Assembly: GCA_964347565.1 (NCBI GenBank)
Contig: CAYFZD010000001.1
Span: 3,019-67,018, forward strand
Source of the DNA: an uncultured Pseudomonadales bacterium
Lineage (GTDB): Bacteria > Patescibacteriota > Microgenomatia > UBA1400 > UBA12108
Length of the DNA stretch: 64,000 nucleotides
Reading direction: 5' to 3'
Shown here one piece after another: positions 1 through 64,000 of the stretch. The position numbers and the translations under genes are program-made. The notes beneath the pieces were generated by a model. It ran no database searches and was not told the origin of the DNA. It saw only the letters and a list, made by a program, of their open reading frames with translations. Within the stretch, counting starts at the first letter, position 1. The number at the start of each line of letters is the position of its first letter.

Positions 1-632
1 TACCTGGCCATGCGAGTTACTTTTGCCAATCAGCTCGCTGATCTCTGCGAGAAAAATGGGGCTGACGTCCAAGAAGTCATCAACGGGATTGGGTCTGATT
101 CACGGATTGGTGATCATTACTGGTACCCTGGTCTAGGATACGGAGGTTCGTGTCTCCCCAAAGACGTGAAAGAAATCGCGGCTTACGCCAAAAGTGTTGG
201 TGAAAAAGATAGTATTTTCATCGCTGTTGATGACCACAACGAGATCAGAATTCCTACCCTGATGGAGAAGTACAGCAAGGCAATAGGAGGATTCGACGGC
301 AAAAAAGTGGCAGTATTAGGTCTTTCTTTCAAACGCAACACCAACGACACTCGCGAGGCTCCAGCCAACAAAGTCATACCTTGGCTCAAAGTTCATGGCG
401 CAACCATCATAACCACCGATCCTCAGGTCAAGGCGGATTTTATCGATGCCTATCTAGCCGCTGAGGGAGCTCACGCACTCATGTTACTCATTGAATGGGA
501 CGAGTATCGAGAACTTGATCTTGCTAAACTATCATCCGTCATGGCCTCGCCCAAATATTTCTTCGATACCCGCAATCAATACGACCCCAAATTAGTTGAG
601 TCAGCGGGACTCAAATACCAAGGAGTGGGACG

Positions 633-636
<4 letters not shown>
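1..636 (+). CDS. Nucleotide-sugar dehydrogenase (UDP-glucose 6-dehydrogenase family), 5'-truncated at window edge
   Basis: Frame continues to position 1. Catalytic-Cys motif GGSCLPKDV and the C-terminal UDP-binding domain (GLSFKRNTNDTREAP) are typical of the UDPG/MGDP dehydrogenase family. UXS lies downstream, suggesting UDP-GlcA supply. Confidence 0.8.
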
Positions 637-2544
<1,908 letters not shown>

Positions 2545-2548
2545 TAGT

Positions 2549-3169
2549 ATGTACAAGAAATATCGAACGTCTATATATTTTGTATTAGGATGTCTGACTG
2601 GGATTGGGTTGACTTTATTCGGACCATATGTCAGAAAGCAATTGCTGTCTAATCCTGAAACCAAATTTAATACCTTCCATAGTTCTCGTGCTTCTTTTAG
2701 TTTTCAACATCCCAACGATTTTCCCATTACACCGTTATCTGACCAATCCATATATCAGTTTGCAGACGAAAACTATATCGAATGGATCAATCTAGGCACC
2801 CTTGATTTCACACCAAATGCTCCATCAATGGGGGAAGGATTTCTTATAGTTAAAAGAATCCCCTGTATGATTACGGGAACTTACGAGGAACTTATTTTGC
2901 AAGAATACAAGGACTTAATAGCTGGGTGGAAAAGGATTGATAATAGAGCAGATACAACTCTCCCGATAATTGTAAAAACAAAATTGGGCAACAAAGATGC
3001 CTACAAAATTACAAATAATAATCCAGATACAACTGGAACTTTTGACAATACAAGCTACGAAATTGATACGTTTAGTCCGTGTCTACGATATCGACTCTAT
3101 ATAACACCCAGAGATAAAGAACGTACTAAGCAGATGGAAGAAATCTTAAAAACTTTTAAGTTTGAATAA
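2549..3169 (+). CDS. Hypothetical protein with N-terminal TM anchor
   Basis: 206-aa ORF with one N-terminal hydrophobic helix and no recognisable motifs. Visibly AT-richer than flanking gmd/uxs. Confidence 0.45.
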   Translation: MYKKYRTSIYFVLGCLTGIGLTLFGPYVRKQLLSNPETKFNTFHSSRASFSFQHPNDFPITPLSDQSIYQFADENYIEWINLGTLDFTPNAPSMGEGFLIVKRIPCMITGTYEELILQEYKDLIAGWKRIDNRADTTLPIIVKTKLGNKDAYKITNNNPDTTGTFDNTSYEIDTFSPCLRYRLYITPRDKERTKQMEEILKTFKFE

Positions 3170-3170
3170 T

Positions 3171-4124
3171 ATGTCAAAAATTCTAATCACTGGTGGTGCC
3201 GGCTTCATTGGTAATCATCTGTGTGATCGCTTTCTAGCGGAAGGTCACGAAGTCATCTGTGTCGACAATTTCCTCTCCGGTTCTTCCGAGAATATCAAAC
3301 ATCTTGAGGGCAATCCCAATTTTACCTTGATCGAGCACGATGTTTGCCAGCCACTCACACAAAATCCGACTGGCTTAGACGCTATTTTCCATTTTGCCTG
3401 TCCAGCCTCCCCCAACCCTGCTAGTCCTGTGTCTTATCTCAACTTTCCGATAGAGACGCTGATGGTCACCACCCTGGGTTCTCAGCGGATGCTCGAGCTG
3501 GCTCACCAGAATCGTTGCCAAATAATCTTTGCTTCCACTAGCGAAGTCTATGGTGATCCTGCTGTGCACCCCCAGCCAGAGACTTACTGGGGACACGTCA
3601 ACCCCAACGGCCCTCGCTCTTGTTACGACGAAGGCAAAAGGGCCATGGAAGCCCTCGCCTTTGCCTACCATCGCCTGGGTCAAGCCCAGATCAAAGTCAT
3701 CCGCATCTTTAACACCTATGGCCCCAAGATGAGACTAGATGATGGTAGATTCACCATCAACTTGATCGATTGTTATCTGCACAACAAAGCCCTACCGATG
3801 TACGGGGATGGCTCTGCTACCCGTTCATTTTGCTACATCGACGATTTAGTTGAGGGGATCATGAAGATTTATCAGAGTGAAAAAGCCGTCGGCGAGGTTA
3901 TCAACCTCGGTAATCCTACAGAACTCACGATCACACAAGCAATCGAAATATTTGAAAATATTACTGGTAAAAAATTGTCCAAGGAGATGCGTGCGACCCT
4001 CACCGATGATCCTAAACGTCGCTGTCCAGACATTGGGAAAGCGAAAAAACTCCTAGATTGGGAACCAATGATAGATTTTGCGACTGGTATCAAGAAAACA
4101 CTCGAATCATACCAACATGCTTAA
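3171..4124 (+). CDS. uxs: UDP-glucuronate decarboxylase (UDP-xylose synthase)
   Basis: ILITGGAGFIGNHL plus the block YGDPAVHPQPETYWGHVNPNGPRSCYDEGKR, which is diagnostic for UXS/ArnA-decarboxylase type SDRs. ATG at 3171; the tracked ORF starts at TTG 3162. Confidence 0.85.
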   Translation: MSKILITGGAGFIGNHLCDRFLAEGHEVICVDNFLSGSSENIKHLEGNPNFTLIEHDVCQPLTQNPTGLDAIFHFACPASPNPASPVSYLNFPIETLMVTTLGSQRMLELAHQNRCQIIFASTSEVYGDPAVHPQPETYWGHVNPNGPRSCYDEGKRAMEALAFAYHRLGQAQIKVIRIFNTYGPKMRLDDGRFTINLIDCYLHNKALPMYGDGSATRSFCYIDDLVEGIMKIYQSEKAVGEVINLGNPTELTITQAIEIFENITGKKLSKEMRATLTDDPKRRCPDIGKAKKLLDWEPMIDFATGIKKTLESYQHA

Positions 4125-5292
4125 AATTGTCGTAGTCATTCCCACTTATAATGAATCAGGCAACGTCGCTCCAGTAACTTTGGCGCTAGACAAAGTTTTC
4201 CGGACTCTCAGAGATTATGATCCACATATTCTCTTCGTAGATGACAATTCTCCCGATGGCACCAGCCAGAAGATAGCACAGCTTATTGCTCGATATCCTT
4301 TTGTCCACATACTCAAGAACAAGCGTAAGGGTGGACTTGGCCATGCCTATAAAAAAGGTTTTACTTACGCCCTCGATAAACTCCACGCTGACATACTCTT
4401 CGAATTTGACGCGGATCTCCAGCACGACCCGCTCGTCATTCCCGACATGCTCAGAGCTATTGAAGATGGTGCTGACCTAGTGCTTGGCTCTCGTTACATC
4501 AGGGGAGGTGGCATTCCTTCCAAATGGCCCTGGTATCGAAAATTCCTCTCCGTCGTGGGCAACCTTTATATCAGGGTCATTATGGGTAACTTCCAGATTC
4601 ACGATTGGACTACCGGATACCGCGCCATTCGTGCTAAAGTAGTAGAGAGCCTCTTGCCACAAATGAACGGCACCTCCTTCACGGGATATGCCTGGCAAAT
4701 AGGTTTCTTGGTAAAAAGCCTCCAAGCAGGGGATAGAGTAACCGAAGTGCCTTTTGTTTTTACCGAACGCACAAGCGGTCACTCTAAGTTAGGCCCAGAA
4801 TATATTATTAACACCATGAGGTACATCATGAAAGTCAGGTTAAATCAAATCCTCCATAGTCGAATCCTGAAATTTGTCATGGTGGGAGGATTTGGTTCGC
4901 TTGTACAACTGACAGCTCTCCATTTTTATCGGTTATTCATCCAGACCAACTTAGGCCCGATTTCTCCCTATCAGATTGCACTGGTCTTGGCGATCGAGAC
5001 GGCCATCGTCAGCAACTTCACCTGGAGCAACCTCTGGACCTTCCGTGATCGCAAACTCAAACCAATCCAACTCCCTCTCAAATTCCTCCAGTTTAACTTA
5101 GCTTCTGGGGGTTCGCTCCTCCTCCAATTTATTATTGCTAGCCTAGGCGAGCGCTTCATCGGACTCTATACCATCTTTCAGATCTCCAAATTCTCTATCG
5201 ACACCGGCTTAGTCTATGCTGTAGTGGGGATTTTGATCGGTATGTTCTGGAATTTTTTCGCTTACACCCACCTAGTCTGGAAGAAAAAATAG
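4117..5292 (+). CDS. GT2 polyprenol-phosphate glycosyltransferase (DPM1/ArnC-like) fused to C-terminal GtrA-like 4-TM domain
   Basis: VVIPTYNESGN, FVDDNSPDGT and DADLQHDP motifs of Dpm1-type GT2. C-terminal 120 aa (ILKFVMVGGFGSLVQL...) has the GtrA-like topology. 8-nt overlap with uxs. Confidence 0.8.
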   Translation: MLKIVVVIPTYNESGNVAPVTLALDKVFRTLRDYDPHILFVDDNSPDGTSQKIAQLIARYPFVHILKNKRKGGLGHAYKKGFTYALDKLHADILFEFDADLQHDPLVIPDMLRAIEDGADLVLGSRYIRGGGIPSKWPWYRKFLSVVGNLYIRVIMGNFQIHDWTTGYRAIRAKVVESLLPQMNGTSFTGYAWQIGFLVKSLQAGDRVTEVPFVFTERTSGHSKLGPEYIINTMRYIMKVRLNQILHSRILKFVMVGGFGSLVQLTALHFYRLFIQTNLGPISPYQIALVLAIETAIVSNFTWSNLWTFRDRKLKPIQLPLKFLQFNLASGGSLLLQFIIASLGERFIGLYTIFQISKFSIDTGLVYAVVGILIGMFWNFFAYTHLVWKKK

Positions 5293-5293
5293 A

Positions 5294-6406
5294 CTACAGC
5301 AGCGCTCCCCAATTACTAATCGGTTGGATATTTCTAAGTACAAACTGCCAGCCCAGTAGATAAATAGGGATCAACATCAGCGCAATTCCCCACCAATACT
5401 TTCTCGGGATCCTCTCGATCAGTGGTGCGTATCCAAGTAGTGCTATTGGCGCAATCGGGAGGGCATATCGTGCTAAATCCCGGTGTGCCACAAATAGCAA
5501 AGTTGTCCCGTAGATTAGTCCCCATTTCTTGAGCATTGGCCAACGACCATTGACCATCGCTATCCCTACCCCGTAAAAGATGTATAGATAAATGATGTCC
5601 TCTCTCCACATATCGTTGATCCAGGTGGCCATATTCGAAAAAATCGAAAATGGCGGGAAAAATAAGTGCAGATTGTCACCAGAGTGAAAGTAGGCGAGAG
5701 GATCTCCATATCTCCAGCCGTAAAACCCAAATAACCCCACCAAAACAATCGGCATGAGTATGTAGGGAAGTAGGTCCTTGGGTCTACGCCACATACTCAA
5801 AAGATAAACACCAAAGAGTAAGATGCCTGGACTCCTAGTGAGCACCGCCAGTGCCCCAGCAACAGCACTAGGCCAGTATTTTTGTTTAATCGCCCAAGTT
5901 AGCGAGATGATCACAAGAAAAATAAATAGTGGTTCGTTGCTCCCGACTCCTCGGACTGAAAGCATGCGCGCAGGGAAAAACAGCCCGATCGTAGAAAGTA
6001 AAATAGCCAAATTTTTGTTTTTCAGGGTTGTGACAAAAAAGAAATATAACCCACCCGCCAACAGCAAATTCGACAAAATGATCGACAAAAGGAGTGCTTG
6101 TGGGGGTGTCAGAATGAAATCAAAAATCTTGATGAGACCTGCAAAAAGGGGGAAATGTGCGGCATAGTAAATTGGGTCGTTTCCCGTCAAAAATTGAGCG
6201 TTGATCGCTTCAATAGTTTTGGGGTTATATCCACTTTTTTCCACTACCAAGAAGTTTAATCCATCAAAATTCTGTACTACAGCCTCCATCCCTCGACGTG
6301 CAAAATCGATCCCCCAAAATTGACCTGTTTTGACCAAAAACGGTGCCCAGAAAACCATCAAGGAGAGACCTACGGCCATGAGTACGAGTAGCAAGTTACG
6401 CGCCAT
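5294..6406 (-). CDS. Polytopic membrane protein, PIG-V-like putative GT-C glycosyltransferase (paralog family A)
   Basis: About 9 predicted TM helices. Motif NFDGLNFL..EKSGY..AAHFPLFAGL is shared with 28.7-29.7k, 35431-36474 and 36489-37574. Confidence 0.55.
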   Translation of the reverse strand: MARNLLLVLMAVGLSLMVFWAPFLVKTGQFWGIDFARRGMEAVVQNFDGLNFLVVEKSGYNPKTIEAINAQFLTGNDPIYYAAHFPLFAGLIKIFDFILTPPQALLLSIILSNLLLAGGLYFFFVTTLKNKNLAILLSTIGLFFPARMLSVRGVGSNEPLFIFLVIISLTWAIKQKYWPSAVAGALAVLTRSPGILLFGVYLLSMWRRPKDLLPYILMPIVLVGLFGFYGWRYGDPLAYFHSGDNLHLFFPPFSIFSNMATWINDMWREDIIYLYIFYGVGIAMVNGRWPMLKKWGLIYGTTLLFVAHRDLARYALPIAPIALLGYAPLIERIPRKYWWGIALMLIPIYLLGWQFVLRNIQPISNWGALL

Positions 6407-6424
6407 ACCTATATACTACACGAT

Positions 6425-7135
6425 ATGCCAAAAAAACTCTCAAGCCTCTCCATTTTCATGCCTGCTTACAACGAGGAGGGCAATATCGCAGCTACGATCA
6501 TGGACGCGACGAAGGCAGCTAAGACTGTGGCAAACGATTATGAGATCATTGTGGTTAATGATGGTTCGCGTGATAAAACTGTCGAGATCGTCACTGGTTT
6601 ATCCCAGTTAGACCCCCATATCCGACTCATCAATCATTCTAAAAACCGGGGCTACGGTGCCGCGGTCAAAACTGGCCTTGGAGCCTGTCGCAAGAACTGG
6701 ATATTCTTTACGGACTCTGATGGACAGTTTCATTACGATGAGCTAGCCAAGTTTGTCGTCGCCACTGACTCAGCGGATTTGGTCATGGGCTATAGACGCA
6801 AACGGATGGATCCATTTCACCGTGTCTTTGTCGCTCAAGTCCTCCTCAAAATCTGGAATTTTGTCTTATTTGGCCTCACGGTTCGCGATGTCGACTGTGC
6901 CTACAAACTATTCTCTCGTAAACTCCTCCGCGCTATCAAACTCAAGACCGAGAGTGCCATTACAGTCTCAGAATTCATTATCAAGGCCAAGGCCGCCGGT
7001 TTCCGCATCACCCAGCTGCCAGTACAACACTACCCCAGGAGGTTTGGCGAACAAACAGGGGGGAATTGGCGAGTGATAATGCGTGCAGCCAGGGAGAGCT
7101 TTCGCATGTACAAAGAATTACACCCTCGCTCATGA
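6425..7135 (+). CDS. GT2 glycosyltransferase (polyprenol-phosphate sugar synthase type)
   Basis: IFMPAYNEEGNI, IIVVNDGSRDKT and FTDSDGQ (DxD) motifs. Confidence 0.8.
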   Translation: MPKKLSSLSIFMPAYNEEGNIAATIMDATKAAKTVANDYEIIVVNDGSRDKTVEIVTGLSQLDPHIRLINHSKNRGYGAAVKTGLGACRKNWIFFTDSDGQFHYDELAKFVVATDSADLVMGYRRKRMDPFHRVFVAQVLLKIWNFVLFGLTVRDVDCAYKLFSRKLLRAIKLKTESAITVSEFIIKAKAAGFRITQLPVQHYPRRFGEQTGGNWRVIMRAARESFRMYKELHPRS

Positions 7136-8646
7136 AGTTTATCCGTCAACATTTGCTGATCATACTTGTACTCCTCTTCGCCCTATTTTTACGGACATAT
7201 AATCTGAGTGCAACAATGACTTTTTTGGAAGATGAGGGGAGGGATCTCCTGGTCGTCCACCGCATGCTTGACACGTTTAGACCCGCGTTGATTGGCCCCC
7301 AGACCTCGACAGGAAACATGTATCTGGGGCCACTCTATTATTACTTGATTACTCCTGCCTTGTTTCTCGCTCAGATGAATCCGCTTGGACCTGTTATTTT
7401 TATTGCTTTAACTGGAGTCTTGACTGCTTGGCTATTGTATTACTTGGGCACCAAGTGGTTTGGTAAATCCGCGGGCATGCTCGCCGCCCTCATGTACGCA
7501 CTCCTACCACTCCCAGTGATTTTTACGCGCAATTCATGGAACCCCAATCTAGCGCCGCTTATCTCTCTGCTCATGCTCGCTTACCTCGTCAAAATTGTTC
7601 AGCATAAAATCTTTGTCAAAAAAGATTTTCTAATTCTGGGTTTATTAGCTGGTGCCCTCGTCCAGCTGCACTATATGGCTCTCCTGTTTCTCGTCGGGGT
7701 CGGACTTGCCCTCATCTACTACCTGCACAACTCTCTCCCGACTATCTTGCGGGGAGTCTGTGTCGCGCTCGTTGGTTTTATCATCACGCTCTCACCCTTT
7801 ATTCTTTTTGAGATTCGCAATGATTACGTCAATACCCACGCACTCACCCGCTTTGTGATGGCCAAAGAGGAACACAACATCCGCTACTCGCTCCCGCTGA
7901 CCTTGTGGGCGAGCAAAGTCGAGAGCACCTCCGTGCGCGTTTTCGCGAGCTTGTTTGGCCGTGATGCCCTCACGAGAGATCCCGCAAGAGTCACCATTAC
8001 CCTCATTGCCTCTCTCCTCCTGGTCATGACATTACTAGTCATCCGCAAAAAACATGACTCCCCCAGCCGGATTTATCGGGTGCTTTTTTTGACGTTCATC
8101 ATCCCTCTCGCCTTAACCGGCATTTACCAGGAAAATATTCATCTACACTATCTAGGTTTTTTCTTCCCTCTGATCTACCTACTCATCGCCAAGTCTCGCT
8201 TCGCCTGGATATTTTTCGTCGTGTGCCTCTGCTATGCCAGCCCGCAACTCCTTAGTTATTTACGCTCAGACGGTACTAACCAAGTCATCCGCGCTAAAGA
8301 AGTTATCGAGTATATCCTGCGCGACACGGCAGGGCGACCATACAATATTGTGAGTTCACGTAGTACCTCCTCTACCCCTTATCAATATTTCTCCGCCATC
8401 TCTAGCTTTCCCGCCACCACAGAGGCAGTGCCAGACGTTTATTTGATTTGCCAGGGGGCACCCTGCAGCGACGAAGACGTGAACACCCCCTTCTTCTTCA
8501 TCACTGGTCAGGCTCACCCCGCCATCCGAGCTTATCTGGGACACCCGCTCTCCAATTATTTTGAGGGTGAGCGGACGCTCCTAAGCAATGATCACGTCTC
8601 TCACGGCGCTTGGGTCGCCAAAATAAATGTTAAACTAGAGCCATGA
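7132..8646 (+). CDS. GT-C family membrane glycosyltransferase (ArnT/PMT-like)
   Basis: More than 10 TM helices. First periplasmic loop has TFLEDEGRDLLV (DE motif). ATGA overlap with upstream GT2. Confidence 0.7.
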   Translation: MKFIRQHLLIILVLLFALFLRTYNLSATMTFLEDEGRDLLVVHRMLDTFRPALIGPQTSTGNMYLGPLYYYLITPALFLAQMNPLGPVIFIALTGVLTAWLLYYLGTKWFGKSAGMLAALMYALLPLPVIFTRNSWNPNLAPLISLLMLAYLVKIVQHKIFVKKDFLILGLLAGALVQLHYMALLFLVGVGLALIYYLHNSLPTILRGVCVALVGFIITLSPFILFEIRNDYVNTHALTRFVMAKEEHNIRYSLPLTLWASKVESTSVRVFASLFGRDALTRDPARVTITLIASLLLVMTLLVIRKKHDSPSRIYRVLFLTFIIPLALTGIYQENIHLHYLGFFFPLIYLLIAKSRFAWIFFVVCLCYASPQLLSYLRSDGTNQVIRAKEVIEYILRDTAGRPYNIVSSRSTSSTPYQYFSAISSFPATTEAVPDVYLICQGAPCSDEDVNTPFFFITGQAHPAIRAYLGHPLSNYFEGERTLLSNDHVSHGAWVAKINVKLEP

Positions 8647-9398
8647 AACCCTTCGTTTCCGTCATTCTCCCCAATTACAACGAACTAGAGAATCTCAAAC
8701 GTGGGGTCTTGCTCTCGATTTATAAATACTTGAATGGTCAGAAATTCTCCTGGGAAGTGATCATCTCCGATGACGGCTCCACTGACGCGAGTATTAATTT
8801 TATCGAAAAGTTTATTAAAGTTCACCCAGGATTCAAATTCCTCAAGAACCCTCACGCCGGCAAGCCCTTTGCCCTTGCGAGCGCCCTCAAAGCGGCCCGA
8901 GGTGAGTATGTTCTATTTACCGACATGGATCAATCTACCCCTATCAACCAACTCGAGAAATTGATCCCCTATACCAAGGATGGTTTCAAAGTGGTCATCG
9001 GTTCTCGCGGGATTCGCCGACGTGACTCGAGCCTACTGCGTCAGCTGGCTTCCGTCATCTTCTTGCTGGCGAGGAAAATATTCCTCTTGCGCAACATCAA
9101 AGATACCCAGTGTGGTTTTAAACTGCTCCAAGCTGATTTAGCAAGAAATATCTTTTCGCGCATGCGACTATTCGGGAGATCCAGTCAATCTGTTGGATGG
9201 AAAGTCACGGCCTACGACGTCGAGATGCTCTTCCTCGCAGAGAAACTAGGTCAAGAAATCCAGGAAGTGAGGGTAGTATGGCAAGACGAGGATACAAGCT
9301 CAGGCAAAAAACGCAATTTCATCAAAGAAAGTGTCGAGATGTTCACCGAGATCTTGCGAGTGAGCGTGAATGACATGTTGGGCAAATACAATGTCTAA
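8643..9398 (+). CDS. GT2 glycosyltransferase (DPM1-like)
   Basis: VSVILPNYNELENL, VIISDDGSTDAS and FTDMDQS motifs. ATGA overlap with upstream gene. Confidence 0.8.
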   Translation: MKPFVSVILPNYNELENLKRGVLLSIYKYLNGQKFSWEVIISDDGSTDASINFIEKFIKVHPGFKFLKNPHAGKPFALASALKAARGEYVLFTDMDQSTPINQLEKLIPYTKDGFKVVIGSRGIRRRDSSLLRQLASVIFLLARKIFLLRNIKDTQCGFKLLQADLARNIFSRMRLFGRSSQSVGWKVTAYDVEMLFLAEKLGQEIQEVRVVWQDEDTSSGKKRNFIKESVEMFTEILRVSVNDMLGKYNV

Positions 9399-10515
9399 AT
9401 TATTATTTTTTCTATGGTTTTTTGTTGCTTTGGTTTTATTTGTCTATAGTTACGGTTTTGTCGATTTCAACTTGACCCTCTCCTCCCATCCCTTCGTGAC
9501 GAGCTTTGTTTCCTGGTCACAGCAATTAGCCATGTTTCATCGCTCCACTTCACTCTACGTTTATTTAGGTCTGATAGTCCTCCTCTACCTCCTATACTCA
9601 CTTACCCTATTACTCTACAGACCCAAAACCTTTCCTTGGCTTCTTGTTTCTTTGCTCGCTTTTATTTTTTCTATTAGCTACCCCTTTCTCTCATCTGACG
9701 TCTTTAAGTATCTCTTCGCAGCGAAAGAACTCCTCCTCTACCACGCCAATCCCCACACCATCGCCCCGTGGGTCTTTGAGGGGGACACATGGCTCCGCTT
9801 CATGCGCTGGATCCATACTCCCAGTCCCTATGGGCTGACGATGACAGCCCTCGCCGTGCCATATTATCTCTTGGGATTTGGCAAATTTGTTCCCACCCTC
9901 TATCTTTTCAAGCTCGACCAGGTCTTTTGGTATGGGCTCTCGATTTGGGTGATCGGGAAACTGGGGGGCAAAAGAGCCCTACTCGCCCAGCTATTTTTCG
10001 CGCTCAATCCCCTCGTCCTCCTAGAATGGCTAGTCAATTCGCATAATGATGCCCCGATGATTTCTCTCCTCCTCCTCTCGCTTTACCTACTGACCCTCGG
10101 TCGCAAACTCCCCTCATTGGTCGCTCTCATCTTCTCTATCGGCATTAAGTACGTCACAATCTTTGCTTTACCATTTCTTTTTTTCAAGAAACTTACCCAA
10201 TCATTCATCGTCCATAGTTCATTGGCCATTTTATTCCTCGCTCCCTTGCTCTATCACTATTCCTATCAATATCAGCCTTGGTACGTGACCTGGCTCGTCC
10301 CGTTTGCCGCTCTCTCTGGCTCCACTTTGCTCATGTCACTCACCGCCGCCTATAGCCTCGGCGCGCTCCTGCGCTATATCCCTTTCATCCAGATCGGCTT
10401 GTGGGAGGGGACTGCTCGCTACTTTGCCCTCCTCACGTTTACACCACTCGTCCTCACCCTTATCTATTTTCTAGCCCTTCATCTGTTCAAGAAATCAGCC
10501 AAAAACCCGCTATAA
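9391..10515 (+). CDS. Polytopic membrane protein (putative glycan-assembly GT-C / unknown family)
   Basis: 374 aa with about 10 hydrophobic helices and a conserved loop SSDVFKYLFAAKELLLYHANP. 8-nt overlap with upstream GT2. Confidence 0.5.
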   Translation: MSKLLFFLWFFVALVLFVYSYGFVDFNLTLSSHPFVTSFVSWSQQLAMFHRSTSLYVYLGLIVLLYLLYSLTLLLYRPKTFPWLLVSLLAFIFSISYPFLSSDVFKYLFAAKELLLYHANPHTIAPWVFEGDTWLRFMRWIHTPSPYGLTMTALAVPYYLLGFGKFVPTLYLFKLDQVFWYGLSIWVIGKLGGKRALLAQLFFALNPLVLLEWLVNSHNDAPMISLLLLSLYLLTLGRKLPSLVALIFSIGIKYVTIFALPFLFFKKLTQSFIVHSSLAILFLAPLLYHYSYQYQPWYVTWLVPFAALSGSTLLMSLTAAYSLGALLRYIPFIQIGLWEGTARYFALLTFTPLVLTLIYFLALHLFKKSAKNPL

Positions 10516-10522
10516 TGACTTT

Positions 10523-12022
10523 ATGCAGTGGTTTCCCAGACTCAGGAAAATTGATTGGCTAATTATTTTTGGTCTGGTAGTTGGATTTTTAGTCCTAGTG
10601 ACAGCCAATCTCACGCGCCTGCCCATCTTTGTCGATGAAGCCATTTATTTGCGCTGGGCGCAGATCGCCTGGCATGATGCGTCCTGGAGATTTATTAGTT
10701 TGACCGACGGAAAACAACCATTCTACACTTGGTTCGTGATCCCTTTCCTCAAATTCATCGACGATCCACTCTACGCCGGACGATTTGCCTCCGGTGTTTC
10801 CGGGCTGATCTCGGTGCTGGGTATGGGATATCTCGGCTATCTACTAGGCAACAAAAAGACCGGGCTTCTAGCCATGATCATCACGGCCCTCTCTCCATAT
10901 TTGTTCTTCTATTATCGCTTTGGGGTAATGGAGTCTACGCTCGTAGCCGGCTCGATTTGGGTCTGTAATTTCTCTATCCTCCTCGCTCGTTCCCGCCGAC
11001 TCGACGTGGCCATGCTCCTAGGTATGATCACGGGGGCGACTATTTTGACAAAATCTTCTGGCATGTTTTTCCTCCTGCTGATCCCCGCGGCCTATTTACT
11101 CGATTTTGATATTAAAAAACTGTTCACTCGATCGACATTCAATTACCTATGTCTGGTCTTGGTGTCCTGGGTTATCGCGGGCGTGATGTACAATGTCCAG
11201 CGTCTCTCTCCATGGATGCACATGATCGGTCAAAAAAACGCCTTCTTCATCGTGCCCTACGCCGATATTTTTAACGAATTTGGGCGATTGTCCAACAACT
11301 TCCTGGACGTTTGGCGTTGGCAGATCGGCTACACTACTATTCCTGTTTTGATCCTTGCGACATGCGGATTATATTTGATGATCAGAACAGATCTGCGTAA
11401 AGCACTTTTCCTCCTGACCTGGTTGCTTGCACCCATGGTGGGTACAATTTTACTGGCTCGCCTATTTGCCCCCCGCTACGTAGTTTTTGTTACTCCCTTT
11501 ATCCTCTACTTTGCCGTTTATGCCCTGAGTCAAATCCGCTCACTCAAACACACCATTATCGTGACCTTAATTTTCCTGGTCATGCCACTTTCTCTCATTA
11601 CCAAACTGATTACCGACCCCATCAACTATCCCTACGTCTCTGTAGATGAGGGCTACGTCAACGGCTGGTCGGCCGGCAATGGTACCAAACAGATTGCAGA
11701 CTGGGCACTGGGTCATATGCGCCAAACCGGCAAGCCCATGACCATCTTCACCGAGGGTACCTTTGGCATCCTTCCCCACGGCCTGGAGCTTTATGTGGAC
11801 GGTAGGGTAGAGGGACTCACGATCACAGGGCTCTACCCTATTTCTCAGATTCCACCAAGTCACGCCCTCGAATCAGTCAAAACTAATCCAGAAACCTATC
11901 TCGTGCTAAATAACACCCAGACTGTCTCGCAATTACCTGGATTAGAGCTCGTGGGAGAGTATCACAAATTTGATCCCTCATACACCATGCGACTCTACCG
12001 GGTTCTGACACCGGTTAAATAG
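10523..12022 (+). CDS. GT-C family membrane glycosyltransferase (ArnT/PMT-like)
   Basis: N-terminal TM followed by the loop motif LPIFVDEAIYLRWAQ (DE), then many TM helices and a C-terminal soluble domain. Confidence 0.7.
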   Translation: MQWFPRLRKIDWLIIFGLVVGFLVLVTANLTRLPIFVDEAIYLRWAQIAWHDASWRFISLTDGKQPFYTWFVIPFLKFIDDPLYAGRFASGVSGLISVLGMGYLGYLLGNKKTGLLAMIITALSPYLFFYYRFGVMESTLVAGSIWVCNFSILLARSRRLDVAMLLGMITGATILTKSSGMFFLLLIPAAYLLDFDIKKLFTRSTFNYLCLVLVSWVIAGVMYNVQRLSPWMHMIGQKNAFFIVPYADIFNEFGRLSNNFLDVWRWQIGYTTIPVLILATCGLYLMIRTDLRKALFLLTWLLAPMVGTILLARLFAPRYVVFVTPFILYFAVYALSQIRSLKHTIIVTLIFLVMPLSLITKLITDPINYPYVSVDEGYVNGWSAGNGTKQIADWALGHMRQTGKPMTIFTEGTFGILPHGLELYVDGRVEGLTITGLYPISQIPPSHALESVKTNPETYLVLNNTQTVSQLPGLELVGEYHKFDPSYTMRLYRVLTPVK

Positions 12023-12025
12023 TAT

Positions 12026-13480
12026 ATGAAGTACTATCTTCTGATCGCCCTGACGCTAGCCCTCCTCATTTTGTGGCCACTCCACGCACCTTCCACTTGG
12101 TATCCCATGCACGACTCTACCCATCTCACTCGCCTCAACCTTATCACCGACACGATTAACTCAGGACAGTTCCCCCCCATTTGGGCAGAGGGGATCAATA
12201 ATGGATACGGCTATCCACTCTTCCATTTTTATGCACCCCTTTTCCACTTTCTCTCATACGCCATCCACGTGCTCGGATTTGGGCTGGCTACTTCTCTTAA
12301 ACTAGCTCTTCTACTAGCTACTCTTGCGGGAGCATGGGGGATGCTAAAATGGGCAGGTCGCCGGGGCAGACTCGCCGGGACACTCGCCAGCGCCGCTTTT
12401 ATTCTCTCTCCCTACGGGGCTCTCAACCTCTATGTTCGCGGGGCTTATTCAGAATATCTCTCGCTCATGCTTCTGCCATGGGTTTTTCTTTCCTTAGAAT
12501 ATTTAAACACTCGCAAACAAGTTATTATTGCCGCCATCATGCTCTCACTTTTTTTCTTAAGTCACAACCTCGTGCCAATTCTCGCTACCCCTTTGATCAT
12601 CATTTGGGCCTTAGCCAATAATCCTACGCGTCTCAAAAATTTATTCTTGACCGCTCTCTTAGCCTTCGGTCTGACAGCCTGGTTCTTGCTCCCCGTGCTC
12701 GTTGAGCGCAGCTTCACCCAGACCGATCTAGTCGCCAAAACCACGAACTATGGACTCCACTTCGTCAATCCTGCTCAAATTTGGAATAGCACTTGGGGAT
12801 TTGGTGGCTCAGCACCTGGGGTGGAGGATGGTATGTCCTTCAAACTCGGTAAACTCCAGCTTCTCCTCGCCGGGCTTGGTGTCATCATGGCGATCAAAAA
12901 ACGCTCCCACATAGGTCTCCTCCTCGGTTTTGCCTCACTCTTTTATCTCTACCTAGCGACTCCGCTGAGTCGACCCCTCTGGGACATCCTCCCCGTTTTA
13001 CAAATGGTCCAGTTTCCCTGGCGTGCGCTCGGCGTCTCCAGTGTACTCCTCAGCTGGCTCGTTGGTTACGCGGTTGCTAGGATTCTCCCCCGTCCCTTCC
13101 GCCTGCTGATCTCTGTCTGTCTGATAGGAGCATTACTCGCCCTCAACCTCAAATATTTTTCTCCTCAGTCGATTATCTCTCCTCCAGACACCTCGCGTGA
13201 TATCGCCTCGGTCGTCCCTGAATATATGCCTCGCTGGATGAAGAATGTGCCCACCACTCCCGCTCTCCCCCTCGAGCGCGCTTATTACCCGACCTGGAAA
13301 GTTCTCCTCGATGGTCATTCAGTGCCTACTTCAGTGGATGAAAGTGGGATTTTGACTTATCCAAACCCGGATAACTCTACAAATATCCAACTAATCCAAT
13401 CTCACACTCCCCTGCAGAAATTTGCCTACGCCATCACCCTATTTACTGTTTTACTGACGATCATTTATGCCAAACATTAA
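12026..13480 (+). CDS. Polytopic membrane protein, HD-motif family (paralog family C)
   Basis: Loop WYPMHDSTHLTRL...GQFPPIWAEGINNGYGYP is paralogous to the N-terminus of 32092-34422 (THDGIFHLIR...GHFPVRWAGSLDNGFGLP). Confidence 0.55.
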   Translation: MKYYLLIALTLALLILWPLHAPSTWYPMHDSTHLTRLNLITDTINSGQFPPIWAEGINNGYGYPLFHFYAPLFHFLSYAIHVLGFGLATSLKLALLLATLAGAWGMLKWAGRRGRLAGTLASAAFILSPYGALNLYVRGAYSEYLSLMLLPWVFLSLEYLNTRKQVIIAAIMLSLFFLSHNLVPILATPLIIIWALANNPTRLKNLFLTALLAFGLTAWFLLPVLVERSFTQTDLVAKTTNYGLHFVNPAQIWNSTWGFGGSAPGVEDGMSFKLGKLQLLLAGLGVIMAIKKRSHIGLLLGFASLFYLYLATPLSRPLWDILPVLQMVQFPWRALGVSSVLLSWLVGYAVARILPRPFRLLISVCLIGALLALNLKYFSPQSIISPPDTSRDIASVVPEYMPRWMKNVPTTPALPLERAYYPTWKVLLDGHSVPTSVDESGILTYPNPDNSTNIQLIQSHTPLQKFAYAITLFTVLLTIIYAKH

Positions 13481-14813
13481 AACCTGGCTACTATTCTTTT
13501 TCGCTACATTGGTCGCCTACGCTGGCTCTCTCCGTTACGGGTTCTCCCAGGACGACTGGTACTTTCTCTTGATTTCTGACGCTCACAACCTCTCTGATAT
13601 GCTTAATTTTTTTAACCCGCTTGCCCAGTCTGGCTTTGCTTTCTTTCGCCCGCTTGGTACCCAACTATATTATTTGCTCTTCAATATGCACCCACTTTCC
13701 ATGCATCTGTTTATGCTCACAGTGCAAGCTCTCAATGGCTATTTAGTTATGCGCCTGGTGGGGAGGCTTAAATTAAAGTCCCCGACTCCTCTCATTGTGG
13801 GTTTGCTCTACACGATCTCTTCTGTCCACTTCCTCTCGCTCTTCTATATCGCCGCCACCCAGCAGCTGCTCGCCGCCACCTTCTCGCTCCTCTCATTGAT
13901 CTTTTTTCTCGATAGTAAATATCGATCAAGTGCCGCGCTCTTTGCTCTCGCCTTGTTATGTAAAGAAACTGCTATTGTAGTGCCAGGAGTCGCCCTGATT
14001 CTTACTCTCATCAGCCAATTACGACCCAAGCTTAAGCTATTTTTACCCTATGCGCTCGTCTTTGTTATTTATCTCCTCATACGTCTGGCTACTAGTTCGG
14101 GCGTCCAAAGCGAATATCAACTCACCCTTGGCCCCTCCCTCCTCACCAACCTCCGCTGGTACTACTTATTTGCCGCCAACCTACCAGAAGCCTTGGTCAG
14201 CTATGGCCTACCGCGCATGGGGATCAACTTTACTCAATTCATTCACGATTTTGGCATTTCAGCTTGGGTCATCATGATCAGTACAGGTCTGATATCCCTA
14301 TTTACCTTCATTCGCCTTATATATACTCGCCGTTGGCTCTATATCTTGTGGTTTGTCGTCTCCCTCGGTCCCATCCTCCTCCTGAGAGACCACCTCTACC
14401 CGCATTACCTCGATCTCGCCCTCATTCCTTTCCTTTTATTACTCACCCAGGATTTAAAAGTCAAATACCAATACTTAATCTCTCTCATATACATATTGGC
14501 GGCGATATACTCAATCCAGTTTAGCCAGGCTCACCACTGGACTACGGGGAGGGCAATTATGTCCTCGAGTGCTCAGACAAAACTAGACTGGAGCGAGATT
14601 TGTAGCCACGACTCGGTCGCATTCGTGGGGGAGGGGAGCCGACCACTTGAGCTCTCCTACACTCTCTCTTTGGAGAATGGCCCCAGAGTAATCTGTCAGA
14701 ATCCTGCGCTCAAGGTATACTACTTGACCGCCGAAGCCTTGGCGAAGGAGGTCGGGAAGAATACAATATCAGGGGAAGCCTACCTCGTCCCAATCGACTC
14801 TGTATTTGAATAA
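13467..14813 (+). CDS. GT-C family membrane glycosyltransferase (PMT/TMTC-like)
   Basis: First loop RYGFSQDDWYFLL (DD motif) after TM1, followed by a multi-TM body. Overlaps the upstream gene by 14 nt. Confidence 0.6.
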   Translation: MPNIKTWLLFFFATLVAYAGSLRYGFSQDDWYFLLISDAHNLSDMLNFFNPLAQSGFAFFRPLGTQLYYLLFNMHPLSMHLFMLTVQALNGYLVMRLVGRLKLKSPTPLIVGLLYTISSVHFLSLFYIAATQQLLAATFSLLSLIFFLDSKYRSSAALFALALLCKETAIVVPGVALILTLISQLRPKLKLFLPYALVFVIYLLIRLATSSGVQSEYQLTLGPSLLTNLRWYYLFAANLPEALVSYGLPRMGINFTQFIHDFGISAWVIMISTGLISLFTFIRLIYTRRWLYILWFVVSLGPILLLRDHLYPHYLDLALIPFLLLLTQDLKVKYQYLISLIYILAAIYSIQFSQAHHWTTGRAIMSSSAQTKLDWSEICSHDSVAFVGEGSRPLELSYTLSLENGPRVICQNPALKVYYLTAEALAKEVGKNTISGEAYLVPIDSVFE

Positions 14814-14814
14814 T

Positions 14815-16284
14815 ATGAGCAGTCTAAACATCGATAACATCAAATTGAAGGCGTTTAAGGGAGTCTTTACCCTCACTTTCCGTCGCCTCATCCTCAAAGT
14901 GATCGACACGGTGGGTGTTATCATCCTTGCCCGCGCCCTCACTCAGGACGTCTTTGGGATTTTTGGTATTATCAGCTTCGTCGTCTTTACTTTTCTCTCA
15001 TTCTTTTCTGATATTGGTTTTGGCGCGGCACTCATCCAGAAAAAAGAAGAGCTCACTCAGAATGACATCCGCACTACCTTCACGATCCAACAGTCTCTCG
15101 TCACTCTACTCCTGATCATCGCTTGGCTTGCCTCACCCTCCATCTCCCACTTCTATAACTTGGGATTGCAGGGGATTTGGCTGATCCGCGTTCTCTCCCT
15201 CTCTCTCTTTATCACCTCTTTCAAAACTATTCCCTCGATCCTCCTGGAGCGGGAGTTGAGATTCGAGAAGCTCGTCATCCCAGAGATCATCGAGACCTTG
15301 GTTTATAACGCCATCGCTGTCTACATGGCTCTCCACGGATATGGAGTCTGGAGCTTGGTGATTGCGATCCTTGCTAGAGTAGTGACCGGTGCCCTCGCCC
15401 TCAATTTGCTCTCTCCTTGGCGTATTGGCTGGGCATACTCGGCTACTTCTGCCCGCGCACTCCTCTCCTTTGGCGTCCCTTACCAATTAAATAGTGTCTT
15501 GGCCCTCATCAAAGACAATATTACCCCCACTCTGATCGCCTATTGGTATGGTCCTGCCGCCGTGGGGTTTGTGAATTTGGCCCAAAATATCGCCACCCGC
15601 CCCATGGAGATCATCAACATTGTCTCTCGTGTGATGTTCCCAGCTTATTCACGTCTCCAGCATGACACCGAGAGACTCAAACGCTGGATCGAGAAATCGG
15701 TCTCATTCATGGCCTACCTCTATATGCCAGCCATCACCGGGCTCCTCATCACCGCTCGCCCCATCCTCGAGTATCTCTACGCCGATAAGTCAGCCAAATG
15801 GCTCCCTTCACTACCCACGCTCCTGCTTTTCTTGGCCGGCGCCTACCCGATCATTGTCACGACCACCTATACCAACGCACTCTATGCCCTGGGTAAGCCT
15901 AAGGTGGTCTTGGCGCTCATGGCGCTCTATACTACGCTCACTTGGGTACTTGGAGTCCCACTGATCTACAAATATGGCTACGTCGGTATCGCCTTAGCCG
16001 GCTTTATCATTACTTATATAACCTTCCCGATCGTGATCCGAGAAATGAACAAAGTCGTTCGCATCTCCACCTGGGATTCACTAAAGCGTCCTCTACTAGC
16101 CAGTCTGATCATGGCGGGTGTGACCTATTATGTCAACGCCACCTTTACCCACTCACTACCCTCGCTCCTTTTCACCTGTATGGTGGGAATGGTAACATAT
16201 CTCTTGGCCATCTACTTGCTAGACGGATCCAAGCTGAAAAATGAGTTTGCTAGCTGGTTTGCGCTCATCGGTCGAAGATCCTGA
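14815..16284 (+). CDS. wzx: Polysaccharide biosynthesis protein / oligosaccharide flippase (MOP superfamily, Wzx-like)
   Basis: 489 aa with about 12-14 TM helices. N-terminus KGVFTLTFRRLILKVIDTVGVIILARAL is typical of Wzx/PST family proteins. Confidence 0.7.
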   Translation: MSSLNIDNIKLKAFKGVFTLTFRRLILKVIDTVGVIILARALTQDVFGIFGIISFVVFTFLSFFSDIGFGAALIQKKEELTQNDIRTTFTIQQSLVTLLLIIAWLASPSISHFYNLGLQGIWLIRVLSLSLFITSFKTIPSILLERELRFEKLVIPEIIETLVYNAIAVYMALHGYGVWSLVIAILARVVTGALALNLLSPWRIGWAYSATSARALLSFGVPYQLNSVLALIKDNITPTLIAYWYGPAAVGFVNLAQNIATRPMEIINIVSRVMFPAYSRLQHDTERLKRWIEKSVSFMAYLYMPAITGLLITARPILEYLYADKSAKWLPSLPTLLLFLAGAYPIIVTTTYTNALYALGKPKVVLALMALYTTLTWVLGVPLIYKYGYVGIALAGFIITYITFPIVIREMNKVVRISTWDSLKRPLLASLIMAGVTYYVNATFTHSLPSLLFTCMVGMVTYLLAIYLLDGSKLKNEFASWFALIGRRS

Positions 16285-16307
16285 GCGTAGTCGAAGGAAA
16301 ATAAAAT

Positions 16308-17927
16308 ATGAAAGAAAAAATCTCAGTTATTATCCCCACGGTGAACGCCTTTGAAGAACTCGATCTTGCGATCGAGAGTATCAAAAAAAACTCTGACCAC
16401 CCCATCGAATTTGTCATTGTCATCGACCCCGATATGAATACCGGCAAAGTAAACGATGATATCCTCAAAGTCTGTAAAAAACAAGGAGTCAAAGCCTGGG
16501 TAAACAAAGAGAATTTGGGACCCTACGGCAACTGGAACCGGGGAGCTGAGGTAGCCACAACCGATTGGCTCGTGTTTGCGACCGACGACCAATATTTTGC
16601 GCCTCACTGGGACTCTAATTTGCTCAAGTATTGGCAGCCCAAGAGACTTATTTCAGGTCGTCTCATCGAGCCTGGGATCATCCCCGTCTACAAAACCAAT
16701 ATCCAGCAAGATTTTGGGGTGCTACCCTCTGAATTTAGGGAAAAAGATTTTATCGCTTGGTGCCAAAGGCGTAAGGTAACTGGTTATACCCCAGACGGAT
16801 TCTTCATTCCCATGCTCCAGAAAAGGGCTGATTATGACGTTCTCGGTCACTATCCGGTCGCGGGCAAATTTGGGACTAGTACTGCCGTTAGTAACGACTA
16901 TCTCTATGTTCAAGCCGCACTCAAAAAAGGGTATGAGTTTGGCACCGCAGAAGACTCCTATTCTTACCATTTCCAAGCCAGTTCCTGGAAGAAAAAAACC
17001 TTGAAGCCGAGTGTCGCGGCGATTGTCCTCACCAAAAATGAAGAGCGTGACCTCGCCAAGTGTCTGAAATCTCTCGCTTGGGTCAGCGATATTTTTATCA
17101 TCGACTCTGGCTCCTCTGACAAGACTCTCTCCATCGCCAAACAATTTAAGGCCAAAATATTCACGCGAGAACTCGACAATTTTAGTGCCCAGCGCAACTT
17201 CGCCCTCTCCAAAGTAGGGAGTTACAACTGGGTACTGATGGTCGACGCCGATGAAGTGGTAGAGCCGGAGCTAGCCAAAGAACTGCAATTTTTTGCCAAA
17301 GATATCTACTTAGACGGAGTAAACGTCCCGCGCAAGAACTATATTTTTGGCAGATGGATCGAACATACCGACTGGTATCCGGATCATCGCCTCGTCTTTT
17401 TCCGTCCCAAGATGGTGCAATATGCTGGCGACGTGCATGAGCGACCTACGTTCGTGAAGGGGAACGGGACGACTGCGACCTCAACCCACCATCTACTCCA
17501 CCACAACTACGACAGTGTGCGTGAGTTCGTCGCGAAAAATCTCGTGGACTACCCAATGCAATATGCCCAAGTTTTACACGCCGACAAAGTCAAGTTCACA
17601 GCTCTAGACTTACTTTCCAAACCCCTCGCTGAGTTTATGCGACGCTTCTTCCTGACATCGGGCTACAAGGACGGTCTCTATGGTCTCATCTTGAGTGCCC
17701 TCATGGGTGTCCAAACACTTGTGGCCTACTGTTACCTCTGGGAGCTCCAGGGCAAGCGGGAGGAGCTCACGACACAGGAAACACAATCCCTATTTAACTC
17801 ACTGCGTGGCAAATCTAGTGAGCTATCCTACTGGCTCACCACTTTGGCCATAGAAAGTGCCTCCGGTGCTACCAAACTCTTCCACCGAGCTCATCGCAAA
17901 GCCTTAAAACTAGTGAAAGGCCTATGA
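16308..17927 (+). CDS. Tandem double-GT2 glycosyltransferase
   Basis: Domain 1: ISVIIPTVNAFEEL...FATDDQ. Domain 2 begins near aa 230: VAAIVLTKNEERDL...IIDSGSSDKT...VDADEVV, with a WaaE/KdtX-like amphipathic tail GYKDGLYGLIL...YLWELQG. Confidence 0.8.
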   Translation: MKEKISVIIPTVNAFEELDLAIESIKKNSDHPIEFVIVIDPDMNTGKVNDDILKVCKKQGVKAWVNKENLGPYGNWNRGAEVATTDWLVFATDDQYFAPHWDSNLLKYWQPKRLISGRLIEPGIIPVYKTNIQQDFGVLPSEFREKDFIAWCQRRKVTGYTPDGFFIPMLQKRADYDVLGHYPVAGKFGTSTAVSNDYLYVQAALKKGYEFGTAEDSYSYHFQASSWKKKTLKPSVAAIVLTKNEERDLAKCLKSLAWVSDIFIIDSGSSDKTLSIAKQFKAKIFTRELDNFSAQRNFALSKVGSYNWVLMVDADEVVEPELAKELQFFAKDIYLDGVNVPRKNYIFGRWIEHTDWYPDHRLVFFRPKMVQYAGDVHERPTFVKGNGTTATSTHHLLHHNYDSVREFVAKNLVDYPMQYAQVLHADKVKFTALDLLSKPLAEFMRRFFLTSGYKDGLYGLILSALMGVQTLVAYCYLWELQGKREELTTQETQSLFNSLRGKSSELSYWLTTLAIESASGATKLFHRAHRKALKLVKGL

Positions 17928-18850
17928 AAAAATCTCTCAAGATAAAGCACGCGGTCGTGCTTGTCAACTACAAAGTCTCAAAGGACACGATTGCTTGTGT
18001 GAAATCGATAGAAAAATGCAAAGATGCTCCCCATATTATCGTTGTCGACAATGGCTCGAGCGCAGAAGTAGTCCAAGAATTACGTGAAGCCTGTCCTGGT
18101 CTAGACATCATTGCCTCACCCACGAATGTCGGTTTCTCAGCGGGGAATAACCTTGGCATCAAAAAAGCCCTCAAGCTTGGTGCCCAGGTCGTCTATATCT
18201 TAAACAACGACACCCTCGTCGATCCCAACCTGTTTTTCCGGAGCTTCCGCTACGTGGCGGGCAAAAATCGCATCGCCGGGGGCAAAATCTACTATGCCAA
18301 AGGATACGAATTCCACGACGATCAAAAAGGGCAGGGGAATATCCTTTGGTACGCTGGGGGATACTTTAACTGGGAGAGTGTGATCGCGACTCATTACGGC
18401 GTCGACGAGGTCGACCATGGGCAGTACGACAAAATTAGGCCCGTCGACTTTATCACCGGATGTTTCCTCGCCGTCCCCCGCCAGGTTTTTCACAAGATTG
18501 GATTACTTGACGAACCTTTCTTCCTCTACCTCGAAGACACGGATTTCTGTCTTCACGCCAAAAAATTGGGTATCGAGGTCATGTACAACCCCAACTTAGT
18601 AATTTATCACTGCAACTCGAGCTCCACGGTCGCGGGGAGTCCACTGGTCGACTATTACATCACCCGTAACCGCTTCTTTATCGGCCGTCGCTATGGTACT
18701 CTCCGCCTCCGTTTTGCGCTTTTGCGCGAGGCACTATTTAGGAACTGGAGTTCGAGCGTCCGTCGCCTGGCATTTTTTGACTATCTATTTGGTAGAATGG
18801 GTAATAGAAATGAAGCAATCTTCGCCCTTGCGGCCAAATTGGATAAATAG
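17924..18850 (+). CDS. GT2 glycosyltransferase (rhamnosyltransferase WbbL-like)
   Basis: AVVLVNYKVSKDT, IIVVDNGSS and NVGFSAGNNLGI motifs. ATGA overlap with upstream gene. Confidence 0.8.
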   Translation: MKKSLKIKHAVVLVNYKVSKDTIACVKSIEKCKDAPHIIVVDNGSSAEVVQELREACPGLDIIASPTNVGFSAGNNLGIKKALKLGAQVVYILNNDTLVDPNLFFRSFRYVAGKNRIAGGKIYYAKGYEFHDDQKGQGNILWYAGGYFNWESVIATHYGVDEVDHGQYDKIRPVDFITGCFLAVPRQVFHKIGLLDEPFFLYLEDTDFCLHAKKLGIEVMYNPNLVIYHCNSSSTVAGSPLVDYYITRNRFFIGRRYGTLRLRFALLREALFRNWSSSVRRLAFFDYLFGRMGNRNEAIFALAAKLDK

Positions 18851-20243
18851 CTTAGGTTTGTTTTTTGCGCTTTCTGTTGGTTTTGTGCTTTATCTTCGCC
18901 TCGGTCGTGACTTTCTCTTTGACTGGGATGAAGGGATCTACGCTGAGCTTGGGAGACAGCTCCTCGCGACCAAGGATTTCCTGGTCGCTTCCTGGAACGG
19001 CGCTCCCTGGCTCGAGAAGCCTCCTGGTATTGCCTGGGTTTCTGCACTAGGCATCATGTTTGGCGGTGAGACTGCCTATGGTGCCCGCCTCCTCATGCCA
19101 TTATTTGCGGTCTATACCCTCTACATCGTCTATCGGATTGGGACTCATCTGGGGGGATGGAAACATGGTCTGATTGCGGCGGGGGTACTCGCCACCTTCA
19201 ATCTGTTTCTCGGTCGCACACGGGCCGTGAATACCGACATGCCACTCCTTGCGAGCATCACGACTACAGTGTTATTTTTACTCGAAAATCGTCCCGCTTG
19301 GTGGGTAGCTTTCTCGGTCTTTGGGGGAGTCTGGTTCAAAGGGATCGCCGGTTTACTCTCTGTAATTATCGCTCTCCCACTTCTCCTCTCCAAATCAAAA
19401 AAATTCCTCGCATTGTTCATTATTTATTGTTCATTGTTCATTATCCCTTGGCATCTCTACACTTATCTCAAATACGGTCAGGATTTCTTGACTCCCTATT
19501 TCTATGAGCAAGTCCTGCGTCGCGCCACGGCCCAGATAGAGTTTCATTTTGAGACTCGCTGGTACTACTTTAATTATCTCTACGAAAATTTGGGGCTTGG
19601 AGTGTTACTCGTTTCTTTTGTGGGGGCGCTCGCGACTCTCATGAGCAAAAAAAATTGGTATCTCTTGTGGTGGGTTTTCTCCCCACTCGCCATCTTCACA
19701 CTCGCCAAGACGAGACTCTTTTGGTACATTTTACCCGTATACCCTGCCCTCGCCCTGCTCATTGCCCAGGCAATTGGAGCGTGGCAAAAAGATCGGACTT
19801 CCCGGGGCGTAGTTGCCATTCTAGCCATAGGGATTTGGGCACAGGCACTTCTGCTCTCAGCCCGCTCAGTCGAATATAGGAAATTCGCCTCCCCCGTTCC
19901 GGATCGTATCTATGTTGCCCAGGAATTAGGCCGACTCACAAGTGACGAGCTCCTCATCCTCGTCCCGCCCTCTGAGCGCCTCGCCGAGGCTCTCCTGCCA
20001 TCAGTGGCTCGTCTTACCTCTAGTTTCCGCTACGGAGGGATGCCCTCGGTCGTGTTCTATTATGGTGGACCCGTTGAGTTTTACTACGACGTCGACAAGT
20101 TTCGGGCGGATTGGACCAAACAGCCCTCACCCACGGCACTCATAGCCACAGAGGACGCCCAGCTCGTTCCTGGCTCAAGCAATACTATCGTTTCTACCAA
20201 AACCTATCTGGGTATCCAGAAGGGGGTCTATGCTCTCCGTTAG
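18810..20243 (+). CDS. GT-C family membrane glycosyltransferase (ArnT/PMT-like)
   Basis: Loop DWDEGIYAELGRQLL (DE motif), more than 10 TM helices and a C-terminal soluble domain. In-frame Met at 18810; the tracked ORF at 18693 overlaps the upstream gene. Confidence 0.65.
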   Translation: MKQSSPLRPNWINSLGLFFALSVGFVLYLRLGRDFLFDWDEGIYAELGRQLLATKDFLVASWNGAPWLEKPPGIAWVSALGIMFGGETAYGARLLMPLFAVYTLYIVYRIGTHLGGWKHGLIAAGVLATFNLFLGRTRAVNTDMPLLASITTTVLFLLENRPAWWVAFSVFGGVWFKGIAGLLSVIIALPLLLSKSKKFLALFIIYCSLFIIPWHLYTYLKYGQDFLTPYFYEQVLRRATAQIEFHFETRWYYFNYLYENLGLGVLLVSFVGALATLMSKKNWYLLWWVFSPLAIFTLAKTRLFWYILPVYPALALLIAQAIGAWQKDRTSRGVVAILAIGIWAQALLLSARSVEYRKFASPVPDRIYVAQELGRLTSDELLILVPPSERLAEALLPSVARLTSSFRYGGMPSVVFYYGGPVEFYYDVDKFRADWTKQPSPTALIATEDAQLVPGSSNTIVSTKTYLGIQKGVYALR

Positions 20244-20994
20244 CACACAGATCGCTCGTGGCGACGATCTCGCTACTTTTGCCCAAATGTTAAAAAGTGT
20301 GGAGTTTGCAGGGGAGCTCATCATCTTTAACATGGAGCGGACTGACGCGCCCGCCCTCGCTCTCTTTAAAAGATTTAATGCGCGTGTGATAGAGGTTGTG
20401 ACCCCCAAGATTGTCGAGGGTATTCGGGCTAGGCAGGTCAAAGAAGCAAAAGGGGAGTGGGTACTCATCATGGATTTTGACGAAGTTGTCACCCCCTCAC
20501 TCCAAGGAGAAATTAAGGCATTGATTGATAACCTCGCTTCCTGTTCGTCCTACGCGATCCCCAGGGACAACTACTCTCTAGGTTACCCATTGCGCCATGG
20601 AGGCTGGGAGCGCGACTATGTCGTGCGTCTGATCCGCAAGAATGATTTTATGGATTGGCCCACTAATATTCATAGCTCGCCGGTGATGAAGGGGAGTATG
20701 ATCAAGACTCTCCATCCCATGGAGCATCACAAAGATGCCAGTCTCTCTCAGATGGTCGAGAAAACCAACCGCTATAGCGACATCGAAGCAAAATTATTTT
20801 TTGACGGACACCTCCCTCCTGTCTCCGCCCTCACTTTAATTCGCAAAAGTGGGATGGAATTCCTCCGCCGCTATATTCTCAAAAAAGGTTTTCTCGACGG
20901 GGCCATCGGCCTCCTCCAATCTCTCTATCAAAGTTATTCTGTCTTCATCACCTACGCCAAGCTCTACGAGCTCCAACACAAATCAAAATCATGA
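20230..20994 (+). CDS. GT2 glycosyltransferase, WaaE/KdtX-like subfamily (variant nucleotide-binding motif)
   Basis: MDFDEVV (DxD) and C-terminal GFLDGAIGLLQSLYQSY...YELQH are paralogous to 31317-32090 and to domain 2 of 16308-17927. The first Asp of the usual VVD motif is Asn (IIFNME). Confidence 0.65.
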   Translation: MLSVSTQIARGDDLATFAQMLKSVEFAGELIIFNMERTDAPALALFKRFNARVIEVVTPKIVEGIRARQVKEAKGEWVLIMDFDEVVTPSLQGEIKALIDNLASCSSYAIPRDNYSLGYPLRHGGWERDYVVRLIRKNDFMDWPTNIHSSPVMKGSMIKTLHPMEHHKDASLSQMVEKTNRYSDIEAKLFFDGHLPPVSALTLIRKSGMEFLRRYILKKGFLDGAIGLLQSLYQSYSVFITYAKLYELQHKSKS

Positions 20995-21716
20995 AAAAGG
21001 AAACTTTCGTTTTACTCCCTGGCTACGATGGAGATGGGATCGGCACTTTTTCTGAGTTAAATAGCTTACTTTCGGTCAAGCATAATTGCCTCGTCATCAA
21101 CTATCCCTATTACGGCCAAACCGACAGAGTCTATACACTTGACGAATTAGTCTCATATGTACACAAAATCACTAATCAGCGCAAACTTTCCCGTTTTCAT
21201 TTGGTTGGTTTTTCCATGGGCGGATTTGTTGCCGCAGCCTATGCCATCAGATATTCCTCCCAACTCAAGTCGTTGACCTTAATAAGCTCCGCCGTGACCC
21301 CTCTCTTATCTCCCCTCAATCAGCTCTCACTCGTGATGGCATATCATCTCTTCAAAATTCCTCTTCTCGCCAGATTATTCTCCCTTATATACTGTTCCCC
21401 TTATCTCAGCGATATGGTGAAGGATTCTCCCTTGCCCCCACCTAGGGATAATTTTCCGGTAGCGGAGGGATACCCAGTCTTTGGCACGCTAGCCAATGTT
21501 TTATACGAATCAACTCATTCGCAATTATCTACCCAAGCTAAGCTGGCAAAACTAGTCAAAAAAGCGATTCTTTTTGCCGACGACCCCTCGTTTCCTGCGG
21601 CGATCTACTCGCCTATACTCACAGATCTAGGATTCCGCATAGTCGTTCACGACCACGGCGGCCACGCAACACACCCTGATTATTGGAATATAGTGGGAAA
21701 GGACCTACTACGTTAA
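20991..21716 (+). CDS. Alpha/beta-hydrolase fold protein (esterase/lipase-like)
   Basis: Nucleophile elbow HLVGFSMGG (GxSxG) with a His near the C-terminus. ATGA overlap with upstream gene. Confidence 0.65.
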   Translation: MKKETFVLLPGYDGDGIGTFSELNSLLSVKHNCLVINYPYYGQTDRVYTLDELVSYVHKITNQRKLSRFHLVGFSMGGFVAAAYAIRYSSQLKSLTLISSAVTPLLSPLNQLSLVMAYHLFKIPLLARLFSLIYCSPYLSDMVKDSPLPPPRDNFPVAEGYPVFGTLANVLYESTHSQLSTQAKLAKLVKKAILFADDPSFPAAIYSPILTDLGFRIVVHDHGGHATHPDYWNIVGKDLLR

Positions 21717-21732
21717 TTCGAATTATCGTAGT
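21707..21732. promoter_or_regulatory. 26-bp near-palindromic operator-like site (copy 1): ACTACG-ttaATTCGAATtat-CGTAGT
   Basis: 24/26 self-complementary around a TTCGAA core. Spans the hydrolase stop codon and ends 9 nt upstream of the regulator ATG. 25/27 identical to copy 2 at 22187-22212. Confidence 0.45.
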
Positions 21733-21740
21733 ATAGATGT

Positions 21741-22184
21741 ATGTCTCAAGTATCTAAATATCAATTAAGCAACAAAATCTACACCAAAATTTTCAGTTTA
21801 TTCCCTCAGTTTCTGTATCGAATGACAAGTCACGGCAAACAAGCTGAGCTAGTGGACGCTTTTTTTACTCGTACTGAAAAAGTCGTGATCGCCAAGCGAG
21901 TTGCTATCGCCTTCATGCTCGTCAAAGGATATAAATATGACCAAATAGTCGGAAAACTCAAAGTTAGTCACGGTACAGTAGCCAAAATTGCTGATTCGTT
22001 AAAATCTCATAGTGATAGTGTTACTCAGGAACTCGGTAGCATCGCCAAGGAAGATTCATTTACCGACTTTTTGAATGCCATCGGATACCAAGCATCTAAA
22101 CTCCTCCCCCCAAAGGGTGGTAACTGGTCTGACTGGAGAGGTAGAATAGAACAAGAGAAGAAGGATGCAGAAACACCATTCTAG
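21741..22184 (+). CDS. Putative DNA-binding protein, TrpR/YerC-YecD-like
   Basis: 147 aa. Segment VIAKRVAIAFMLVKGYKYDQIVGKLKVSHGTVAKIADSL resembles the Trp-repressor-like HTH of YerC/YecD family proteins. Gene is bracketed by the two palindromic sites. Confidence 0.45.
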   Translation: MSQVSKYQLSNKIYTKIFSLFPQFLYRMTSHGKQAELVDAFFTRTEKVVIAKRVAIAFMLVKGYKYDQIVGKLKVSHGTVAKIADSLKSHSDSVTQELGSIAKEDSFTDFLNAIGYQASKLLPPKGGNWSDWRGRIEQEKKDAETPF

Positions 22185-22186
22185 AT

Positions 22187-22212
22187 ACTACGATGATTCG
22201 AATTATCGTAGT
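22187..22212. promoter_or_regulatory. 26-bp near-palindromic operator-like site (copy 2): ACTACG-atgATTCGAATtat-CGTAGT
   Basis: 24/26 self-complementary. Starts 3 nt after the regulator stop and ends 12 nt upstream of the GATase ATG. Confidence 0.45.
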
Positions 22213-22223
22213 GAGAAGCAATA

Positions 22224-22802
22224 ATGTCTATGAGAACATTGATAATCGATAACAGTTCGAAATACCTAGATCGCCTAGTAGAGTTGATTCGGCCAGATCA
22301 ACCAGTAGTCAGGGAATATTCCCAAATCTCTGGCTTGGAATCCGAACAATACGATCTAATTATTCTCTCCGGTGGGCACTCATTCTCTATCGTGGGAAAC
22401 GAGGACAAACTCGCCCAAGAAATAGCTCTTATCCAACAATCCACTATCCCCATCCTGGGGATTTGTTTTGGTTTCGAGCTCATCGCCCACACCTTTGATG
22501 CCATCATGCAGAGGATGCAGACAAAAGAAAACGGGATCCTCTCAATCAATAAACTAGCGGGCGATCCAATTTTTACCAATTTGAGCGATCTCAGCGTGTT
22601 TGAAAGTCATCGATGGGTGGTGAGTGATCCTGGACAATATTTAGTGCCACTGGCCCGGTCCAGAGATGGGATCGAAATCATCAAACACCAAACGAAACCA
22701 ATCTATGGCTTCCAGTTCCACCCAGAAATGTTCCCCGATCAGACACAAGGCGATGAATTATTCGCGAATTTTACAAAAATAGTACAAAATAGCGTTATAT
22801 GA
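22224..22802 (+). CDS. Class I glutamine amidotransferase-like protein (stand-alone GATase1)
   Basis: Catalytic GICFGFELIA (Cys) and FQFHPEM (His) triad context. 192 aa with no fused synthase domain. Confidence 0.7.
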   Translation: MSMRTLIIDNSSKYLDRLVELIRPDQPVVREYSQISGLESEQYDLIILSGGHSFSIVGNEDKLAQEIALIQQSTIPILGICFGFELIAHTFDAIMQRMQTKENGILSINKLAGDPIFTNLSDLSVFESHRWVVSDPGQYLVPLARSRDGIEIIKHQTKPIYGFQFHPEMFPDQTQGDELFANFTKIVQNSVI

Positions 22803-23824
22803 AAAAAGCCTTAATTGTCAGTCCCTATCTCGACCACTTAGGGGGAGGGGAGCGCTACATGCTCTCAGTGGCGAGCGTGCTCGAGTCCCTGGGACACGAA
22901 GTCTACTTTGCCTGGGATAACGTGGGAGAAATAACTACCCTCGCTGGTATGTTTGGACTCACACTAGAGCGACCCCAGCTCGACCCTAAAATAAAAAACC
23001 TATATATGACTCATAATCCATTATCCATGTATCTCTCCACTCGCCCCTATGACGTGGTTATCTACCTCTCTGACGGGAGCATTCCGCTCCTGGGTGGCAA
23101 ACGCAATATTCTCCATATGCAAGTACCCTTCCACGGGGTAGGGGGGAAATCCTGGAAAAATCAACTCAAAAACCATTTGATTCACACTGTCATCGTCAAC
23201 TCCAATTTCACTAAGGGGGTCATAGACCGGGAGTACGGGATTGATTCACTAACCATCTATCCTCCCGTCCCCGCCATCTCCCCTTCCACCAAAACCAAAA
23301 CTATCCTCTCCGTCGGCCGTTTCGAGCCCTCGCTTAACACCAAACATCAAGATATCCTGATCCAAGCCTTCCGCGAGCTCTCCCCTCAACTTCCAGGATG
23401 GAAATTGGTACTGGCGGGAGCTTCCTCTAACGAAGAGTGGGTTACTCAACTTCGCAATCTGGCTCATGATCTGCCAGTTGAGTTTGTGGTCAACGCTCCC
23501 TACGCCAATTTATGTGATCTCTACGCAAGCTCTACCATCTACTGGCACGCAGCAGGGTACGGAGTGGACGAACACAAGAACCCAGAGCTCACCGAGCACT
23601 TTGGGATCAGCACCGTGGAGGCGATCTCCGCAGGCTGTATCCCCCTCGTCATCCCTTCAGGTGGCCAAAAAGAAATAGTCACTGACCCCTCGCTCCAGTG
23701 GACGACTATCTCTGAATTAATCGTCAAGACTCTTGATGCAATCTCTACTCCTCCCAGCGTCACCCTTGACACTTCTCTCTACTCGATGGAGAATTTTATG
23801 AATCAAGTAAAAAAAATCTTATGA
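22799..23824 (+). CDS. GT4 glycosyltransferase (glycosyl transferase group 1)
   Basis: C-terminal EHFGISTVEAISAGCIPLV (E-x7-E GT4 signature). ATGA overlap with upstream gene. Confidence 0.85.
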   Translation: MKKALIVSPYLDHLGGGERYMLSVASVLESLGHEVYFAWDNVGEITTLAGMFGLTLERPQLDPKIKNLYMTHNPLSMYLSTRPYDVVIYLSDGSIPLLGGKRNILHMQVPFHGVGGKSWKNQLKNHLIHTVIVNSNFTKGVIDREYGIDSLTIYPPVPAISPSTKTKTILSVGRFEPSLNTKHQDILIQAFRELSPQLPGWKLVLAGASSNEEWVTQLRNLAHDLPVEFVVNAPYANLCDLYASSTIYWHAAGYGVDEHKNPELTEHFGISTVEAISAGCIPLVIPSGGQKEIVTDPSLQWTTISELIVKTLDAISTPPSVTLDTSLYSMENFMNQVKKIL

Positions 23825-25083
23825 CCCTCAAACAAATTCTTACTTCCAAAATTTTCCTCCTTGGCCTCCTCATCCGTTTCGTAGTCATGCCCTTTACGGG
23901 CCACTACGACATTCGAGGCATTAATTTCGCGGTCTACAACTTGCCATTTAAAGGTATCACCAACGTCTATGAGGTCGCCTCCCATGGTCCCGTCGATTAC
24001 CTGGTAAACGTCAATTTTGGTCGCGACTACTTTATCTATCCTCCTCTCAATTACTTTACGCTAGGCACTTTCATGTCTGTCCTTAAGCCGTTATACGGCT
24101 CGGAGTTCGTGAGCTGGATCGAAGGGTATGGCTCTGACACTCTATCGGTCGTGACACACCCGCATGTCTGGAGATATCTGTTCCTCATGAAAATTCCATA
24201 CCTCTTCTTCGACGTCCTCCTTCTATATATTCTGATCCAGTTTTTTAGCAAAGACAAGGATAAAGAACGTGCGCTTAAATACTGGTGGCTCAATCCAATC
24301 GTAATTTTCTTGCCTTATATTTGGGGTCAATTTGACATCATCCCCGCCGCCGTCATGTTGGCGGGGGTACTCGCCGGCTTTAAAAACAAACCATATCACG
24401 CAGCCTTGCTCCTAGGCCTTGCAGCATCGTTTAAAAACTACCCGCTCATTTTACTGCCCTTTATCGCCATTATTTTTGGCAAAAATATTTGGCAGATGAT
24501 CAAGCTAATGGTGGTGGGAATGCTCCCATTTATTCTCACTACCGCCCCATTCTGGAGTCACGAGTTTTTTCGCAAGACCGTTCTTTTCTCCTGGCAATCG
24601 CAAAAGATGATGGATTTTATGTGGGCGATTGGGGGGAGTGACGGAGTTTATCCCTTTTTTATTGGATACTTCTTGATCATCATGTGGAGCTTGTACAGGC
24701 TTAGGGGGAGGGCGGATCAAATTTTTACTCCCATGGTTATGACTCTAACCTGGTACTACGCAACCACCAATTTTCACCAGCAATGGTTCATGTGGGTATT
24801 ACCATATTTAGTCATTCTTTGCATCAGGGATACCAAGTTGAGACTGATTGGCTTAGGAGTGGTTGCTTTGTTTTTCCTGCGTTTGATCGAAATCCAAGCC
24901 AACGTCACCACGGAATTGTTCGTCTGGCTCGCTCCCGCTTTTGAAGATCTTCCCAAGTCTCGTTATCTGGTTGGACTAGCATATGATATCCACAAATTCC
25001 GCAACATTGTCAACAGCATGTTTATCGCCCTGGCTTTTTTTGTCAATGCTTATTTAGGTAGTCGTGTGAAAGAAAAAATATGA
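23821..25083 (+). CDS. Polytopic membrane protein (putative glycan-assembly membrane transferase, unknown family)
   Basis: 420 aa with about 11 hydrophobic helices and an aromatic-rich C-terminus. ATGA overlap with upstream gene. Confidence 0.5.
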   Translation: MTLKQILTSKIFLLGLLIRFVVMPFTGHYDIRGINFAVYNLPFKGITNVYEVASHGPVDYLVNVNFGRDYFIYPPLNYFTLGTFMSVLKPLYGSEFVSWIEGYGSDTLSVVTHPHVWRYLFLMKIPYLFFDVLLLYILIQFFSKDKDKERALKYWWLNPIVIFLPYIWGQFDIIPAAVMLAGVLAGFKNKPYHAALLLGLAASFKNYPLILLPFIAIIFGKNIWQMIKLMVVGMLPFILTTAPFWSHEFFRKTVLFSWQSQKMMDFMWAIGGSDGVYPFFIGYFLIIMWSLYRLRGRADQIFTPMVMTLTWYYATTNFHQQWFMWVLPYLVILCIRDTKLRLIGLGVVALFFLRLIEIQANVTTELFVWLAPAFEDLPKSRYLVGLAYDIHKFRNIVNSMFIALAFFVNAYLGSRVKEKI

Positions 25084-25604
25084 ACCGCCAGGATCAGCAC
25101 CAGCCACTCACTTCGACAATCACTCGGTTTTACGAGGGAGAGACAATCTCTCAGATCTTTTATAGTAACCGCAATGATCTAAACACCGTCAGTATTTGTA
25201 TCCGTAACCCAGACCGTGCCCTGACCCCCATGACCTTCAAGCTCATGGAGGGGGATACTGTAGTACGTAACCTCGAATTTAGCGGGGGTAATATAGACAA
25301 CGAAGATTGCACCAAATTCAAGTTTGATAAAATTGCCGACTCTAAACACAAAACATACGCCGCCACCATTAGCTCGCCTCCCGTAGACAAAAAACTCAGG
25401 AGTCCGGCTGCCTTTAGCATAGAGATGCACGAGGGGGTCATGCACTACAAGACTTTTTACTATCAGAGTGTAGGGGAGGTGGTTAAAGAGTCTACCACCC
25501 AGCTCTTTACTAGATTTGGCCAAGATCCGCTGTTTCTAATATTTTGGGCTACCGCGATAATCTACTTGATTACCCGCCTGCGTTTAGCGATACGTAAGAA
25601 ATGA
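25080..25604 (+). CDS. Hypothetical protein with C-terminal TM helix
   Basis: 174 aa. A soluble domain is followed by LFLIFWATAIIYLITRL. ATGA overlaps on both sides imply co-translation with its neighbours. Confidence 0.45.
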   Translation: MNRQDQHQPLTSTITRFYEGETISQIFYSNRNDLNTVSICIRNPDRALTPMTFKLMEGDTVVRNLEFSGGNIDNEDCTKFKFDKIADSKHKTYAATISSPPVDKKLRSPAAFSIEMHEGVMHYKTFYYQSVGEVVKESTTQLFTRFGQDPLFLIFWATAIIYLITRLRLAIRKK

Positions 25605-26947
25605 AATTTAAGTTACTCTTCCTTCTACTTATTTTTACCTCTGCCATCCTCTTGCGCTTTTGGAACTACGAGGGTCGCACTACCTACGGCTGGGATCAAT
25701 CGCGTGACGTCGGCGTGCTCGAGTCCGCACTCACGACTCATCAACTCCCACTACTGGGCCCAATCGTGCGAGGCGATGTGGGCGGATTCTATCTCGGTCC
25801 CCTCTACCACTACTTACTGGCACCTATTTATTCTCTCACCGGTCAGAACCCGCTCTCACTCGTGTGGACCTCGATCATGCTGGATGTGGGGGTGGCTATC
25901 GGACTTACTCTGGCATTTGGCTTCTCCGCCGGTCTCATCTGGGCGTTCTCCTCCATGCTCATCAACTCGTCGCTCACCCCATGGAATGTTTCTCTCATCC
26001 ACCCATGGGTCTTGGCTATCATTCTCCTCTCCAGTCGCCTCACGAGCTCGCGCAACATCTGTCTATTCTTATTACTCATCTCTGCCTCTACGAGTATTCA
26101 CTTGACCCTCATTCCGCTCGCCTTCTTACTCTTGCTCGTCGCCTCACCCACGATTGTCCGAGCTACCCACCGCGCCATTGAATATCTCTACTATTTTCTT
26201 GCTCTCATCCTGCCCCAAGTTCCCCTCATTTTATCGGATCTCAGGAGTGGAGGCGCCAACGCACGAGCGCTCAAAGATTTCCTCCTCATCAAATCGCACG
26301 AAGATCCAGTCTCCCTACTGGAATTTAGTCAAGCCTTATTTAGTAAAATTGGCTATACTACGTCGAGATTATTTGTGGGCGAGCCCTATTTAGCTTTTGG
26401 CTGTCTAGTTTTTGTGGCGCTCCTAATCTACGGACTTCTCCACTGGAGGATCCACAGGGCCGCAGGCTTATCTCTTATTATTACTTTCACACTGATCGTC
26501 ACGCTATTCATTTACCGTGACCCAAATTTTGCCGAGTACTACCTGAATGCGATGTTAGTTCCCCTTGTGATCCTCGTCTCTCTCGCTCTCACGCGCACTC
26601 CACGTCCTCTAGTTTATCTCGTTCTTCTGATTATGATTGGTCTCAACCTCCGCTCACTAGACTTCCGCACAAGCGCCTATTCTATGGGGGCCAAAAAAGA
26701 CTTACTCATCTCAGCCGCCCCGCATCTGCAAGAGGGGGTAGAACTCCGCCTGCTCTTACCAGACCACCAACAATTTGGGTTTGCCTATTATTTGACCACA
26801 TTAGGCATATCCAACGACCCTAGCAATCACCTCAAGCTTTATATCGCCCCCGCGCTCATCGAGCACGTACCTGCTCCCCCTGACGCCCAGTCAGTTGTTT
26901 TCCAAACTCAGCTCTCAGCCTTCCGCTTGGTAGTTTTTAGCAACTAG
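25601..26947 (+). CDS. Polytopic membrane protein, putative GT-C (ArnT-like)
   Basis: N-terminal TM, then loop TYGWDQSRDVGVLE followed by about 11 TM helices. Confidence 0.55.
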   Translation: MKFKLLFLLLIFTSAILLRFWNYEGRTTYGWDQSRDVGVLESALTTHQLPLLGPIVRGDVGGFYLGPLYHYLLAPIYSLTGQNPLSLVWTSIMLDVGVAIGLTLAFGFSAGLIWAFSSMLINSSLTPWNVSLIHPWVLAIILLSSRLTSSRNICLFLLLISASTSIHLTLIPLAFLLLLVASPTIVRATHRAIEYLYYFLALILPQVPLILSDLRSGGANARALKDFLLIKSHEDPVSLLEFSQALFSKIGYTTSRLFVGEPYLAFGCLVFVALLIYGLLHWRIHRAAGLSLIITFTLIVTLFIYRDPNFAEYYLNAMLVPLVILVSLALTRTPRPLVYLVLLIMIGLNLRSLDFRTSAYSMGAKKDLLISAAPHLQEGVELRLLLPDHQQFGFAYYLTTLGISNDPSNHLKLYIAPALIEHVPAPPDAQSVVFQTQLSAFRLVVFSN

Positions 26948-26961
26948 GGTAAAATCCTCCT

Positions 26962-27855
26962 ATGACCAAACCTAATGTTAGTATTGTCATCCCCTCCTGG
27001 AATAGCGAAAGTCAGCTCAAACAAAATCTACCCTATGTGTTCAAAGCGGCAGAGGCCGTCAAAGCCGAGATCGTGGTAGTGGATGATGCCAGCGCCTACG
27101 ACCAATCAGCTAAATATTTAAGATCACTAGGTAATAAAATTCGTTTTTATGAGAATAAAACTAATGGCGGCTTCTCCTACACCGTCAACCGTGGAGTCGA
27201 GCTCGCTAAAGGCGATATCGTCGTACTCCTCAACACAGACGTGCGACCCTCGCCCGATTGTTTTGTCAATTCGCTCTCCAAATTTTCTGATCCCTCTGTT
27301 TTTGCCGTGACCTTCAATAGTGGCGAGGCTTGGGCTGGTGGGAGATGGGAGGGCGGACTGCTCCAGCACGCCAAAGTAGAGCCAAGCAAAGACAACGCCG
27401 ACAAACAGAATCCAAGCCTCTGGGCCTCCGGTGGACAAGCCGCCTTCGATCGTGAAAAATGGATGTTACTTGGCGGGATGGATCTCCTCTACAAGCCCTT
27501 CTACTGGGAAGACGTCGATCTAGGATACCGAGCCTGGAAGAGGGGTTGGCGCATCATTTGGGATCCCAAGAGTAAGTGTGTCCACGATCATCAAAAAAGT
27601 GTCATTGCCAGCAACTTTACTCCCGAGTTTGTCAAAGCCACCGCTCAGCGCAATCAGTTCCTCTTCGTCTGGAAAAACATCCACAACTCAGAAATGTTAT
27701 GGTCGCATCTGCGCAAAATCCCCAGTTTCCTCAAAAATTACCCTCTCCCATTCCTGCGTGCCCTGCTCCTCTTGCCCTCAGCCTTGCGGGGGAGGGGAGT
27801 CGAGCAGCGCGCCTCCACTCGCAGTGATAGTGAGATACTAAAGATCTGGAGCTAA
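26962..27855 (+). CDS. GT2 glycosyltransferase
   Basis: VSIVIPSWNSESQL, VVVDDASAYD and WEDVDLGYRAWKRGW motifs. Confidence 0.8.
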   Translation: MTKPNVSIVIPSWNSESQLKQNLPYVFKAAEAVKAEIVVVDDASAYDQSAKYLRSLGNKIRFYENKTNGGFSYTVNRGVELAKGDIVVLLNTDVRPSPDCFVNSLSKFSDPSVFAVTFNSGEAWAGGRWEGGLLQHAKVEPSKDNADKQNPSLWASGGQAAFDREKWMLLGGMDLLYKPFYWEDVDLGYRAWKRGWRIIWDPKSKCVHDHQKSVIASNFTPEFVKATAQRNQFLFVWKNIHNSEMLWSHLRKIPSFLKNYPLPFLRALLLLPSALRGRGVEQRASTRSDSEILKIWS

Positions 27856-27857
27856 CT

Positions 27858-29720
27858 ATGGCACCCATGGTCTCGGTCATTATTGTCAACTACAACGCCG
27901 GCAAACTGCTGTCTAAGTCTGTCAACTCTGTCATCAACTTCCCGGGGGTAGAAGTAGTGGTGGCGGACAATGCCTCCCGCGATAACTCGTTTAAAGATCT
28001 AGTCGCTGGTCCCAGAATCCCCAACTTGGTCTTGATCGACAACGGCGCCAATATAGGTTTTGGCAAGGCCGTCAACCAGGCGGTCTTAAAGAGTCACGGC
28101 GAATATGTCTATCTCCTCAACCCTGACGCCTCCCTTAGCAAGACCGCCCTCGCTAGAATGGTGGAGACCGCCAAGGAGTATGGTGATCGTGCCATCATCG
28201 CCCCGCGCCTGGAGAATCCCGATGGTACTCCCCAATCCTCCTGTTACCGCCCACAAACGATTTGGAATGCCGTCAAAGAATACTGGTTAGGCAAATCAGG
28301 GTCATACGCCAAATATCTCCCTACTGGCAAATCTCCGGTGCAGGTCCACGCCGCCGTGGCCGCTGCCTGGCTTGTACCTCGGCAGGTTTGGGACGAGCTC
28401 GGGGGACTCAGCGACCGCTTTTTCCTCTATTTTGAAGATCTAGATATGTGCGACCGTGCGGGATCAGCTGGCATTCCTGTCATCTATGATCCCCGTGCTG
28501 TAGTAAAACACGCCCACGGCGTCTCCTCGCGTACCAACCCGATCGTGCTCAAGTTATTTACGAATTCTGCTTGGGAGTACCACGGCCGTCTCAAAAAAAT
28601 CTTGATCGACTTGATTATTCGTTTGCGAGACTTCTTCGTGCCACCCATTTCCGCCAAAAAAGTCACGGGGATTATCCTCCTCTACACACTGTTTATTCTT
28701 ACTATCGCCGCCCTGGGATATTTTTTACTCCCCGCCCGCTACGCCCCTCTGGCGCTAATTCCTGACGTCTATCATTCTAATTTCTTACTCTGGTCCTGGG
28801 CCAATTTTGACGGAGAACACTATCTTAGTATTGCCCAGCATGGCTATCAAACTATTCGCGGCCAGTCAGAGTACGCCTTCTTCCCACTCTATCCACTCCT
28901 CATTAATCTATTCAGTCGCACGGGTATGAGCGCCTACCTCGCCGCTCACTTAGTCACTCTCATCTCTGGAATAGGGTTTGTCTTTATCCTCTTAAAATGG
29001 GCTTCCAAGTACACCAAAAACCCGCTGACTCTTTTGTGGCTGACTTTGCTCTCACCCGGGGCAATTTATCTCTCTGCCATCTATTCCGAGCCCCTCTTCC
29101 TTCTACTCACTGTCTCCACCTTTTACTTTTGCGATAGACGGGAGTGGGGGAGAGCTACCTTGATGACAGCGCTTGCCACCGCTACCCGCGTCAATGGTAT
29201 TTTTCTCGTTCTATTTTTGCTCCTTAAATCTCGCTCCCCCAAAGTCCTTTTAGGCTTATCCGGAATCTTGGCCTACATTTACTATCTATGGCAAAAAACC
29301 GGCGATGGCCTGGCCTTTTTTCATGCTCAGTCCGGGTGGGAAAAATCCACCCTCACCGCCCCCTGGGTGACGCTAACCAACTATTTTACTGCGCTTACTA
29401 CAGGTTTTGTGCCTGATCTCACTCACCTAGTGGTCGCCATCGAAGTCCTCGTGACAGGGTTACTCATCTATCTACTTATCAAATTTTGGCGCCAGCATAA
29501 ACTAGATTCCGCCTACAAATATTACGCCCTCGCCAATCTCGCACTCCCCCTAGCTACTGGGTCTCTTGGCTCGATGCCTCGTTTCTCACTCGTTCTCTTC
29601 CCACTCTTTCTCATGATCCCCACCCAATCTCGCTCCTCACGCATTGTTCACTCTTCATTATTTATTATCATGAGTATGATAGGTATCATCCTCTTTACGC
29701 GGGGATATTGGTATGCTTAA
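27858..29720 (+). CDS. Fusion: N-terminal GT2 + C-terminal PIG-V-like polytopic membrane domain (family A)
   Basis: N-terminal VSVIIVNYNAGKLL...FEDLDMCDRA (GT2). From about aa 270 there are roughly 9 TM helices with NFDGEHYLSIAQHGYQ...FFPLYPLLINLFS. Confidence 0.75.
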   Translation: MAPMVSVIIVNYNAGKLLSKSVNSVINFPGVEVVVADNASRDNSFKDLVAGPRIPNLVLIDNGANIGFGKAVNQAVLKSHGEYVYLLNPDASLSKTALARMVETAKEYGDRAIIAPRLENPDGTPQSSCYRPQTIWNAVKEYWLGKSGSYAKYLPTGKSPVQVHAAVAAAWLVPRQVWDELGGLSDRFFLYFEDLDMCDRAGSAGIPVIYDPRAVVKHAHGVSSRTNPIVLKLFTNSAWEYHGRLKKILIDLIIRLRDFFVPPISAKKVTGIILLYTLFILTIAALGYFLLPARYAPLALIPDVYHSNFLLWSWANFDGEHYLSIAQHGYQTIRGQSEYAFFPLYPLLINLFSRTGMSAYLAAHLVTLISGIGFVFILLKWASKYTKNPLTLLWLTLLSPGAIYLSAIYSEPLFLLLTVSTFYFCDRREWGRATLMTALATATRVNGIFLVLFLLLKSRSPKVLLGLSGILAYIYYLWQKTGDGLAFFHAQSGWEKSTLTAPWVTLTNYFTALTTGFVPDLTHLVVAIEVLVTGLLIYLLIKFWRQHKLDSAYKYYALANLALPLATGSLGSMPRFSLVLFPLFLMIPTQSRSSRIVHSSLFIIMSMIGIILFTRGYWYA

Positions 29721-31320
29721 GCTCAAGTGGATCCTCATCCTCGCCACCATCCTCCGCCTATTGTGGCTCGACAAAGTCCCCCCTAGTCTCAACTGGGACG
29801 AAGTTTCCATGGGATACACGGCTTACAGTATAGGTGAGACGGGGATGGACGAATGGGGAGAAAGATTGCCAATCTTTTTCCGTTCCTACGGAGAATGGAA
29901 GTCAGCTGTCTATATTTACTTACTCGTGCCCTTTATCAAGATATTTGGACTGAGCGCCTTTGCAGTGCGACTCCCATCGGCTCTGGCGGGTATTCTCGCA
30001 GTCTATCTCACTTACTTGATAGGCCGAAAAATCTATAGTGAAAAAGTCGGTCTCTGGGCTTCTCTTTTCCTCGCCATCTCACCTTGGCATTTGTTACTCT
30101 CCCGCCCTGCCTTCGAAGCCAATGTATCCCTCACTTTGATCCTTGCCGGCCTTTTCTTTTTTCTGCGTTCATCGACCATCGTCCATTGGCCATCGACCAT
30201 TTTGTCTGGGATTTTCCTTGGCCTCGCTCCTCATACTTATAATAGCGCCAAAGTAGTAGTACCATTTTTAGTTCTCTACTTAATTTGGCAGACCAAATTT
30301 TACAAAAATATCAAACAACTTTCACTATTTGTAGTGATACTTACAGTCTTTGCCATCCCTATTATTCTCAATCTTTTTTCTGGACGTGCCCAGTTTCGCT
30401 ATTCTCAGGTCGGGGTCAGCACTGACCAATTCGGCTTAAACACTTTTGTGAATCATCGCAATAACCCTCAATTGCCCAAACTTCTTGGCAAATTAGCCTT
30501 CAATAAATATACCTATACGCTCCACTCAACCTTAAAAAACGGTTTATCCTACCTCAACCCGGCTTTTCTGCTAGTAGAGGCAGGAGATCATACCCAACAT
30601 CATCTCCCTTATCATGGCGTCCTCTATATCGGTGAGTTTGTTTTTGTTCTTTGTGGACTATATCATTTAAGCAAAAGCTCCAATCACCATTTGCGATTGT
30701 TACCTCTCGTCCTGATTTTTCTAGGCATCATCCCAGCCGCCCTCACCCGTGATGTCGGTCACGTTTTGCGCAGTATTTTGACCTTGCCGGGTTGGCAGCT
30801 CCTAGCAGGAATTGGTGTTATTGAACTTCAAAAATTGAAAACTCCGTACTTGAAAATTGTAAATTGGTTATTGGTTATTCAAATTGCTGTCTTTATGACA
30901 GCATATTTTTTCTGGTACCCCACTGCTTACGCTCGCGATTGGCAGTATGGTCTCAAAGAAACGGCTGCCTACGTACAGGAGCATGAGGGTGAGTACGAGG
31001 AAATCGTGGTCTCAAAATGGTTCGGCGAGACCCAGCTCTTTTTGGCTTTTTACAATCGCTGGGACCCTCTCTGGTATATGGAAGCCAACAAGCAAAATTT
31101 ACGCTACGAAACAGAGGGTAAGCTCTGGTTAGACCAGCTCGAAGAGTATAGTATAGGTAAATACACATTTAAGTACCTTAAATTTGGTGAACCCGTTTAC
31201 AAAAAAACGCTCTACGTCGGCAAGTTTGACGATTTTTTTGAAAATCCTCGAACCTTGGAAACGATTAATTATCCTGACGATTCGGTGGCCGTACATATTA
31301 TGGAAGGACTACCTAAATGA
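29713..31320 (+). CDS. GT-C family membrane glycosyltransferase (ArnT/PMT-like)
   Basis: Loop SLNWDEVSMGYTAYSIGETGMDEWG (DE motif), multi-TM body and C-terminal soluble domain. 8-nt overlap with upstream gene. Confidence 0.7.
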   Translation: MLKLKWILILATILRLLWLDKVPPSLNWDEVSMGYTAYSIGETGMDEWGERLPIFFRSYGEWKSAVYIYLLVPFIKIFGLSAFAVRLPSALAGILAVYLTYLIGRKIYSEKVGLWASLFLAISPWHLLLSRPAFEANVSLTLILAGLFFFLRSSTIVHWPSTILSGIFLGLAPHTYNSAKVVVPFLVLYLIWQTKFYKNIKQLSLFVVILTVFAIPIILNLFSGRAQFRYSQVGVSTDQFGLNTFVNHRNNPQLPKLLGKLAFNKYTYTLHSTLKNGLSYLNPAFLLVEAGDHTQHHLPYHGVLYIGEFVFVLCGLYHLSKSSNHHLRLLPLVLIFLGIIPAALTRDVGHVLRSILTLPGWQLLAGIGVIELQKLKTPYLKIVNWLLVIQIAVFMTAYFFWYPTAYARDWQYGLKETAAYVQEHEGEYEEIVVSKWFGETQLFLAFYNRWDPLWYMEANKQNLRYETEGKLWLDQLEEYSIGKYTFKYLKFGEPVYKKTLYVGKFDDFFENPRTLETINYPDDSVAVHIMEGLPK

Positions 31321-32090
31321 ATTTATCGATTGCCCTCGCCGTTTACAACGAAGCCGATAATCTCAGACAATGTCTCGACAGCGTCAAAGCGATTGCGGAT
31401 GAGATCGTGATCGTCGACGGGGAGTCCACCGATTCGACAGTAGCCATTGCCAAAGAGTTTGGGGCCAAAGTATTAAGTGAAGAGAATCGTCCCAACTTCC
31501 ACATCAACAAACAACACGCTATCGACGCTTGTAGCGGCGACTGGATCCTCCAGCTCGACGCCGACGAGCGCGTCTCCACTGCCTTGGCTACCGAGATCAA
31601 GCGTGTGATCAGTGACAAAATGACCAATCCTCCCTCAGCCTACTATCTCAAACGCCGCAACTATTACCTCGGACGCTGGATGAACAAGGGAGGGATGTAT
31701 CCAGACCCTGTTATCCGCCTGTTCCAAAAAGGCCAAGCAAGTCTCCCCCAAGCTAGTGTGCACGAGCTAATGTCAGTCACTGGTACCACCGCTTGGCTCC
31801 AAGAGGATCTACTCCATATCGCTGACCCCAGTTTTGCCCGCTACCTCTTGCGCAGCAACCGCTACACGACCCTCCAGGCTGAGGATTGGCTCAAAGAGGG
31901 GAAGCTGGGCACAGATACTTGGACTCTCTTGCGCTATATGATCCTCAAGCCCTTCTGGCAATTCTGCCTCATCTATTTCCGCCACAAGGGTTTTCAAGAC
32001 GGTTTTCCTGGGTTTGTTTTCGCTTGGTATTCTGGACTCCATCTGGCCAGTTCTTACGTTAAATACTGGGAAAAGAAATCGGCCAAGTAA
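31317..32090 (+). CDS. GT2 glycosyltransferase, WaaE/KdtX-like subfamily
   Basis: LSIALAVYNEADNL, IVIVDGESTDST, LDADERV and tail GFQDGFPGFVFAWYSG. ATGA overlap with upstream gene. Confidence 0.75.
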   Translation: MNLSIALAVYNEADNLRQCLDSVKAIADEIVIVDGESTDSTVAIAKEFGAKVLSEENRPNFHINKQHAIDACSGDWILQLDADERVSTALATEIKRVISDKMTNPPSAYYLKRRNYYLGRWMNKGGMYPDPVIRLFQKGQASLPQASVHELMSVTGTTAWLQEDLLHIADPSFARYLLRSNRYTTLQAEDWLKEGKLGTDTWTLLRYMILKPFWQFCLIYFRHKGFQDGFPGFVFAWYSGLHLASSYVKYWEKKSAK

Positions 32091-32091
32091 T

Positions 32092-34422
32092 ATGCGAAAA
32101 TCATGGGCCTCACATTTACCTTGGCTCTTAATAATTACTGTTGTAGCTATCTTTCTCACCCGCAATCTTTGGGGTACGCGTGCCTGGATAGAAACGCACG
32201 ATGGGATCTTTCATTTGATCAGGCAAGACGCCTTTGTCGATTCCTTCCGTAGCGGCCATTTTCCAGTTCGCTGGGCTGGCTCGCTCGATAACGGCTTTGG
32301 TCTGCCAATCTTTAACTATATATACCCGGGTCCCTACTATCTGGGGACACCACTATCACTGCTGGGACTCAGTGCCAAATGGGTGATTAAGCTGGTCGAG
32401 ATCTCACTCTATCTCTTGGGAGGAATCGGGATCTACACGCTATTTGCCCGCCGCCACAAGCTCTATGCCACCCTCTGTGCACTGCTCTATCTGACGACAC
32501 CCTATTTGCTCCTCAATCTTTTTGTGCGAGGCGCCCTAGGCGAGTTTATGGCGATCTCACTGATACCTTGGGTGTTAGTCTCCCTCATGGATATGCGCTC
32601 TCGCCAAACACTCGCTTGGTACCACCCACTCCCTTACTTCCTCTTGTTTATCAGTCACAATTTTTTGAGTTTTCTCTTTCTCCCGATATACCTCGCCATC
32701 ATATTTTTAGATCGAACTGCTCTCAAGATCGTGATCAAGAGTCTGTTTCTCTCTCTCTTACTCTCAGCCTTTTTTATAGTTCCCATGGTTTTCGAGCGTG
32801 ACTTACTCTACTCGGTTTCCACCGGCAATTTTACCTATAATTTTGCCGATCACTTTGTCTACCCCATGCAGCTTATCTACTCAAAATGGGGGATTGGTCA
32901 CTCCTATGCAGGCACGGGCGACGGGTTCTCGTTTGGACTCGGATTTGCGAATTTAGCCGTACTTTTCACCTCGTTGATCACCCTTTATCTCCGTCGAAGT
33001 CGCGATCTCTTCACTTACACAGGCCTGACTCTAATCGTTATTTTTTTCTTACTCCCTCTATCGCTCCCTATCTGGAAGATGTTACACCCTCTCCAAATCA
33101 TTCAGTTTCCCTGGCGTCTCCTGTCACTCACCACCATTACTATCCCGCTACTATCATTCTTCCTCCTAATGACGTATCACAAGTCTCGCTACCTACCCGC
33201 CGTTGCCACTGGGCTAATTGTCTTTAATCTCTATTTTGCTTCTCTTTACTCCACTCCCGCGTATTTCCAGAACAACGATCAGCTCGCTAACCAGTTATAT
33301 GTTCACTCAGGACAAACTACCACCTCATCTCGCCTGGAGATGCTACCTCGTTGGTCGCCACTTGAAGCGAGATGGATGGGGGAAGAGAACATGCGCATCG
33401 ATCAAGGTTCTTCGCAGATAACTTCCTCTAGCTCCACAGCAAGCAACCTGTCCTTTACCGCAGATGCCAACATGGAAGGCGTTGTATATCGTATTCGTCG
33501 TAATTATTTCCCCTCTTGGGTCGTCCGTGACGAGACGGGGATTAGTTATGCACTCAAGCCCACAGACGATGGAGAAATCAATTTTACAGGTAGATCTGGC
33601 CTCCACACTTACTCGGCTTATGTCGGCAGTACGAGAATCGAACTTCTAGCCAACTGGCTCAGTTTATTTACTCTTATCTATTTACTTAGTATGGCCCTAC
33701 GTCCCAAATTCAAAGATTATCTCGATTCTCGTTTTACGGGTTGGGATATCTCAATTGCCCTCCGCTATCTACCCATAGTGGATGCGCTAAAAAAAATCGC
33801 ACGTCCAAGTGACAAAATCCTCGAAGTTGGTTCCGAAATCACCGGCATTACTCCCTACTATAAGCGCCTTATTACTGGTCTAGATCAAGGCTTTGATTAC
33901 AAGAGGAGCAACAAATACTTAACACCTGTCGAGGGTAGCGCGACGAGCATGCCGTTTAAAGATCGTTCGTTCGATTACGTTATTTCTGTTGATTGTCTCG
34001 AACATATTCCCCCCAAATTACGTGCCAAAGCCGTTAAAGAAATGTTTAGAGTAGCCAAGAAGCAAATTTATCTTACCTTTCCGGTAGGCTCTCACTCTCA
34101 GAATATTGATAAAAGACTAGATCAATATTTCTACGAAAGAAACGGAGAACATTTTACCTATCTCACTGAGCACGTCGATTACGGCCTACCCGGTTTCGAC
34201 TTTATTCCAAATCTAGTAGCCGAGCATGCTGATTGGCAATTAAAAGTCCATGGTAATACAAGCACCTGGCTCTGGGTTCTCCTGCTAAAAATGGGCTTCT
34301 CTAATGTTCCTTGGCAAACGAGTATTTACAGACGTTTGCTCTTACTCCTTCCGCTCCTCAAACACTTTAATTTTGCGCCATGCTATAGGCAGTTATATAT
34401 CATTACCAGGGTTAGCGTATGA
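32092..34422 (+). CDS. Fusion: HD-motif polytopic membrane domain (family C) + C-terminal class I SAM-dependent methyltransferase
   Basis: N-terminal ~560 aa are paralogous to 12026-13480. C-terminal ILEVGSEITGITPYY...FDYVISVDCLEHIPP matches the Methyltransf_11-type motifs I and post-I. The tracked ORF start at 32014 overlaps the upstream gene; the Met at 32092 immediately follows its stop. Confidence 0.65.
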   Translation: MRKSWASHLPWLLIITVVAIFLTRNLWGTRAWIETHDGIFHLIRQDAFVDSFRSGHFPVRWAGSLDNGFGLPIFNYIYPGPYYLGTPLSLLGLSAKWVIKLVEISLYLLGGIGIYTLFARRHKLYATLCALLYLTTPYLLLNLFVRGALGEFMAISLIPWVLVSLMDMRSRQTLAWYHPLPYFLLFISHNFLSFLFLPIYLAIIFLDRTALKIVIKSLFLSLLLSAFFIVPMVFERDLLYSVSTGNFTYNFADHFVYPMQLIYSKWGIGHSYAGTGDGFSFGLGFANLAVLFTSLITLYLRRSRDLFTYTGLTLIVIFFLLPLSLPIWKMLHPLQIIQFPWRLLSLTTITIPLLSFFLLMTYHKSRYLPAVATGLIVFNLYFASLYSTPAYFQNNDQLANQLYVHSGQTTTSSRLEMLPRWSPLEARWMGEENMRIDQGSSQITSSSSTASNLSFTADANMEGVVYRIRRNYFPSWVVRDETGISYALKPTDDGEINFTGRSGLHTYSAYVGSTRIELLANWLSLFTLIYLLSMALRPKFKDYLDSRFTGWDISIALRYLPIVDALKKIARPSDKILEVGSEITGITPYYKRLITGLDQGFDYKRSNKYLTPVEGSATSMPFKDRSFDYVISVDCLEHIPPKLRAKAVKEMFRVAKKQIYLTFPVGSHSQNIDKRLDQYFYERNGEHFTYLTEHVDYGLPGFDFIPNLVAEHADWQLKVHGNTSTWLWVLLLKMGFSNVPWQTSIYRRLLLLLPLLKHFNFAPCYRQLYIITRVSV

Positions 34423-35450
34423 AAATCGCCATTTGCACTAGCCCACTCAAAAACAGCAGTAAAACGCGTGGGGTCGGGGTCTACACGCGCGAGCTCGTGA
34501 ACGCTCTACGCACCAGCTTCCCCACAGACCAGTTTATCGAGACTACGGGCAATCCCTATCAAAGCGGGATTGACCTCGTGCACTACCCCTTCTTTGATCC
34601 CTATTTTTTGACCCTGCCCTGGCGTTATTCGCTCCCCACCCTCATCACAATCCACGACCTCATTCCCCTCAAATATCCCACTCATTTCCCCGCGGGATTA
34701 CGTGGGCGACTCAAATGGGAGGTCCAAAAGATGAGGGCCCGAGCATCTGCTGGGATCATCACCGACTCTCTTAGCTCCGCAACGGATATTCAAGAGATAT
34801 TAAAAATTAAAGAAAACCGTATCCACGTGATCCCCTTGGCGTCTGCTACCGCTCGGACTGCCATGTCTCTTGCTCCTAAAATAAAAAAACTCTACCATCT
34901 TCCCGACCGCTATATTCTCTACGTAGGTGACGTCAACTGGAACAAAAATATCCCAGGACTAATCGACGCTTTCGCCAAGTTAGACAACTCCTCGACTCAT
35001 TTAGTGTTGGTGGGTAAAGTTTTTGCCGATAAGCCAGATATCCCAGAATTCAAAGTGGTGATGGAAGCCATAAAAAAATCTGGCAAATCAGAACTAATTC
35101 ATCTCATTGGCTACGTCCCTAGTCACCACCTCTCTGGGATTTACCGGGAAGCCACGCTCTACTGCCAGCCCTCCTGGGACGAGGGGTTCGGCCTCCCGAT
35201 CCTCGAGGCTATGAAAGCCGGCTGCCCGGTGGTAAGTAGTAATCGCGGCAGTCTGCCCGAGGTGGGAGGGGAGGCTGCACTTTATTTTAACCCTAGCTCA
35301 AATGAGCTCCCAGGAGTTTTACAATCACTCCTCTCCTCTCCCGCCAAGCGGGATTCACTCAAAGAGGCGGGTCTCCTCCAAGTCAAACAATTTACTTGGG
35401 ACAAAACTGCCAAACTGACCAGGGAGATTTATGCCCAAATGGTTGGTTGA
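34419..35450 (+). CDS. GT4 glycosyltransferase
   Basis: GFGLPILEAMKAGCPVVSSNRGSLPEVGGEAA signature. ATGA overlap with upstream gene. Confidence 0.85.
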   Translation: MKIAICTSPLKNSSKTRGVGVYTRELVNALRTSFPTDQFIETTGNPYQSGIDLVHYPFFDPYFLTLPWRYSLPTLITIHDLIPLKYPTHFPAGLRGRLKWEVQKMRARASAGIITDSLSSATDIQEILKIKENRIHVIPLASATARTAMSLAPKIKKLYHLPDRYILYVGDVNWNKNIPGLIDAFAKLDNSSTHLVLVGKVFADKPDIPEFKVVMEAIKKSGKSELIHLIGYVPSHHLSGIYREATLYCQPSWDEGFGLPILEAMKAGCPVVSSNRGSLPEVGGEAALYFNPSSNELPGVLQSLLSSPAKRDSLKEAGLLQVKQFTWDKTAKLTREIYAQMVG

Positions 35451-36474
35451 TATTTTCTCATCGACCATTAACCATTGGCCATTAGCCATTAGTTTTCCAT
35501 ACTACGATACTGATCTTGCCCCCTTTTATTCTCGCTTCTGGGCCACTTTTGCGCATTTTGACGGGATTCATTACTTGCGTATCGCACAACATGGATACGC
35601 CGACTGGGGTAGCCAGGCCTTTTTCCCCCTCTACCCGCTCCTAGTCCATCTACTCTCGCCCTTGTCTCCCTCGCCCCTAGCGGCAGGACTCTTTATTTCC
35701 TGGGCCTCGCTAATTTTTGCCATTGTAGGATTGCGTCGCCTTTTCCCTACTAGACCTCATTTGTTTTGGCTTGTGCTCGCTTTCCCCACGGCCTTTTTCT
35801 TTTTTACTGTTTATACCGAGTCTCTCTTTTTCGCGCTCTCTATTTGGTTTTTTGTCTTTTTATCACGTCAAAAATGGTGGCTCGCCGCTCTCCTCGCTGG
35901 TCTCGCTTCGGCCACCCGCCTGGTCGGTGTTTTCCTCGCCCTTAGTCTCTTGATCGAACTCTTCCGTCACCCATTATCCATGATCCATCGATCATTTATT
36001 GTCCTTTTCTCTGTCTCTGGACTTCTTGCCTACATGTATTTCCTATACCAGACAACCGGTGATCCACTCCTGTTCTTTCACGTCCAACCTATCTTTGGTG
36101 GAGGCAGGAGTGGGGGAGAGCTGATTCTGCTGCCCCAAGTCATATATCGCTACGCCAAAATTTTACTCACGACTAGCTACGACACTTTTGTTTTTTGGCG
36201 CTCATTTCTCGAACTTGGCTTCCTTACTTGGGCACTGTCATCTATTATTAAAAAGTTTAAAACCATACCTCTCTCTGCCAACTTCTATCTCATTCTCTCA
36301 GTTATCTTGCCCACGCTCTCTGGCTCCCTCTCATCCCTCCCTCGTTATCTCCTCGTCCTGACCCCTTGGCTATTGCCAGAGAGTAAGAGGGGGATACTGC
36401 TATACCTCGCCCTCGCCATCCCCCTGTTTGTACTTCTGATCTTACAGTTCGCAAGGGGTATATTTGTGAGCTAG
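35431..36474 (+). CDS. PIG-V-like polytopic membrane protein (family A paralog)
   Basis: HFDGIHYLRIAQHGYADWGSQAFFPLYPLLVHLLS plus about 9 TM helices. Confidence 0.6.
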   Translation: MPKWLVDIFSSTINHWPLAISFPYYDTDLAPFYSRFWATFAHFDGIHYLRIAQHGYADWGSQAFFPLYPLLVHLLSPLSPSPLAAGLFISWASLIFAIVGLRRLFPTRPHLFWLVLAFPTAFFFFTVYTESLFFALSIWFFVFLSRQKWWLAALLAGLASATRLVGVFLALSLLIELFRHPLSMIHRSFIVLFSVSGLLAYMYFLYQTTGDPLLFFHVQPIFGGGRSGGELILLPQVIYRYAKILLTTSYDTFVFWRSFLELGFLTWALSSIIKKFKTIPLSANFYLILSVILPTLSGSLSSLPRYLLVLTPWLLPESKRGILLYLALAIPLFVLLILQFARGIFVS

Positions 36475-36488
36475 GATATACTAGTTAT

Positions 36489-37574
36489 ATGAAAAAAGAT
36501 TTGTTGATCATCACGCTGCTATTCACATTTATTTCCTTGGTATTTTTTCTCTTCGCCAAAACTACGAGGGGAGGACTAGACAGTGTCTACAAAGCCTGGG
36601 ATGGGCCCAGCTATGTGATCGTCGCAGAGAGCCTCTATGTCCCCTCAGACGCTGTCTTGTACAACAGTATTCAGTCACCAGATATCCGCCCAGATTTTAC
36701 TTTCCTCCCCGCGCATTTCCCCCTTTACCCCCTCCTCATCCGGACATTCTCCCCCATTGGCTACTATCAAGCCATGCTCTTCGTCTCGCTTCTTTTTAGT
36801 CTCGCGACTCTGTTGGTCTTCTACCTGCTCGCTCGTCAACTGGGTCTCTCTGCCCCACTGCTGTTGACCTTGCCGATGATCCTCTTGCCACCCCGCTGGT
36901 TTATCATCGCCCATACCGGTAGCTCAGAACCCATTTTTTTCTTTTTTGTTTTGACCAGCCTCTTGTTTTATTTTCGTCGCCTCCCCTGGGCATCCGCGCT
37001 CGCGGCGAGCCTGGCTATGCTGACGCGTCCCCAAGGAGCTCTCCTGGGGCTCGGCTATCTCTTTATTGCTCTCATTCACCTCTACCGCTCTAGAGATCTA
37101 CGGCTCATCTTAAAGCGATACACCCAATACCTCCTCATCCCGCTCACCCTCCTCGCTGTATTTTGGTTCTATCAGCGCCAGACGGGAGATTTTTGGGCTT
37201 TCTTCTCAGCGATCTCGATTTTTCACCATTTTAGACTCAGCCTCTTCCCGACTTTTAATTTTGGGGCGCCTAATATCGAGACCTTTTGGCTTGAGGCCAA
37301 TGTGCTCTACTATTTCCTCTATCTTGCAGCCATCTTACGTTTGTATCACTCTGGTAAGTGGCAATTGGGGACCATCGGTCTCGTCTTTTATCTACCTCTT
37401 TTATTCCTCCAACACACCGACATCAGTCGCTACGCACTCCCCCTGATGCCGCTGGTCTTTATCGCTTTTGCGCAAGGTATGGCGAGCATGCCATTCAACC
37501 TCGCCACCATCCTCAGCATCCCGTCGATCTTCCTCTACACCACCAACTTTATTCTCTATAATCGCGCGCCCTGA
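36489..37574 (+). CDS. PIG-V-like polytopic membrane protein (family A paralog, divergent)
   Basis: AWDGPSYVIVAESLY...AHFPLYPLLIRTFSP plus about 9 TM helices. Confidence 0.55.
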   Translation: MKKDLLIITLLFTFISLVFFLFAKTTRGGLDSVYKAWDGPSYVIVAESLYVPSDAVLYNSIQSPDIRPDFTFLPAHFPLYPLLIRTFSPIGYYQAMLFVSLLFSLATLLVFYLLARQLGLSAPLLLTLPMILLPPRWFIIAHTGSSEPIFFFFVLTSLLFYFRRLPWASALAASLAMLTRPQGALLGLGYLFIALIHLYRSRDLRLILKRYTQYLLIPLTLLAVFWFYQRQTGDFWAFFSAISIFHHFRLSLFPTFNFGAPNIETFWLEANVLYYFLYLAAILRLYHSGKWQLGTIGLVFYLPLLFLQHTDISRYALPLMPLVFIAFAQGMASMPFNLATILSIPSIFLYTTNFILYNRAP

Positions 37575-37596
37575 TTTTGCTCTATAATACATATCT

Positions 37597-38364
37597 ATGT
37601 CACTCTCTCATTACGCCGAACTAGTGCGCGAGCTCTCCATCCGCGAGATCAAGGCCCGTTACAAGCAATCTGTCCTGGGTTATGCCTGGGTCATTTTGAA
37701 TCCATTTTTCCAGATGCTCGTGATGTCTTTTGTCTTCTCCAAAATCCTGCGATTCCCCACCCTCGGCGTACCCTATGCCATCTTTCTCTACGCTGGGCTC
37801 TTGCCCTGGAATTTGTTTGCTAACTCCCTAGTCAGTAGTACCAACGCTCTCGTCAGTAACGCCTCTCTACTCACGAAGATTTACTTCCCGAGGGAAATCT
37901 TCATCATTAGTACGACCCTCGCCAAGATCGTGGACTTTTTCCTCGCTTCCACAGTCTTCATTCTCTTTATGATTTTTTATCAACTCCCTATTACCTGGAA
38001 TATCCTCTGGTTCATCCCGATTTTCGCCATCCAGCAGCTCTTTACCTATGGTCTCTCTCTCATCCTCGCCTCGCTCAATCTTTTCTACCGAGACATCCAG
38101 TATGTGCTGACCCTGATCGTCATGGTCTGGATGTATTTAACTCCCGTTATCTACCCTACCGAGATCTTCCCCGAGCAATATAAGTGGATCTTCCAGCTCA
38201 ATCCCATGGCCGTGATCATCAACGCGTACAGGCAGACCATCCTGGGAGGGGGTATGCCCAATCTCACGAGTCTGGGGATCGGTCTCTTCGTTTCCCTCCT
38301 TGTCACCTTCGTTGGCATCAAACTATTTAAAAAATTAGAAGGGGTCTTTGCGGATGTAGTGTAG
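37597..38364 (+). CDS. wzm: ABC-2 type polysaccharide/teichoic-acid exporter permease (Wzm/TagG-like)
   Basis: LSIREIKARYKQSVLGYAWVILNPFFQML is the canonical ABC-2 N-terminus. 6 TM helices. Confidence 0.8.
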   Translation: MSLSHYAELVRELSIREIKARYKQSVLGYAWVILNPFFQMLVMSFVFSKILRFPTLGVPYAIFLYAGLLPWNLFANSLVSSTNALVSNASLLTKIYFPREIFIISTTLAKIVDFFLASTVFILFMIFYQLPITWNILWFIPIFAIQQLFTYGLSLILASLNLFYRDIQYVLTLIVMVWMYLTPVIYPTEIFPEQYKWIFQLNPMAVIINAYRQTILGGGMPNLTSLGIGLFVSLLVTFVGIKLFKKLEGVFADVV

Positions 38365-38397
38365 TCGCTTTGCGACATGGCTAATGATTAATGACTT

Positions 38398-38784
38398 ATG
38401 ACTAATATCGACAAAAATAAATATCTTAAGTTCGAAGAACTTCCCGTATGGAAGATTAGTTATCAACTAGCCTTGAATATTTACCGTGCTACAATGAATT
38501 TTCCAAAGGCAGAAGTATTTGGATTAACATCACAGATCAGACGATCCTCTTCTTCTGTTGGGGCAAATATTGCTGAAGGATTTTATAAAAATACTACTCC
38601 AGATCTAGTTCACTTCCTGTACATCGCACGAGGATCTGCAGGAGAAACACTACATCACCTTATGATGTCATACGATTTGAAATATATATCTGACGAGGAT
38701 TTTGTTTCTCTCAAAGACCAAGTAGAAAATACGCTTAGACAACTTTCCGCTTGGATAAAATCATTGGAAAATAAGCATCAATAG
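38398..38784 (+). CDS. Four-helix-bundle protein (23S rRNA intervening-sequence protein family)
   Basis: 128 aa. LPVWKISYQLALNIYRATMNFPK...GANIAEGF...YIARGSAGE pattern of the TIGR02436-type family. AT-rich relative to its neighbours. Inserted between wzm and wzt. Confidence 0.65.
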   Translation: MTNIDKNKYLKFEELPVWKISYQLALNIYRATMNFPKAEVFGLTSQIRRSSSSVGANIAEGFYKNTTPDLVHFLYIARGSAGETLHHLMMSYDLKYISDEDFVSLKDQVENTLRQLSAWIKSLENKHQ

Positions 38785-38785
38785 T

Positions 38786-39538
38786 ATGACCATAAATTTA
38801 GCCATCAGCCATCAGTCATCATCCATTAAAATAACTAACGTAAGTAAGTTATTTTTCAAGCAGGAGCAGAAAACGTTCAAAGAATTCTTGCCCGCCATCT
38901 TCACGGGCAAGAAAACAAGGGAGTGGTTCTGGGCACTCCAGGATATCAATCTGGAAATCAGGGCAGGGGAGACGCTCGGGATCATGGGACCCAATGGGAG
39001 CGGCAAGTCCACCCTCCTCAAGCTGATCGCTGGCGTCTCCCAGCCCACCAAAGGGACTATCACCGCGTTGGGTAGGGTAGCCCCCCTCATCGAGCTCGCG
39101 GCCGGGTTCCACCCCGAGCTCACCGGGCGCGAGAACGTTTATCTCAATGGCATCATCTTGGGTATGTCGCGCGCAGAGGTTGCGGACAAATTTAAGACCA
39201 TCGTCGATTTTGCCGAGCTTTGGGACTTTATCGACTCGCCGGTCAAGCACTACTCCTCTGGTATGTACCTGCGCCTCGCCTTTTCCGTGGCCATCCATAC
39301 TGACCCAGATATTCTCTTACTCGACGAGATCTTGGCGGTAGGGGATGAGCAGTTCCAGGCCAAATGCTTTGCCAAACTACGATCTCTCCAAAAACAAGGG
39401 AAAACCATCATCTACGTCTCACATGACAGCCAATCGGTCCGTGATTTTTGCACTAGGGCTATTCTGATTACCAAATCTAGGATAATCAAGGACGCCACCC
39501 CAAAAGTTATTTGTGATCTCTACTCTGCGCAGTCATAA
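38786..39538 (+). CDS. wzt: ABC exporter ATP-binding protein (Wzt/TagH-like, short form)
   Basis: Walker A GPNGSGKSTLLK, signature YSSGMYLRLAF and Walker B ILLLDEILAVGD. No C-terminal carbohydrate-binding extension. Confidence 0.85.
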   Translation: MTINLAISHQSSSIKITNVSKLFFKQEQKTFKEFLPAIFTGKKTREWFWALQDINLEIRAGETLGIMGPNGSGKSTLLKLIAGVSQPTKGTITALGRVAPLIELAAGFHPELTGRENVYLNGIILGMSRAEVADKFKTIVDFAELWDFIDSPVKHYSSGMYLRLAFSVAIHTDPDILLLDEILAVGDEQFQAKCFAKLRSLQKQGKTIIYVSHDSQSVRDFCTRAILITKSRIIKDATPKVICDLYSAQS

Positions 39539-40541
39539 GTTTTTCGATTGTTTTAAATATATACATCACTTTCTTGCTAGAGTCCGCGGTATATGCGAGC
39601 AAGTCTCCTCTGATCTGAACGTAATGAGCTTTCATGTATTCCAGCTTATCGTCAAAAGTAGCCAGTTTACGCAAATCTATCGACAACTGCTCGTATCCTA
39701 TGTCTGTACAATAATTTACGTTTTTTGGCTCGTAGGAGAGCGATAGAAAAGGGATCCCCATTTGAGTTGCGAATATGAGTGAATGGAGCCTCATGCCTAC
39801 CAAGTACCTGCTGGCTTTTAGCGCATCTAAGTTTGATTTAGTCGGCACACGACTAAAGTACTTCTTTAGTTCGTCTTGATCTGTTTTACCAAAAGAGCCG
39901 CTATAGAGGACTAGTGGGTAAACTTTATCAAACTTTTCTTTGACCAAACTAGCTAATTTATCCGGGTTCCACTTTGGTAAAGGGTAAAAATACTTAATCC
40001 ACGGCCTCTTCTCATACCAGCGTCCTAGTCTTTCATGCCACAGACTGTGTAATTCCAAGTCCCACCAAAACCAATCTCTCAGATTTAGTGTACAGCTATC
40101 GGTTGTTACCTCAGCACTCTTCTGATAAGGGTACATAAATGTAATATCAGGTCCAACTATAACTTTAAAGTGATCACCAAGCATCAGACTACTCTTACGG
40201 TCTCTGACATAAATAAATTCGGCCTTATTTTTTAGTACCTCCAATCCCTCCTTCATATCATCATTCAGCCCATCAGCCTCTATACTTATCCCAATACAGC
40301 CAAAGGGTTTAGTAATCTTGTTTAAAAAATCGACATACCTGCTAAAGCCCCGAAATATCAACCCGCCCCCCCCAATCAATACAAAATCACAAGAATTCAC
40401 TCTCCTTATCTCTAATATAGCCTGTAAAAACGACTTAAAGCGAATTATTTTGTGCTTGTGGAAATATTTCTTAATACAGTAATACATCCTTTCATCACCA
40501 AGATTATTGTTGCCCGACCATCCAATCAGTGCAATTTTCAT
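39507..40541 (-). CDS. Polysaccharide pyruvyl transferase (CsaB/WcaK family)
   Basis: N-terminus MKIALIGWSGNNNLGDERMYY and overall PS_pyruv_trans-like architecture. AT-rich. Confidence 0.65.
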   Translation of the reverse strand: MKIALIGWSGNNNLGDERMYYCIKKYFHKHKIIRFKSFLQAILEIRRVNSCDFVLIGGGGLIFRGFSRYVDFLNKITKPFGCIGISIEADGLNDDMKEGLEVLKNKAEFIYVRDRKSSLMLGDHFKVIVGPDITFMYPYQKSAEVTTDSCTLNLRDWFWWDLELHSLWHERLGRWYEKRPWIKYFYPLPKWNPDKLASLVKEKFDKVYPLVLYSGSFGKTDQDELKKYFSRVPTKSNLDALKASRYLVGMRLHSLIFATQMGIPFLSLSYEPKNVNYCTDIGYEQLSIDLRKLATFDDKLEYMKAHYVQIRGDLLAYTADSSKKVMYIFKTIEKLMTAQSRDHK

Positions 40542-41131
40542 ACAGAATTCTCTCCAAGCACAAAATACATTTTGTACGGCAGCCCCAATCTCTCTGCATT
40601 AATCTCACCCAAACTTACCTTCTCAAAATCATTATTCATCAGAGATGGAATGTCTTTTACCGAGTATTCGACTGCATCATCAACTCCAGGGATCTTTTTT
40701 TTATTGGATCCTTTAATTTTTTCTTTGCTATCGGTATCAGGATAGAACAGGAGAACTCTAGGGGAGATCTTAGCCAGTTTTTGCACCAACTTTGTCCGAG
40801 TAGATCCACTCACGCACTGGATCAATCCGCTATTCCACAAAAACTCAAATTTTTCTTCTATTTTAAATAGATCTCCATAGATGGTCTGACAGAGCACACC
40901 GTGGCGCTTGTATATATCTACGCTTGTCTTCAAACTGTCATCGCGGATATCGTTTAGAGTTACCTGATGCCCATCCATAGCCAAAAAATAGGAGATATGT
41001 CCCGTTCCGCTCCCCACCTCGATTATGTTAGGGTCATCACTCAGATTATCTCTAATTACGTGATATATTGCTTCACTGGCTCTCGTCCACAAGATGGGAT
41101 TGCGCATTTTGTTGTAGTAGAACATAATCAC
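40538..41131 (-). CDS. Class I SAM-dependent methyltransferase
   Basis: Motif I IIEVGSGTGHISYFLAMDGHQVTLNDI. ATGA overlap with the pyruvyl transferase gene. Confidence 0.7.
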   Translation of the reverse strand: MIMFYYNKMRNPILWTRASEAIYHVIRDNLSDDPNIIEVGSGTGHISYFLAMDGHQVTLNDIRDDSLKTSVDIYKRHGVLCQTIYGDLFKIEEKFEFLWNSGLIQCVSGSTRTKLVQKLAKISPRVLLFYPDTDSKEKIKGSNKKKIPGVDDAVEYSVKDIPSLMNNDFEKVSLGEINAERLGLPYKMYFVLGENSV

Positions 41132-41136
41132 ATTAT

Positions 41137-41775
41137 ATGATAGATTGGTTCAATTTACTTAAGCATCGCTCCTACCGCAAAGTTCAGGAAGTTAACCTAC
41201 TTTACCCCAATGAAGACTATATCTCTTCAGAACAAAATCTTAACAAAGCCGACCTTCATCGCTTTTCTTATATTTTCAAGTTGCACAAGCACTTAAAGGG
41301 GAGCATGCTCGATATCGGCTGTAATGACGGATATTTTATGCGGCATTTCCCCTGGAAATTTCACAAGTATACCGGCGTTGATTTATTTAGCATTACCAGA
41401 TACACAAAAGGAAGATACTGGCGGGAGCGGAAATACTATACCAAAAACTATCAAATTCGCTATAAACAGGGATATTTTGAGGATATTTCGGCTTCACTGG
41501 GACAATTCGACTTCATTTTCGCCGGAGAAATTATTGAACACGTCGAGGATCCGGAATTATTTTTAAAATCTGTAAAAAACAATTTGAAATCGGGTGCCAC
41601 TTGGTGTATCTCAACTCCGAATGCGATTGGGGGAGACCTACCCGAGCACAATCGTCAATTTAGCAAAAAATCACTCAACAAGCTACTGTCTAAGTATTTT
41701 ACGAAGTTCAAAATTTACGAAATCATATCTCCAGGAGATAGTTGGCCATTTTTAGTTGCGACTGGAAAGGGATAA
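41137..41775 (+). CDS. Class I SAM-dependent methyltransferase
   Basis: Motif I MLDIGCNDGYFM and post-I FIFAGEIIEHV. Confidence 0.7.
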   Translation: MIDWFNLLKHRSYRKVQEVNLLYPNEDYISSEQNLNKADLHRFSYIFKLHKHLKGSMLDIGCNDGYFMRHFPWKFHKYTGVDLFSITRYTKGRYWRERKYYTKNYQIRYKQGYFEDISASLGQFDFIFAGEIIEHVEDPELFLKSVKNNLKSGATWCISTPNAIGGDLPEHNRQFSKKSLNKLLSKYFTKFKIYEIISPGDSWPFLVATGKG

Positions 41776-41785
41776 CTTAATCAAT

Positions 41786-42508
41786 CTACGAATATTTTCG
41801 CTTAATCGCAAAAATCGCCGAAAATGACCTAAGTAATTCCATCAAATTGGCATTCGACTTGCCTTTCTCCCTATCTACAAATTTGAACGGAACTTCTACA
41901 AATCTAAAGCCATGCCGATAAAGTAGATAGAGAGTTTCGGATAATGCGATAAAGCCTTTTTGCTGGATGCGGCTGTGTACGATCAGTTTGACTGCCTCCC
42001 TTGGGTAACAGCGATAGCCATTAGTACAGTCACTAACCGGCACGTGTAAAATAGTACGGATATATGTGTTGGCAAATCTGCTCATGACCTTTCTTCTTAT
42101 TGACCAGTTCATAATTTTGCCGCCCCTGGTGTAGCGAGACGCCACCACAACAGTATTTGGTTCTCTTTTGTCCAAAATCCTAGGCATGTCCGTAGGCTTA
42201 TGGGAAAAATCGGCATCCATCTCAATAAAATACTCTATTTTTGGATTTTTGAGAGCCTCTTCAAATCCCGAGAGGACCGCCCCTCCTCGACCAGATTTTG
42301 ACCTTCTTACAATTAGAGAAACGCGACCATCTTTGTTGGATATGTACTTGCGCACTATCTCCGCGGTACCATCAGGTGAGTTGTCGTCCACAACATAGAT
42401 GTATGCACCCTCCACATTACTGCGTATTTGCTCGATCAAGTCCAGGATATTCTCCTTTTCGTTGTAGGTAGGGATTATTACCCCGATTGGTTCAAGTAAC
42501 TTCTTCAT
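41786..42508 (-). CDS. GT2 glycosyltransferase (dolichyl/polyprenyl-phosphate mannose synthase-like)
   Basis: GVIIPTYNEKENI, YVVDDNSPDGT and EMDADFSH motifs. Confidence 0.8.
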   Translation of the reverse strand: MKKLLEPIGVIIPTYNEKENILDLIEQIRSNVEGAYIYVVDDNSPDGTAEIVRKYISNKDGRVSLIVRRSKSGRGGAVLSGFEEALKNPKIEYFIEMDADFSHKPTDMPRILDKREPNTVVVASRYTRGGKIMNWSIRRKVMSRFANTYIRTILHVPVSDCTNGYRCYPREAVKLIVHSRIQQKGFIALSETLYLLYRHGFRFVEVPFKFVDREKGKSNANLMELLRSFSAIFAIKRKYS

Positions 42509-42518
42509 ACGTTTCTCG

Positions 42519-43703
42519 CTAAATTATAATTGGGGTAGGAAGCGGGATAATAAAATGACCCCCACTAGCCAAGTATTTTTTTTCTCGCTCAATAAAATTT
42601 TCTGCAAAAAACCACGGAAGGATCAGCATGTAATCAGGCTTCAATTTTCTGGCCTCTTCTTCAGATATGATTGGCATGCCCACACATTCCATATTCTTCC
42701 CGTATTTGTCCGGGTTTCGCTCTACGGCATAGGGGATTTGGTGGTGGTCTAGTCCACAGGTTTGCAACAAGGTACCTCCGCGAGTAGATGCTCCGTAGGC
42801 AAAAATAGTCTTCCCCTTGGATTTAAGATCGGCAACTATCTGTGTGATTGATCGCTTAACTTTATCTACTCTGCTGGCAAAACTAAATACGTTGATATTA
42901 GTTTCTTTTTTTATCATAGCTCCAACGCTATTGTCTACTTTCCGCTCACCGATACGGCAGATATAAGTTCGAATAGATCCGCCATTTAATTCGTTCTCTT
43001 CCACTTTAAAAGTCATCAGTCCATGTCGATTTAAGAGCATCTGGAGAGAAGTTAGGGAGTAATACTCCAAGTGCTCATGACAAATATTATCAAAGGCGCA
43101 GTTTTCAATCATCGACATCAGATAGTTTTGCTGAATGATAAATATCCCATTATCATTAAGGCAATCCTTAACATCATCGAGAAACTTACCCGGATCATCG
43201 AGATCATAGAACATCGAAATACAAGTAATCACTTGGAATTGAGAATCCAACGCTTCCTTATTGAAAAAGTCATAAACTATCTTATGTCTGTAACCCTTGA
43301 GCGTTTGTTTGGCGTATTTGGCAACATTTTTCGACGGGTCAATCCCCATTCGCATTAAGTCTTTTGTATACCCGCTCAGCAAGGTTCCGTCATTACAGGC
43401 GATATCCAAGACAGAGTCGCCATCTTGTACGTATTGCTCGGCCTGCTTGGCAATATCGTGCAAGTGTCGGACCATCGCGTCATTCACGCCAGACCTATAA
43501 CCATATCCATCATTCCAAAGTAGATCGGGATTTGTAGTATGTCTAAGTTGTACTAGGGTACACGCAGGGCACCTGACGAGTTCCAATGGGATTGCGACCG
43601 GATCATTACGAAAATCAACAATTTTTTGAGTTCCCAGCGAGAGTACCTCTTCCAGCTCGTCAAAGCCACACGAACGGCAGTTAGTAATGGTTTTATAGTT
43701 CAT
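42519..43703 (-). CDS. Zn-ribbon-containing SAM methyltransferase of the NDP-hexose C-methyltransferase (TylCIII-like) architecture
   Basis: N-terminal C-x2-C...C-x2-C (CRSCGFDELEEVLSLG...CPACTLVQL), central motif I VLDIACNDGT, and a C-terminal domain of about 150 aa. Size 394 aa fits the family. Confidence 0.55.
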   Translation of the reverse strand: MNYKTITNCRSCGFDELEEVLSLGTQKIVDFRNDPVAIPLELVRCPACTLVQLRHTTNPDLLWNDGYGYRSGVNDAMVRHLHDIAKQAEQYVQDGDSVLDIACNDGTLLSGYTKDLMRMGIDPSKNVAKYAKQTLKGYRHKIVYDFFNKEALDSQFQVITCISMFYDLDDPGKFLDDVKDCLNDNGIFIIQQNYLMSMIENCAFDNICHEHLEYYSLTSLQMLLNRHGLMTFKVEENELNGGSIRTYICRIGERKVDNSVGAMIKKETNINVFSFASRVDKVKRSITQIVADLKSKGKTIFAYGASTRGGTLLQTCGLDHHQIPYAVERNPDKYGKNMECVGMPIISEEEARKLKPDYMLILPWFFAENFIEREKKYLASGGHFIIPLPTPIII

Positions 43704-43730
43704 ATCCTAGTTAGTATAGAGAACAACCCC

Positions 43731-44705
43731 TTAATTTACTACCAATCGCAGTAGCTCACAATAGTACTTAGTTCCCCATGAGTTGATTTCTGTGTGAATG
43801 CTGGCGTCCGGTTTGCCACTAGACGTTGCATATTGATATAGCCCCCCGGCGGAGCTATTCCCTTGAACTCTTGCTGCCCATCCCAAAATTTGTTTTGCTT
43901 GATTTTTATACCCCACTTTCCAAAGCAATATTCCCATTTGAACAGATCCAGAAACGTAGGCAAATGTGGCTTTTGGGTAATAAGCAATATATCCATTAGG
44001 CTTTAGTCTCGGCAAAACATGTTTCTGGATAATTTTCTTTACTCGATCAATCTGCCCTAAAGCAACTAAGCCTTCAAGATAGTACGCTAGGGGGTGAGTA
44101 TAGTGGTAGTCGGCTTTGTTCATCTTTAAATTGACTAGACGCGAGGCTGTGTTGTAGTATTTTCTTTCTTTAGTCAGCTCGTACAAACTTATCAACCCCT
44201 CCGCATTTTTAACTTGAATATATGAGAAAGTACTCCCCCAATTAGATCCATCAGATGACTTTTGGTAGACAATTTTAGTATCGCGTTTCGTGTCGTAGAT
44301 CGGGAACATCAATCCGGAATCAATCTGCATCGATAACAAAAAATCTCCTGCGTGCCTAGCCGATATCAAGCAATCCTTCCGGCCGGTAGCTCTGTAAGCG
44401 TCAGTTAAACCAGTTATTATTTGTCCCGTATCAAAACTATACAACTTGTCCTTGTCATAAAAACTTGAATAACCGCCGCTTGGATGTTGTATCGATAAAA
44501 GCTTGTCTATTGCTTGTCCTACCACACTCTCATGTGACATTTGGTATCGGCAAAAGTATGATACCAGATAGCCGGTTACCTCCGGATACGGCTTAACCCA
44601 TCGGATTGACTTGTGAGACTCCAGGCTATGAGCCAAACCATAACGTATACAACTTTTCAAAAAATCCTCAGCCTGGCTCAACGAAGTACTACGATCTAAT
44701 TTCAT
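43731..44705 (-). CDS. Hypothetical protein, possible alpha/alpha-toroid repeat fold
   Basis: Repeated Gly/aromatic blocks (HPSGGYSSFY, SDGSNWGSTFSY, GNSSAGGLYQYA) are reminiscent of prenyltransferase/terpene-cyclase or (alpha/alpha)6-barrel repeats. No catalytic motif recognised. Confidence 0.35.
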   Translation of the reverse strand: MKLDRSTSLSQAEDFLKSCIRYGLAHSLESHKSIRWVKPYPEVTGYLVSYFCRYQMSHESVVGQAIDKLLSIQHPSGGYSSFYDKDKLYSFDTGQIITGLTDAYRATGRKDCLISARHAGDFLLSMQIDSGLMFPIYDTKRDTKIVYQKSSDGSNWGSTFSYIQVKNAEGLISLYELTKERKYYNTASRLVNLKMNKADYHYTHPLAYYLEGLVALGQIDRVKKIIQKHVLPRLKPNGYIAYYPKATFAYVSGSVQMGILLWKVGYKNQAKQILGWAARVQGNSSAGGLYQYATSSGKPDASIHTEINSWGTKYYCELLRLVVN

Positions 44706-45699
44706 AAATGTCTTTCAAAATATTTTCCCATCGTTTCTCCCAGGTGTGTTCTTTTAGTACTCTGCGGTAACTATTCTCTGCGATCCACTCTTGGTACTGT
44801 GGGTGTAGAAGGCAATATTGTACTGTGCGGATCAAGTCTTCCTCGCTGTGGTACCCCACAACGTCTACTCCATAAGTAAACAACGGGGCCATCTCAGTGT
44901 TAAATGAAGTCACAATACACGTACGACACGCCGCGGCCTCAAACAGTCCAACTTTTACATTATTGTATCCTGCGTAGGTTTGTGAGAATGACAAATATAT
45001 TCTCCCTGAATTAATTGCCCTCGTGTGATCCAGTCCATGGACTTCGTTACTAGATTGATCCCATCCCGAGCCGTATGTTTTAACGCTAAAGTACTCACGG
45101 AGTGCACTAACTATCTCAATCCTCTCCGGCCTAGCATGTCCCACTACCACCACGTCATATTGTTTTGATACTTTTCGTAACGGTTTATGTAGAGACGGAG
45201 AGGCTGCAAACGGCAGATGTCTATACTTGGAACTTTGCGGGTACTGTCTCTTTAGGGAGTGAAGAGAATTGGTATAAAACAAATCAAAATTATCGCCGTA
45301 AATCTGGCCGTTATCTGCAAATACGTCCGGGTCCGACAGTTCTATCCCCACGCATACTACTCTGCGGTTACTCAGCCACTCCTTGGTCTGCTCGGTTATC
45401 GCCATTCCCCCCGCATTGAGTACAACATAGTTTGGTTTGAGTTTGCCAACTAGTTTCACCAGTTTATTGTGATTTATCCACCGAATAGGGTAGGTGTGCC
45501 CTGGTCTAAGCTCCTCGCTATACCAATTCCCTGTGCTATTATCATAGATTTTTGTATCTACCAGCTCAGTGTGTCCTTTGTTCTTTAACTCCTGAGCCAT
45601 CAAATACACGACATCATTCTCTCCCATCCAGTAACTGCCAAGATGTACACCTGTTAAATTCATAAGTATTATCGTAAAATACATTATAGTATGAAACAA
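44689..45699 (-). CDS. CgeB-like glycosyltransferase (Glyco_trans_1_2 type)
   Basis: C-terminal GLFEAAACRTCIVTSF...YHSEEDL...YRRVLKEHTWEKRWENIL is typical of the CgeB/DUF3880 family. Confidence 0.55.
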   Translation of the reverse strand: MFHTIMYFTIILMNLTGVHLGSYWMGENDVVYLMAQELKNKGHTELVDTKIYDNSTGNWYSEELRPGHTYPIRWINHNKLVKLVGKLKPNYVVLNAGGMAITEQTKEWLSNRRVVCVGIELSDPDVFADNGQIYGDNFDLFYTNSLHSLKRQYPQSSKYRHLPFAASPSLHKPLRKVSKQYDVVVVGHARPERIEIVSALREYFSVKTYGSGWDQSSNEVHGLDHTRAINSGRIYLSFSQTYAGYNNVKVGLFEAAACRTCIVTSFNTEMAPLFTYGVDVVGYHSEEDLIRTVQYCLLHPQYQEWIAENSYRRVLKEHTWEKRWENILKDIYEIRS

Positions 45700-47964
45700 G
45701 CCAAAACCTCACCTATTATCCTTGGCTTCGCTTTTACCGACTCCTTGTCATTTAGATTGTGGCAAATCCTCTGCAAGTTCAAACAAATCACGGCCTACGA
45801 CGAATACAGACATATTACCGCCCTAACCAAAAGATATACGCGCGGCACCGACAATTGGATAAAGAAAGTCATCCTCCCGTCCAAGGCTTTTAAGCGTTGG
45901 CTCACTTACTACTCTCTTAAAATTCGCCTAAAAGATAAAATTTTCTTGACCGGAAAAAAATATTTACCCACTGTACTCAAAGTTTTTCTCAAAAAACACG
46001 CTCCTGCCTACTTCCCAGTGCCCATGAAACCGATTCCTCCAAGCATTCAGCACAAGTGGAACGAATGGGTTAACACCCGCTCAAATGCCAGTCTCGACAT
46101 TATCAACTTTGGGGTGATCGCCTACAATTACCGCATCCAGCGTCCACAGCACCTAGCCACAGAAATGACCAAATTGGGCCATCGGGTTTTCTACATCGAA
46201 AATGAGTTTGTCTATACTTCAAGTCACAAATTACCACAACTCACGGTGACCCAGCAAAGTGACAACCTTTTTGTAGTTAAATTATCGTCATCGATTAATT
46301 ACTTTATCTACCGGGATTCAATATCGGAAAAAGATAAAAAAATTCTCCTCTCGTCATTTAAAGTCTTGTTAAGGAAAGCTCGCATTCTCAATCCGGTAGC
46401 CAAGATCGACCACCCGTTCTGGGGATCTCTTGTCAATGATTTAAGCATGCCGGTTATTTACGACGCTATGGACCTTCACGCCGGTTTTAAAGAGACCTCG
46501 GCTTATAATCTGGAAAAAGAACAAACTCTCCTAAAACAATCCGACATTATTCTCTCCAGTTCCGACTACCTTACCAAACAATTTCACAAATTTAAATCTA
46601 AGACCTTATCACTCAAAAACGCCGGCGAGTATTCACACTTCGCGCATAATCAAATACTTAGGAATTCTCCACCTCCGGACTTTGCAGGCCTCAAACACCC
46701 CATCATCGGTTACTACGGAGCCATTGCCGATTGGTTTAACCCGGATCTAATAGAGGGAGTTGCCAAATCAATCCCCGAAGCCAGCATTGTGCTCATTGGT
46801 CACGTTAGCAACGAGAGGCTTTTGACACTGGCCAGTCGATATCCAAACATTCATTTATTAGGAGAGAAGTCATACTCCGACCTTCCCCGCTACCTAGCCA
46901 GCTTCGATGTCTGTCTCATTCCCTTCAAATTGACCAAACTCATCCAGGCTACAAACCCTGTCAAGATCTATGAATATTTTGCCTCTGGCAAACCGGTAGT
47001 GGCCACGTCTATACCGGAACTCATGCCCTACAAGAAAATTATTTACATGGCTGATACCGTCAGCACATATGTTTCTGCTGTCAAACGCGCAATCAAAGAA
47101 AACTCGGCTTTAAAACAAAAGTTACGCATTGCCGTAGCCAAAGCCAATACCTGGGTCCATCGAGCTAAGGTGCTCGAAGATCACCTTTTGCGCACCTTCT
47201 ACCCTAAAGTGAGTGTTATTATTCTAGTTTATAACCACAGTGATTTATCCAAAATCTCCATAGATACCACGCTAGATCGCTCAAAATATCCTAACTTTGA
47301 AGTTTTGGCTGTAGATAACTGCTCCGATCAAGAAACCAGGAAAATGCTTGAGCAGTATCGCGGTCGTAAAAATATCCGGCTAATTTTTAACTCAAAAAAT
47401 TATGGATTTGCCAAAGGTAATAATATTGGGATGGAGCGTGCGCGAGGTGATTATCTTCTCCTACTCAACAACGACGTTCGCGTAACTCCCGGCTGGATTG
47501 AGAGGCTTGTTTTCCATGCCAAATCAAACAATGTAGGGTTAGTTGGACCCGTTACCAATAGTATCGGCAACGAATCAAAGATCAAAATTCGCTACGACTC
47601 TGAAAATCAGAGCGAGATGGAAATGCAGTCCGCAGATTATGTATATGCTCACTGGGGAGAAACTCTAAAACTTCGTAATATCGCAGCCTTTGCTTGGATA
47701 AAGTCTAGGATGGTCTATAACAAAATTGGCGGGCTAGACGATCGTTTTGGCAGAGGACTATTCGAAGACGATGATTACTGTGTGCGCGTAGGTAATGCTA
47801 AATTGGATATTTTGTGTGCCGAAGATGCTTTTGTTCACCACTACGGTGGGGCTAGCACTAACTGGGGTAGTCCGGAATTCAAATTATTATTTAACACCAA
47901 CAAAACCAAATTTGAGACTAAATGGAAAATGAAATGGACTCCACATAAATACCGCAAAGAATAA
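45691..47964 (+). CDS. Multidomain glycosyltransferase: N-terminal unknown domain + GT4-like domain + C-terminal GT2 domain
   Basis: Middle region HPIIGYYGAIADWFN...IYEYFASGKPVVAT (GT4 C-terminal domain). C-terminal region KVSVIILVYNHSDL...LAVDNCSDQ...FEDDDYC (GT2). The start overlaps the divergent cgeB-like start by 9 bp, so the true start is uncertain. Confidence 0.65.
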   Translation: MKQAKTSPIILGFAFTDSLSFRLWQILCKFKQITAYDEYRHITALTKRYTRGTDNWIKKVILPSKAFKRWLTYYSLKIRLKDKIFLTGKKYLPTVLKVFLKKHAPAYFPVPMKPIPPSIQHKWNEWVNTRSNASLDIINFGVIAYNYRIQRPQHLATEMTKLGHRVFYIENEFVYTSSHKLPQLTVTQQSDNLFVVKLSSSINYFIYRDSISEKDKKILLSSFKVLLRKARILNPVAKIDHPFWGSLVNDLSMPVIYDAMDLHAGFKETSAYNLEKEQTLLKQSDIILSSSDYLTKQFHKFKSKTLSLKNAGEYSHFAHNQILRNSPPPDFAGLKHPIIGYYGAIADWFNPDLIEGVAKSIPEASIVLIGHVSNERLLTLASRYPNIHLLGEKSYSDLPRYLASFDVCLIPFKLTKLIQATNPVKIYEYFASGKPVVATSIPELMPYKKIIYMADTVSTYVSAVKRAIKENSALKQKLRIAVAKANTWVHRAKVLEDHLLRTFYPKVSVIILVYNHSDLSKISIDTTLDRSKYPNFEVLAVDNCSDQETRKMLEQYRGRKNIRLIFNSKNYGFAKGNNIGMERARGDYLLLLNNDVRVTPGWIERLVFHAKSNNVGLVGPVTNSIGNESKIKIRYDSENQSEMEMQSADYVYAHWGETLKLRNIAAFAWIKSRMVYNKIGGLDDRFGRGLFEDDDYCVRVGNAKLDILCAEDAFVHHYGGASTNWGSPEFKLLFNTNKTKFETKWKMKWTPHKYRKE

Positions 47965-47965
47965 T

Positions 47966-49033
47966 ATGAAAATAGCACTTATCCTAGGAACCAGACCGGA
48001 AATTATCAAATTCTCGCCGATCATCCGCGAACTACAGAATCGCCAACTGGAATTTTTTATTCTTCATTCTAATCAGCATTACTCTCCCGGTATGGATCAA
48101 CAGTTTTTTGCCGAACTATCCCTCCCGCAACCAAGGTATAACCTAGATGTTCACAATCTTCCCCAAGGTGCGATGGTAGGGCAAATGCTTCTCGGGATTG
48201 AACCAATCCTGATCGATGAAAAGCCAGATTGGGTTTTAGTAGAAGGGGACACTAACACCGTTTTAGCGGGTGCTCTTGCCGCTGCTAAACTAGGTATAAA
48301 GGTTGGGCATGTTGAGGCAGGTTTGCGCAGTTATGATCGTACAATGCCAGAAGAGCTCAATCGGATTGTTGCGGACCATCTCTCTGATGTTCTCTTCTGT
48401 CCCACGCATAACTCCGTCAAAATAGCGCTAGGGGAGGGAATACCCAAAGAAAAAGTCATCTTGACAGGCAACACCATAGTGGACGCCGTGGAGCAAAACC
48501 TTACCCTCGCTAAACAGTCCAAACTAGACGACAAGTACAAAAATCAAAACTATCTGCTCCTCACGATGCATCGCCCCTCCAATGTCGACACAAAGGCTGC
48601 CCTCTCCCAAGCCATTGCCTCCCTAGAGAGCCTCTCAGACGAGCTAAATGTCCCCATTATCTTCCCTGTGCACCCCCGCACAGATAACGCCCTCAAGCGA
48701 TTCCAATTAACTCCCAACCCAGCCAAAGTCAAGATCATTGACCCTGTTGGATATCTAGAAATGTTGCTACTCATGGAAAGTGCTCAGCTGATCATTACCG
48801 ACTCTGGCGGGATCCAAGAAGAGGCCTGTATCCTTCGTGTGCCCTGCATCACCATTCGTGACAATACAGAACGACCCGAAACGGTCGCAGTTGGTGCCAA
48901 CCTCATCGTGGGTACCTCCATTGTAGAAGTCATTACCGGAGCCAAAACCATGCTCGCAAAAACCCGTGACTGGCCCAACCCCTTTGGAGACGGTCATAGT
49001 GCAACAAGAATCGTTAATCAAATAATAGATTGA
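47966..49033 (+). CDS. wecB: UDP-N-acetylglucosamine 2-epimerase (non-hydrolysing)
   Basis: MKIALILGTRPEIIKFSPII, HVEAGLRSYDR and ITDSGGIQEEA blocks. Confidence 0.9.
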   Translation: MKIALILGTRPEIIKFSPIIRELQNRQLEFFILHSNQHYSPGMDQQFFAELSLPQPRYNLDVHNLPQGAMVGQMLLGIEPILIDEKPDWVLVEGDTNTVLAGALAAAKLGIKVGHVEAGLRSYDRTMPEELNRIVADHLSDVLFCPTHNSVKIALGEGIPKEKVILTGNTIVDAVEQNLTLAKQSKLDDKYKNQNYLLLTMHRPSNVDTKAALSQAIASLESLSDELNVPIIFPVHPRTDNALKRFQLTPNPAKVKIIDPVGYLEMLLLMESAQLIITDSGGIQEEACILRVPCITIRDNTERPETVAVGANLIVGTSIVEVITGAKTMLAKTRDWPNPFGDGHSATRIVNQIID

Positions 49034-50556
49034 GTATGAGAAAGTTCTTCTACAGTCAATTTGGTTCCATCGCTGTCATTCTAGGCTCCTGGATTACTCT
49101 CACATACACCCTATATTTTTACCAGATCAATACTCAGCTGGCCGACACTACATTTATCGCGCAAATTTTGCAAAACTTCCGCCACACTCCGATTATGCAA
49201 ACCAGCATGGGCAATTCAATTGTTGAATCAATGGATATTATCTGGGGTAAACCTGCCGATTATGTCTGCACTCTCCCCTTAACTACCCATTTTACCAATA
49301 TGCCCTGGTTCCATTACTATTTCGCACTTTACCTACTCATGCCACTTGCCTGGATAATTAACATCCCGATCTTACTTGCCGGCGTACAAGCAGCCATTTA
49401 TCTATCGGTGCTACTATTCACCTATTATTTTGCAAGGAAACACAATCTCAGCCGGCTCGGCGCCATACTATTACTAGCTTTGGTTGCCCAACATCCTCTC
49501 TGGATAGAAGGTCTCTATGGCCAGTTTTATGTCAATCGCCTTTTTCTGCCGTTTTCTGCTCTATTTATTTGGCTCATAGAGAAAAAGAAAATTAATTACT
49601 ACGCTCTTGCACTTGCCGGCATCATGGCAATCAGTACCAATGAGGTATATGGCATCGCCATAGCCACGATTATTGTTTCGTACTTTTGGATCAACAAAGT
49701 AGTCGATCGCAAATTATGCTTGCTCGCTGGAGCATTCATCATCTACAGTTTTGTCTCTATGTCACTCATCCAGCGGAATCTAGGGCTCACTCTCCCCCAA
49801 ACGGATTTTTTGAGTAAAACGGCCGGAGGGGGGATTGGCACCTTAATTTCAAGACTAACGACAGATCTACTCGATCAAAAAACTCTAATTTTCTTGGGAG
49901 TAAATCTTGTTTCAATAGGTGTCTTAGCGATTTTGTCAGTTCGCTCAATTCTTCCCTTTTTCCTAATTCTCCTCCCCAACCTATTCATTAATATCGGAGG
50001 TGCAGAGAAAACAGGATGGTCAACCCACTATCATGCCTCGTATTTCGTGCCGCTCATCTGGTTAAGCATCTTGGGGATTTCACGTCTTAACAAACATCGA
50101 CGCCTTCAACTCACACTACTCGTTGGATTCATCATCCTGACGGCTTGGATTAACCCCTATACCGGCAAGTTACGCGATACTCCGCGATACAGTTTCCGTG
50201 ACATTTATCAAAAATCCCGCACCTATCCTTCACTTAGTCCAGTTTATCTCAACTTTCGTGAACGTCTTGAAATGGCGGTGGGAGAGAGACAATCAGTGAG
50301 CCTCTTAGAGCCGCTGGCTTATCATCTCTACTCACATCAAACATACTATTATCCTCACAACATCGAAAGCGTAGATAGCGTGATTCTCCGCTATGACCCA
50401 AGTGAGGTTGGTGATGAGCGGTATTCGTCGATTAGTTACGGTAAACAATTTGATCCTCTCATGGATGCTTGTATCCTTGACCGCATGAAAAAAGATGGAT
50501 ACAAACTGGACAACCCTACTATCGTAGATGACTGGGCTGTAATCAAACGTAAGTAG
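49030..50556 (+). CDS. Polytopic membrane protein (508 aa), paralog of 52282-53808
   Basis: Shared N-terminal loop DTTFIAQILQNFRHTPIMQT...YVCTLPLTTHFTNMPWFHYYFALYLL and identical length to the paralog. ATGA overlap with wecB. Confidence 0.55.
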   Translation: MSMRKFFYSQFGSIAVILGSWITLTYTLYFYQINTQLADTTFIAQILQNFRHTPIMQTSMGNSIVESMDIIWGKPADYVCTLPLTTHFTNMPWFHYYFALYLLMPLAWIINIPILLAGVQAAIYLSVLLFTYYFARKHNLSRLGAILLLALVAQHPLWIEGLYGQFYVNRLFLPFSALFIWLIEKKKINYYALALAGIMAISTNEVYGIAIATIIVSYFWINKVVDRKLCLLAGAFIIYSFVSMSLIQRNLGLTLPQTDFLSKTAGGGIGTLISRLTTDLLDQKTLIFLGVNLVSIGVLAILSVRSILPFFLILLPNLFINIGGAEKTGWSTHYHASYFVPLIWLSILGISRLNKHRRLQLTLLVGFIILTAWINPYTGKLRDTPRYSFRDIYQKSRTYPSLSPVYLNFRERLEMAVGERQSVSLLEPLAYHLYSHQTYYYPHNIESVDSVILRYDPSEVGDERYSSISYGKQFDPLMDACILDRMKKDGYKLDNPTIVDDWAVIKRK

Positions 50557-50576
50557 TTATTATTTCTCCGTAGCTA

Positions 50577-51347
50577 CTAAATCCGCTGACCACCATTCAC
50601 ATTTAACGTATGTCCCGTAATAAAGCTAGAAAGATCAGAAACTAAAAAGTAGACGGCATTAGCCACATCTTGTGGCGTGCCAAGTCGCTTTAATGGGATT
50701 TGCTTAGCCACATTGTTCTGTCTATCCTTACTCCAGCTCTCGGTCATACCGGTAGGGTAAATCGGTCCAGGTGCTACTACATTCACTCGTATACCCCGCT
50801 CAGACAACTGGCTGGCGTACAATTTCGAAAGCTGGATCACCCCAGCCTTAGCCACGGCATACCCAATTTTTATGGGAAGTTTAGTGGGGAGGGGTGAAGT
50901 AAGACCTTGCCCATTCAGAGAACCCATGTTGACTATCGATCCACCGTTTCTAATCAAAGGTGATAAGAGTCGACAAGCAAGTTGAGTGCTTAGTAAGTTT
51001 AGCTCAAGATCTAGGGTAAACGCCTTATCAAATATATCACCGGGTAAGGTCGCATGGCTACCTCCGGCATTATTCACTAAAATATCTATTGATCCGACAT
51101 CTTTTCTAACTTCTTTCTCTAAACGCTTTATATCCTGACCCTTAGTGATGTCGGACACATACCACCACACCCTTACTTTATATTTAGAGACAAATACTTT
51201 CACAATATCTCTTAATTTCAAATCATTGCGAGCAATCAGAACGAGGTCACAACCCTCTGCTGCTAGTTTCTCTGCGATCGCCAAACCAATACCTGAGCTT
51301 GCACCCGTCACCAACGCAACCTTACCATTAAGCGTCTGTATCTTCAT
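50577..51347 (-). CDS. SDR-family oxidoreductase (short-chain dehydrogenase/reductase)
   Basis: KVALVTGASSGIGLAIA Rossmann motif and classical SDR length (256 aa). Confidence 0.85.
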   Translation of the reverse strand: MKIQTLNGKVALVTGASSGIGLAIAEKLAAEGCDLVLIARNDLKLRDIVKVFVSKYKVRVWWYVSDITKGQDIKRLEKEVRKDVGSIDILVNNAGGSHATLPGDIFDKAFTLDLELNLLSTQLACRLLSPLIRNGGSIVNMGSLNGQGLTSPLPTKLPIKIGYAVAKAGVIQLSKLYASQLSERGIRVNVVAPGPIYPTGMTESWSKDRQNNVAKQIPLKRLGTPQDVANAVYFLVSDLSSFITGHTLNVNGGQRI

Positions 51348-52285
51348 TTTTTTACCCCTACTATTTTATCGATCACATAAACTGGTCGGTTCTTTACCTC
51401 CTCAACCAGCACTTGGATATATTTACCCAGTATTCCCATGCCAAACAGTAATACATTTCCCAGGAAAAACATCGCCAGCAATAAAGTCGGCAGTGTCTCG
51501 TATGGTATTCGCCAAAACGAATGATATCCAACATAAATTACAACCAATGTCACTGACAAGCAAACAAGGAACAAACTCGCATACATCAATAAGTCTAGTA
51601 ATAGGTAAGAAAACCCATAAATTCCTCTCTCTGCGTACTTAAAGTAAGAAATCCAATTATAGGCACTGGACCCATATAATCGTTGTTTTCTATGGTATTT
51701 CACAAACGCAACTTTAAATCCAATCCAGACACGCAAGCCGCGGAAAAAACGAAATTTTTCCGGTAAAGTTCTCAAGGCATCAAGCGCTTTGCGATCGAGC
51801 AAAGAAAACTCGGATGTATTCACAGGAATATCTAAATCTGAAATTCTTTTAAAAATATAGTAAAAAGCTCGCCTTAAAAGCGTCGTAAAAATATCTTCTT
51901 GAGTATTGAGGTATCGCCCTGCTACTATATTGTAGCCCTGTTCCCATTTCTTAATAAATTTTAAGATCAACTCAGGGGGATCTTGTAGATCACATGGGAG
52001 TATCACTATCGCTTCACCAACTGCATTGTGCATCAGGGCAGCAACAGAAGCCTCAAATCCAAAGTTGCGAGACAGAAACACTCCACGGGCAGTCTTGTCT
52101 TTTTTTATGACATTAAGGATCTTTCTGCGTGTTTCATCCGTGCTACCATTATCGACAAATAAGAACTGAAAAATATAATCAGGAGCTTTCTTTAAAATTG
52201 CCTGAGTTATATTATAAGTGCGCTCTACATTTTCCTCCTCATTAAAGCACGGAATTCCAATGGTTACTATCTTTTTAGCTTTCAT
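51344..52285 (-). CDS. GT2 polyprenol-phosphate glycosyltransferase (GtrB/ArnC-like) with C-terminal TM helices
   Basis: VTIGIPCFNEEENV, FVDNGSTDETR and LPCDLQDPP motifs, plus two C-terminal hydrophobic helices. ATGA overlap with the SDR. Confidence 0.8.
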   Translation of the reverse strand: MKAKKIVTIGIPCFNEEENVERTYNITQAILKKAPDYIFQFLFVDNGSTDETRRKILNVIKKDKTARGVFLSRNFGFEASVAALMHNAVGEAIVILPCDLQDPPELILKFIKKWEQGYNIVAGRYLNTQEDIFTTLLRRAFYYIFKRISDLDIPVNTSEFSLLDRKALDALRTLPEKFRFFRGLRVWIGFKVAFVKYHRKQRLYGSSAYNWISYFKYAERGIYGFSYLLLDLLMYASLFLVCLSVTLVVIYVGYHSFWRIPYETLPTLLLAMFFLGNVLLFGMGILGKYIQVLVEEVKNRPVYVIDKIVGVKK

Positions 52286-53808
52286 AGTGCTGTTTTCCTT
52301 TTAATAACCGCCCATTCATCGACAACTATTATATTGTCAAAGTCAAAACCACCTCGCTTCATCCGCTCAATAATACAAAGATCAAGATCAGGATCTTGCT
52401 GACTATAATTAATCGAATGAAAACGCCGATCAATAGTCTCCTTATCATTATATCTCAAAACAACTGTACTGACGCTATCGATCCCCATGGGATAATAGTA
52501 CATTTTGTGATCGTGTAAATTGTACGAAATTGCCTCAGGCACACTCAAAGTTGCCTCATCACCCACTGCCTCACGCAAACGCCTGCGGAAATCGAGCGAT
52601 AACGCTGATTTTTGATACTGATAGCGAACACCTTGTATTAGTTTTTTTGCCGCAATAGTTGGTCTCTCATTTATCTTTAAAGTCGCTGGGTTTATCCACA
52701 TCGTAAACATAATCGCTAAACCAATTAGCGCGGCCTGAATTCTAGGTCTATTATTCAACTTACTTAGTCCGATCAGACTAATCCAAATTAAAGGGACAAA
52801 GTATCCAATATGATAATGTGTTGACCATCCAATTTTCTCAGCACCTCCTACCGTAACAAGCACATTTGGCCCAAGCAAAAGCATCATTGGAAAGATGAGT
52901 CGAACATTGATCAGTGCAAATACCCCCATAGCCAAAAAATTAACTATCAGGAATATTTGTGTCCCCGGTTCTGCCAACCGCAACCAGACACTCCTTAAAA
53001 GACTACCCAAGCCATGTCCAAAAAGACTACCCAGCGAACTAGTTTGTGTTGAACCAAGAGGGAAATGTCTCTGAATATAAGCAGTTGAAATTGCCCCAAA
53101 TCCAAGCAAAGCAATCGCTAAGATAGATATCCTTCGATCAAATTTTTTATAAATCCACATATAACTACATAACATAATAAAAATTGTAATCCCATATATT
53201 TCATTCGTGCTAGCTGCCAATATACTAGCTAAAAACACAAGGGCATAATTAATTTTTGACTTATCTAGCAGCAGGATCAAGATGGCACTAAAAGGCAAGA
53301 AAAATCGATTAAAATATAGCTGACCTGTCAATCCTTGATCCCACAGCGGGTGCTGCATAACCAAAAGTACAAAAAAGGCAGACAAAGCAATGCTAAATTT
53401 CTTTTGACGAGCCAATATATAGGCAAAGACGAGAATAGAAGTATAAATACCAGCGTGGAGTACGGCAATCATTAGGGGAATATCCATCATCCGAGCGAGC
53501 GGGATCAAGAGGTAGGCAATAAAATAGTGGTGACCCCATGGAGTATCCGTGAATTTTGACTCTAAATCCATCGAACAAACTTCTGCTGCTGGCTTATACC
53601 ACACGTGGTCAATTGATTCTGTAGTAGAGGTGTAGTATGTAGTCTGCATTGTTAGCGTCTGCTTGAAGTTGTGTAGCACCTGCGCTACAAATGCCGTATC
53701 ACCAACCTGATTTTTAATATTCAAGAAAAAGAGGAAATAACTAAGAACGCCCCATAAAAAAAATGCAATCAAGGCAACAACAGTTTTCTCCTGAAAAACT
53801 TTCTTCAT
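52282..53808 (-). CDS. Polytopic membrane protein (508 aa), paralog of 49030-50556; GtrC-position partner of upstream GT2
   Basis: N-terminal loop DTAFVAQVLHNFKQTLTMQT...EVCSMDLESKFTDTPWGHHYFIAYLL. ATGA overlaps on both sides. Confidence 0.55.
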   Translation of the reverse strand: MKKVFQEKTVVALIAFFLWGVLSYFLFFLNIKNQVGDTAFVAQVLHNFKQTLTMQTTYYTSTTESIDHVWYKPAAEVCSMDLESKFTDTPWGHHYFIAYLLIPLARMMDIPLMIAVLHAGIYTSILVFAYILARQKKFSIALSAFFVLLVMQHPLWDQGLTGQLYFNRFFLPFSAILILLLDKSKINYALVFLASILAASTNEIYGITIFIMLCSYMWIYKKFDRRISILAIALLGFGAISTAYIQRHFPLGSTQTSSLGSLFGHGLGSLLRSVWLRLAEPGTQIFLIVNFLAMGVFALINVRLIFPMMLLLGPNVLVTVGGAEKIGWSTHYHIGYFVPLIWISLIGLSKLNNRPRIQAALIGLAIMFTMWINPATLKINERPTIAAKKLIQGVRYQYQKSALSLDFRRRLREAVGDEATLSVPEAISYNLHDHKMYYYPMGIDSVSTVVLRYNDKETIDRRFHSINYSQQDPDLDLCIIERMKRGGFDFDNIIVVDEWAVIKRKTAL

Positions 53809-54776
53809 GATTCAAGCATTTTTTTGTACCAACGATATATCGATGGTAGTTCTTTTTTTAGATTACTCTTTGGAGTCCATTTAATCCTGTCGTTGATCTT
53901 GGTAAAGTCCAGTGACTGGTAAGGAATTTCATTGGCTGCGGAACTCAACATTTTGACAGAAATTTTTCTTCGAAATACTTCCTCAGCAATCTTTATCACT
54001 TCTTTCACATTAAGGGTTTCTTTTGAACCAAAATTAAAAGCTTCACCTCGCACCTGATCAAAGTTATTCATAATTTGAAGATATCCCCTAGCCACGTCCT
54101 TGACATAAAGATAATCACGTACGTAGGTGCCATCACTACGTAACTCAAGTGGTTGTTTATGCACAAGAGACTTCATAATTCCGGGGATAATACGCGAAAG
54201 ATTCAAGTCGCCTTCTCCATAAATATTACCAAAACGAGTTGTTACAACTGGTAAGCCATAGGTTTGCACATACGAAGTGCAGATCAAATCAGCTGCAGAC
54301 TTTGATACTTCATACGGGTGATCACCCTGTAGTCGGTCAGTCTCCTTATATTTCCCCTCATTCAGCTTACCGTAAGCCTTATCCGACGAAGCGACTATGA
54401 TGCCTCTTACCGTTTTTACCTGTCTACATGCTTCGAGGATTGTTGCAGTCCCCATAATATTTGTATCCAATGTATACATTGGATCAACTAACGCTACCTC
54501 AACAATTGGTTGGGCTGCTAAATGCAAAACGTATTCTATATTAAATCTTGTAATAAGATTTAATATCCCTTCGTAGTTTCGTACATCAACTTGTGCTGTA
54601 GTTACTTTTTGGTCTAAATGTCGGCTAAAAAAGTAGGATTTAGGTTCATTCATAATCGTTGTAGCCACTACCTGCGCGCCTGTCATTACCAATTGGTCCA
54701 CTACATGTGATCCAACAAATCCGGTGCCGCCAGTAACCAACACTCTTTTATCGTTTATCATTACCAAACCTTCCAC
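53805..54776 (-). CDS. rfbG: CDP-glucose 4,6-dehydratase
   Basis: KRVLVTGGTGFVGSHV. HLAAQPIVEVALVDPMYTLDTNIMGT, SDKAYG and HPYEVSKSAADL align with Yersinia/Salmonella DdhB as recalled from memory. Adjacent to rfbF. Confidence 0.7.
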   Translation of the reverse strand: MEGLVMINDKRVLVTGGTGFVGSHVVDQLVMTGAQVVATTIMNEPKSYFFSRHLDQKVTTAQVDVRNYEGILNLITRFNIEYVLHLAAQPIVEVALVDPMYTLDTNIMGTATILEACRQVKTVRGIIVASSDKAYGKLNEGKYKETDRLQGDHPYEVSKSAADLICTSYVQTYGLPVVTTRFGNIYGEGDLNLSRIIPGIMKSLVHKQPLELRSDGTYVRDYLYVKDVARGYLQIMNNFDQVRGEAFNFGSKETLNVKEVIKIAEEVFRRKISVKMLSSAANEIPYQSLDFTKINDRIKWTPKSNLKKELPSIYRWYKKMLES

Positions 54777-55537
54777 GGGGCAATCCCGCTATTCCAAATT
54801 CTATTTAACTCCTCAACTTCTTTAATTGTATCCATGCAAAACCAAAAACCCGTATGTTTATACATCGACAATTCGTTTCTTTTCGTAAGCCTACGTAAAG
54901 CAGGGTGTTCGGTTTCACCGGCACGTAAGTAGGTAAATATTCGCCTATCAAATACCATAAAACCTCCGTTAACCCAATCATTGAGACGTGGTTTTTCGTT
55001 GAAGTTATTGATATGGTTATTTTTTGTTACAGTAATGGCGCCATATTTTGACCGTGGGTGAATACCTGTAAGAGTACCGATTGTTTTCTGTCTAGCATGA
55101 AATTTAAGTAATCTAGAAATATTTACATCACATACCCCATCGCCATATGTCAACATAAAATAAGGGTCTTCTTTGGGAATGTACTGTCTACACTTGAGAA
55201 TGCGCTCACCCGGCTCGGTTTCTAGACCAGTATCTACAAAAGTAATCTTAAAATCATCAACTTCTGAACGATTCTCGAGATGATATTCGACCTGATGCGT
55301 TTTGGACTCTAAAGTAAAATCAGAAGTAAATGCTTTCTGGTTTAAGAAAAAATCTTTGATGTAATCAGCCTTGTAACCAAGTGCAAGTATAAATTCATTA
55401 AATCCGTGCTTACTATAGGTCTTCATGATATGCCAAAGAATTGGCTTGTTGCCCACATACACCATCGGTTTTGGCTTAAACTCAGTTTCTTCTTTAAGCC
55501 GAGTTCCTGCTCCTCCGCACAGAATTATCACTTTCAT
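54761..55537 (-). CDS. rfbF: Glucose-1-phosphate cytidylyltransferase
   Basis: MKVIILCGGAGTRLKEETEFKPKPMV...GNKPILWHIM is the canonical RfbF N-terminus. 258 aa. Confidence 0.85.
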   Translation of the reverse strand: MKVIILCGGAGTRLKEETEFKPKPMVYVGNKPILWHIMKTYSKHGFNEFILALGYKADYIKDFFLNQKAFTSDFTLESKTHQVEYHLENRSEVDDFKITFVDTGLETEPGERILKCRQYIPKEDPYFMLTYGDGVCDVNISRLLKFHARQKTIGTLTGIHPRSKYGAITVTKNNHINNFNEKPRLNDWVNGGFMVFDRRIFTYLRAGETEHPALRRLTKRNELSMYKHTGFWFCMDTIKEVEELNRIWNSGIAPWKVW

Positions 55538-55580
55538 TAAACTCCTTGATTTGGGCAGAGATAAAACGTCCTAAAAGGAT

Positions 55581-56906
55581 ATGATAATTATGACACGAAT
55601 ACATCAGGGTAGCAATTGGCTGTATAATTACACATCGATGAACAAAAAATCTGCATTTATTGCCGGAGAAACATACGTTCCGGTTTCTGGTAAGGTCTTC
55701 GATCGGGCTGAAATCGATAATGCCATTGAAGCCGCGGAGGACGGATGGTGGACAGAGGGCAGGTGGGCCAAAAAGTTTGAAGGTCAGTTTGGTCAGTACC
55801 TGGGGGCAAATCACGTCACTTTGGTCAACTCAGGCTCTAGTGCCAATCTCAATGCCCTCGCCTCACTTACTTCAAAGATTTGGGGCGACAGCCAGCTCAA
55901 ACCAGGGGATGAGTACATTACTTGTGCAGTAGGGTTTCCTACGACAGTTAACCCAGGAGTTCAGCATGGACTGGTGCCGGTATTTGTTGATGCTGAGCTC
56001 GACACTTTTAACATCGACGCTGCCAAGATAGAGGCGGCCATAACCCCCAAAACTAAACTCCTCATGTTCGCACATACTCTCGGCAAGCCCTACAACCTGG
56101 AGATTATTATGGCTCTCCGCAAAAAGTACAAATTATGGGTGATAGAGGATTGCTGTGATGCCTTGGGCTCAACTTACGATAAGAAATTGGTAGGAACATT
56201 TGGTGATATTGCCACCTTCTCGTTTTATCCAGCTCATCAAATTACCATGGGTGAGGGGGGTGCTATAGTAACCAACAATCCTCTCCTACATAGAGAAATT
56301 CGCAAGTTTCGTGACTGGGGCCGTGACTGCTATTGTGATCCCGGTAAAGACAATACTTGCGGACGTAGATTCAAGTGGAAACTAGGCGAGCTACCTTACG
56401 GCTACGATCACAAGTATATTTACAGTCAAATCGGGTACAACCTCAAACTTACCGATTTTGGCCCGGCCATCGGGGTAGCTCAACTGGCCAAACTCCCCAA
56501 GTTTATCAAAAGACGAAAAGTGAACTATCAGACTCTCTATAAATTTTTCTCGCAATACCCCGATTATTTCCATCTTTTAACTACCGGTGACAAAGAAGAT
56601 CCTTGTTGGTTTGGTTTCCCGCTCCTGGTCAAAGAAACCGCCCCCTTTACGCGTAATGATTTAACCGAGTACCTTGAACTACATAAAATTGGTACCAGAA
56701 ATATCTTTTCAGGAAATTTGCTGAGGCATCCCGCCTACACTGATATAAAGAAAAAACGCGTAATGGGCAAAATGACGGTCGCTGACCGAGTAATGAATCA
56801 GGCTTGTTGGTTAGGAGTCTTTCCCGGCATCCAGGCACCGCAAATGAGATACGTTCTGAAAACACTTAGTGAATTTATAAAACAAATACCAACCCTTACC
56901 GCTTAA
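55581..56906 (+). CDS. rfbH: CDP-6-deoxy-D-xylo-4-hexulose-3-dehydrase (E1; PMP-dependent DegT-family)
   Basis: Near-colinear to RfbH/DdhC as recalled: TLVNSGSSANL, ITCAVGFPTTVNP, IEDCCDALG, FSFYPAHQITMGEGG (His replaces the aminotransferase Lys), FRDWGRDCYCDPGKDNTCG. The true start may be Met 55590. Confidence 0.85.
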   Translation: MIIMTRIHQGSNWLYNYTSMNKKSAFIAGETYVPVSGKVFDRAEIDNAIEAAEDGWWTEGRWAKKFEGQFGQYLGANHVTLVNSGSSANLNALASLTSKIWGDSQLKPGDEYITCAVGFPTTVNPGVQHGLVPVFVDAELDTFNIDAAKIEAAITPKTKLLMFAHTLGKPYNLEIIMALRKKYKLWVIEDCCDALGSTYDKKLVGTFGDIATFSFYPAHQITMGEGGAIVTNNPLLHREIRKFRDWGRDCYCDPGKDNTCGRRFKWKLGELPYGYDHKYIYSQIGYNLKLTDFGPAIGVAQLAKLPKFIKRRKVNYQTLYKFFSQYPDYFHLLTTGDKEDPCWFGFPLLVKETAPFTRNDLTEYLELHKIGTRNIFSGNLLRHPAYTDIKKKRVMGKMTVADRVMNQACWLGVFPGIQAPQMRYVLKTLSEFIKQIPTLTA

Positions 56907-58656
56907 TACAACTATAAATAACTGTTTCGGAGAAATATATTTCGCGTTGTAGGTAAGGATCTTTAAAAGCTTTCCCTAAGTATTCACAGTTAGAATCCTG
57001 GTAAATTTTAAGTGATGGAATAGAGACATCATTTGGCTTATCTGCAAGCACGATGACTTTTTGGTGGGACATGCTACGCTGAAGATTGTCTTTAATCGCA
57101 AGACTAATCTTTGAGTCGTTCATAATTGCCTCATATTGACGAGAAGTTACTCCGTCGTAGACCGGCAACCCATTGAGATAGCCCATGTATCCCACATAAG
57201 TGACAGGTCCCCTATAAAGTGTAATGACGGCGTCATATGGAGTAAAGAGTTTCTTGTACTCGCGGACCATGTTTGACCAGTTATCTCGTCCTACGAGCGC
57301 TAGACCGGCTTTGTACTCACCCAAATAATAAGGATTAACCCCAGGCGTTTTGAGCGTTGGATGTGGTCTCCAGGAAAAATCGGTTTTCAAGCTAGTGATA
57401 CTCCCCAAGAATACCACTCCCAAAAGCAAATATTTATACTTCATGACCCATTTATCGGTGACTTTAAAGTTCCATGGTTCATTTATGATTACGATCAGGG
57501 TCATCAAGTTGAGCGCAATATAGTAGCGGGCGTACCCCACTAGGTGCGACCACAGCAAATAGGTCAGTACCAGCAAACCATACTTCAGCGATCTTTTTCT
57601 AATCATCAACCAAATCGAGAGTCCATAACCAATAATTGGGATTGGGGCATAGAATATTTTGGCAAATGTTGAGACAATGCCTTCGGCGTATCTATCTCCA
57701 AATTGACCAATAATTGGCCAAACTACTGTTTGCCACATAGTTTGGGGGCCAAACAGAGTTTGAGCAAAGTTGCCTGGAGCGTATAGCGGTGATTTGAAAA
57801 TCCCATTAAATAATCCTGAGAGAGCATTGCCGGTTTCCAAGTATAACCGTACGAAAAATAAGCTTGACACGAGCCCGTAAGCGACAACTTTACCCCACTC
57901 AATGTTCTTGCGATTTAGCATGGCGTAATAAATCAAAATTGGCGCTACAAACACGGAGTTCGACTGTTTCATAAGGATCGCACTGAGCGTCATGATCATG
58001 GCAAAAGTCTTATTTGTCTTCTTGGCCATGAATAAATACAATGCTTCTAGACAAAAAGCGAGAGATCCGTAGTCACCCATCAGGGTTCCACTCACCCCCA
58101 GTAAGTGAGGGATAAAAGGGAGGATCAAAAAGAGAGCTGTTAGACATAGTCTTTGTGTCTTACTTCTTAGCTCTGCTGACAACCTGAGATAGAGTGAAAC
58201 CATCCAAATGCTCGTGAGCAGATAGAATAGCCAAATGGTAGCTCTCAGCCCCAAAGTATATAGAAATGGAGTGTAGTTCATATCCAGTGGCAAGTAGAAA
58301 TACTGCAGAAAATTCATCGGCATGAAATTGGCGTTCTGCCACAATCGATTAGCGTAATCACCCCACATCATATGCGCGGCCAAGTCGTCATATGTGGGGT
58401 ATACGAGCGGGAAGCGAATGAGGGTGATCAGGAGGTATGGAATGATCACGAGCCATCCCTTGCCGATATTCTCAACTCTAAAGTTGGAGTAGTATTTCTT
58501 CACCCCGAGACCTGCAATCAGCAAGCACACTACTCGCAGTATCACTATCTCTAGCGTGTTGGGTGTCCAGCTGGTTAGCACCGAAATGGTGGACAGGTAG
58601 AGAATGTTAGAAATACTGAGTACAAACAGAGCAAACGGCACGATACTTAGAACCAT
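56896..58656 (-). CDS. Polytopic membrane protein with C-terminal soluble domain (possible glycan polymerase / GT-C-like)
   Basis: About 12 hydrophobic helices in the first ~430 aa. Loop YPTYDDLAAHMMWGDY loosely resembles the HD-motif family C. C-terminal ~150 aa are hydrophilic. Confidence 0.45.
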   Translation of the reverse strand: MVLSIVPFALFVLSISNILYLSTISVLTSWTPNTLEIVILRVVCLLIAGLGVKKYYSNFRVENIGKGWLVIIPYLLITLIRFPLVYPTYDDLAAHMMWGDYANRLWQNANFMPMNFLQYFYLPLDMNYTPFLYTLGLRATIWLFYLLTSIWMVSLYLRLSAELRSKTQRLCLTALFLILPFIPHLLGVSGTLMGDYGSLAFCLEALYLFMAKKTNKTFAMIMTLSAILMKQSNSVFVAPILIYYAMLNRKNIEWGKVVAYGLVSSLFFVRLYLETGNALSGLFNGIFKSPLYAPGNFAQTLFGPQTMWQTVVWPIIGQFGDRYAEGIVSTFAKIFYAPIPIIGYGLSIWLMIRKRSLKYGLLVLTYLLWSHLVGYARYYIALNLMTLIVIINEPWNFKVTDKWVMKYKYLLLGVVFLGSITSLKTDFSWRPHPTLKTPGVNPYYLGEYKAGLALVGRDNWSNMVREYKKLFTPYDAVITLYRGPVTYVGYMGYLNGLPVYDGVTSRQYEAIMNDSKISLAIKDNLQRSMSHQKVIVLADKPNDVSIPSLKIYQDSNCEYLGKAFKDPYLQREIYFSETVIYSCIKR

Positions 58657-59306
58657 TTCACAACTTTCTGGTTGATCCCAAAACGTTTCAAATATTGATC
58701 ATCTTTTTTACTAACGTTAGGAGTTATCGCGTATATCGTGTCTGGATCCATCAGTTTAACCATCATTTCCACCCCTGCTTGATTAGGATTCATTTCATAC
58801 CCATAGCTATTAAACGGGGTAATCACCCTGCAGCGTTTAACGTTTAACCTACCCAGTACTCCCGTGGTATCGACCAGGTTGTTGGTCACCACACTACTCT
58901 TCATCGAGAGGCTCTGCATTGTCCCCAGATATCCTTTGATTATCGCTGTATTTTTGAGAGCTACAGCCAGGTCGGTAACTTGATCGGTCAGGGCAATCAT
59001 TTGTGGATGGTACTTAAGTATTTGGAGGATTTCCATTTGGACCAGTATCCCTACTCCGGTCGCAAAATCTTTTTTCAACAGTTTAATCAGATTAAATTTG
59101 TTCCACCATGCCATCTTGATCAGTGCGCTAGGCGATAGCTTGAGAGCTCGCTTTACAATTGCTCCAATATTGCCATGCTCTGTCACGTCGCGCACAAAAG
59201 CCGCCATATTCGGCACCACAAAATTTTGGTTTTTAGCATACGATTTGTCTTTCTCCCAAAAGACAAGTTTGGTAGATTCAATTTGCTTTTGCATATGCCT
59301 CCCCAA
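58647..59306 (-). CDS. Hypothetical protein
   Basis: 219-aa ORF with no recognised motifs. Overlaps neighbouring genes at both ends, which suggests it is real and co-translated. Confidence 0.4.
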   Translation of the reverse strand: MGRHMQKQIESTKLVFWEKDKSYAKNQNFVVPNMAAFVRDVTEHGNIGAIVKRALKLSPSALIKMAWWNKFNLIKLLKKDFATGVGILVQMEILQILKYHPQMIALTDQVTDLAVALKNTAIIKGYLGTMQSLSMKSSVVTNNLVDTTGVLGRLNVKRCRVITPFNSYGYEMNPNQAGVEMMVKLMDPDTIYAITPNVSKKDDQYLKRFGINQKVVKWF

Positions 59307-61164
59307 TCATCTGCTCAACACAGCGAGCAAACTCCATATCGTTCGCAATTTTTGCTTTTGCATTAGTTAGCGAATCCACAAACAATTGATCCTCAATATA
59401 ATAGGCTTCTCCCCCGGACTTGGGATTTAAGTTATAAACCGAGTGGTTTAGCGGGATGGCGTAGTAGGGGATTGTCTCGGTTCTTTTGCCGGTTTTGATG
59501 GTGAGCTTTTTGTCGCTAAAGCGGATACTGCCTTCGCTCCCCACGATCTCGTATTCGATTGTCATGACGGGGTACCCCGCGATACTCCAGTTAGCATTTA
59601 GTTTTCCCGCAATTCCGCTTTTATGTTTTAGGACCAACTGAGCTTTGTCCTCAACTTCATTGCCGTATAGGTAATCTAGTTTGGATCGACTTACCCTTGC
59701 CTGCCCAAAGAGATACTGAACTATTGAAAATGCATGCGGGCCTGGGTTAGCCAGGACTCCTCCTCCCGACAGATTCTTCTTAAACAACCATCCTTTCTTA
59801 GGACCAAATACTTCGCTATGGCGCAAATTAATTGTGTAGTTTTTGATCGCGCCAATCCTTTTTTGCTCGATCAACGCTTTGGTGTACTCTATCTCTCGTT
59901 TATAGACCCAAAAGTATCCGGCCACGCTCCCTGGATATTTTTTGCCCCAATCACTGGACTTCACGTAAACAGGTTTTTCGACAAAAAACGGAACTTGTTT
60001 CGCCAAACAAAGATCAATTATTTCTTTGTGGGCAAAAGTCGGGGTACAGATAAATACAGCATCCACTGACTCATGTTTGAATGCTTCTTGCAGTGAGGTA
60101 TAGAAGCTTGCCTGGATACCCATACTTAGAGCCGTTTGTCCAAGCGATACATCTTGATCCACTATCGCCACAATGTTGGCGTCTTTTATCACCGATAGTG
60201 CTGTTGAGTGCATGATTCCCATTTTTCCCAGTCCTACCATAATGATCTTTTTGCCCGCTTTTTTCTTGCTCCCTAAATATTTTGCCACCCCTTCACTAGT
60301 GCTAGTGAGATTTAGTTTCAGATCCTTTATCGCTTGGCGTGGGTTACAGTTCGTATTTTGAGTCGAACCCAAGACGTTATCCACGTTAATAGATAAGCCT
60401 GGGATTAGCTTCGTCGCTAGATAGACCAGCGCTAACCCAAGGAGAGCGGGAATATGCACTATTGGTTTAGAGATCCCTACTTGTTGTTGGATCAGTCTCA
60501 CCAAGTTATCAAAAGTAATTTTCTTGGGGTCACCCAGGTCATAAATTTTATGGATACTCTTTGGGATTTCAAGTGTCTTAATAATCGAGCGAGCGAGATC
60601 TACCACATCGATTGGGTATAGCTCCCATTTCCCGTTACCAATCACAGGAACAAACGGCAGTTTCTCCGTGTATTTACGTATGGTTTGGAATAGTGTTTCT
60701 TCGCCTTCTCCATACACCAAGCTTGGTTTCAGCGTTGTCCAGTCGATGTCTTTTTGCTGGATAATTTCGTCACTCTGACGTTTTGATTCTCCATACACTC
60801 CGCGAAATCTGATCTTAGTTGATTGTGAACTAATATTGATCACTCTGTTGCTCTTAAACTTACCTTCTCTCGCCAGCCTCACGACATTGTGGGCACCACT
60901 TAAGTTGACGCTGTAACTCAGCTTGGGGTGATATTTATTGGCCGCCAAATGCACAATCGTCTCGACCTTCCCTAATTTCTCAGAGTAGCTCTCATATTCG
61001 GTAATATCCGCATATAACATGCTGAGATTATGATGGGGAGCAAAAGGAGGAATGGTACCAGGCCTAGCCATGGCCAGAACCCCATAATCCTGTACCAGGA
61101 GTTCCTCTACAACTGTTCTCCCGATAAATCCCGTCGCACCTGTCACTAAAACCAGTTGTTTCAT
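59278..61164 (-). CDS. Fusion: NAD-dependent epimerase/dehydratase-like SDR domain + Gfo/Idh/MocA-family oxidoreductase domain
   Basis: N-terminal LVLVTGATGFIGRTVV (extended SDR, about 300 aa). C-terminal IIMVGLGKMGIMHSTAL...IVAIVDQD...FICTPTFAHKEI...EKP (Gfo/Idh/MocA Rossmann plus EKP motif). Confidence 0.7.
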   Translation of the reverse strand: MKQLVLVTGATGFIGRTVVEELLVQDYGVLAMARPGTIPPFAPHHNLSMLYADITEYESYSEKLGKVETIVHLAANKYHPKLSYSVNLSGAHNVVRLAREGKFKSNRVINISSQSTKIRFRGVYGESKRQSDEIIQQKDIDWTTLKPSLVYGEGEETLFQTIRKYTEKLPFVPVIGNGKWELYPIDVVDLARSIIKTLEIPKSIHKIYDLGDPKKITFDNLVRLIQQQVGISKPIVHIPALLGLALVYLATKLIPGLSINVDNVLGSTQNTNCNPRQAIKDLKLNLTSTSEGVAKYLGSKKKAGKKIIMVGLGKMGIMHSTALSVIKDANIVAIVDQDVSLGQTALSMGIQASFYTSLQEAFKHESVDAVFICTPTFAHKEIIDLCLAKQVPFFVEKPVYVKSSDWGKKYPGSVAGYFWVYKREIEYTKALIEQKRIGAIKNYTINLRHSEVFGPKKGWLFKKNLSGGGVLANPGPHAFSIVQYLFGQARVSRSKLDYLYGNEVEDKAQLVLKHKSGIAGKLNANWSIAGYPVMTIEYEIVGSEGSIRFSDKKLTIKTGKRTETIPYYAIPLNHSVYNLNPKSGGEAYYIEDQLFVDSLTNAKAKIANDMEFARCVEQMIGEAYAKAN

Positions 61165-62090
61165 TTTTGTGCGACCAAAAGCAAATTATCTGCGACTTTC
61201 TTAGATTTTGGAGAGTCGATTGTGTTTGCCAACAGTATCTGAGCGTAGGTAATACCCATCATCTTCATATTGAGCTCTGCCCCTGCCCGGGTGACAAAAT
61301 CAAACCACAGCTTGGGTAGATTGTCCCTCACAATGCGGTAGATTAAATTAACAATACCGCTGCGGAATTTTTGGATACTCCCGGAAAAAATTTTGTAAAA
61401 AACAGGGTTATATATCTTGTCTACTCGCGCTTGTTTGGCACCATAAATACTCTGTCCCAGCTTGGTTAGCTCGTCGTGGGTATATTCGTGCTCATGTGGA
61501 GGCACGAGCCGCAAAGAGGGAGTGTCATTTGGGTTTAAGCCGTAAACATTTTGAGACTTGTTGCGCTCCGGGGTACCTATAAATGCCATGCCCCCCGTTT
61601 TTAGTAATCGCTTACTTTCAGCCACAAATTTGTAACCATCGTCTTTGTTGACGTGCTCGATTACGTGGGAGGAGATAACAAAGTCCATCGACCCTGCTCG
61701 CAGGGAAGTTTTCTGGGCACTATCATGAATAAATTTGACTCCGTACTGCCCGTATGATGATTTAGCATAACTAATGCACGCTTCACTATAGTCAGTCCCG
61801 ACTATTTCCATGTCCGGGAAAATTGACTGCATATAAGCGAGGAGTCGCCCGCTCCCAGAGCCCAGCTCTACCAGTCGCAATCCTTTAGTGCTTGCTAGCT
61901 TGCGCAAGTAACGTATCACAGACAAGTAGATGGGTAGGACGGTCCCAAAATGGAATAGGGGACTTCGCAGTTCGCTCCCGGCACCCTCGCGCGCAACCCG
62001 GCTGTCCATCGCAGGAATTGCGTGGGTAGTATGCCACTGCCAGTACTCACTAGCCTCATTACTTAAGTCTGAATATTTTATCTTTAACAT
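61161..62090 (-). CDS. Class I SAM-dependent methyltransferase
   Basis: Motif I LRLVELGSGSGRLLAYM and post-I MDFVISSHVIEHV. ATGA overlap with the upstream gene. Confidence 0.7.
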   Translation of the reverse strand: MLKIKYSDLSNEASEYWQWHTTHAIPAMDSRVAREGAGSELRSPLFHFGTVLPIYLSVIRYLRKLASTKGLRLVELGSGSGRLLAYMQSIFPDMEIVGTDYSEACISYAKSSYGQYGVKFIHDSAQKTSLRAGSMDFVISSHVIEHVNKDDGYKFVAESKRLLKTGGMAFIGTPERNKSQNVYGLNPNDTPSLRLVPPHEHEYTHDELTKLGQSIYGAKQARVDKIYNPVFYKIFSGSIQKFRSGIVNLIYRIVRDNLPKLWFDFVTRAGAELNMKMMGITYAQILLANTIDSPKSKKVADNLLLVAQK

Positions 62091-62100
62091 AATATAGTGA

Positions 62101-62805
62101 TTATTCTACAAATTTGTATTTTAACAAGGTGTAAATCGCATGTAAGCCATCGCGCCAATTGATTTTTTTACCTTCGGCTACTTTTCTTCCTCGATAGGAT
62201 ATCTCCACTTCATAAATAGGTATATTTTTCTTCGCTATTTTTGCTGTAATTTCTGGGCAAAAATCGAACTTTTTACATACCAGGGAAACAGAATCAAGTA
62301 AGCTGGCGTCAAACACCTTATAACCAGTTGCTTCATCAGTAATGTTTGTCGTATACAGTATGTTAGTTAGCCAGTTGATAAATTGTCCGCCAACATAAAA
62401 TACCCAGCCTCCATGATGCATCTTGGAGTGAGTCAACATTCTCGACCCATAAACAACCCTGGCTTTACCTTGTAATATAGGTGCAAGTAGTTTGGGATAG
62501 TCGCTCGGACTATATTCTAGGTCAGCATCCTGAACCAAGATGATGTCGCCCGTTGACATCTCAAAACCATGTCGTAGTGCCGCCCCCTTACCTTTGTTAT
62601 ATGGCTGGTAATAGACTCTTATGTTCTTGTTTCTCAATCTCCTTAAAATATCACGAGTTTTGTCAGTCGACCCATCATCCACCACAATAATCTCTTTGTG
62701 AAGTCCAAGAGTATTAGACTGTATCACTCTTTTGATAATTTTCGCTATTGTCTGCTCTTCGTTGTAGACAGGGATGATGATAGAAACAGTTTTATATTTT
62801 TCCAT
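62101..62805 (-). CDS. GT2 glycosyltransferase (DPM1-like)
   Basis: VSIIIPVYNEEQTI, IVVDDGSTDKT and VQDADLEYSP motifs. Confidence 0.8.
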   Translation of the reverse strand: MEKYKTVSIIIPVYNEEQTIAKIIKRVIQSNTLGLHKEIIVVDDGSTDKTRDILRRLRNKNIRVYYQPYNKGKGAALRHGFEMSTGDIILVQDADLEYSPSDYPKLLAPILQGKARVVYGSRMLTHSKMHHGGWVFYVGGQFINWLTNILYTTNITDEATGYKVFDASLLDSVSLVCKKFDFCPEITAKIAKKNIPIYEVEISYRGRKVAEGKKINWRDGLHAIYTLLKYKFVE

Positions 62806-62887
62806 GCAGATATTGTACTATAGGAGGCACCATGTCAGCTAATCGCTAATTTGACAACCAGCTATCAATAGGTGTTAATTAAACATA

Positions 62888-63967
62888 ATGCCAAAAAATA
62901 AGTATCGTCCATCCATTCTCCATCGTCCACTACTCATCACGGTCGCCTTAGCCGTCGTTCTCTTGCTTGTGACCGCCAATATCTCGACCACCCACAACTT
63001 TACTCCCAACACCTCAAGTGTCTTAGGCGAAGGAGAGGAGAGTGAAGAACAAAAGCAAGCTGAGGAAGCAGCCAAAGAGTCTGCCAAGCAAGCGGAAGAA
63101 ATCCAAAAAGAAAGTACTAAACAAGCAGAAGAACTGTCAAAGCAACAACAAGAGCAACAGAAAGAAACTGTCGAGACCACTCCTGCGGGCAGTTCGCGCC
63201 CCTCCAGTTTATCCGTGAACGCAATCAAATCAAAGACAGAAACAATCTCTCCTAGTGGCCTCAAAATGAAAACAGAGACTGAAGGTAGTAAGCAAGAGAC
63301 CGAGATTGAAACCGCCGATGGACAAAAAATCAAAACCAAAATTGAAGACGATGGCACCACCAAGATAGAAATCGAAAATGGCACTCTCAAATTAGTCTAT
63401 CGCATGGAAAACGGGCAATTAGCTCTCAGGGTAGAAGACGAGGAAGGTGACGAGGTAGAAATAGAAGACGACGAACTCGATGAACTAGAGAATGAAGTCG
63501 AAAACGAGCTAGGGGACGATGACCTCAAACTTACTCCAACCACCAATAATCAACTAGCGCTCACTAGCAATCGAGTGGCAGCTATCACCGGCTACCCACT
63601 CTCTATCAACGTTGAAACCAAGCAACTCACCATCACTACTCCCCAGGGACAGCGAGTGGTCACAGTGCTACCCGACGAAGCGGTCGCCAATCTGCTCGCC
63701 ACCGGCCTCATCAATCAGGTCGAGTCAACCCTTACTGATACTGATATACAGGGTGAATTGGGGGCACTCAGCGGGGTTGTCGGTATTGATATTCGCGACG
63801 GCGAGATCGTCTATAAAATAGACGGGGTCAAAACCCATCGATTGCTGGGCTTGATTCCCGTTGATACTCAAACCACGGCTTTTGTCTCTGCCGACACAGG
63901 CACTGTGGTCGCTCAAGAACGCTCTATCCTCGCCAATATCATCGATTTCCTCTCCCCCACACTCTAA
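62888..63967 (+). CDS. Membrane-anchored/secreted acidic, Ser/Thr-rich coiled-coil protein (hypothetical)
   Basis: N-terminal TM or signal anchor (LLITVALAVVLLLVTA). An E/K/Q-rich low-complexity coiled-coil region, then an acidic block (EDEEGDEVEIEDDELDELENEVENE), then a Thr-rich C-terminal domain. Confidence 0.5.
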   Translation: MPKNKYRPSILHRPLLITVALAVVLLLVTANISTTHNFTPNTSSVLGEGEESEEQKQAEEAAKESAKQAEEIQKESTKQAEELSKQQQEQQKETVETTPAGSSRPSSLSVNAIKSKTETISPSGLKMKTETEGSKQETEIETADGQKIKTKIEDDGTTKIEIENGTLKLVYRMENGQLALRVEDEEGDEVEIEDDELDELENEVENELGDDDLKLTPTTNNQLALTSNRVAAITGYPLSINVETKQLTITTPQGQRVVTVLPDEAVANLLATGLINQVESTLTDTDIQGELGALSGVVGIDIRDGEIVYKIDGVKTHRLLGLIPVDTQTTAFVSADTGTVVAQERSILANIIDFLSPTL

Positions 63968-64000
63968 GCTCTCCACTATAGACAACCCCTCTCAATTTGC

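Follow-up and report, generated by a model that had tools for sequence, protein, structure and literature searches.

Two GT-C-fold membrane proteins at the junction of convergent glycan operons are ancient paralogues

A 64-kb stretch of DNA from an uncultured bacterium (hereafter the window) encodes two related membrane proteins, copies A and B, on opposite strands. We conclude that they are real but ancient paralogues, and that the pair represents two convergent operons of different origins that meet at a variable spot. It is quite likely that both are GT-C transferases using polyprenyl-phosphate sugars and, overall, we think it probable that A belongs to a mobile cassette while its paralogue B belongs to a backbone operon (Table 1). 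Most likely, both work outside the membrane and attach sugars to a cell-surface polymer.

The original prediction took A and B for paralogues, to be checked by pairwise identity, and the comparison bears this out. BLASTP aligns them over their full length with 228/506 identical residues (45%), 65% positives, a single one-residue gap and an E value of 1e-158, far above what shared hydrophobicity would give. At the nucleotide level, the only common stretch is 71 nt at 72%, over the most conserved motif. Both open reading frames are present where predicted, each with 508 codons when called mechanically (B from a TTG at 49030 to 50556 on the plus strand). The emphasis on exactly equal lengths holds for these mechanical frames, but as biology it is a coincidence of ORF calling: from its sequence, B most likely starts at ATG 49036 (506 aa, MRKFF...) rather than at the TTG, because its orthologues begin with MKK or MRK. 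The public gene call for the exact copy B sequence is also 506 aa, and the A-B alignment is offset by two residues at the N-terminus and three at the C-terminus. The sequences also bear out the shared signature of the N-terminal loop (GDTAFVAQVLHNF in A and ADTTFIAQILQNF in B). A second motif had been read as P-W-x-H-Y-Y-F, which is wrong; PWGHHYF in A and PWFHYYF in B give P-W-x-H-x-Y-F. Seven of the 14 clade-fixed differences between A and B lie within the first extracytoplasmic loop, making the proposed divergence in specificity plausible.

Table 1. Genes and junction discussed in the text, in order of position in the window
Feature	Position	Strand	Description
GT2 without TM helices, PpgS-like (polyprenyl-phospho-GalNAc synthase)	41786..42508	(-)	240 aa; candidate donor synthase for B
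GT4+GT2 two-domain glycosyltransferase (TuaH/TuaG-like)	45691..47964	(+)	757 aa; heads plus operon
WecB, non-hydrolysing UDP-GlcNAc 2-epimerase	47966..49033	(+)	NCBIfam wecB 391 bits, cutoff 210
Copy B	49036..50556	(+)	506-aa paralogue of A, clade B ('PWFHYYF'); terminal gene of the GT4-GT2/wecB operon
Convergent intergenic gap	50557..50576	.	20 bp, stop of B to stop of SDR; junction of two operons
SDR	50577..51347	(-)	256 aa, classical (FabG-like), operon-terminal; Pfam adh_short_C2 185 bits
GtrB/ArnC/PgfS-type GT2	51344..52285	(-)	313 aa, two C-terminal TM helices; PDB 5EKP (GtrB) E 2.5e-56, ArnC E 1e-22
Copy A	52282..53808	(-)	508 aa, GT-C-fold membrane protein, DUF2079-related subfamily, clade A ('PWGHHYF')
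NDP-hexose 4,6-dehydratase	53805..54776	(-)	Nearest to CDP-glucose 4,6-dehydratase (RfbG-like)
Glucose-1-phosphate cytidylyltransferase (RfbF-like)	54761..55537	(-)	Heads minus operon
RfbH/E1, CDP-6-deoxy-D-xylo-4-hexulose 3-dehydrase	55581..56906	(+)	Divergent from rfbF
GT2 without TM helices, DPMS/AglJ-like	62101..62805	(-)	234 aa; second candidate polyprenyl-phosphate sugar synthase

Copy A lies in a minus-strand operon with the order rfbF, 4,6-dehydratase, A, GtrB-like GT2 and SDR, and rfbH is divergent. Start/stop overlaps link all five minus-strand genes. A and the GT2 share a 4-nt, ATGA-type overlap (52282-52285), which upholds their predicted translational coupling, and overlaps of the same kind join GT2 to SDR and dehydratase to A. 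The GT2 is GtrB-like as proposed, with two C-terminal hydrophobic helices (222-258 and 263-290), and A occupies the GtrC/ArnT position beside it. The top NCBIfam match of this GT2 is PgfS (213 bits, below its cutoff), and its sequence predicts a polyprenyl-phosphate glycosyltransferase, the only cytoplasmic glycosyltransferase in the cassette. The cassette contains no flippase gene. Among 53 non-redundant family loci flanked by at least 8 kb, a GtrB-like GT2 is found within 5 kb of the family gene in 29, and a GtrB-like or DPMS-like one in 37. The cassette (rfbF, dehydratase, A, GT2, (rfbH), SDR) recurs with its overlaps in the loci designated L002/3, L035/36/39, L037, L040 and L041; the SDR accompanies it in L002, L035-L037, L040 and L041.

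Three genes of the cassette resemble those for CDP-sugar synthesis. RfbH exceeds the NCBIfam RfbH cutoff (621 against 423 bits) and aligns with Yersinia E1 (PDB 3BCX, E 2.8e-147), including the catalytic His and the C..CxC..x7..C cysteines, so that its active site is intact; its start may be M20, and its cluster mates have 417-422 aa. The RfbF-like protein matches NCBIfam G1P_cyt_trans over its full length (276.5 bits) and is 96% identical to its L035 orthologue. The dehydratase, which carries an SSDKAYG motif, has CDP_4_6_dhtase as its top NCBIfam match (201.7 bits); its true start is likely ATG 54761, giving 318 aa, the length of the L035 orthologue. CDP-pathway genes also lie beside distant family members (14 non-redundant loci); one of these loci, a Leptospira MAG operon (L017), combines rfbF-rfbG-rfbH-reductase with two GT2+DUF2079 pairs.

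The recurrence of the cassette as a unit suggests a lipid-linked 3,6-dideoxyhexose donor. RfbF and the dehydratase would produce CDP-4-keto-6-deoxyglucose, RfbH would take off the 3-OH, and the SDR, a putative sugar-pathway 4-ketoreductase, would reduce the 4-keto group. The GT2 would then place the sugar on polyprenyl phosphate and, after flipping, A would hand it over from the carrier lipid to a glycopolymer on the surface, as the transferase belonging to a cassette that is self-contained and moves horizontally. We hold the assignment of a CDP-pathway-derived 6-deoxy or 3,6-dideoxyhexose as the donor of A only tentatively, at slightly less than an even chance. Counting against the dideoxyhexose route, RfbF and the dehydratase both fall slightly below their NCBIfam equivalog cutoffs (300.25 and 278 bits), and the reductase is a generic classical SDR (closest PDB matches gluconate 5-dehydrogenase and FabG), not an extended SDR of the RfbJ/RfbS type. 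The E3 reductase (RfbI/DdhD) that E1 requires was not found across the 64-kb window.

Alternatively, A and B could be GT-C transferases while the GT2 makes Und-P-Glc or Und-P-GlcNAc from a UDP-sugar, with the CDP genes feeding a cytoplasmic Leloir glycosyltransferase elsewhere in the island. The nearest solved GtrB is sll0501 (5EKP), and characterised enzymes of the GtrB-like group, like all those of the GtrB/ArnC/DPMS type to our knowledge, use UDP- or GDP-sugars and none CDP-sugars. Additionally, the island has many other GT2 and GT4 genes able to use a CDP-sugar, and in a majority of the distant family members the gene lies near a GtrB-like one, with no CDP-pathway genes. However, the cassette enters different flanks as a unit (L002/L041 as against the window, L035 and L037) with no further glycosyltransferase inside, and start/stop overlaps tie the CDP-pathway genes to A, GT2 and SDR. 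Patescibacteria (L007), Leptospira (L017) and further metagenomic loci show the same association independently. We therefore regard the UDP-sugar route as unlikely and lean tentatively towards a lipid-linked donor drawn from the CDP pathway.

Both proteins are confidently modeled by AF2 (A, pLDDT 87.3 and pTM 0.89; B, pLDDT 89.0). In Foldseek searches of the PDB, the best nine matches of A are all GT-C enzymes (DPY19, ArnT, STT3, AftA and PMT; TM 0.26-0.46), with ALG6 at rank 13, and the top 15 matches of B are likewise all GT-C (STT3, DPY19, ArnT, ALG6 and PMT; TM up to 0.50). Copy A has no match in Pfam or NCBIfam, and B matches Pfam DUF2079 weakly (16.2 bits, below the 28.2 cutoff). Aligned by hhalign to a canonical DUF2079 protein, the family profile gives a probability of 96.6% and E 5.5e-10 over 395 columns, and the GD(T/L) aspartate after TM1 lines up; 11/25 family members match DUF2079 at E<=0.01. 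We conclude that A and B, which the original prediction had proposed to check against DUF2079 and GT-C models, share a GT-C fold and belong to a small, divergent, unannotated branch related to DUF2079. At least 90% of the family keeps D37, and H93, H153-P-W, GQ, NE203 and GGAEKxGWSTHYH vary hardly or not at all; every invariant residue is retained in both copies. The helices of the AF2 model and the positive-inside rule give A 11 TM helices, a cytoplasmic N-terminus and an extracytoplasmic C-terminal domain of ~135 aa, which places the conserved motifs in extracytoplasmic loops and the K/R-rich loops in the cytoplasm.

A polytopic envelope protein of another kind (polymerase, ligase, flippase or scaffold) with a GT-C-like helical bundle is nevertheless conceivable. 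TM-scores against solved GT-C structures are modest (0.40-0.50), the family profile found nothing among PDB sequences, and no paper in the literature searched mentions DUF2079 or reports biochemistry on any of its members. The cassette also leaves a flippase role that a membrane protein could fill. We nonetheless consider such a function improbable: the top structural matches are all transferases dependent on lipid-phosphate sugars, an acidic residue directly after TM1 and extracytoplasmic His/Glu motifs are conserved, and the family is linked to polyprenyl-phosphate GT2 genes. One family member carries a C-terminally fused SGNH/GDSL domain, of a kind that typically modifies glycans outside the cytoplasm.

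If A and B are transferases, they might form an obligate heterodimer, a behavior known from paralogous GT-C pairs such as Pmt1-Pmt2 and EmbA-EmbB, and use a single donor supplied by the one GT2. The Pmt1-Pmt2 structure (6P25) is among the fold matches of A, and the convergent pair is kept in L035/36/39 and L040. However, L037, L002/3 and L041 have an A-type cassette and no B within 10 kb, L004 and L038 have a B-type gene and no A, the two genes of the window lie in different operons and neither protein looks degenerate, making heterodimerization very improbable. The original prediction saw in the pair a locally duplicated unit of lipid-sugar synthase and membrane transferase, and two inverted paralogues 1.7 kb apart with apparently equal ORF lengths fit a recent duplication followed by divergence in place; we reject this as the least probable account. 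The lengths agree only because of the TTG start, a single GtrB-like GT2 and a single SDR leave the GT-C gene as the only one that is doubled, and the A-B identity is low, with dS so saturated that the dN/dS comparison proposed for the two copies is uninformative. The family HMM matches only these two genes in the window. In the tree they fall in two separate clades, each with far closer orthologues on other contigs, about 70-81% identical (A 79%, B 73%); dN/dS is about 0.10-0.15 among A orthologues. Nor are they a fixed pair with a common history in the genome: L037 has only the minus-type cassette and L004 only the plus type, and GC3 is 0.35-0.37 in the cassette core (A 0.37) against 0.44-0.51 in flanks that include B (0.465).

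As predicted, wecB is the immediate upstream neighbor of B, and the two are also directly adjacent in L004, L035 and L040. The 757-aa protein at the head of this operon contains Pfam Glycos_transf_1 and Glycos_transf_2 domains with NCBIfam similarity to TuaH and TuaG, and is probably a cytoplasmic backbone polymerase; its gene is kept with wecB in L004, L005, L008, L035, L037 and L038. At the junction with the cassette, a simple scan detected no terminator-like hairpin in the intergenic gap, with site counts not above those of shuffles. The window also carries backbone genes for a CsaB-like pyruvyltransferase and an ABC transporter; together with WecB and the TuaG/TuaH-like enzyme, they resemble a locus for a secondary cell-wall polymer or one of teichuronic type. 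Copy B would be a component of the conserved backbone operon, attaching a different lipid-linked sugar to the polymer that A would modify, which would contain ManNAc and be exported by the ABC transporter. The search for a GT2 partner of B found no GtrB-like gene adjacent to it, and its donor would probably come from one of the island's TM-less GT2s. The PpgS-like enzyme has PpgS as its top NCBIfam match (68 bits, below its cutoff), and L004, which has B and no A cassette, encodes a 240-aa GT2 at the syntenic position. The DPMS-like enzyme matches DPMS (PDB 5MLZ, E 1.6e-20) and, at a sub-cutoff 125 bits, NCBIfam AglJ; it shares 72% identity with its L004 counterpart and heads a conserved module, GT2-MT-p628-p219-M586.

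The lipid-linked 3,6-dideoxy sugar route of the cassette would be previously undescribed, and the whole is plausibly an extracytoplasmic glycan-decoration module, a variant of known three-component systems. In Salmonella and Yersinia O antigens, CDP-3,6-dideoxyhexoses are made by RfbF, RfbG, RfbH/E1, RfbI/E3 and RfbJ/RfbS. RfbF-like, RfbG-like and bona fide RfbH genes are clustered here as well, but E3 is absent, the final reductase is classical rather than extended and, whereas a cytoplasmic Leloir glycosyltransferase there adds the sugar to an Und-PP-linked repeat unit, the only glycosyltransferase of the cassette is the polyprenyl-phosphate GT2 paired with a GT-C protein. In the Arn pathway, ArnA/B tailor the sugar, ArnC is the Und-P GT2, ArnE/F the flippase and ArnT the GT-C enzyme. 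The cassette similarly joins nucleotide-sugar tailoring (dehydratase, DegT-fold enzyme) to an ArnC-like GT2 and an ArnT-like fold (5F15/5EZM are among the top matches), but its GT2 scores only 100 bits where an ArnC equivalog needs 529, its DegT-fold enzyme is a 3-dehydrase rather than an aminotransferase, its nucleotide is CDP instead of UDP, and its acceptor is probably a polymer and not lipid A.

Mycobacterial DPA synthesis combines DprE1/DprE2 with Emb/Aft GT-C enzymes, and DprE2, like the SDR here, is a classical SDR. Pentofuranose three-component systems with auxiliary epimerases are described for Citrobacter youngae O1/O2 (GT136; Kelly et al. 2024, PMC11127046). The cassette shares with both the concept of a dedicated lipid-linked donor, made by enzymes whose genes neighbor that of a novel GT-C family and diversified by auxiliary oxidoreductases. 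It differs in that the donor would derive from a nucleotide sugar via a GT2 rather than from PRPP via a phosphoribosyltransferase, and a (di)deoxyhexose would take the place of the pentofuranose. Flippase genes of the MATE or SMR type are missing nearby, and the GT-C family is different, with no CBM domain detected.

As proposed here, Firmicutes pair a GtrB-like GT2 with a GT-C membrane enzyme that decorates a cell-wall polymer after its export, in the glycosylation of teichoic acid (CsbB/YfhO and GtlA/GtlB) and of protein (PgfS/PgfM). These systems use UDP-GlcNAc or UDP-Glc, their operons carry no sugar pathway of their own, and YfhO stands in the place of the DUF2079-like protein here. In Shigella and Salmonella O-antigen glucosylation, the Gtr system comprises the GtrA flippase, the Und-P-Glc synthase GtrB and a serotype-specific GT-C enzyme, GtrC. 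Our cassette has no GtrA gene, its GT-C protein is DUF2079-related rather than of a GtrC family, its own CDP-sugar pathway (rfbF, dehydratase, rfbH, SDR) would yield a deoxy sugar rather than glucose, and it is chromosomal rather than prophage-borne. Like Gtr, however, it couples a GtrB homologue translationally to a polytopic GT-C-fold protein, and it is an accessory module that a glycan locus gains or loses in the manner of a serotype-converting cassette.

The 508-residue membrane proteins encoded on opposite strands, copies A and B, are true homologues and not proteins that resemble each other merely in hydrophobicity: BLASTP aligned them end to end with 228 of 506 residues identical (45%), 65% positives, an E value of 1e-158 and one single-residue gap. 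The exactly equal length reported in the original prediction is accidental. Each mechanical ORF spans 508 codons, but in the alignment the two N-termini are two residues out of register, and copy A carries three additional C-terminal residues. The TTG start of the copy B ORF overlaps the wecB stop, whereas ATG 49036, two codons further on, gives a protein that begins MRKFF; its orthologues begin MKK or MRK, and the public gene call for the exact copy B sequence has 506 residues. In the second N-terminal motif, read as P-W-x-H-Y-Y-F, the P-W-x-H and Y-F stand, but the residue between them varies (PWGHHYF in copy A, PWFHYYF in copy B), and the correct form is P-W-x-H-x-Y-F. DNA-level likeness is limited to 71 nt at 72%, at the most conserved peptide motif, which excludes a recent duplication and likewise rules out gene conversion between the two genes.

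Because the plus operon ends only 20 bp from the SDR stop, the apparent inverted pair flanking the SDR and GT2 marks the place where two convergent operons meet (see table). The minus operon, running from 55537 to 50577, is a tightly packed set of five genes, and 4-nt overlaps between consecutive genes bear out the predicted translational coupling. The apparent 16-nt overlap of rfbF with the dehydratase would vanish with the dehydratase ATG that gives 318 residues, as in the related locus L035. Scanning 45-58 kb for promoters and terminators gave site counts equal to those of shuffled controls, with no terminator found in the 20-bp convergent gap, and the window contains no tRNA or Rfam feature.

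Positions and strands of the features discussed (window positions unless a related locus is named)
Feature	Position	Strand	Remark
GT2 fused to the sole GtrA domain of the window	4078-5292		
PMT_2 genes	7066-8646, 10523-12022, 18693-20243, 29713-31320		
PTPS_related genes	12026-13480, 32014-34422		latter fused to methyltransferase
Wzx-like flippase	14806-16284		
GT87	23821-25083		
620-aa fusion	27858-29720	+	N-terminal GT2, PIG-V/Mannosyl_trans2 (GT-C) membrane domain
ABC-2 transporter	37.6-39.5 kb		
CsaB-like polysaccharide pyruvyltransferase	39507-40541	-	adjoins ABC-2 transporter and methyltransferases
PpgS-like GT2, TM-less	41786-42508		candidate donor synthase for copy B
757-aa GT4+GT2 enzyme (TuaH/TuaG-like)		+	plus operon, first
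WecB		+	plus operon, second
Copy B (ORF)	49030-50556	+	plus operon, third
256-aa classical SDR	ends 50577	-	minus operon, last
313-aa GT2	51344-52285	-	minus operon, fourth
Copy A	52282-53808	-	minus operon, third
NDP-hexose 4,6-dehydratase		-	minus operon, second; closest to CDP-glucose 4,6-dehydratase
RfbF-like glucose-1-phosphate cytidylyltransferase		-	minus operon, first
rfbH	55581-56906	+	divergent from rfbF
Five-gene module	56896-62805	-	GT2_234 (DPMS/AglJ-like, no TM); 309-aa methyltransferase; 628-aa epimerase/dehydratase + GFO/IDH/MocA oxidoreductase fusion; 219-aa protein without family match; 586-aa polytopic membrane protein without Pfam or NCBIfam match
AglJ-like GT2, TM-less	62101-62805		candidate donor synthase for copy B; the GT2_234 of the five-gene module; DPMS 5MLZ, E 1.6e-20
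Single operon in L017 (Leptospira sp. MAG JAWXAQ010000027.1)	1679-13704		rfbF, rfbG, rfbH, 287-aa extended SDR after rfbH, 230-aa GT2, DUF2079 protein (533 aa), GtrB-like GT2, second DUF2079 protein (544 aa), epimerase/dehydratase, DegT aminotransferase
~665-aa proteins without Pfam match	L038 8007-10004, L005 7967-9967, L002 6149-8170		directly upstream of family members

The two copies are old paralogues, and the view that a 'lipid-sugar synthase + membrane transferase' unit was duplicated locally proved wrong. In a neighbour-joining tree, copy A groups with family proteins P0002-P0011 and copy B with P0015, P0016, P0018 and P0019. Each has closer relatives in other contigs than in the window, with orthologues at 78-81% for copy A (L035/36/39, L037, L040) and 70-73% for copy B (L035, L040, L004). 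The dN/dS comparison of A with B was run and was uninformative (dN 0.54, dS saturated, NG86 undefined); among copy A orthologues the ratio is about 0.10-0.15. The copies also occur independently. The convergent pair recurs in L035/36/39 and L040, from groundwater metagenomes, but L037 has the A cassette with wecB directly next to it and lacks B, and L004 has B and the same flanks with a methyltransferase, a canonical DUF2079 protein and an FAD oxidoreductase instead of the A cassette. At the same spot, L038 carries a further module of GT2, methyltransferase and DUF2079 genes. The cassette is compositionally foreign, with GC3 of 0.35-0.37 in its core (51344-55537; rfbF, dehydratase, A and GT2) compared to 0.44-0.51 in B, wecB and the downstream backbone. 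Finally, the window has just two family genes, and the locus one GtrB-like GT2 and one SDR. Taken together, the tree, orthologues, synteny, GC3 and gene count show that the site is a hot spot at which accessory modules are swapped between two conserved backbone blocks, GT4-GT2/wecB and GT2_234-MT-p628-p219-M586.

AF2 models built on the family alignment reached pLDDT 87.3 for copy A and 89.0 for copy B, each with a pTM of 0.89. Their best Foldseek matches in the PDB were exclusively GT-C enzymes (DPY19, ArnT, STT3/OST, AftA, PMT, ALG6, ALG3), with probabilities of 0.84-1.0 and modest TM values (0.24-0.50, most 0.40-0.50), and the list fell steeply to noise beneath them. Fold and context thus lend good support to a GT-C protein in the GtrC/ArnT position. 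The proposed DUF2079 assignment held for profile-profile homology, but not by Pfam's threshold: copy B matched PF09852 at 16.2 bits (E 0.0056), below the gathering threshold of 28.2 bits, copy A had no Pfam match at all, and neither copy matched NCBIfam. With hhalign, the A1 query aligned to a canonical DUF2079 protein of L005 (487 aa; 243 bits to PF09852) with 96.6% probability and an E value of 5.5e-10 over 395 columns, and 11 of 25 subfamily members reached DUF2079 at E<=0.01 (best 8e-10). Among 1.84 billion cluster representatives, the family profile retrieved just 591 proteins at E<=1e-3, of which 305 reached E<=1e-30, so the family is best described as a small, divergent outlying branch of DUF2079 and not a member by Pfam's threshold. 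The profile matched no PDB sequence even at E 10, a scan of GTDB representatives found no close relative (best 41%, in a Roizmanbacteria MAG), and our literature search found no paper mentioning DUF2079. The sole informative domain fusion among longer members is a C-terminal SGNH/GDSL hydrolase domain in P0064 (744 aa; residues ~515-728), a type that typically belongs to O-acyl modification of glycans outside the cytoplasm; P0049 and P0051 have N-terminal extensions without a Pfam match.

We deduced the topology solely from the model helices and the positive-inside rule. The family would have about 11 TM helices, N-in and C-out, with short K/R-rich loops (136-139, 182-187, 221-226, 350-356) on the cytoplasmic side and the conserved motifs (D37, H93, H153-P-W/GQ, S200-x-N-E203, GGAEKxGWSTHYH) facing outward together with a C-terminal alpha/beta domain of ~135 residues. 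Such a topology would correspond to the GT-C arrangement, whose membrane domain has 7-13 TM helices. D37 lies 3-4 residues past TM1, in a net acidic loop (33-95) that follows a K-rich N-terminus, is kept in 90% or more of the members in sets of 25 and 35, and is aligned by hhalign with the GD of the canonical DUF2079 protein. Like the conserved acidic residue in the GT-C loop after TM1, it has a putative catalytic role. Because all invariant residues are retained in A and B, both copies look functional. Half of the clade-fixed differences between them (7/14) fall within the 62-residue first extracytoplasmic loop, a concentration that fits different donor or acceptor specificity.

The sole cytoplasmic glycosyltransferase of the cassette is its GtrB-like GT2. 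It matched the solved GtrB structure 5EKP at E 2.5e-56 over residues 7-311 and ArnC at 1e-22, has two C-terminal hydrophobic TM segments, and finds its best NCBIfam match in PgfS; on these grounds it is predicted to belong to the polyprenyl-phosphate glycosyltransferase class. A GtrB-like GT2 occurs within 5 kb in 29 of the 53 non-redundant family loci that have 8 kb or more of flank; the count rises to 37 when DPMS-like GT2s are included. From gene context, a polyprenyl-(di)phosphate-linked sugar is the putative donor for both copies. No flippase (GtrA or a MATE/SMR equivalent) is encoded between 45.7 and 62.8 kb. Elsewhere in the window we observed a GtrA domain fused to another GT2 and a Wzx-like flippase gene.

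Which sugar would copy A receive? RfbH is unambiguous, scoring 621 bits against an NCBIfam cutoff of 423 and matching Yersinia E1 (3BCX) at E 2.8e-147. It reads YPAHQIT where 3BCX reads YPAHHIT, and CYCDPGKDNTC for CYCAPGCDNTC; we take the His replacing the PLP lysine to be catalytic and the aligned cysteines to be [2Fe-2S] ligands. RfbF and the dehydratase (RfbG) have their best NCBIfam matches in the right families, below the cutoffs (276.5 vs 300.25 and 201.7 vs 278.45 bits). The rfbF-dehydratase-A-GT2-(rfbH)-SDR cassette stays together even where its neighbours differ: L002/3 and L041 have rfbH within the operon, and L035-L037 and L040 show a window-like arrangement. In 14 non-redundant family loci, the flanks contain CDP-pathway genes (rfbF at ≥40% identity or rfbH at ≥45%). 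Among them are distant members in a Patescibacteria MAG (L007) and the Leptospira operon L017, an independent example in which two DUF2079 genes accompany a CDP-dideoxyhexose pathway. Directly downstream of rfbH in L035, and in the same orientation, lies a 204-aa protein without family match.

Our best reading is that copy A delivers a CDP-derived 6-deoxy or 3,6-dideoxyhexose that has been loaded on the lipid carrier, and the operon context (rfbF, 4,6-dehydratase, rfbH, SDR) argues for such a sugar over Und-P-glucose. Several points weigh against it. E3 (RfbI/DdhD/AscD) is missing, with no FNR-like or 2Fe-2S ferredoxin-domain protein among window ORFs of at least 150 aa by Pfam or NCBIfam and no RfbI/DdhD-type E3 flanking related cassettes; its gene could lie in another part of the genome. 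An extended-SDR 4-ketoreductase of the RfbJ/RfbS type is absent too, the cassette reductase being a generic classical FabG-like SDR. The cassette has no flippase gene, and we know of no CDP-dependent enzyme in the GtrB-like GT2 class. Tentatively, and with doubt outweighing confidence, the parts could be joined as follows: the GtrB-like GT2 would move a 3,6-dideoxy (or 6-deoxy-4-keto) hexose from the CDP-sugar onto polyprenyl phosphate, the classical SDR, acting like DprE2, would possibly reduce the 4-keto group once the sugar is lipid-linked, and the DUF2079-related GT-C, copy A, would install the sugar outside the membrane.

Copy B closes the backbone operon, directly following wecB in the window, L004, L035 and L040. 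No GtrB-like GT2 adjoins it, and so the search for a partner of its own next door came up empty; the two TM-less GT2s in the table are candidate donor synthases. L004, which lacks the A cassette, has a GT2 at each corresponding position, the downstream one 72% identical and the upstream one agreeing by position and size only. WecB, the TuaG/TuaH-like polymerase, the CsaB-like pyruvyltransferase, methyltransferases and the ABC-2 transporter suggest that the acceptor is a ManNAc-containing secondary-cell-wall or teichuronic-type polymer, and the CsaB-like gene beside the transporter hints that this backbone is pyruvylated.

In the O antigens of Salmonella and Yersinia, CDP-pathway deoxyhexoses are immunodominant sugars and, to our knowledge, are known only as cytoplasmic additions. 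Three-component extracytoplasmic glycosylation is exemplified by GtrABC, CsbB/YfhO and ArnC/ArnT, and recently described pentofuranose systems of this kind combine auxiliary epimerases with GT136, a new GT-C family (PMC11127046). The cassette follows the same logic, with the pentofuranose systems fitting as well. It shares with Gtr-type systems a GtrB-type GT2 with C-terminal TM helices but lacks a dedicated flippase encoded nearby, and it departs from the known three-component systems in having an uncharacterised DUF2079-related GT-C, a classical SDR and an operon that includes a CDP-deoxyhexose pathway. With the CDP-3,6-dideoxyhexose pathway it shares RfbH, but neither E3 nor an RfbJ/RfbS-type reductase. 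The lipid-linked dideoxyhexose donor suggested by the conserved gene context is the newest aspect, and our literature search found no paper linking dideoxyhexoses with GtrB or GT-C enzymes. If true, our best reading would give DUF2079-type proteins their first functional assignment, as extracytoplasmic glycosyltransferases, and would add CDP-pathway deoxyhexoses to the lipid-linked donors that serve glycan decoration after export. Should the tentative joint scheme also hold, it would describe the first CDP-sugar-dependent GtrB-class GT2, a route so far undescribed, and a new functional GT-C family, and dideoxyhexose epitopes could be added after polymer export. The three-component paradigm would be extended; its principle is not new. 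The locus illustrates surface-glycan diversification in uncultured, groundwater-type bacteria: conserved backbone operons enclose a fixed hot spot, where 'donor pathway + GT2 + GT-C' cassettes replace one another.

The five-gene module beside the cassette, also found beside family members in L004, L005, L008, L014, L015 and L035-L038, resembles a further 'lipid-sugar synthase + tailoring + membrane transferase' unit. The ~665-aa proteins of three related loci, usually preceded by a methyltransferase, are mutually 34-40% identical, and the window encodes no homologue of them. One long glycan island fills the entire window, positions 1-38000 contain many more GT-C-type genes, and the 620-aa protein among them is a natural fusion of the enzyme types, GT2 and GT-C, that are separate in the cassette.

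Follow-up and report, generated by a model that had tools for sequence, protein, structure and literature searches.

The closest described system for the rfb genes discussed here is the CDP-3,6-dideoxyhexose pathway of Yersinia and Salmonella, in which an E1 enzyme (DdhC/AscC/RfbH) is paired with an E3 reductase (DdhD/AscD). In this pathway RfbF, RfbG and RfbH act in that order, E1 carries a catalytic His and a C-X57-C-X-C-X7-C [2Fe-2S] motif, and the transferases are O-antigen Leloir enzymes. A second system is the spinosyn forosamine pathway, whose E1-type 3-dehydrase, SpnQ, functions without a dedicated reductase; its substrate is of the dTDP-2,6-dideoxy type and its host is an actinomycete secondary-metabolite cluster. 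SpnQ is homologous to E1 and shares its Fe-S motif, no E3 gene is present in the SpnQ cluster, and activity is obtained with either ferredoxin/ferredoxin reductase or flavodoxin/flavodoxin reductase (PMC8987622). The window analysed here, a 64-kb stretch of DNA, shares with the Yersinia/Salmonella pathway the reaction order as well as the His and Fe-S motif of E1. However, its cassette has neither E3 nor equivalents of Prt, Abe, Tyv or AscE/F, its RfbG is divergent and scores under the family cut-off, and it is coupled to a GT2 resembling ArnC and to a DUF2079-like membrane protein. Compared to SpnQ, the window RfbH is of CDP type and much nearer to E1.

We read the interval as two functionally separate adjacent cassettes, A (50577-56906) and B (56896-62805), within a very large cell-surface glycan island of a Patescibacteria-type genome. 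A 628-aa SDR-Gfo/Idh/MocA fusion is then a member of a separate, widely conserved, uncharacterised surface-sugar gene module, not the missing step of the rfb pathway. We assign this reading a probability of about 0.6. From the two-cassette model it follows that the fusion is neither the E3 nor the 4-reductase that cassette A lacks. All genes described in an earlier note on this DNA are present where that note had placed them. The features are as follows.

50577-51347, minus strand: classical SDR, 256 aa (adh_short_C2, 185 bits)
51344-52285, minus strand: GT2 of ArnC/PgfS type, 313 aa, polyprenyl-phosphate glycosyltransferase-like
52282-53808, minus strand: polytopic membrane protein, 508 aa, putative lipid-linked-sugar transferase (DUF2079-like paralogue)
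53805-54776, minus strand: divergent CDP-glucose 4,6-dehydratase, rfbG-like (best family TIGR02622)
54761-55537, minus strand: rfbF, glucose-1-phosphate cytidylyltransferase (TIGR02623, E 2e-82)
55581-56906, plus strand: rfbH/ddhC, E1-type CDP-4-keto-6-deoxyglucose 3-dehydrase (NF011936, 3bcx)
56896-58656, minus strand: 586-aa polytopic membrane protein whose C-terminal part, about 190 aa, is a soluble domain (conserved position)
58647-59306, minus strand: partner protein, 215-219 aa, TIM-barrel-like (database form starts at 59294)
59278-61164, minus strand: fusion of an NDUFA9/HpnA-like SDR (1 to about 300) and a Gfo/Idh/MocA dehydrogenase (about 305-628), by Pfam
61161-62090, minus strand: class I SAM methyltransferase of the fusion module, 309 aa (Methyltransf_11, 67 bits)
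62101-62805, minus strand: soluble GT2, 234 aa, polyprenyl/dolichyl-phosphate sugar synthase-like (NCBIfam models)

The rfbF, rfbG and rfbH genes, which had been called well conserved, are all present. RfbF matched TIGR02623 over its full length (residues 1-258, model positions 1-255 of 255) with 276.5 bits, just under the 300.25-bit equivalog cut-off. The rfbG-like protein is divergent, scoring 201.7 bits with TIGR02622, below the cut-off of 278.45, and the earlier description therefore overstates its conservation. Among solved structures its best match is the CDP-glucose 4,6-dehydratase 1rkx (E 5e-38), with which the SDK and YxxxK motifs align (SSDKAYG with TSDKCYD, PYEVSK with PYSNSK). In a Roizmanbacteria locus (L083), rfbG is also located beside rfbF, and its product is 58% identical to that of the window. 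The rfbG-like gene probably starts at the ATG at 54761; its product then has 318 aa, the length called in locus L117. RfbH scored 621 bits with NF011936, over the cut-off of 423, and 492 bits over its full length with the Y. pseudotuberculosis E1 structure 3bcx; its probable start is 55638, because homologues have about 418 aa. In the alignment to 3bcx, FYPAHQITMGEGG is opposite FYPAHHITMGEGG, and the aminotransferase Lys is therefore replaced by the catalytic His, in agreement with the signature noted earlier. The [2Fe-2S] motif is intact, with all four cysteines present (Cys192-X57-Cys250-X-Cys252-X7-Cys260).

It had also been stated that no E3 reductase is recognisable in the window, and this was borne out. 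No Fer2, FAD_binding_6 or NAD_binding_1 match was detected in a Pfam scan that covered every ORF of 150 aa or more in the 64 kb (56 in total), no ferredoxin-type cysteine motif was found by a six-frame motif scan, and a search of the flanking sequence for ddhD found no E3 in the 3 kb beyond the right end (L125). The window does not stand alone in this: five other Patescibacteria rfbH loci were sampled, and none had E3 within 10 kb of rfbH. An E1-type enzyme that works without E3 has already been characterised in SpnQ. Alternatively, RfbH without E3 might not deoxygenate its substrate at all, being ColD-like or transaminating and yielding a 4-amino or other product. The missing E3, both here and near other Patescibacteria rfbH genes, would fit such a role, and SpnQ does transaminate when its reductase is absent (PMC8987622). 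However, ColD has no Fe-S cluster, and E1 shows no transaminase activity under conditions where SpnQ transaminates (PMC8987622). The window RfbH retains the four cysteines and the catalytic His and matches authentic E1 from end to end, and the conserved cluster argues for electron transfer, which makes a non-deoxygenating RfbH very improbable.

With regard to the 4-reductase or epimerase, also reported as missing, no gene of the prt/abe/tyv/asc type was recognisable in cassette A. Extended SDRs are, however, present at 633-1574 and 3162-4124, far from cassette A and beside Gmd. The 256-aa classical SDR, the last gene of the rfb-associated cassette, is co-inherited with it in L084 and L117 and is the sole candidate ketoreductase inside cassette A; it reached no equivalog cut-off. 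We know of no classical SDR that acts as an NDP-4-ketohexose reductase.

The 313-aa GT2 matched the PgfS (213 bits) and ArnC (100 bits) models over its full length, both under cut-off, and has two C-terminal hydrophobic helices, with hydrophobic segments at residues 222-288. An ArnC/PgfS-like GT2 was detected nearby in four of the five other Patescibacteria rfbH loci: homologues of 311-314 aa with 29-35% identity are near rfbH in L082, L122 and L123/124, and the one in L083, matched by Pfam only, is about 8 kb from rfbH. The 508-aa protein, with about eight or more hydrophobic segments, is a paralogue of a DUF2079-like protein at 49030-50556. It had no Pfam match of its own and is 45% identical to a protein of L001 that matches DUF2079; a 37% identical homologue adjoins rfbH in L102. 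In cassette A, RfbF would produce CDP-glucose, the divergent RfbG would convert it to CDP-4-keto-6-deoxyglucose, and RfbH, with PMP and its [2Fe-2S] cluster, would remove the 3-OH, probably with electrons from a general reductase system as for SpnQ rather than from a dedicated E3. The resulting 4-keto-3,6-dideoxy sugar might be reduced by the classical SDR. Gene content and recurrence suggest that the GT2 would then load the sugar onto polyprenyl phosphate and that the DUF2079-like protein would transfer it outside the membrane.

The fusion is a real single ORF, as the earlier note had it, with an identical (100%) database entry and more than 100 full-length homologues. Pfam places an Epimerase domain at residues 5-211 and GFO_IDH_MocA at residues 306-554, and the AF2 model has a mean pLDDT of 90.7. 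The statement that it has no characterised homologue also stood; the SDR-Gfo pairing is nevertheless not rare, with more than 270 homologues, mainly in Patescibacteria. Invariant residues include GxxGxxG, S112, Y124 and K128 in the SDR domain and GLGKMG and E396-K397-P398 in the Gfo domain, and a hydrophobic helix is present at the domain junction (approximately residues 231-257). In PDB profile searches, the best match of the SDR domain (residues 1-290) was NDUFA9 (6x89_A9, E 1e-30), and that of the Gfo domain was GenD2 (6nor, E 5e-37); Foldseek also matched the Gfo domain to 6nor (TMt approximately 0.78) and to 6a3i (TMt 0.79). The SDR domain scored 48.8 bits with the HpnA model. The nearest solved relatives of the Gfo domain are GenD2/KanD2 and levoglucosan, scyllo-inositol and glycoside 3-dehydrogenases, not nucleotide-sugar enzymes; other near structures are a glucuronide 3-dehydrogenase and NAD-dependent sulfoquinovosidases. 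These structures are suggestive of C-3 oxidation. Grouping with inositol or glucose-fructose oxidoreductases had been named as evidence against a role in the rfb pathway, and the position of the Gfo domain next to glycoside and inositol dehydrogenases comes close to it.

The earlier note proposed that the fusion may complete the pathway or divert it to a non-canonical deoxysugar. On that reading it would supply the missing CDP-3,6-dideoxyhexose chemistry, with the SDR domain serving as 4-ketoreductase or epimerase and the Gfo domain adding an oxidoreductase step. Indeed, a 4-ketoreductase is needed, cassette A has no extended SDR, and the Ser-Tyr-Lys triad of the fusion is intact. The pathway is also incomplete by the enterobacterial standard. 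We examined 20 loci with a single-ORF fusion. As the note had asked, the fusion does recur beside rfbH, in L084, L085 and, independently, L102, but not in the other 17 of the 20 loci, and two of the three are 77-79% identical relatives of the window. The 17 include relatives whose fusions are 63-74% identical. In these relatives (L001 and L119), the order GT2-(methyltransferase)-fusion-partner-586-aa membrane protein is kept, and the position held in the window by rfbH-rfbF-rfbG-DUF2079-GT2-SDR contains a flavoprotein, a DUF2079 protein and a methyltransferase, i.e., a cassette swap. Conversely, the fusion is absent from the five other Patescibacteria rfbH loci, which lack E3 as well. In addition, rfbH and the fusion operon are convergently transcribed, the closest matches of the Gfo domain are enzymes that act on glycosides and cyclitols, and the SDR domain is nearest to NDUFA9 rather than RmlD, Prt or Abe (rmlD model, only 23.7 bits). 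Taken together, these data argue against completion or diversion of the rfb pathway by the fusion, which we consider unlikely. The window group and L102, whose fusion is 34% identical, are unrelated lineages, and in both rfbH is 3-4 kb from the fusion; this proximity counts against full independence of the cassettes and is more than nothing.

The usual neighbours of the fusion include a GT2 similar to polyprenyl-phosphate-sugar synthases, a methyltransferase and polytopic membrane proteins. The partner gene is directly downstream of it in 19 of the 20 loci. The partner family has 398 cluster representatives and no family model, and the window protein had no Pfam, NCBIfam or PDB sequence match; its AF2 model (mean pLDDT 87.8) gave weak TIM-barrel matches in Foldseek (TM-scores approximately 0.4). 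Archaea and many bacteria have partner forms of about 300 aa, encoded after an unfused Gfo homologue. Bathyarchaeia, Nitrosopumilus, Rhodobacteraceae and Sphingomonas are among the groups in which this Gfo-partner pair is conserved with neither the SDR domain nor rfb genes. The 586-aa membrane protein directly follows the partner gene in L001, L004, L084, L085 and L119, and YPTYDDLAAH is invariant in its first loop (alignment A4); it is a putative GT-C-like transferase of the fusion module, with no Pfam or PDB sequence match and no detectable GT-C similarity. The methyltransferase adjoins the fusion or partner gene in 7/20 loci (6/19 non-redundant). Half of the loci (10/20) have a homologue of the 234-aa GT2 no more than about 1 kb upstream of the fusion; the 234-aa GT2 has no membrane segment, and its best NCBIfam models are AglJ (125 bits), ArnC, PgfS and PpgS, all under cut-off.

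These GT2 models, together with an SDR domain closest to the membrane-associated NDUFA9, HpnA and OleD families, the junction helix and a flippase-like gene adjoining the Gfo-partner pair in Nitrosopumilus, are suggestive of a membrane-linked substrate. A different possibility is that a soluble nucleotide sugar, such as UDP- or GDP-hexose, is the substrate of the fusion and its partner and undergoes C-3 oxidation, isomerisation or epimerisation, and reduction, following a WbpB/GenD2 logic and giving an unusual donor for the 234-aa GT2. Nucleotide-sugar 3-dehydrogenases do exist among Gfo/Idh/MocA enzymes; the archaeal UDP-GlcNAc 3-dehydrogenase model matched the Rossmann part (51 bits), and 3q2i, the entry for WlbA, scored 80 bits. 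DegT-type aminotransferases are a few kb from the fusion in L004, L089, L097 and L119, and NDP-hexose C-methyltransferases are neighbours in L035 and L038. In the latter (Ruegeria), the Gfo-partner pair is beside such a methyltransferase, as would also suit a role in deoxysugar synthesis, and a classical SDR; these neighbours point to nucleotide-sugar, not lipid-linked, chemistry. However, no nucleotidyltransferase is encoded in the core module, the enzymes most closely related to the Gfo domain use non-nucleotide sugars, and the NDUFA9/HpnA-like SDR, the hydrophobic helix and the Nitrosopumilus flippase-like neighbour all speak against a soluble substrate, which appears doubtful although it deserves some weight. 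The window also contains an NDP-hexose C-methyltransferase gene (42519-43703).

In the preferred reading, that of a separate surface-sugar module, the fusion may modify a sugar via a 3-keto intermediate. The DPM1/AglJ-like GT2 would form a lipid-linked hexose, the Gfo/Idh/MocA domain would oxidise a sugar hydroxyl, most likely at C-3, and the keto sugar, thus activated, would be the substrate of the TIM-barrel-like partner. Re-reduction would fall to the NDUFA9-like SDR domain, the methyltransferase would methylate the sugar, and the 586-aa membrane protein would transfer it.

GenD2/KanD2, levoglucosan dehydrogenase, DgpA and glucuronide 3-dehydrogenase are the best sequence and structure matches of fusion residues 305-628 and share the EKP motif, and several of these Gfo-family glycoside 3-dehydrogenases process the 3-keto sugar together with a TIM-barrel protein. 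In contrast to these enzymes, the window Gfo domain is fused to an SDR, is only 15-22% identical to them and reaches no curated family cut-off, and no sequence relationship could be detected between its partner and TIM barrels of the xylose-isomerase type. NDUFA9 (the 39-kDa complex I subunit) and HpnA-like SDRs best match residues 1-290; unlike them, the window SDR has a complete catalytic Ser-Tyr-Lys triad, shares its polypeptide with a second dehydrogenase and lies in a glycan locus. A further lead is provided by DprE1/DprE2, the decaprenyl-phospho-ribose 2'-epimerase, and by ArnC-ArnD-ArnT. DprE1 is a flavoenzyme without homology to cassette B, whose lipid-linked substrate is putative, and only the proposed logic would be common: a GT2 makes a polyprenyl-phosphate sugar, which is oxidised and reduced on the lipid and passed to a polytopic transferase.

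Eleven tightly packed genes fill 50.5-62.8 kb of the window. We divide them into cassette A (50577-56906), which carries the rfb genes, and cassette B (56896-62805), which carries the SDR-Gfo/Idh/MocA fusion and, directly downstream of it, a small protein here called the partner.

Genes of the interval, with identities obtained by family scan where so marked
50577-51347, minus strand: classical SDR, 256 aa (family scan)
51344-52285, minus strand: ArnC/PgfS-like GT2 (GT2_313) with two C-terminal hydrophobic helices (family scan)
52282-53808, minus strand: polytopic membrane protein, 508 aa
53805-54776, minus strand: rfbG-like extended SDR (family scan)
54761-55537, minus strand: rfbF (family scan)
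55581-56906, plus strand, opposite to rfbF and rfbG: rfbH (family scan)
56896-58656, minus strand: membrane protein, 586 aa
58647-59306, minus strand: partner, 219 aa, without family
59278-61164, minus strand: SDR-Gfo/Idh/MocA fusion, 628 aa (family scan)
61161-62090, minus strand: SAM methyltransferase (family scan)
62101-62805, minus strand: GT2, 234 aa (GT2_234) (family scan)

These ORF starts were set mechanically and are probably too long at 55581-55637 (RfbH), 54762-54776 (RfbG) and 59295-59306 (partner). Homologues and gene calls in other assemblies place the starts at 55638 for RfbH (~422 aa), 54761 for RfbG (318 aa) and 59294 for the partner (215 aa).

The earlier note had recognised rfbF, rfbG and rfbH as part of a CDP-3,6-dideoxyhexose pathway, and all three genes were found to be present. 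RfbH scored 621.4 bits against the curated equivalog NF011936, above its cut-off of 423, and could be aligned over its full length with the sequence of the Yersinia E1 (RfbH/ddhC) crystal structure, 3bcx (492 bits). This alignment bears out the signature His in the position of the aminotransferase Lys, FYPAHQITMGEGG being aligned to FYPAHHITMGEGG of E1. The [2Fe-2S] motif is complete (C192-X57-C250-X-C252-X7-C260), with all four residues aligned to the E1 cysteines. Agnihotri 2004 is reportedly a second source for the definition of this motif. The four-Cys definition used here, C-X57-C-X1-C-X7-C, was taken from PMC8987622. RfbF was best matched by TIGR02623 in a full-length alignment (276.5 bits, E 2e-82), just under the equivalog cut-off of 300.25, and the next-scoring family reached 85 bits. 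RfbG was more divergent: its best family, TIGR02622, scored 201.7 bits, below the cut-off of 278.45, and dTDP-glucose dehydratases scored nearly level with it. The best solved relative of RfbG was the CDP-glucose 4,6-dehydratase 1rkx, to which the SDK and YxxxK motifs align.

No E3 (ddhD-type reductase) had been seen in the window, and our searches agree: Pfam detected none of the E3 domains Fer2, FAD_binding_6 and NAD_binding_1 in the 56 window ORFs of at least 150 aa, and a six-frame motif scan of the window found no ferredoxin-type cysteine motif. A canonical E3 gene and terminal reductase just outside the window had been named beforehand as evidence against a partial pathway; no E3 was found in the 3 kb past the right end, as covered by a second assembly of the region. 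In addition, no terminal extended-SDR 4-reductase or epimerase adjoins E1. The only other oxidoreductase of cassette A is the classical SDR, for which a PDB search at a threshold as strict as E 1e-40 gave no match. Two extended SDRs (633-1574 and 3162-4124) are 50 kb distant, next to Gmd. Compared with the canonical ddhABCD plus prt/abe/tyv/asc pathway, the E3 is absent from the window and the adjoining 3 kb, and the terminal SDR from the neighbourhood of E1. The fusion was considered as a substitute for E3 and ruled out, because it has no flavin or Fe-S domain.

Five other Patescibacteria rfbH loci were compared (L082, L083 on a complete Roizmanbacteria chromosome, L122, L123/124 and L102), whose RfbH proteins are 66-78% identical to that of the window. 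None of the five has an E3-like gene within 10 kb of rfbH. A GT2 of 307-314 aa is present in four of them, near rfbH in L082, L122 and L123/124, where it shares 29-35% identity with GT2_313 along the full length, and ~8 kb off in L083. As companions of rfbH we observed YerE-like TPP enzymes, split transketolase genes, or an RmlC-like protein with a 309-aa SDR (L083, L122 and L123/L124), suggesting yersiniose-like branched or ascarylose-like sugars, all without E3. We conclude that absence of E3 from the surroundings of rfbH is not special to the window and that an rfbFGH cassette without E3 is an ordinary Patescibacteria-type variant, the local norm. A literature search on DUF2079 and on Patescibacteria dideoxyhexose glycosylation returned nothing relevant. 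SpnQ is a characterised Fe-S 3-dehydrase of the E1 type that has no dedicated reductase and uses general ferredoxin or flavodoxin reductase pairs (PMC8987622).

The earlier note had further suggested that the fusion completes the dideoxyhexose pathway or diverts it to a non-canonical deoxysugar, and had asked whether the fusion recurs next to rfbH elsewhere. Twenty loci (19 non-redundant) with SDR and Gfo in one ORF were collected, their proteins being 28% to 79% identical to that of the window. A contig profile search with the full-length fusion alignment was dominated by the generic GLGKMG pattern, and the matches listed were mostly Gfo-only relatives, which were later useful for finding the partner family; a metagenome search with the SDR-and-linker alignment was more specific for the fusion. 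The partner directly follows the fusion in 19 of the 20 loci, and the remaining locus stops at a contig edge. Ten loci have a GT2_234-like gene within ~1 kb upstream of the fusion, seven have an adjoining methyltransferase and five the 586-aa membrane protein. Only three loci carry a true rfbH (at least 60% identity), two of them 77-79% relatives with the exact layout of the window and the third L102, whose fusion is 34% identical.

Completion of the pathway by the fusion is thus not supported, and the clearest cases against it are two loci that keep the fusion module without rfb genes, L001 (fusion 63% identical) and L119 (74%). Both retain GT2-(methyltransferase)-fusion-partner-586 aa as well as the flanking DUF2079, UDP-GlcNAc 2-epimerase and 757-aa GT genes, with an amine-oxidase-like flavoprotein, a DUF2079 protein and a methyltransferase in place of rfbH-rfbF-rfbG-508 aa-GT2_313-SDR256. 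The rfb genes are therefore part of a swappable cassette, which carries its own ArnC-like GT2 and DUF2079-like membrane protein, and the fusion belongs to the neighbouring conserved module, a widespread family. The flavoprotein genes (L001:14299-15567 and L119:14293-15567) overlap the end of the 586-aa gene, exactly at the position of rfbH in the window. UDP-galactopyranose mutase was ruled out as their identity, a PDB sequence search matching only amine-oxidase/phytoene-desaturase-like proteins.

The fusion itself is a real single ORF of 628 aa, as first read: a database entry is 100% identical to it, more than 100 homologues span its full length, and its AF2 model reaches a mean pLDDT of 90.7. 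Its Gfo part combines an N-terminal Rossmann with a C-terminal alpha/beta domain (PF01408, 61.5 bits, cut-off 24; PF22725, 69.2 bits, cut-off 27), and GLGKMG and E396-K397-P398 are invariant in 18 homologues, which places it in the Gfo/Idh/MocA family. The SDR part (PF01370, 74.8 bits) has a GxxGxxG motif and a Ser112-Tyr124-Lys128 triad, likewise invariant in 18 homologues. With these motifs kept, both halves look catalytically competent. A hydrophobic helix (residues ~231-257) lies at the junction of the two domains.

None of the curated NCBIfam models was reached by the fusion. In a profile search of solved structures, GenD2 (6nor, E 5e-37) was the clear best match for residues 302-633, and NDUFA9 (E 1e-30), the 39-kDa SDR subunit of complex I, was best for residues 8-258. 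The SDR part is nearest to NDUFA9, HpnA or OleD, not to GalE, RmlD or Prt (rmlD 23.7 bits, galE 22.5 bits). The top Foldseek ranks for the AF2 model were scyllo-inositol dehydrogenase, levoglucosan dehydrogenase, GenD2, KanD2, glucuronide 3-dehydrogenase and NAD-dependent sulfoquinovosidases, all of which oxidise a ring hydroxyl, mostly at C-3, of a non-nucleotide-linked sugar. A serious alternative is that fusion and partner act on a nucleotide sugar and not, as we prefer, on a lipid-linked sugar. Matches of the nucleotide-sugar type do occur: 3q2i, which we take to be WlbA, matches the Gfo part at 80 bits only, and NF040723 (archaeal UDP-GlcNAc 3-dehydrogenase) gives 51 bits against a cut-off of 450, in the Rossmann part only. 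Nevertheless, the fusion falls outside the nucleotide-sugar 3-dehydrogenases (WbpB/WlbA or UDP-GlcNAc type), its top PDB and Foldseek matches being GenD2 and the inositol and levoglucosan dehydrogenases.

The partner, in its short or long form, was matched by no Pfam or NCBIfam model. In its AF2 model (mean pLDDT 87.8) it folds much like an alpha/beta barrel, which TIM barrels match weakly (TM-scores ~0.4); among these are indole-glycerol-phosphate synthase scaffolds and, lower down, C-glycoside deglycosidase and allulose epimerase. An HMM built from the Patescibacteria forms detected an ORF of ~290-320 aa directly downstream of an unfused Gfo homologue in at least ~80 loci. Hosts of this long form are Bathyarchaeia, Nitrosopumilus, Verrucomicrobia, Rhodobacteraceae, Sphingomonas, Burkholderiales and Actinobacteria (examples are L007:11007-11897, L038:11084-11968, L033:11070-12005 and L048:11580-12515). 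Long forms contain the motifs GDNQFFGVNHxS, FMCTTHDR and FGASS, and the Patescibacteria partner is shorter by ~70 N-terminal and ~35 C-terminal residues. The family comprises 398 representatives at 50% clustering, and its profile had no significant match among PDB sequences (best, for the long form, an aldo-keto reductase, E 0.13). Neighbours of the Gfo-partner pair on its two flanks are a methyltransferase and a flippase-like protein in Nitrosopumilus, and an NDP-hexose C-methyltransferase and a classical SDR in Ruegeria (L038). This conserved pair, with a partner that has no family model, is the most interesting by-product of the analysis.

The 586-aa and 508-aa membrane proteins had no Pfam or PDB sequence match, and a profile of the 586-aa protein found nothing significant among PDB sequences. 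Taking a GT-C fold plus an acidic motif in the first extracytoplasmic loop as the mark of a GT-C enzyme, we find support for a putative GT-C role of both in numerous hydrophobic segments, a YDD motif that does not vary and a weak link to DUF2079. Two paralogous 508-aa proteins occur in the window (49030-50556, plus strand, and 52282-53808, minus strand). One has a 70% identical counterpart in L001 and a weak DUF2079 match; the other accompanies the rfb cassette, with 79% identity in L084, a close relative of the window. This suggests one transferase per sugar cassette. The best models for GT2_234 were AglJ, ArnC, PgfS and PpgS.

The window (1-64000) as a whole is a single glycan-biosynthesis island, with ~ten GT2 genes, five PMT_2/GT-C-like proteins, two PTPS_related membrane proteins, GT87- and PIG-V-like domains, a Wzx-like flippase, an ABC-2 transporter pair, Gmd, a pyruvyl transferase, a UDP-GlcNAc 2-epimerase and, at the left edge, a UDP-glucose dehydrogenase fragment. 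G+C falls from ~0.47-0.51 in 1-38000 to ~0.39-0.45 past ~38-40 kb, and gene orientation changes there from uniformly plus-strand to mixed, as would be expected if this part of the island were variable or laterally exchanged. An NDP-hexose C-methyltransferase (42519-43703, minus strand; Methyltransf_13 zinc ribbon and Methyltransf_14) lies ~10 kb from the rfb cassette, and its homologues (30% identity) directly adjoin the Gfo-partner pair in Ruegeria L038 and in L035. Its substrate could be the 4-keto product of RfbG or RfbH; alternatively, the enzyme could be tied to the fusion module. At 62888-63967 (plus strand) we observed a 359-aa protein without family match, which has a hydrophobic segment at its N-terminus and a long stretch of low complexity rich in Glu, Lys and Gln. 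An antisense ORF that overlaps it and is rich in Ser and Cys (62875-63390, minus strand) is probably an artefact of this composition.

For cassette A, homology would assign glucose-1-phosphate to CDP-glucose to RfbF, CDP-glucose to CDP-4-keto-6-deoxyglucose to RfbG, and CDP-4-keto-6-deoxyglucose to CDP-4-keto-3,6-dideoxyglucose to E1, which presumably receives electrons from a general reductase. The 4-keto sugar might then be reduced by the 256-aa SDR, a tentative assignment. As their recurrence suggests, the ArnC-like GT2 would move the sugar onto polyprenyl phosphate and the DUF2079-like protein would hand it to a surface acceptor. For cassette B, we propose that GT2_234 makes a lipid-linked hexose, that the Gfo domain of the fusion oxidises it, probably at C-3, and that the partner may act on the keto sugar, which the SDR domain would re-reduce; the methyltransferase would methylate the sugar and the 586-aa protein transfer it.

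The Patescibacteria, episymbionts of ultra-small size, probably contact their hosts through surface glycans, yet the chemistry of their glycans is, to our knowledge, almost entirely uncharacterised. Our analysis sets the ordinary part, rfbFGH without E3, apart from a conserved module in which the fusion and its partner are joined by the GT2, the methyltransferase and the membrane protein. It raises two testable questions: where E1 obtains its electrons in organisms whose redox metabolism is minimal, and what role is played by the Gfo-partner pair, conserved across bacteria and archaea with a partner that Pfam and NCBIfam do not cover. Answers would close gaps in the biochemistry of deoxysugars and lipid-linked sugars and would not overturn current concepts.

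The most far-reaching reading, to which we give roughly one chance in five, is that the Gfo enzyme and its TIM-barrel-like partner, with an NDUFA9-like SDR that is fused in Patescibacteria, form an undescribed ancient two- or three-component system, ranging from Bathyarchaeia and Nitrosopumilus to Proteobacteria. Its role would be to remodel a polyprenyl-phosphate-linked or glycan-bound sugar via a 3-keto intermediate and to feed GT-C-type transferases, in parallel with E1-type 3-deoxygenation that proceeds in Patescibacteria without any E3. Such a system would be an analogue of DprE1/DprE2 with different cofactors, and the scheme for cassette B resembles the logic of both DprE1/DprE2 and ArnC-ArnD-ArnT.
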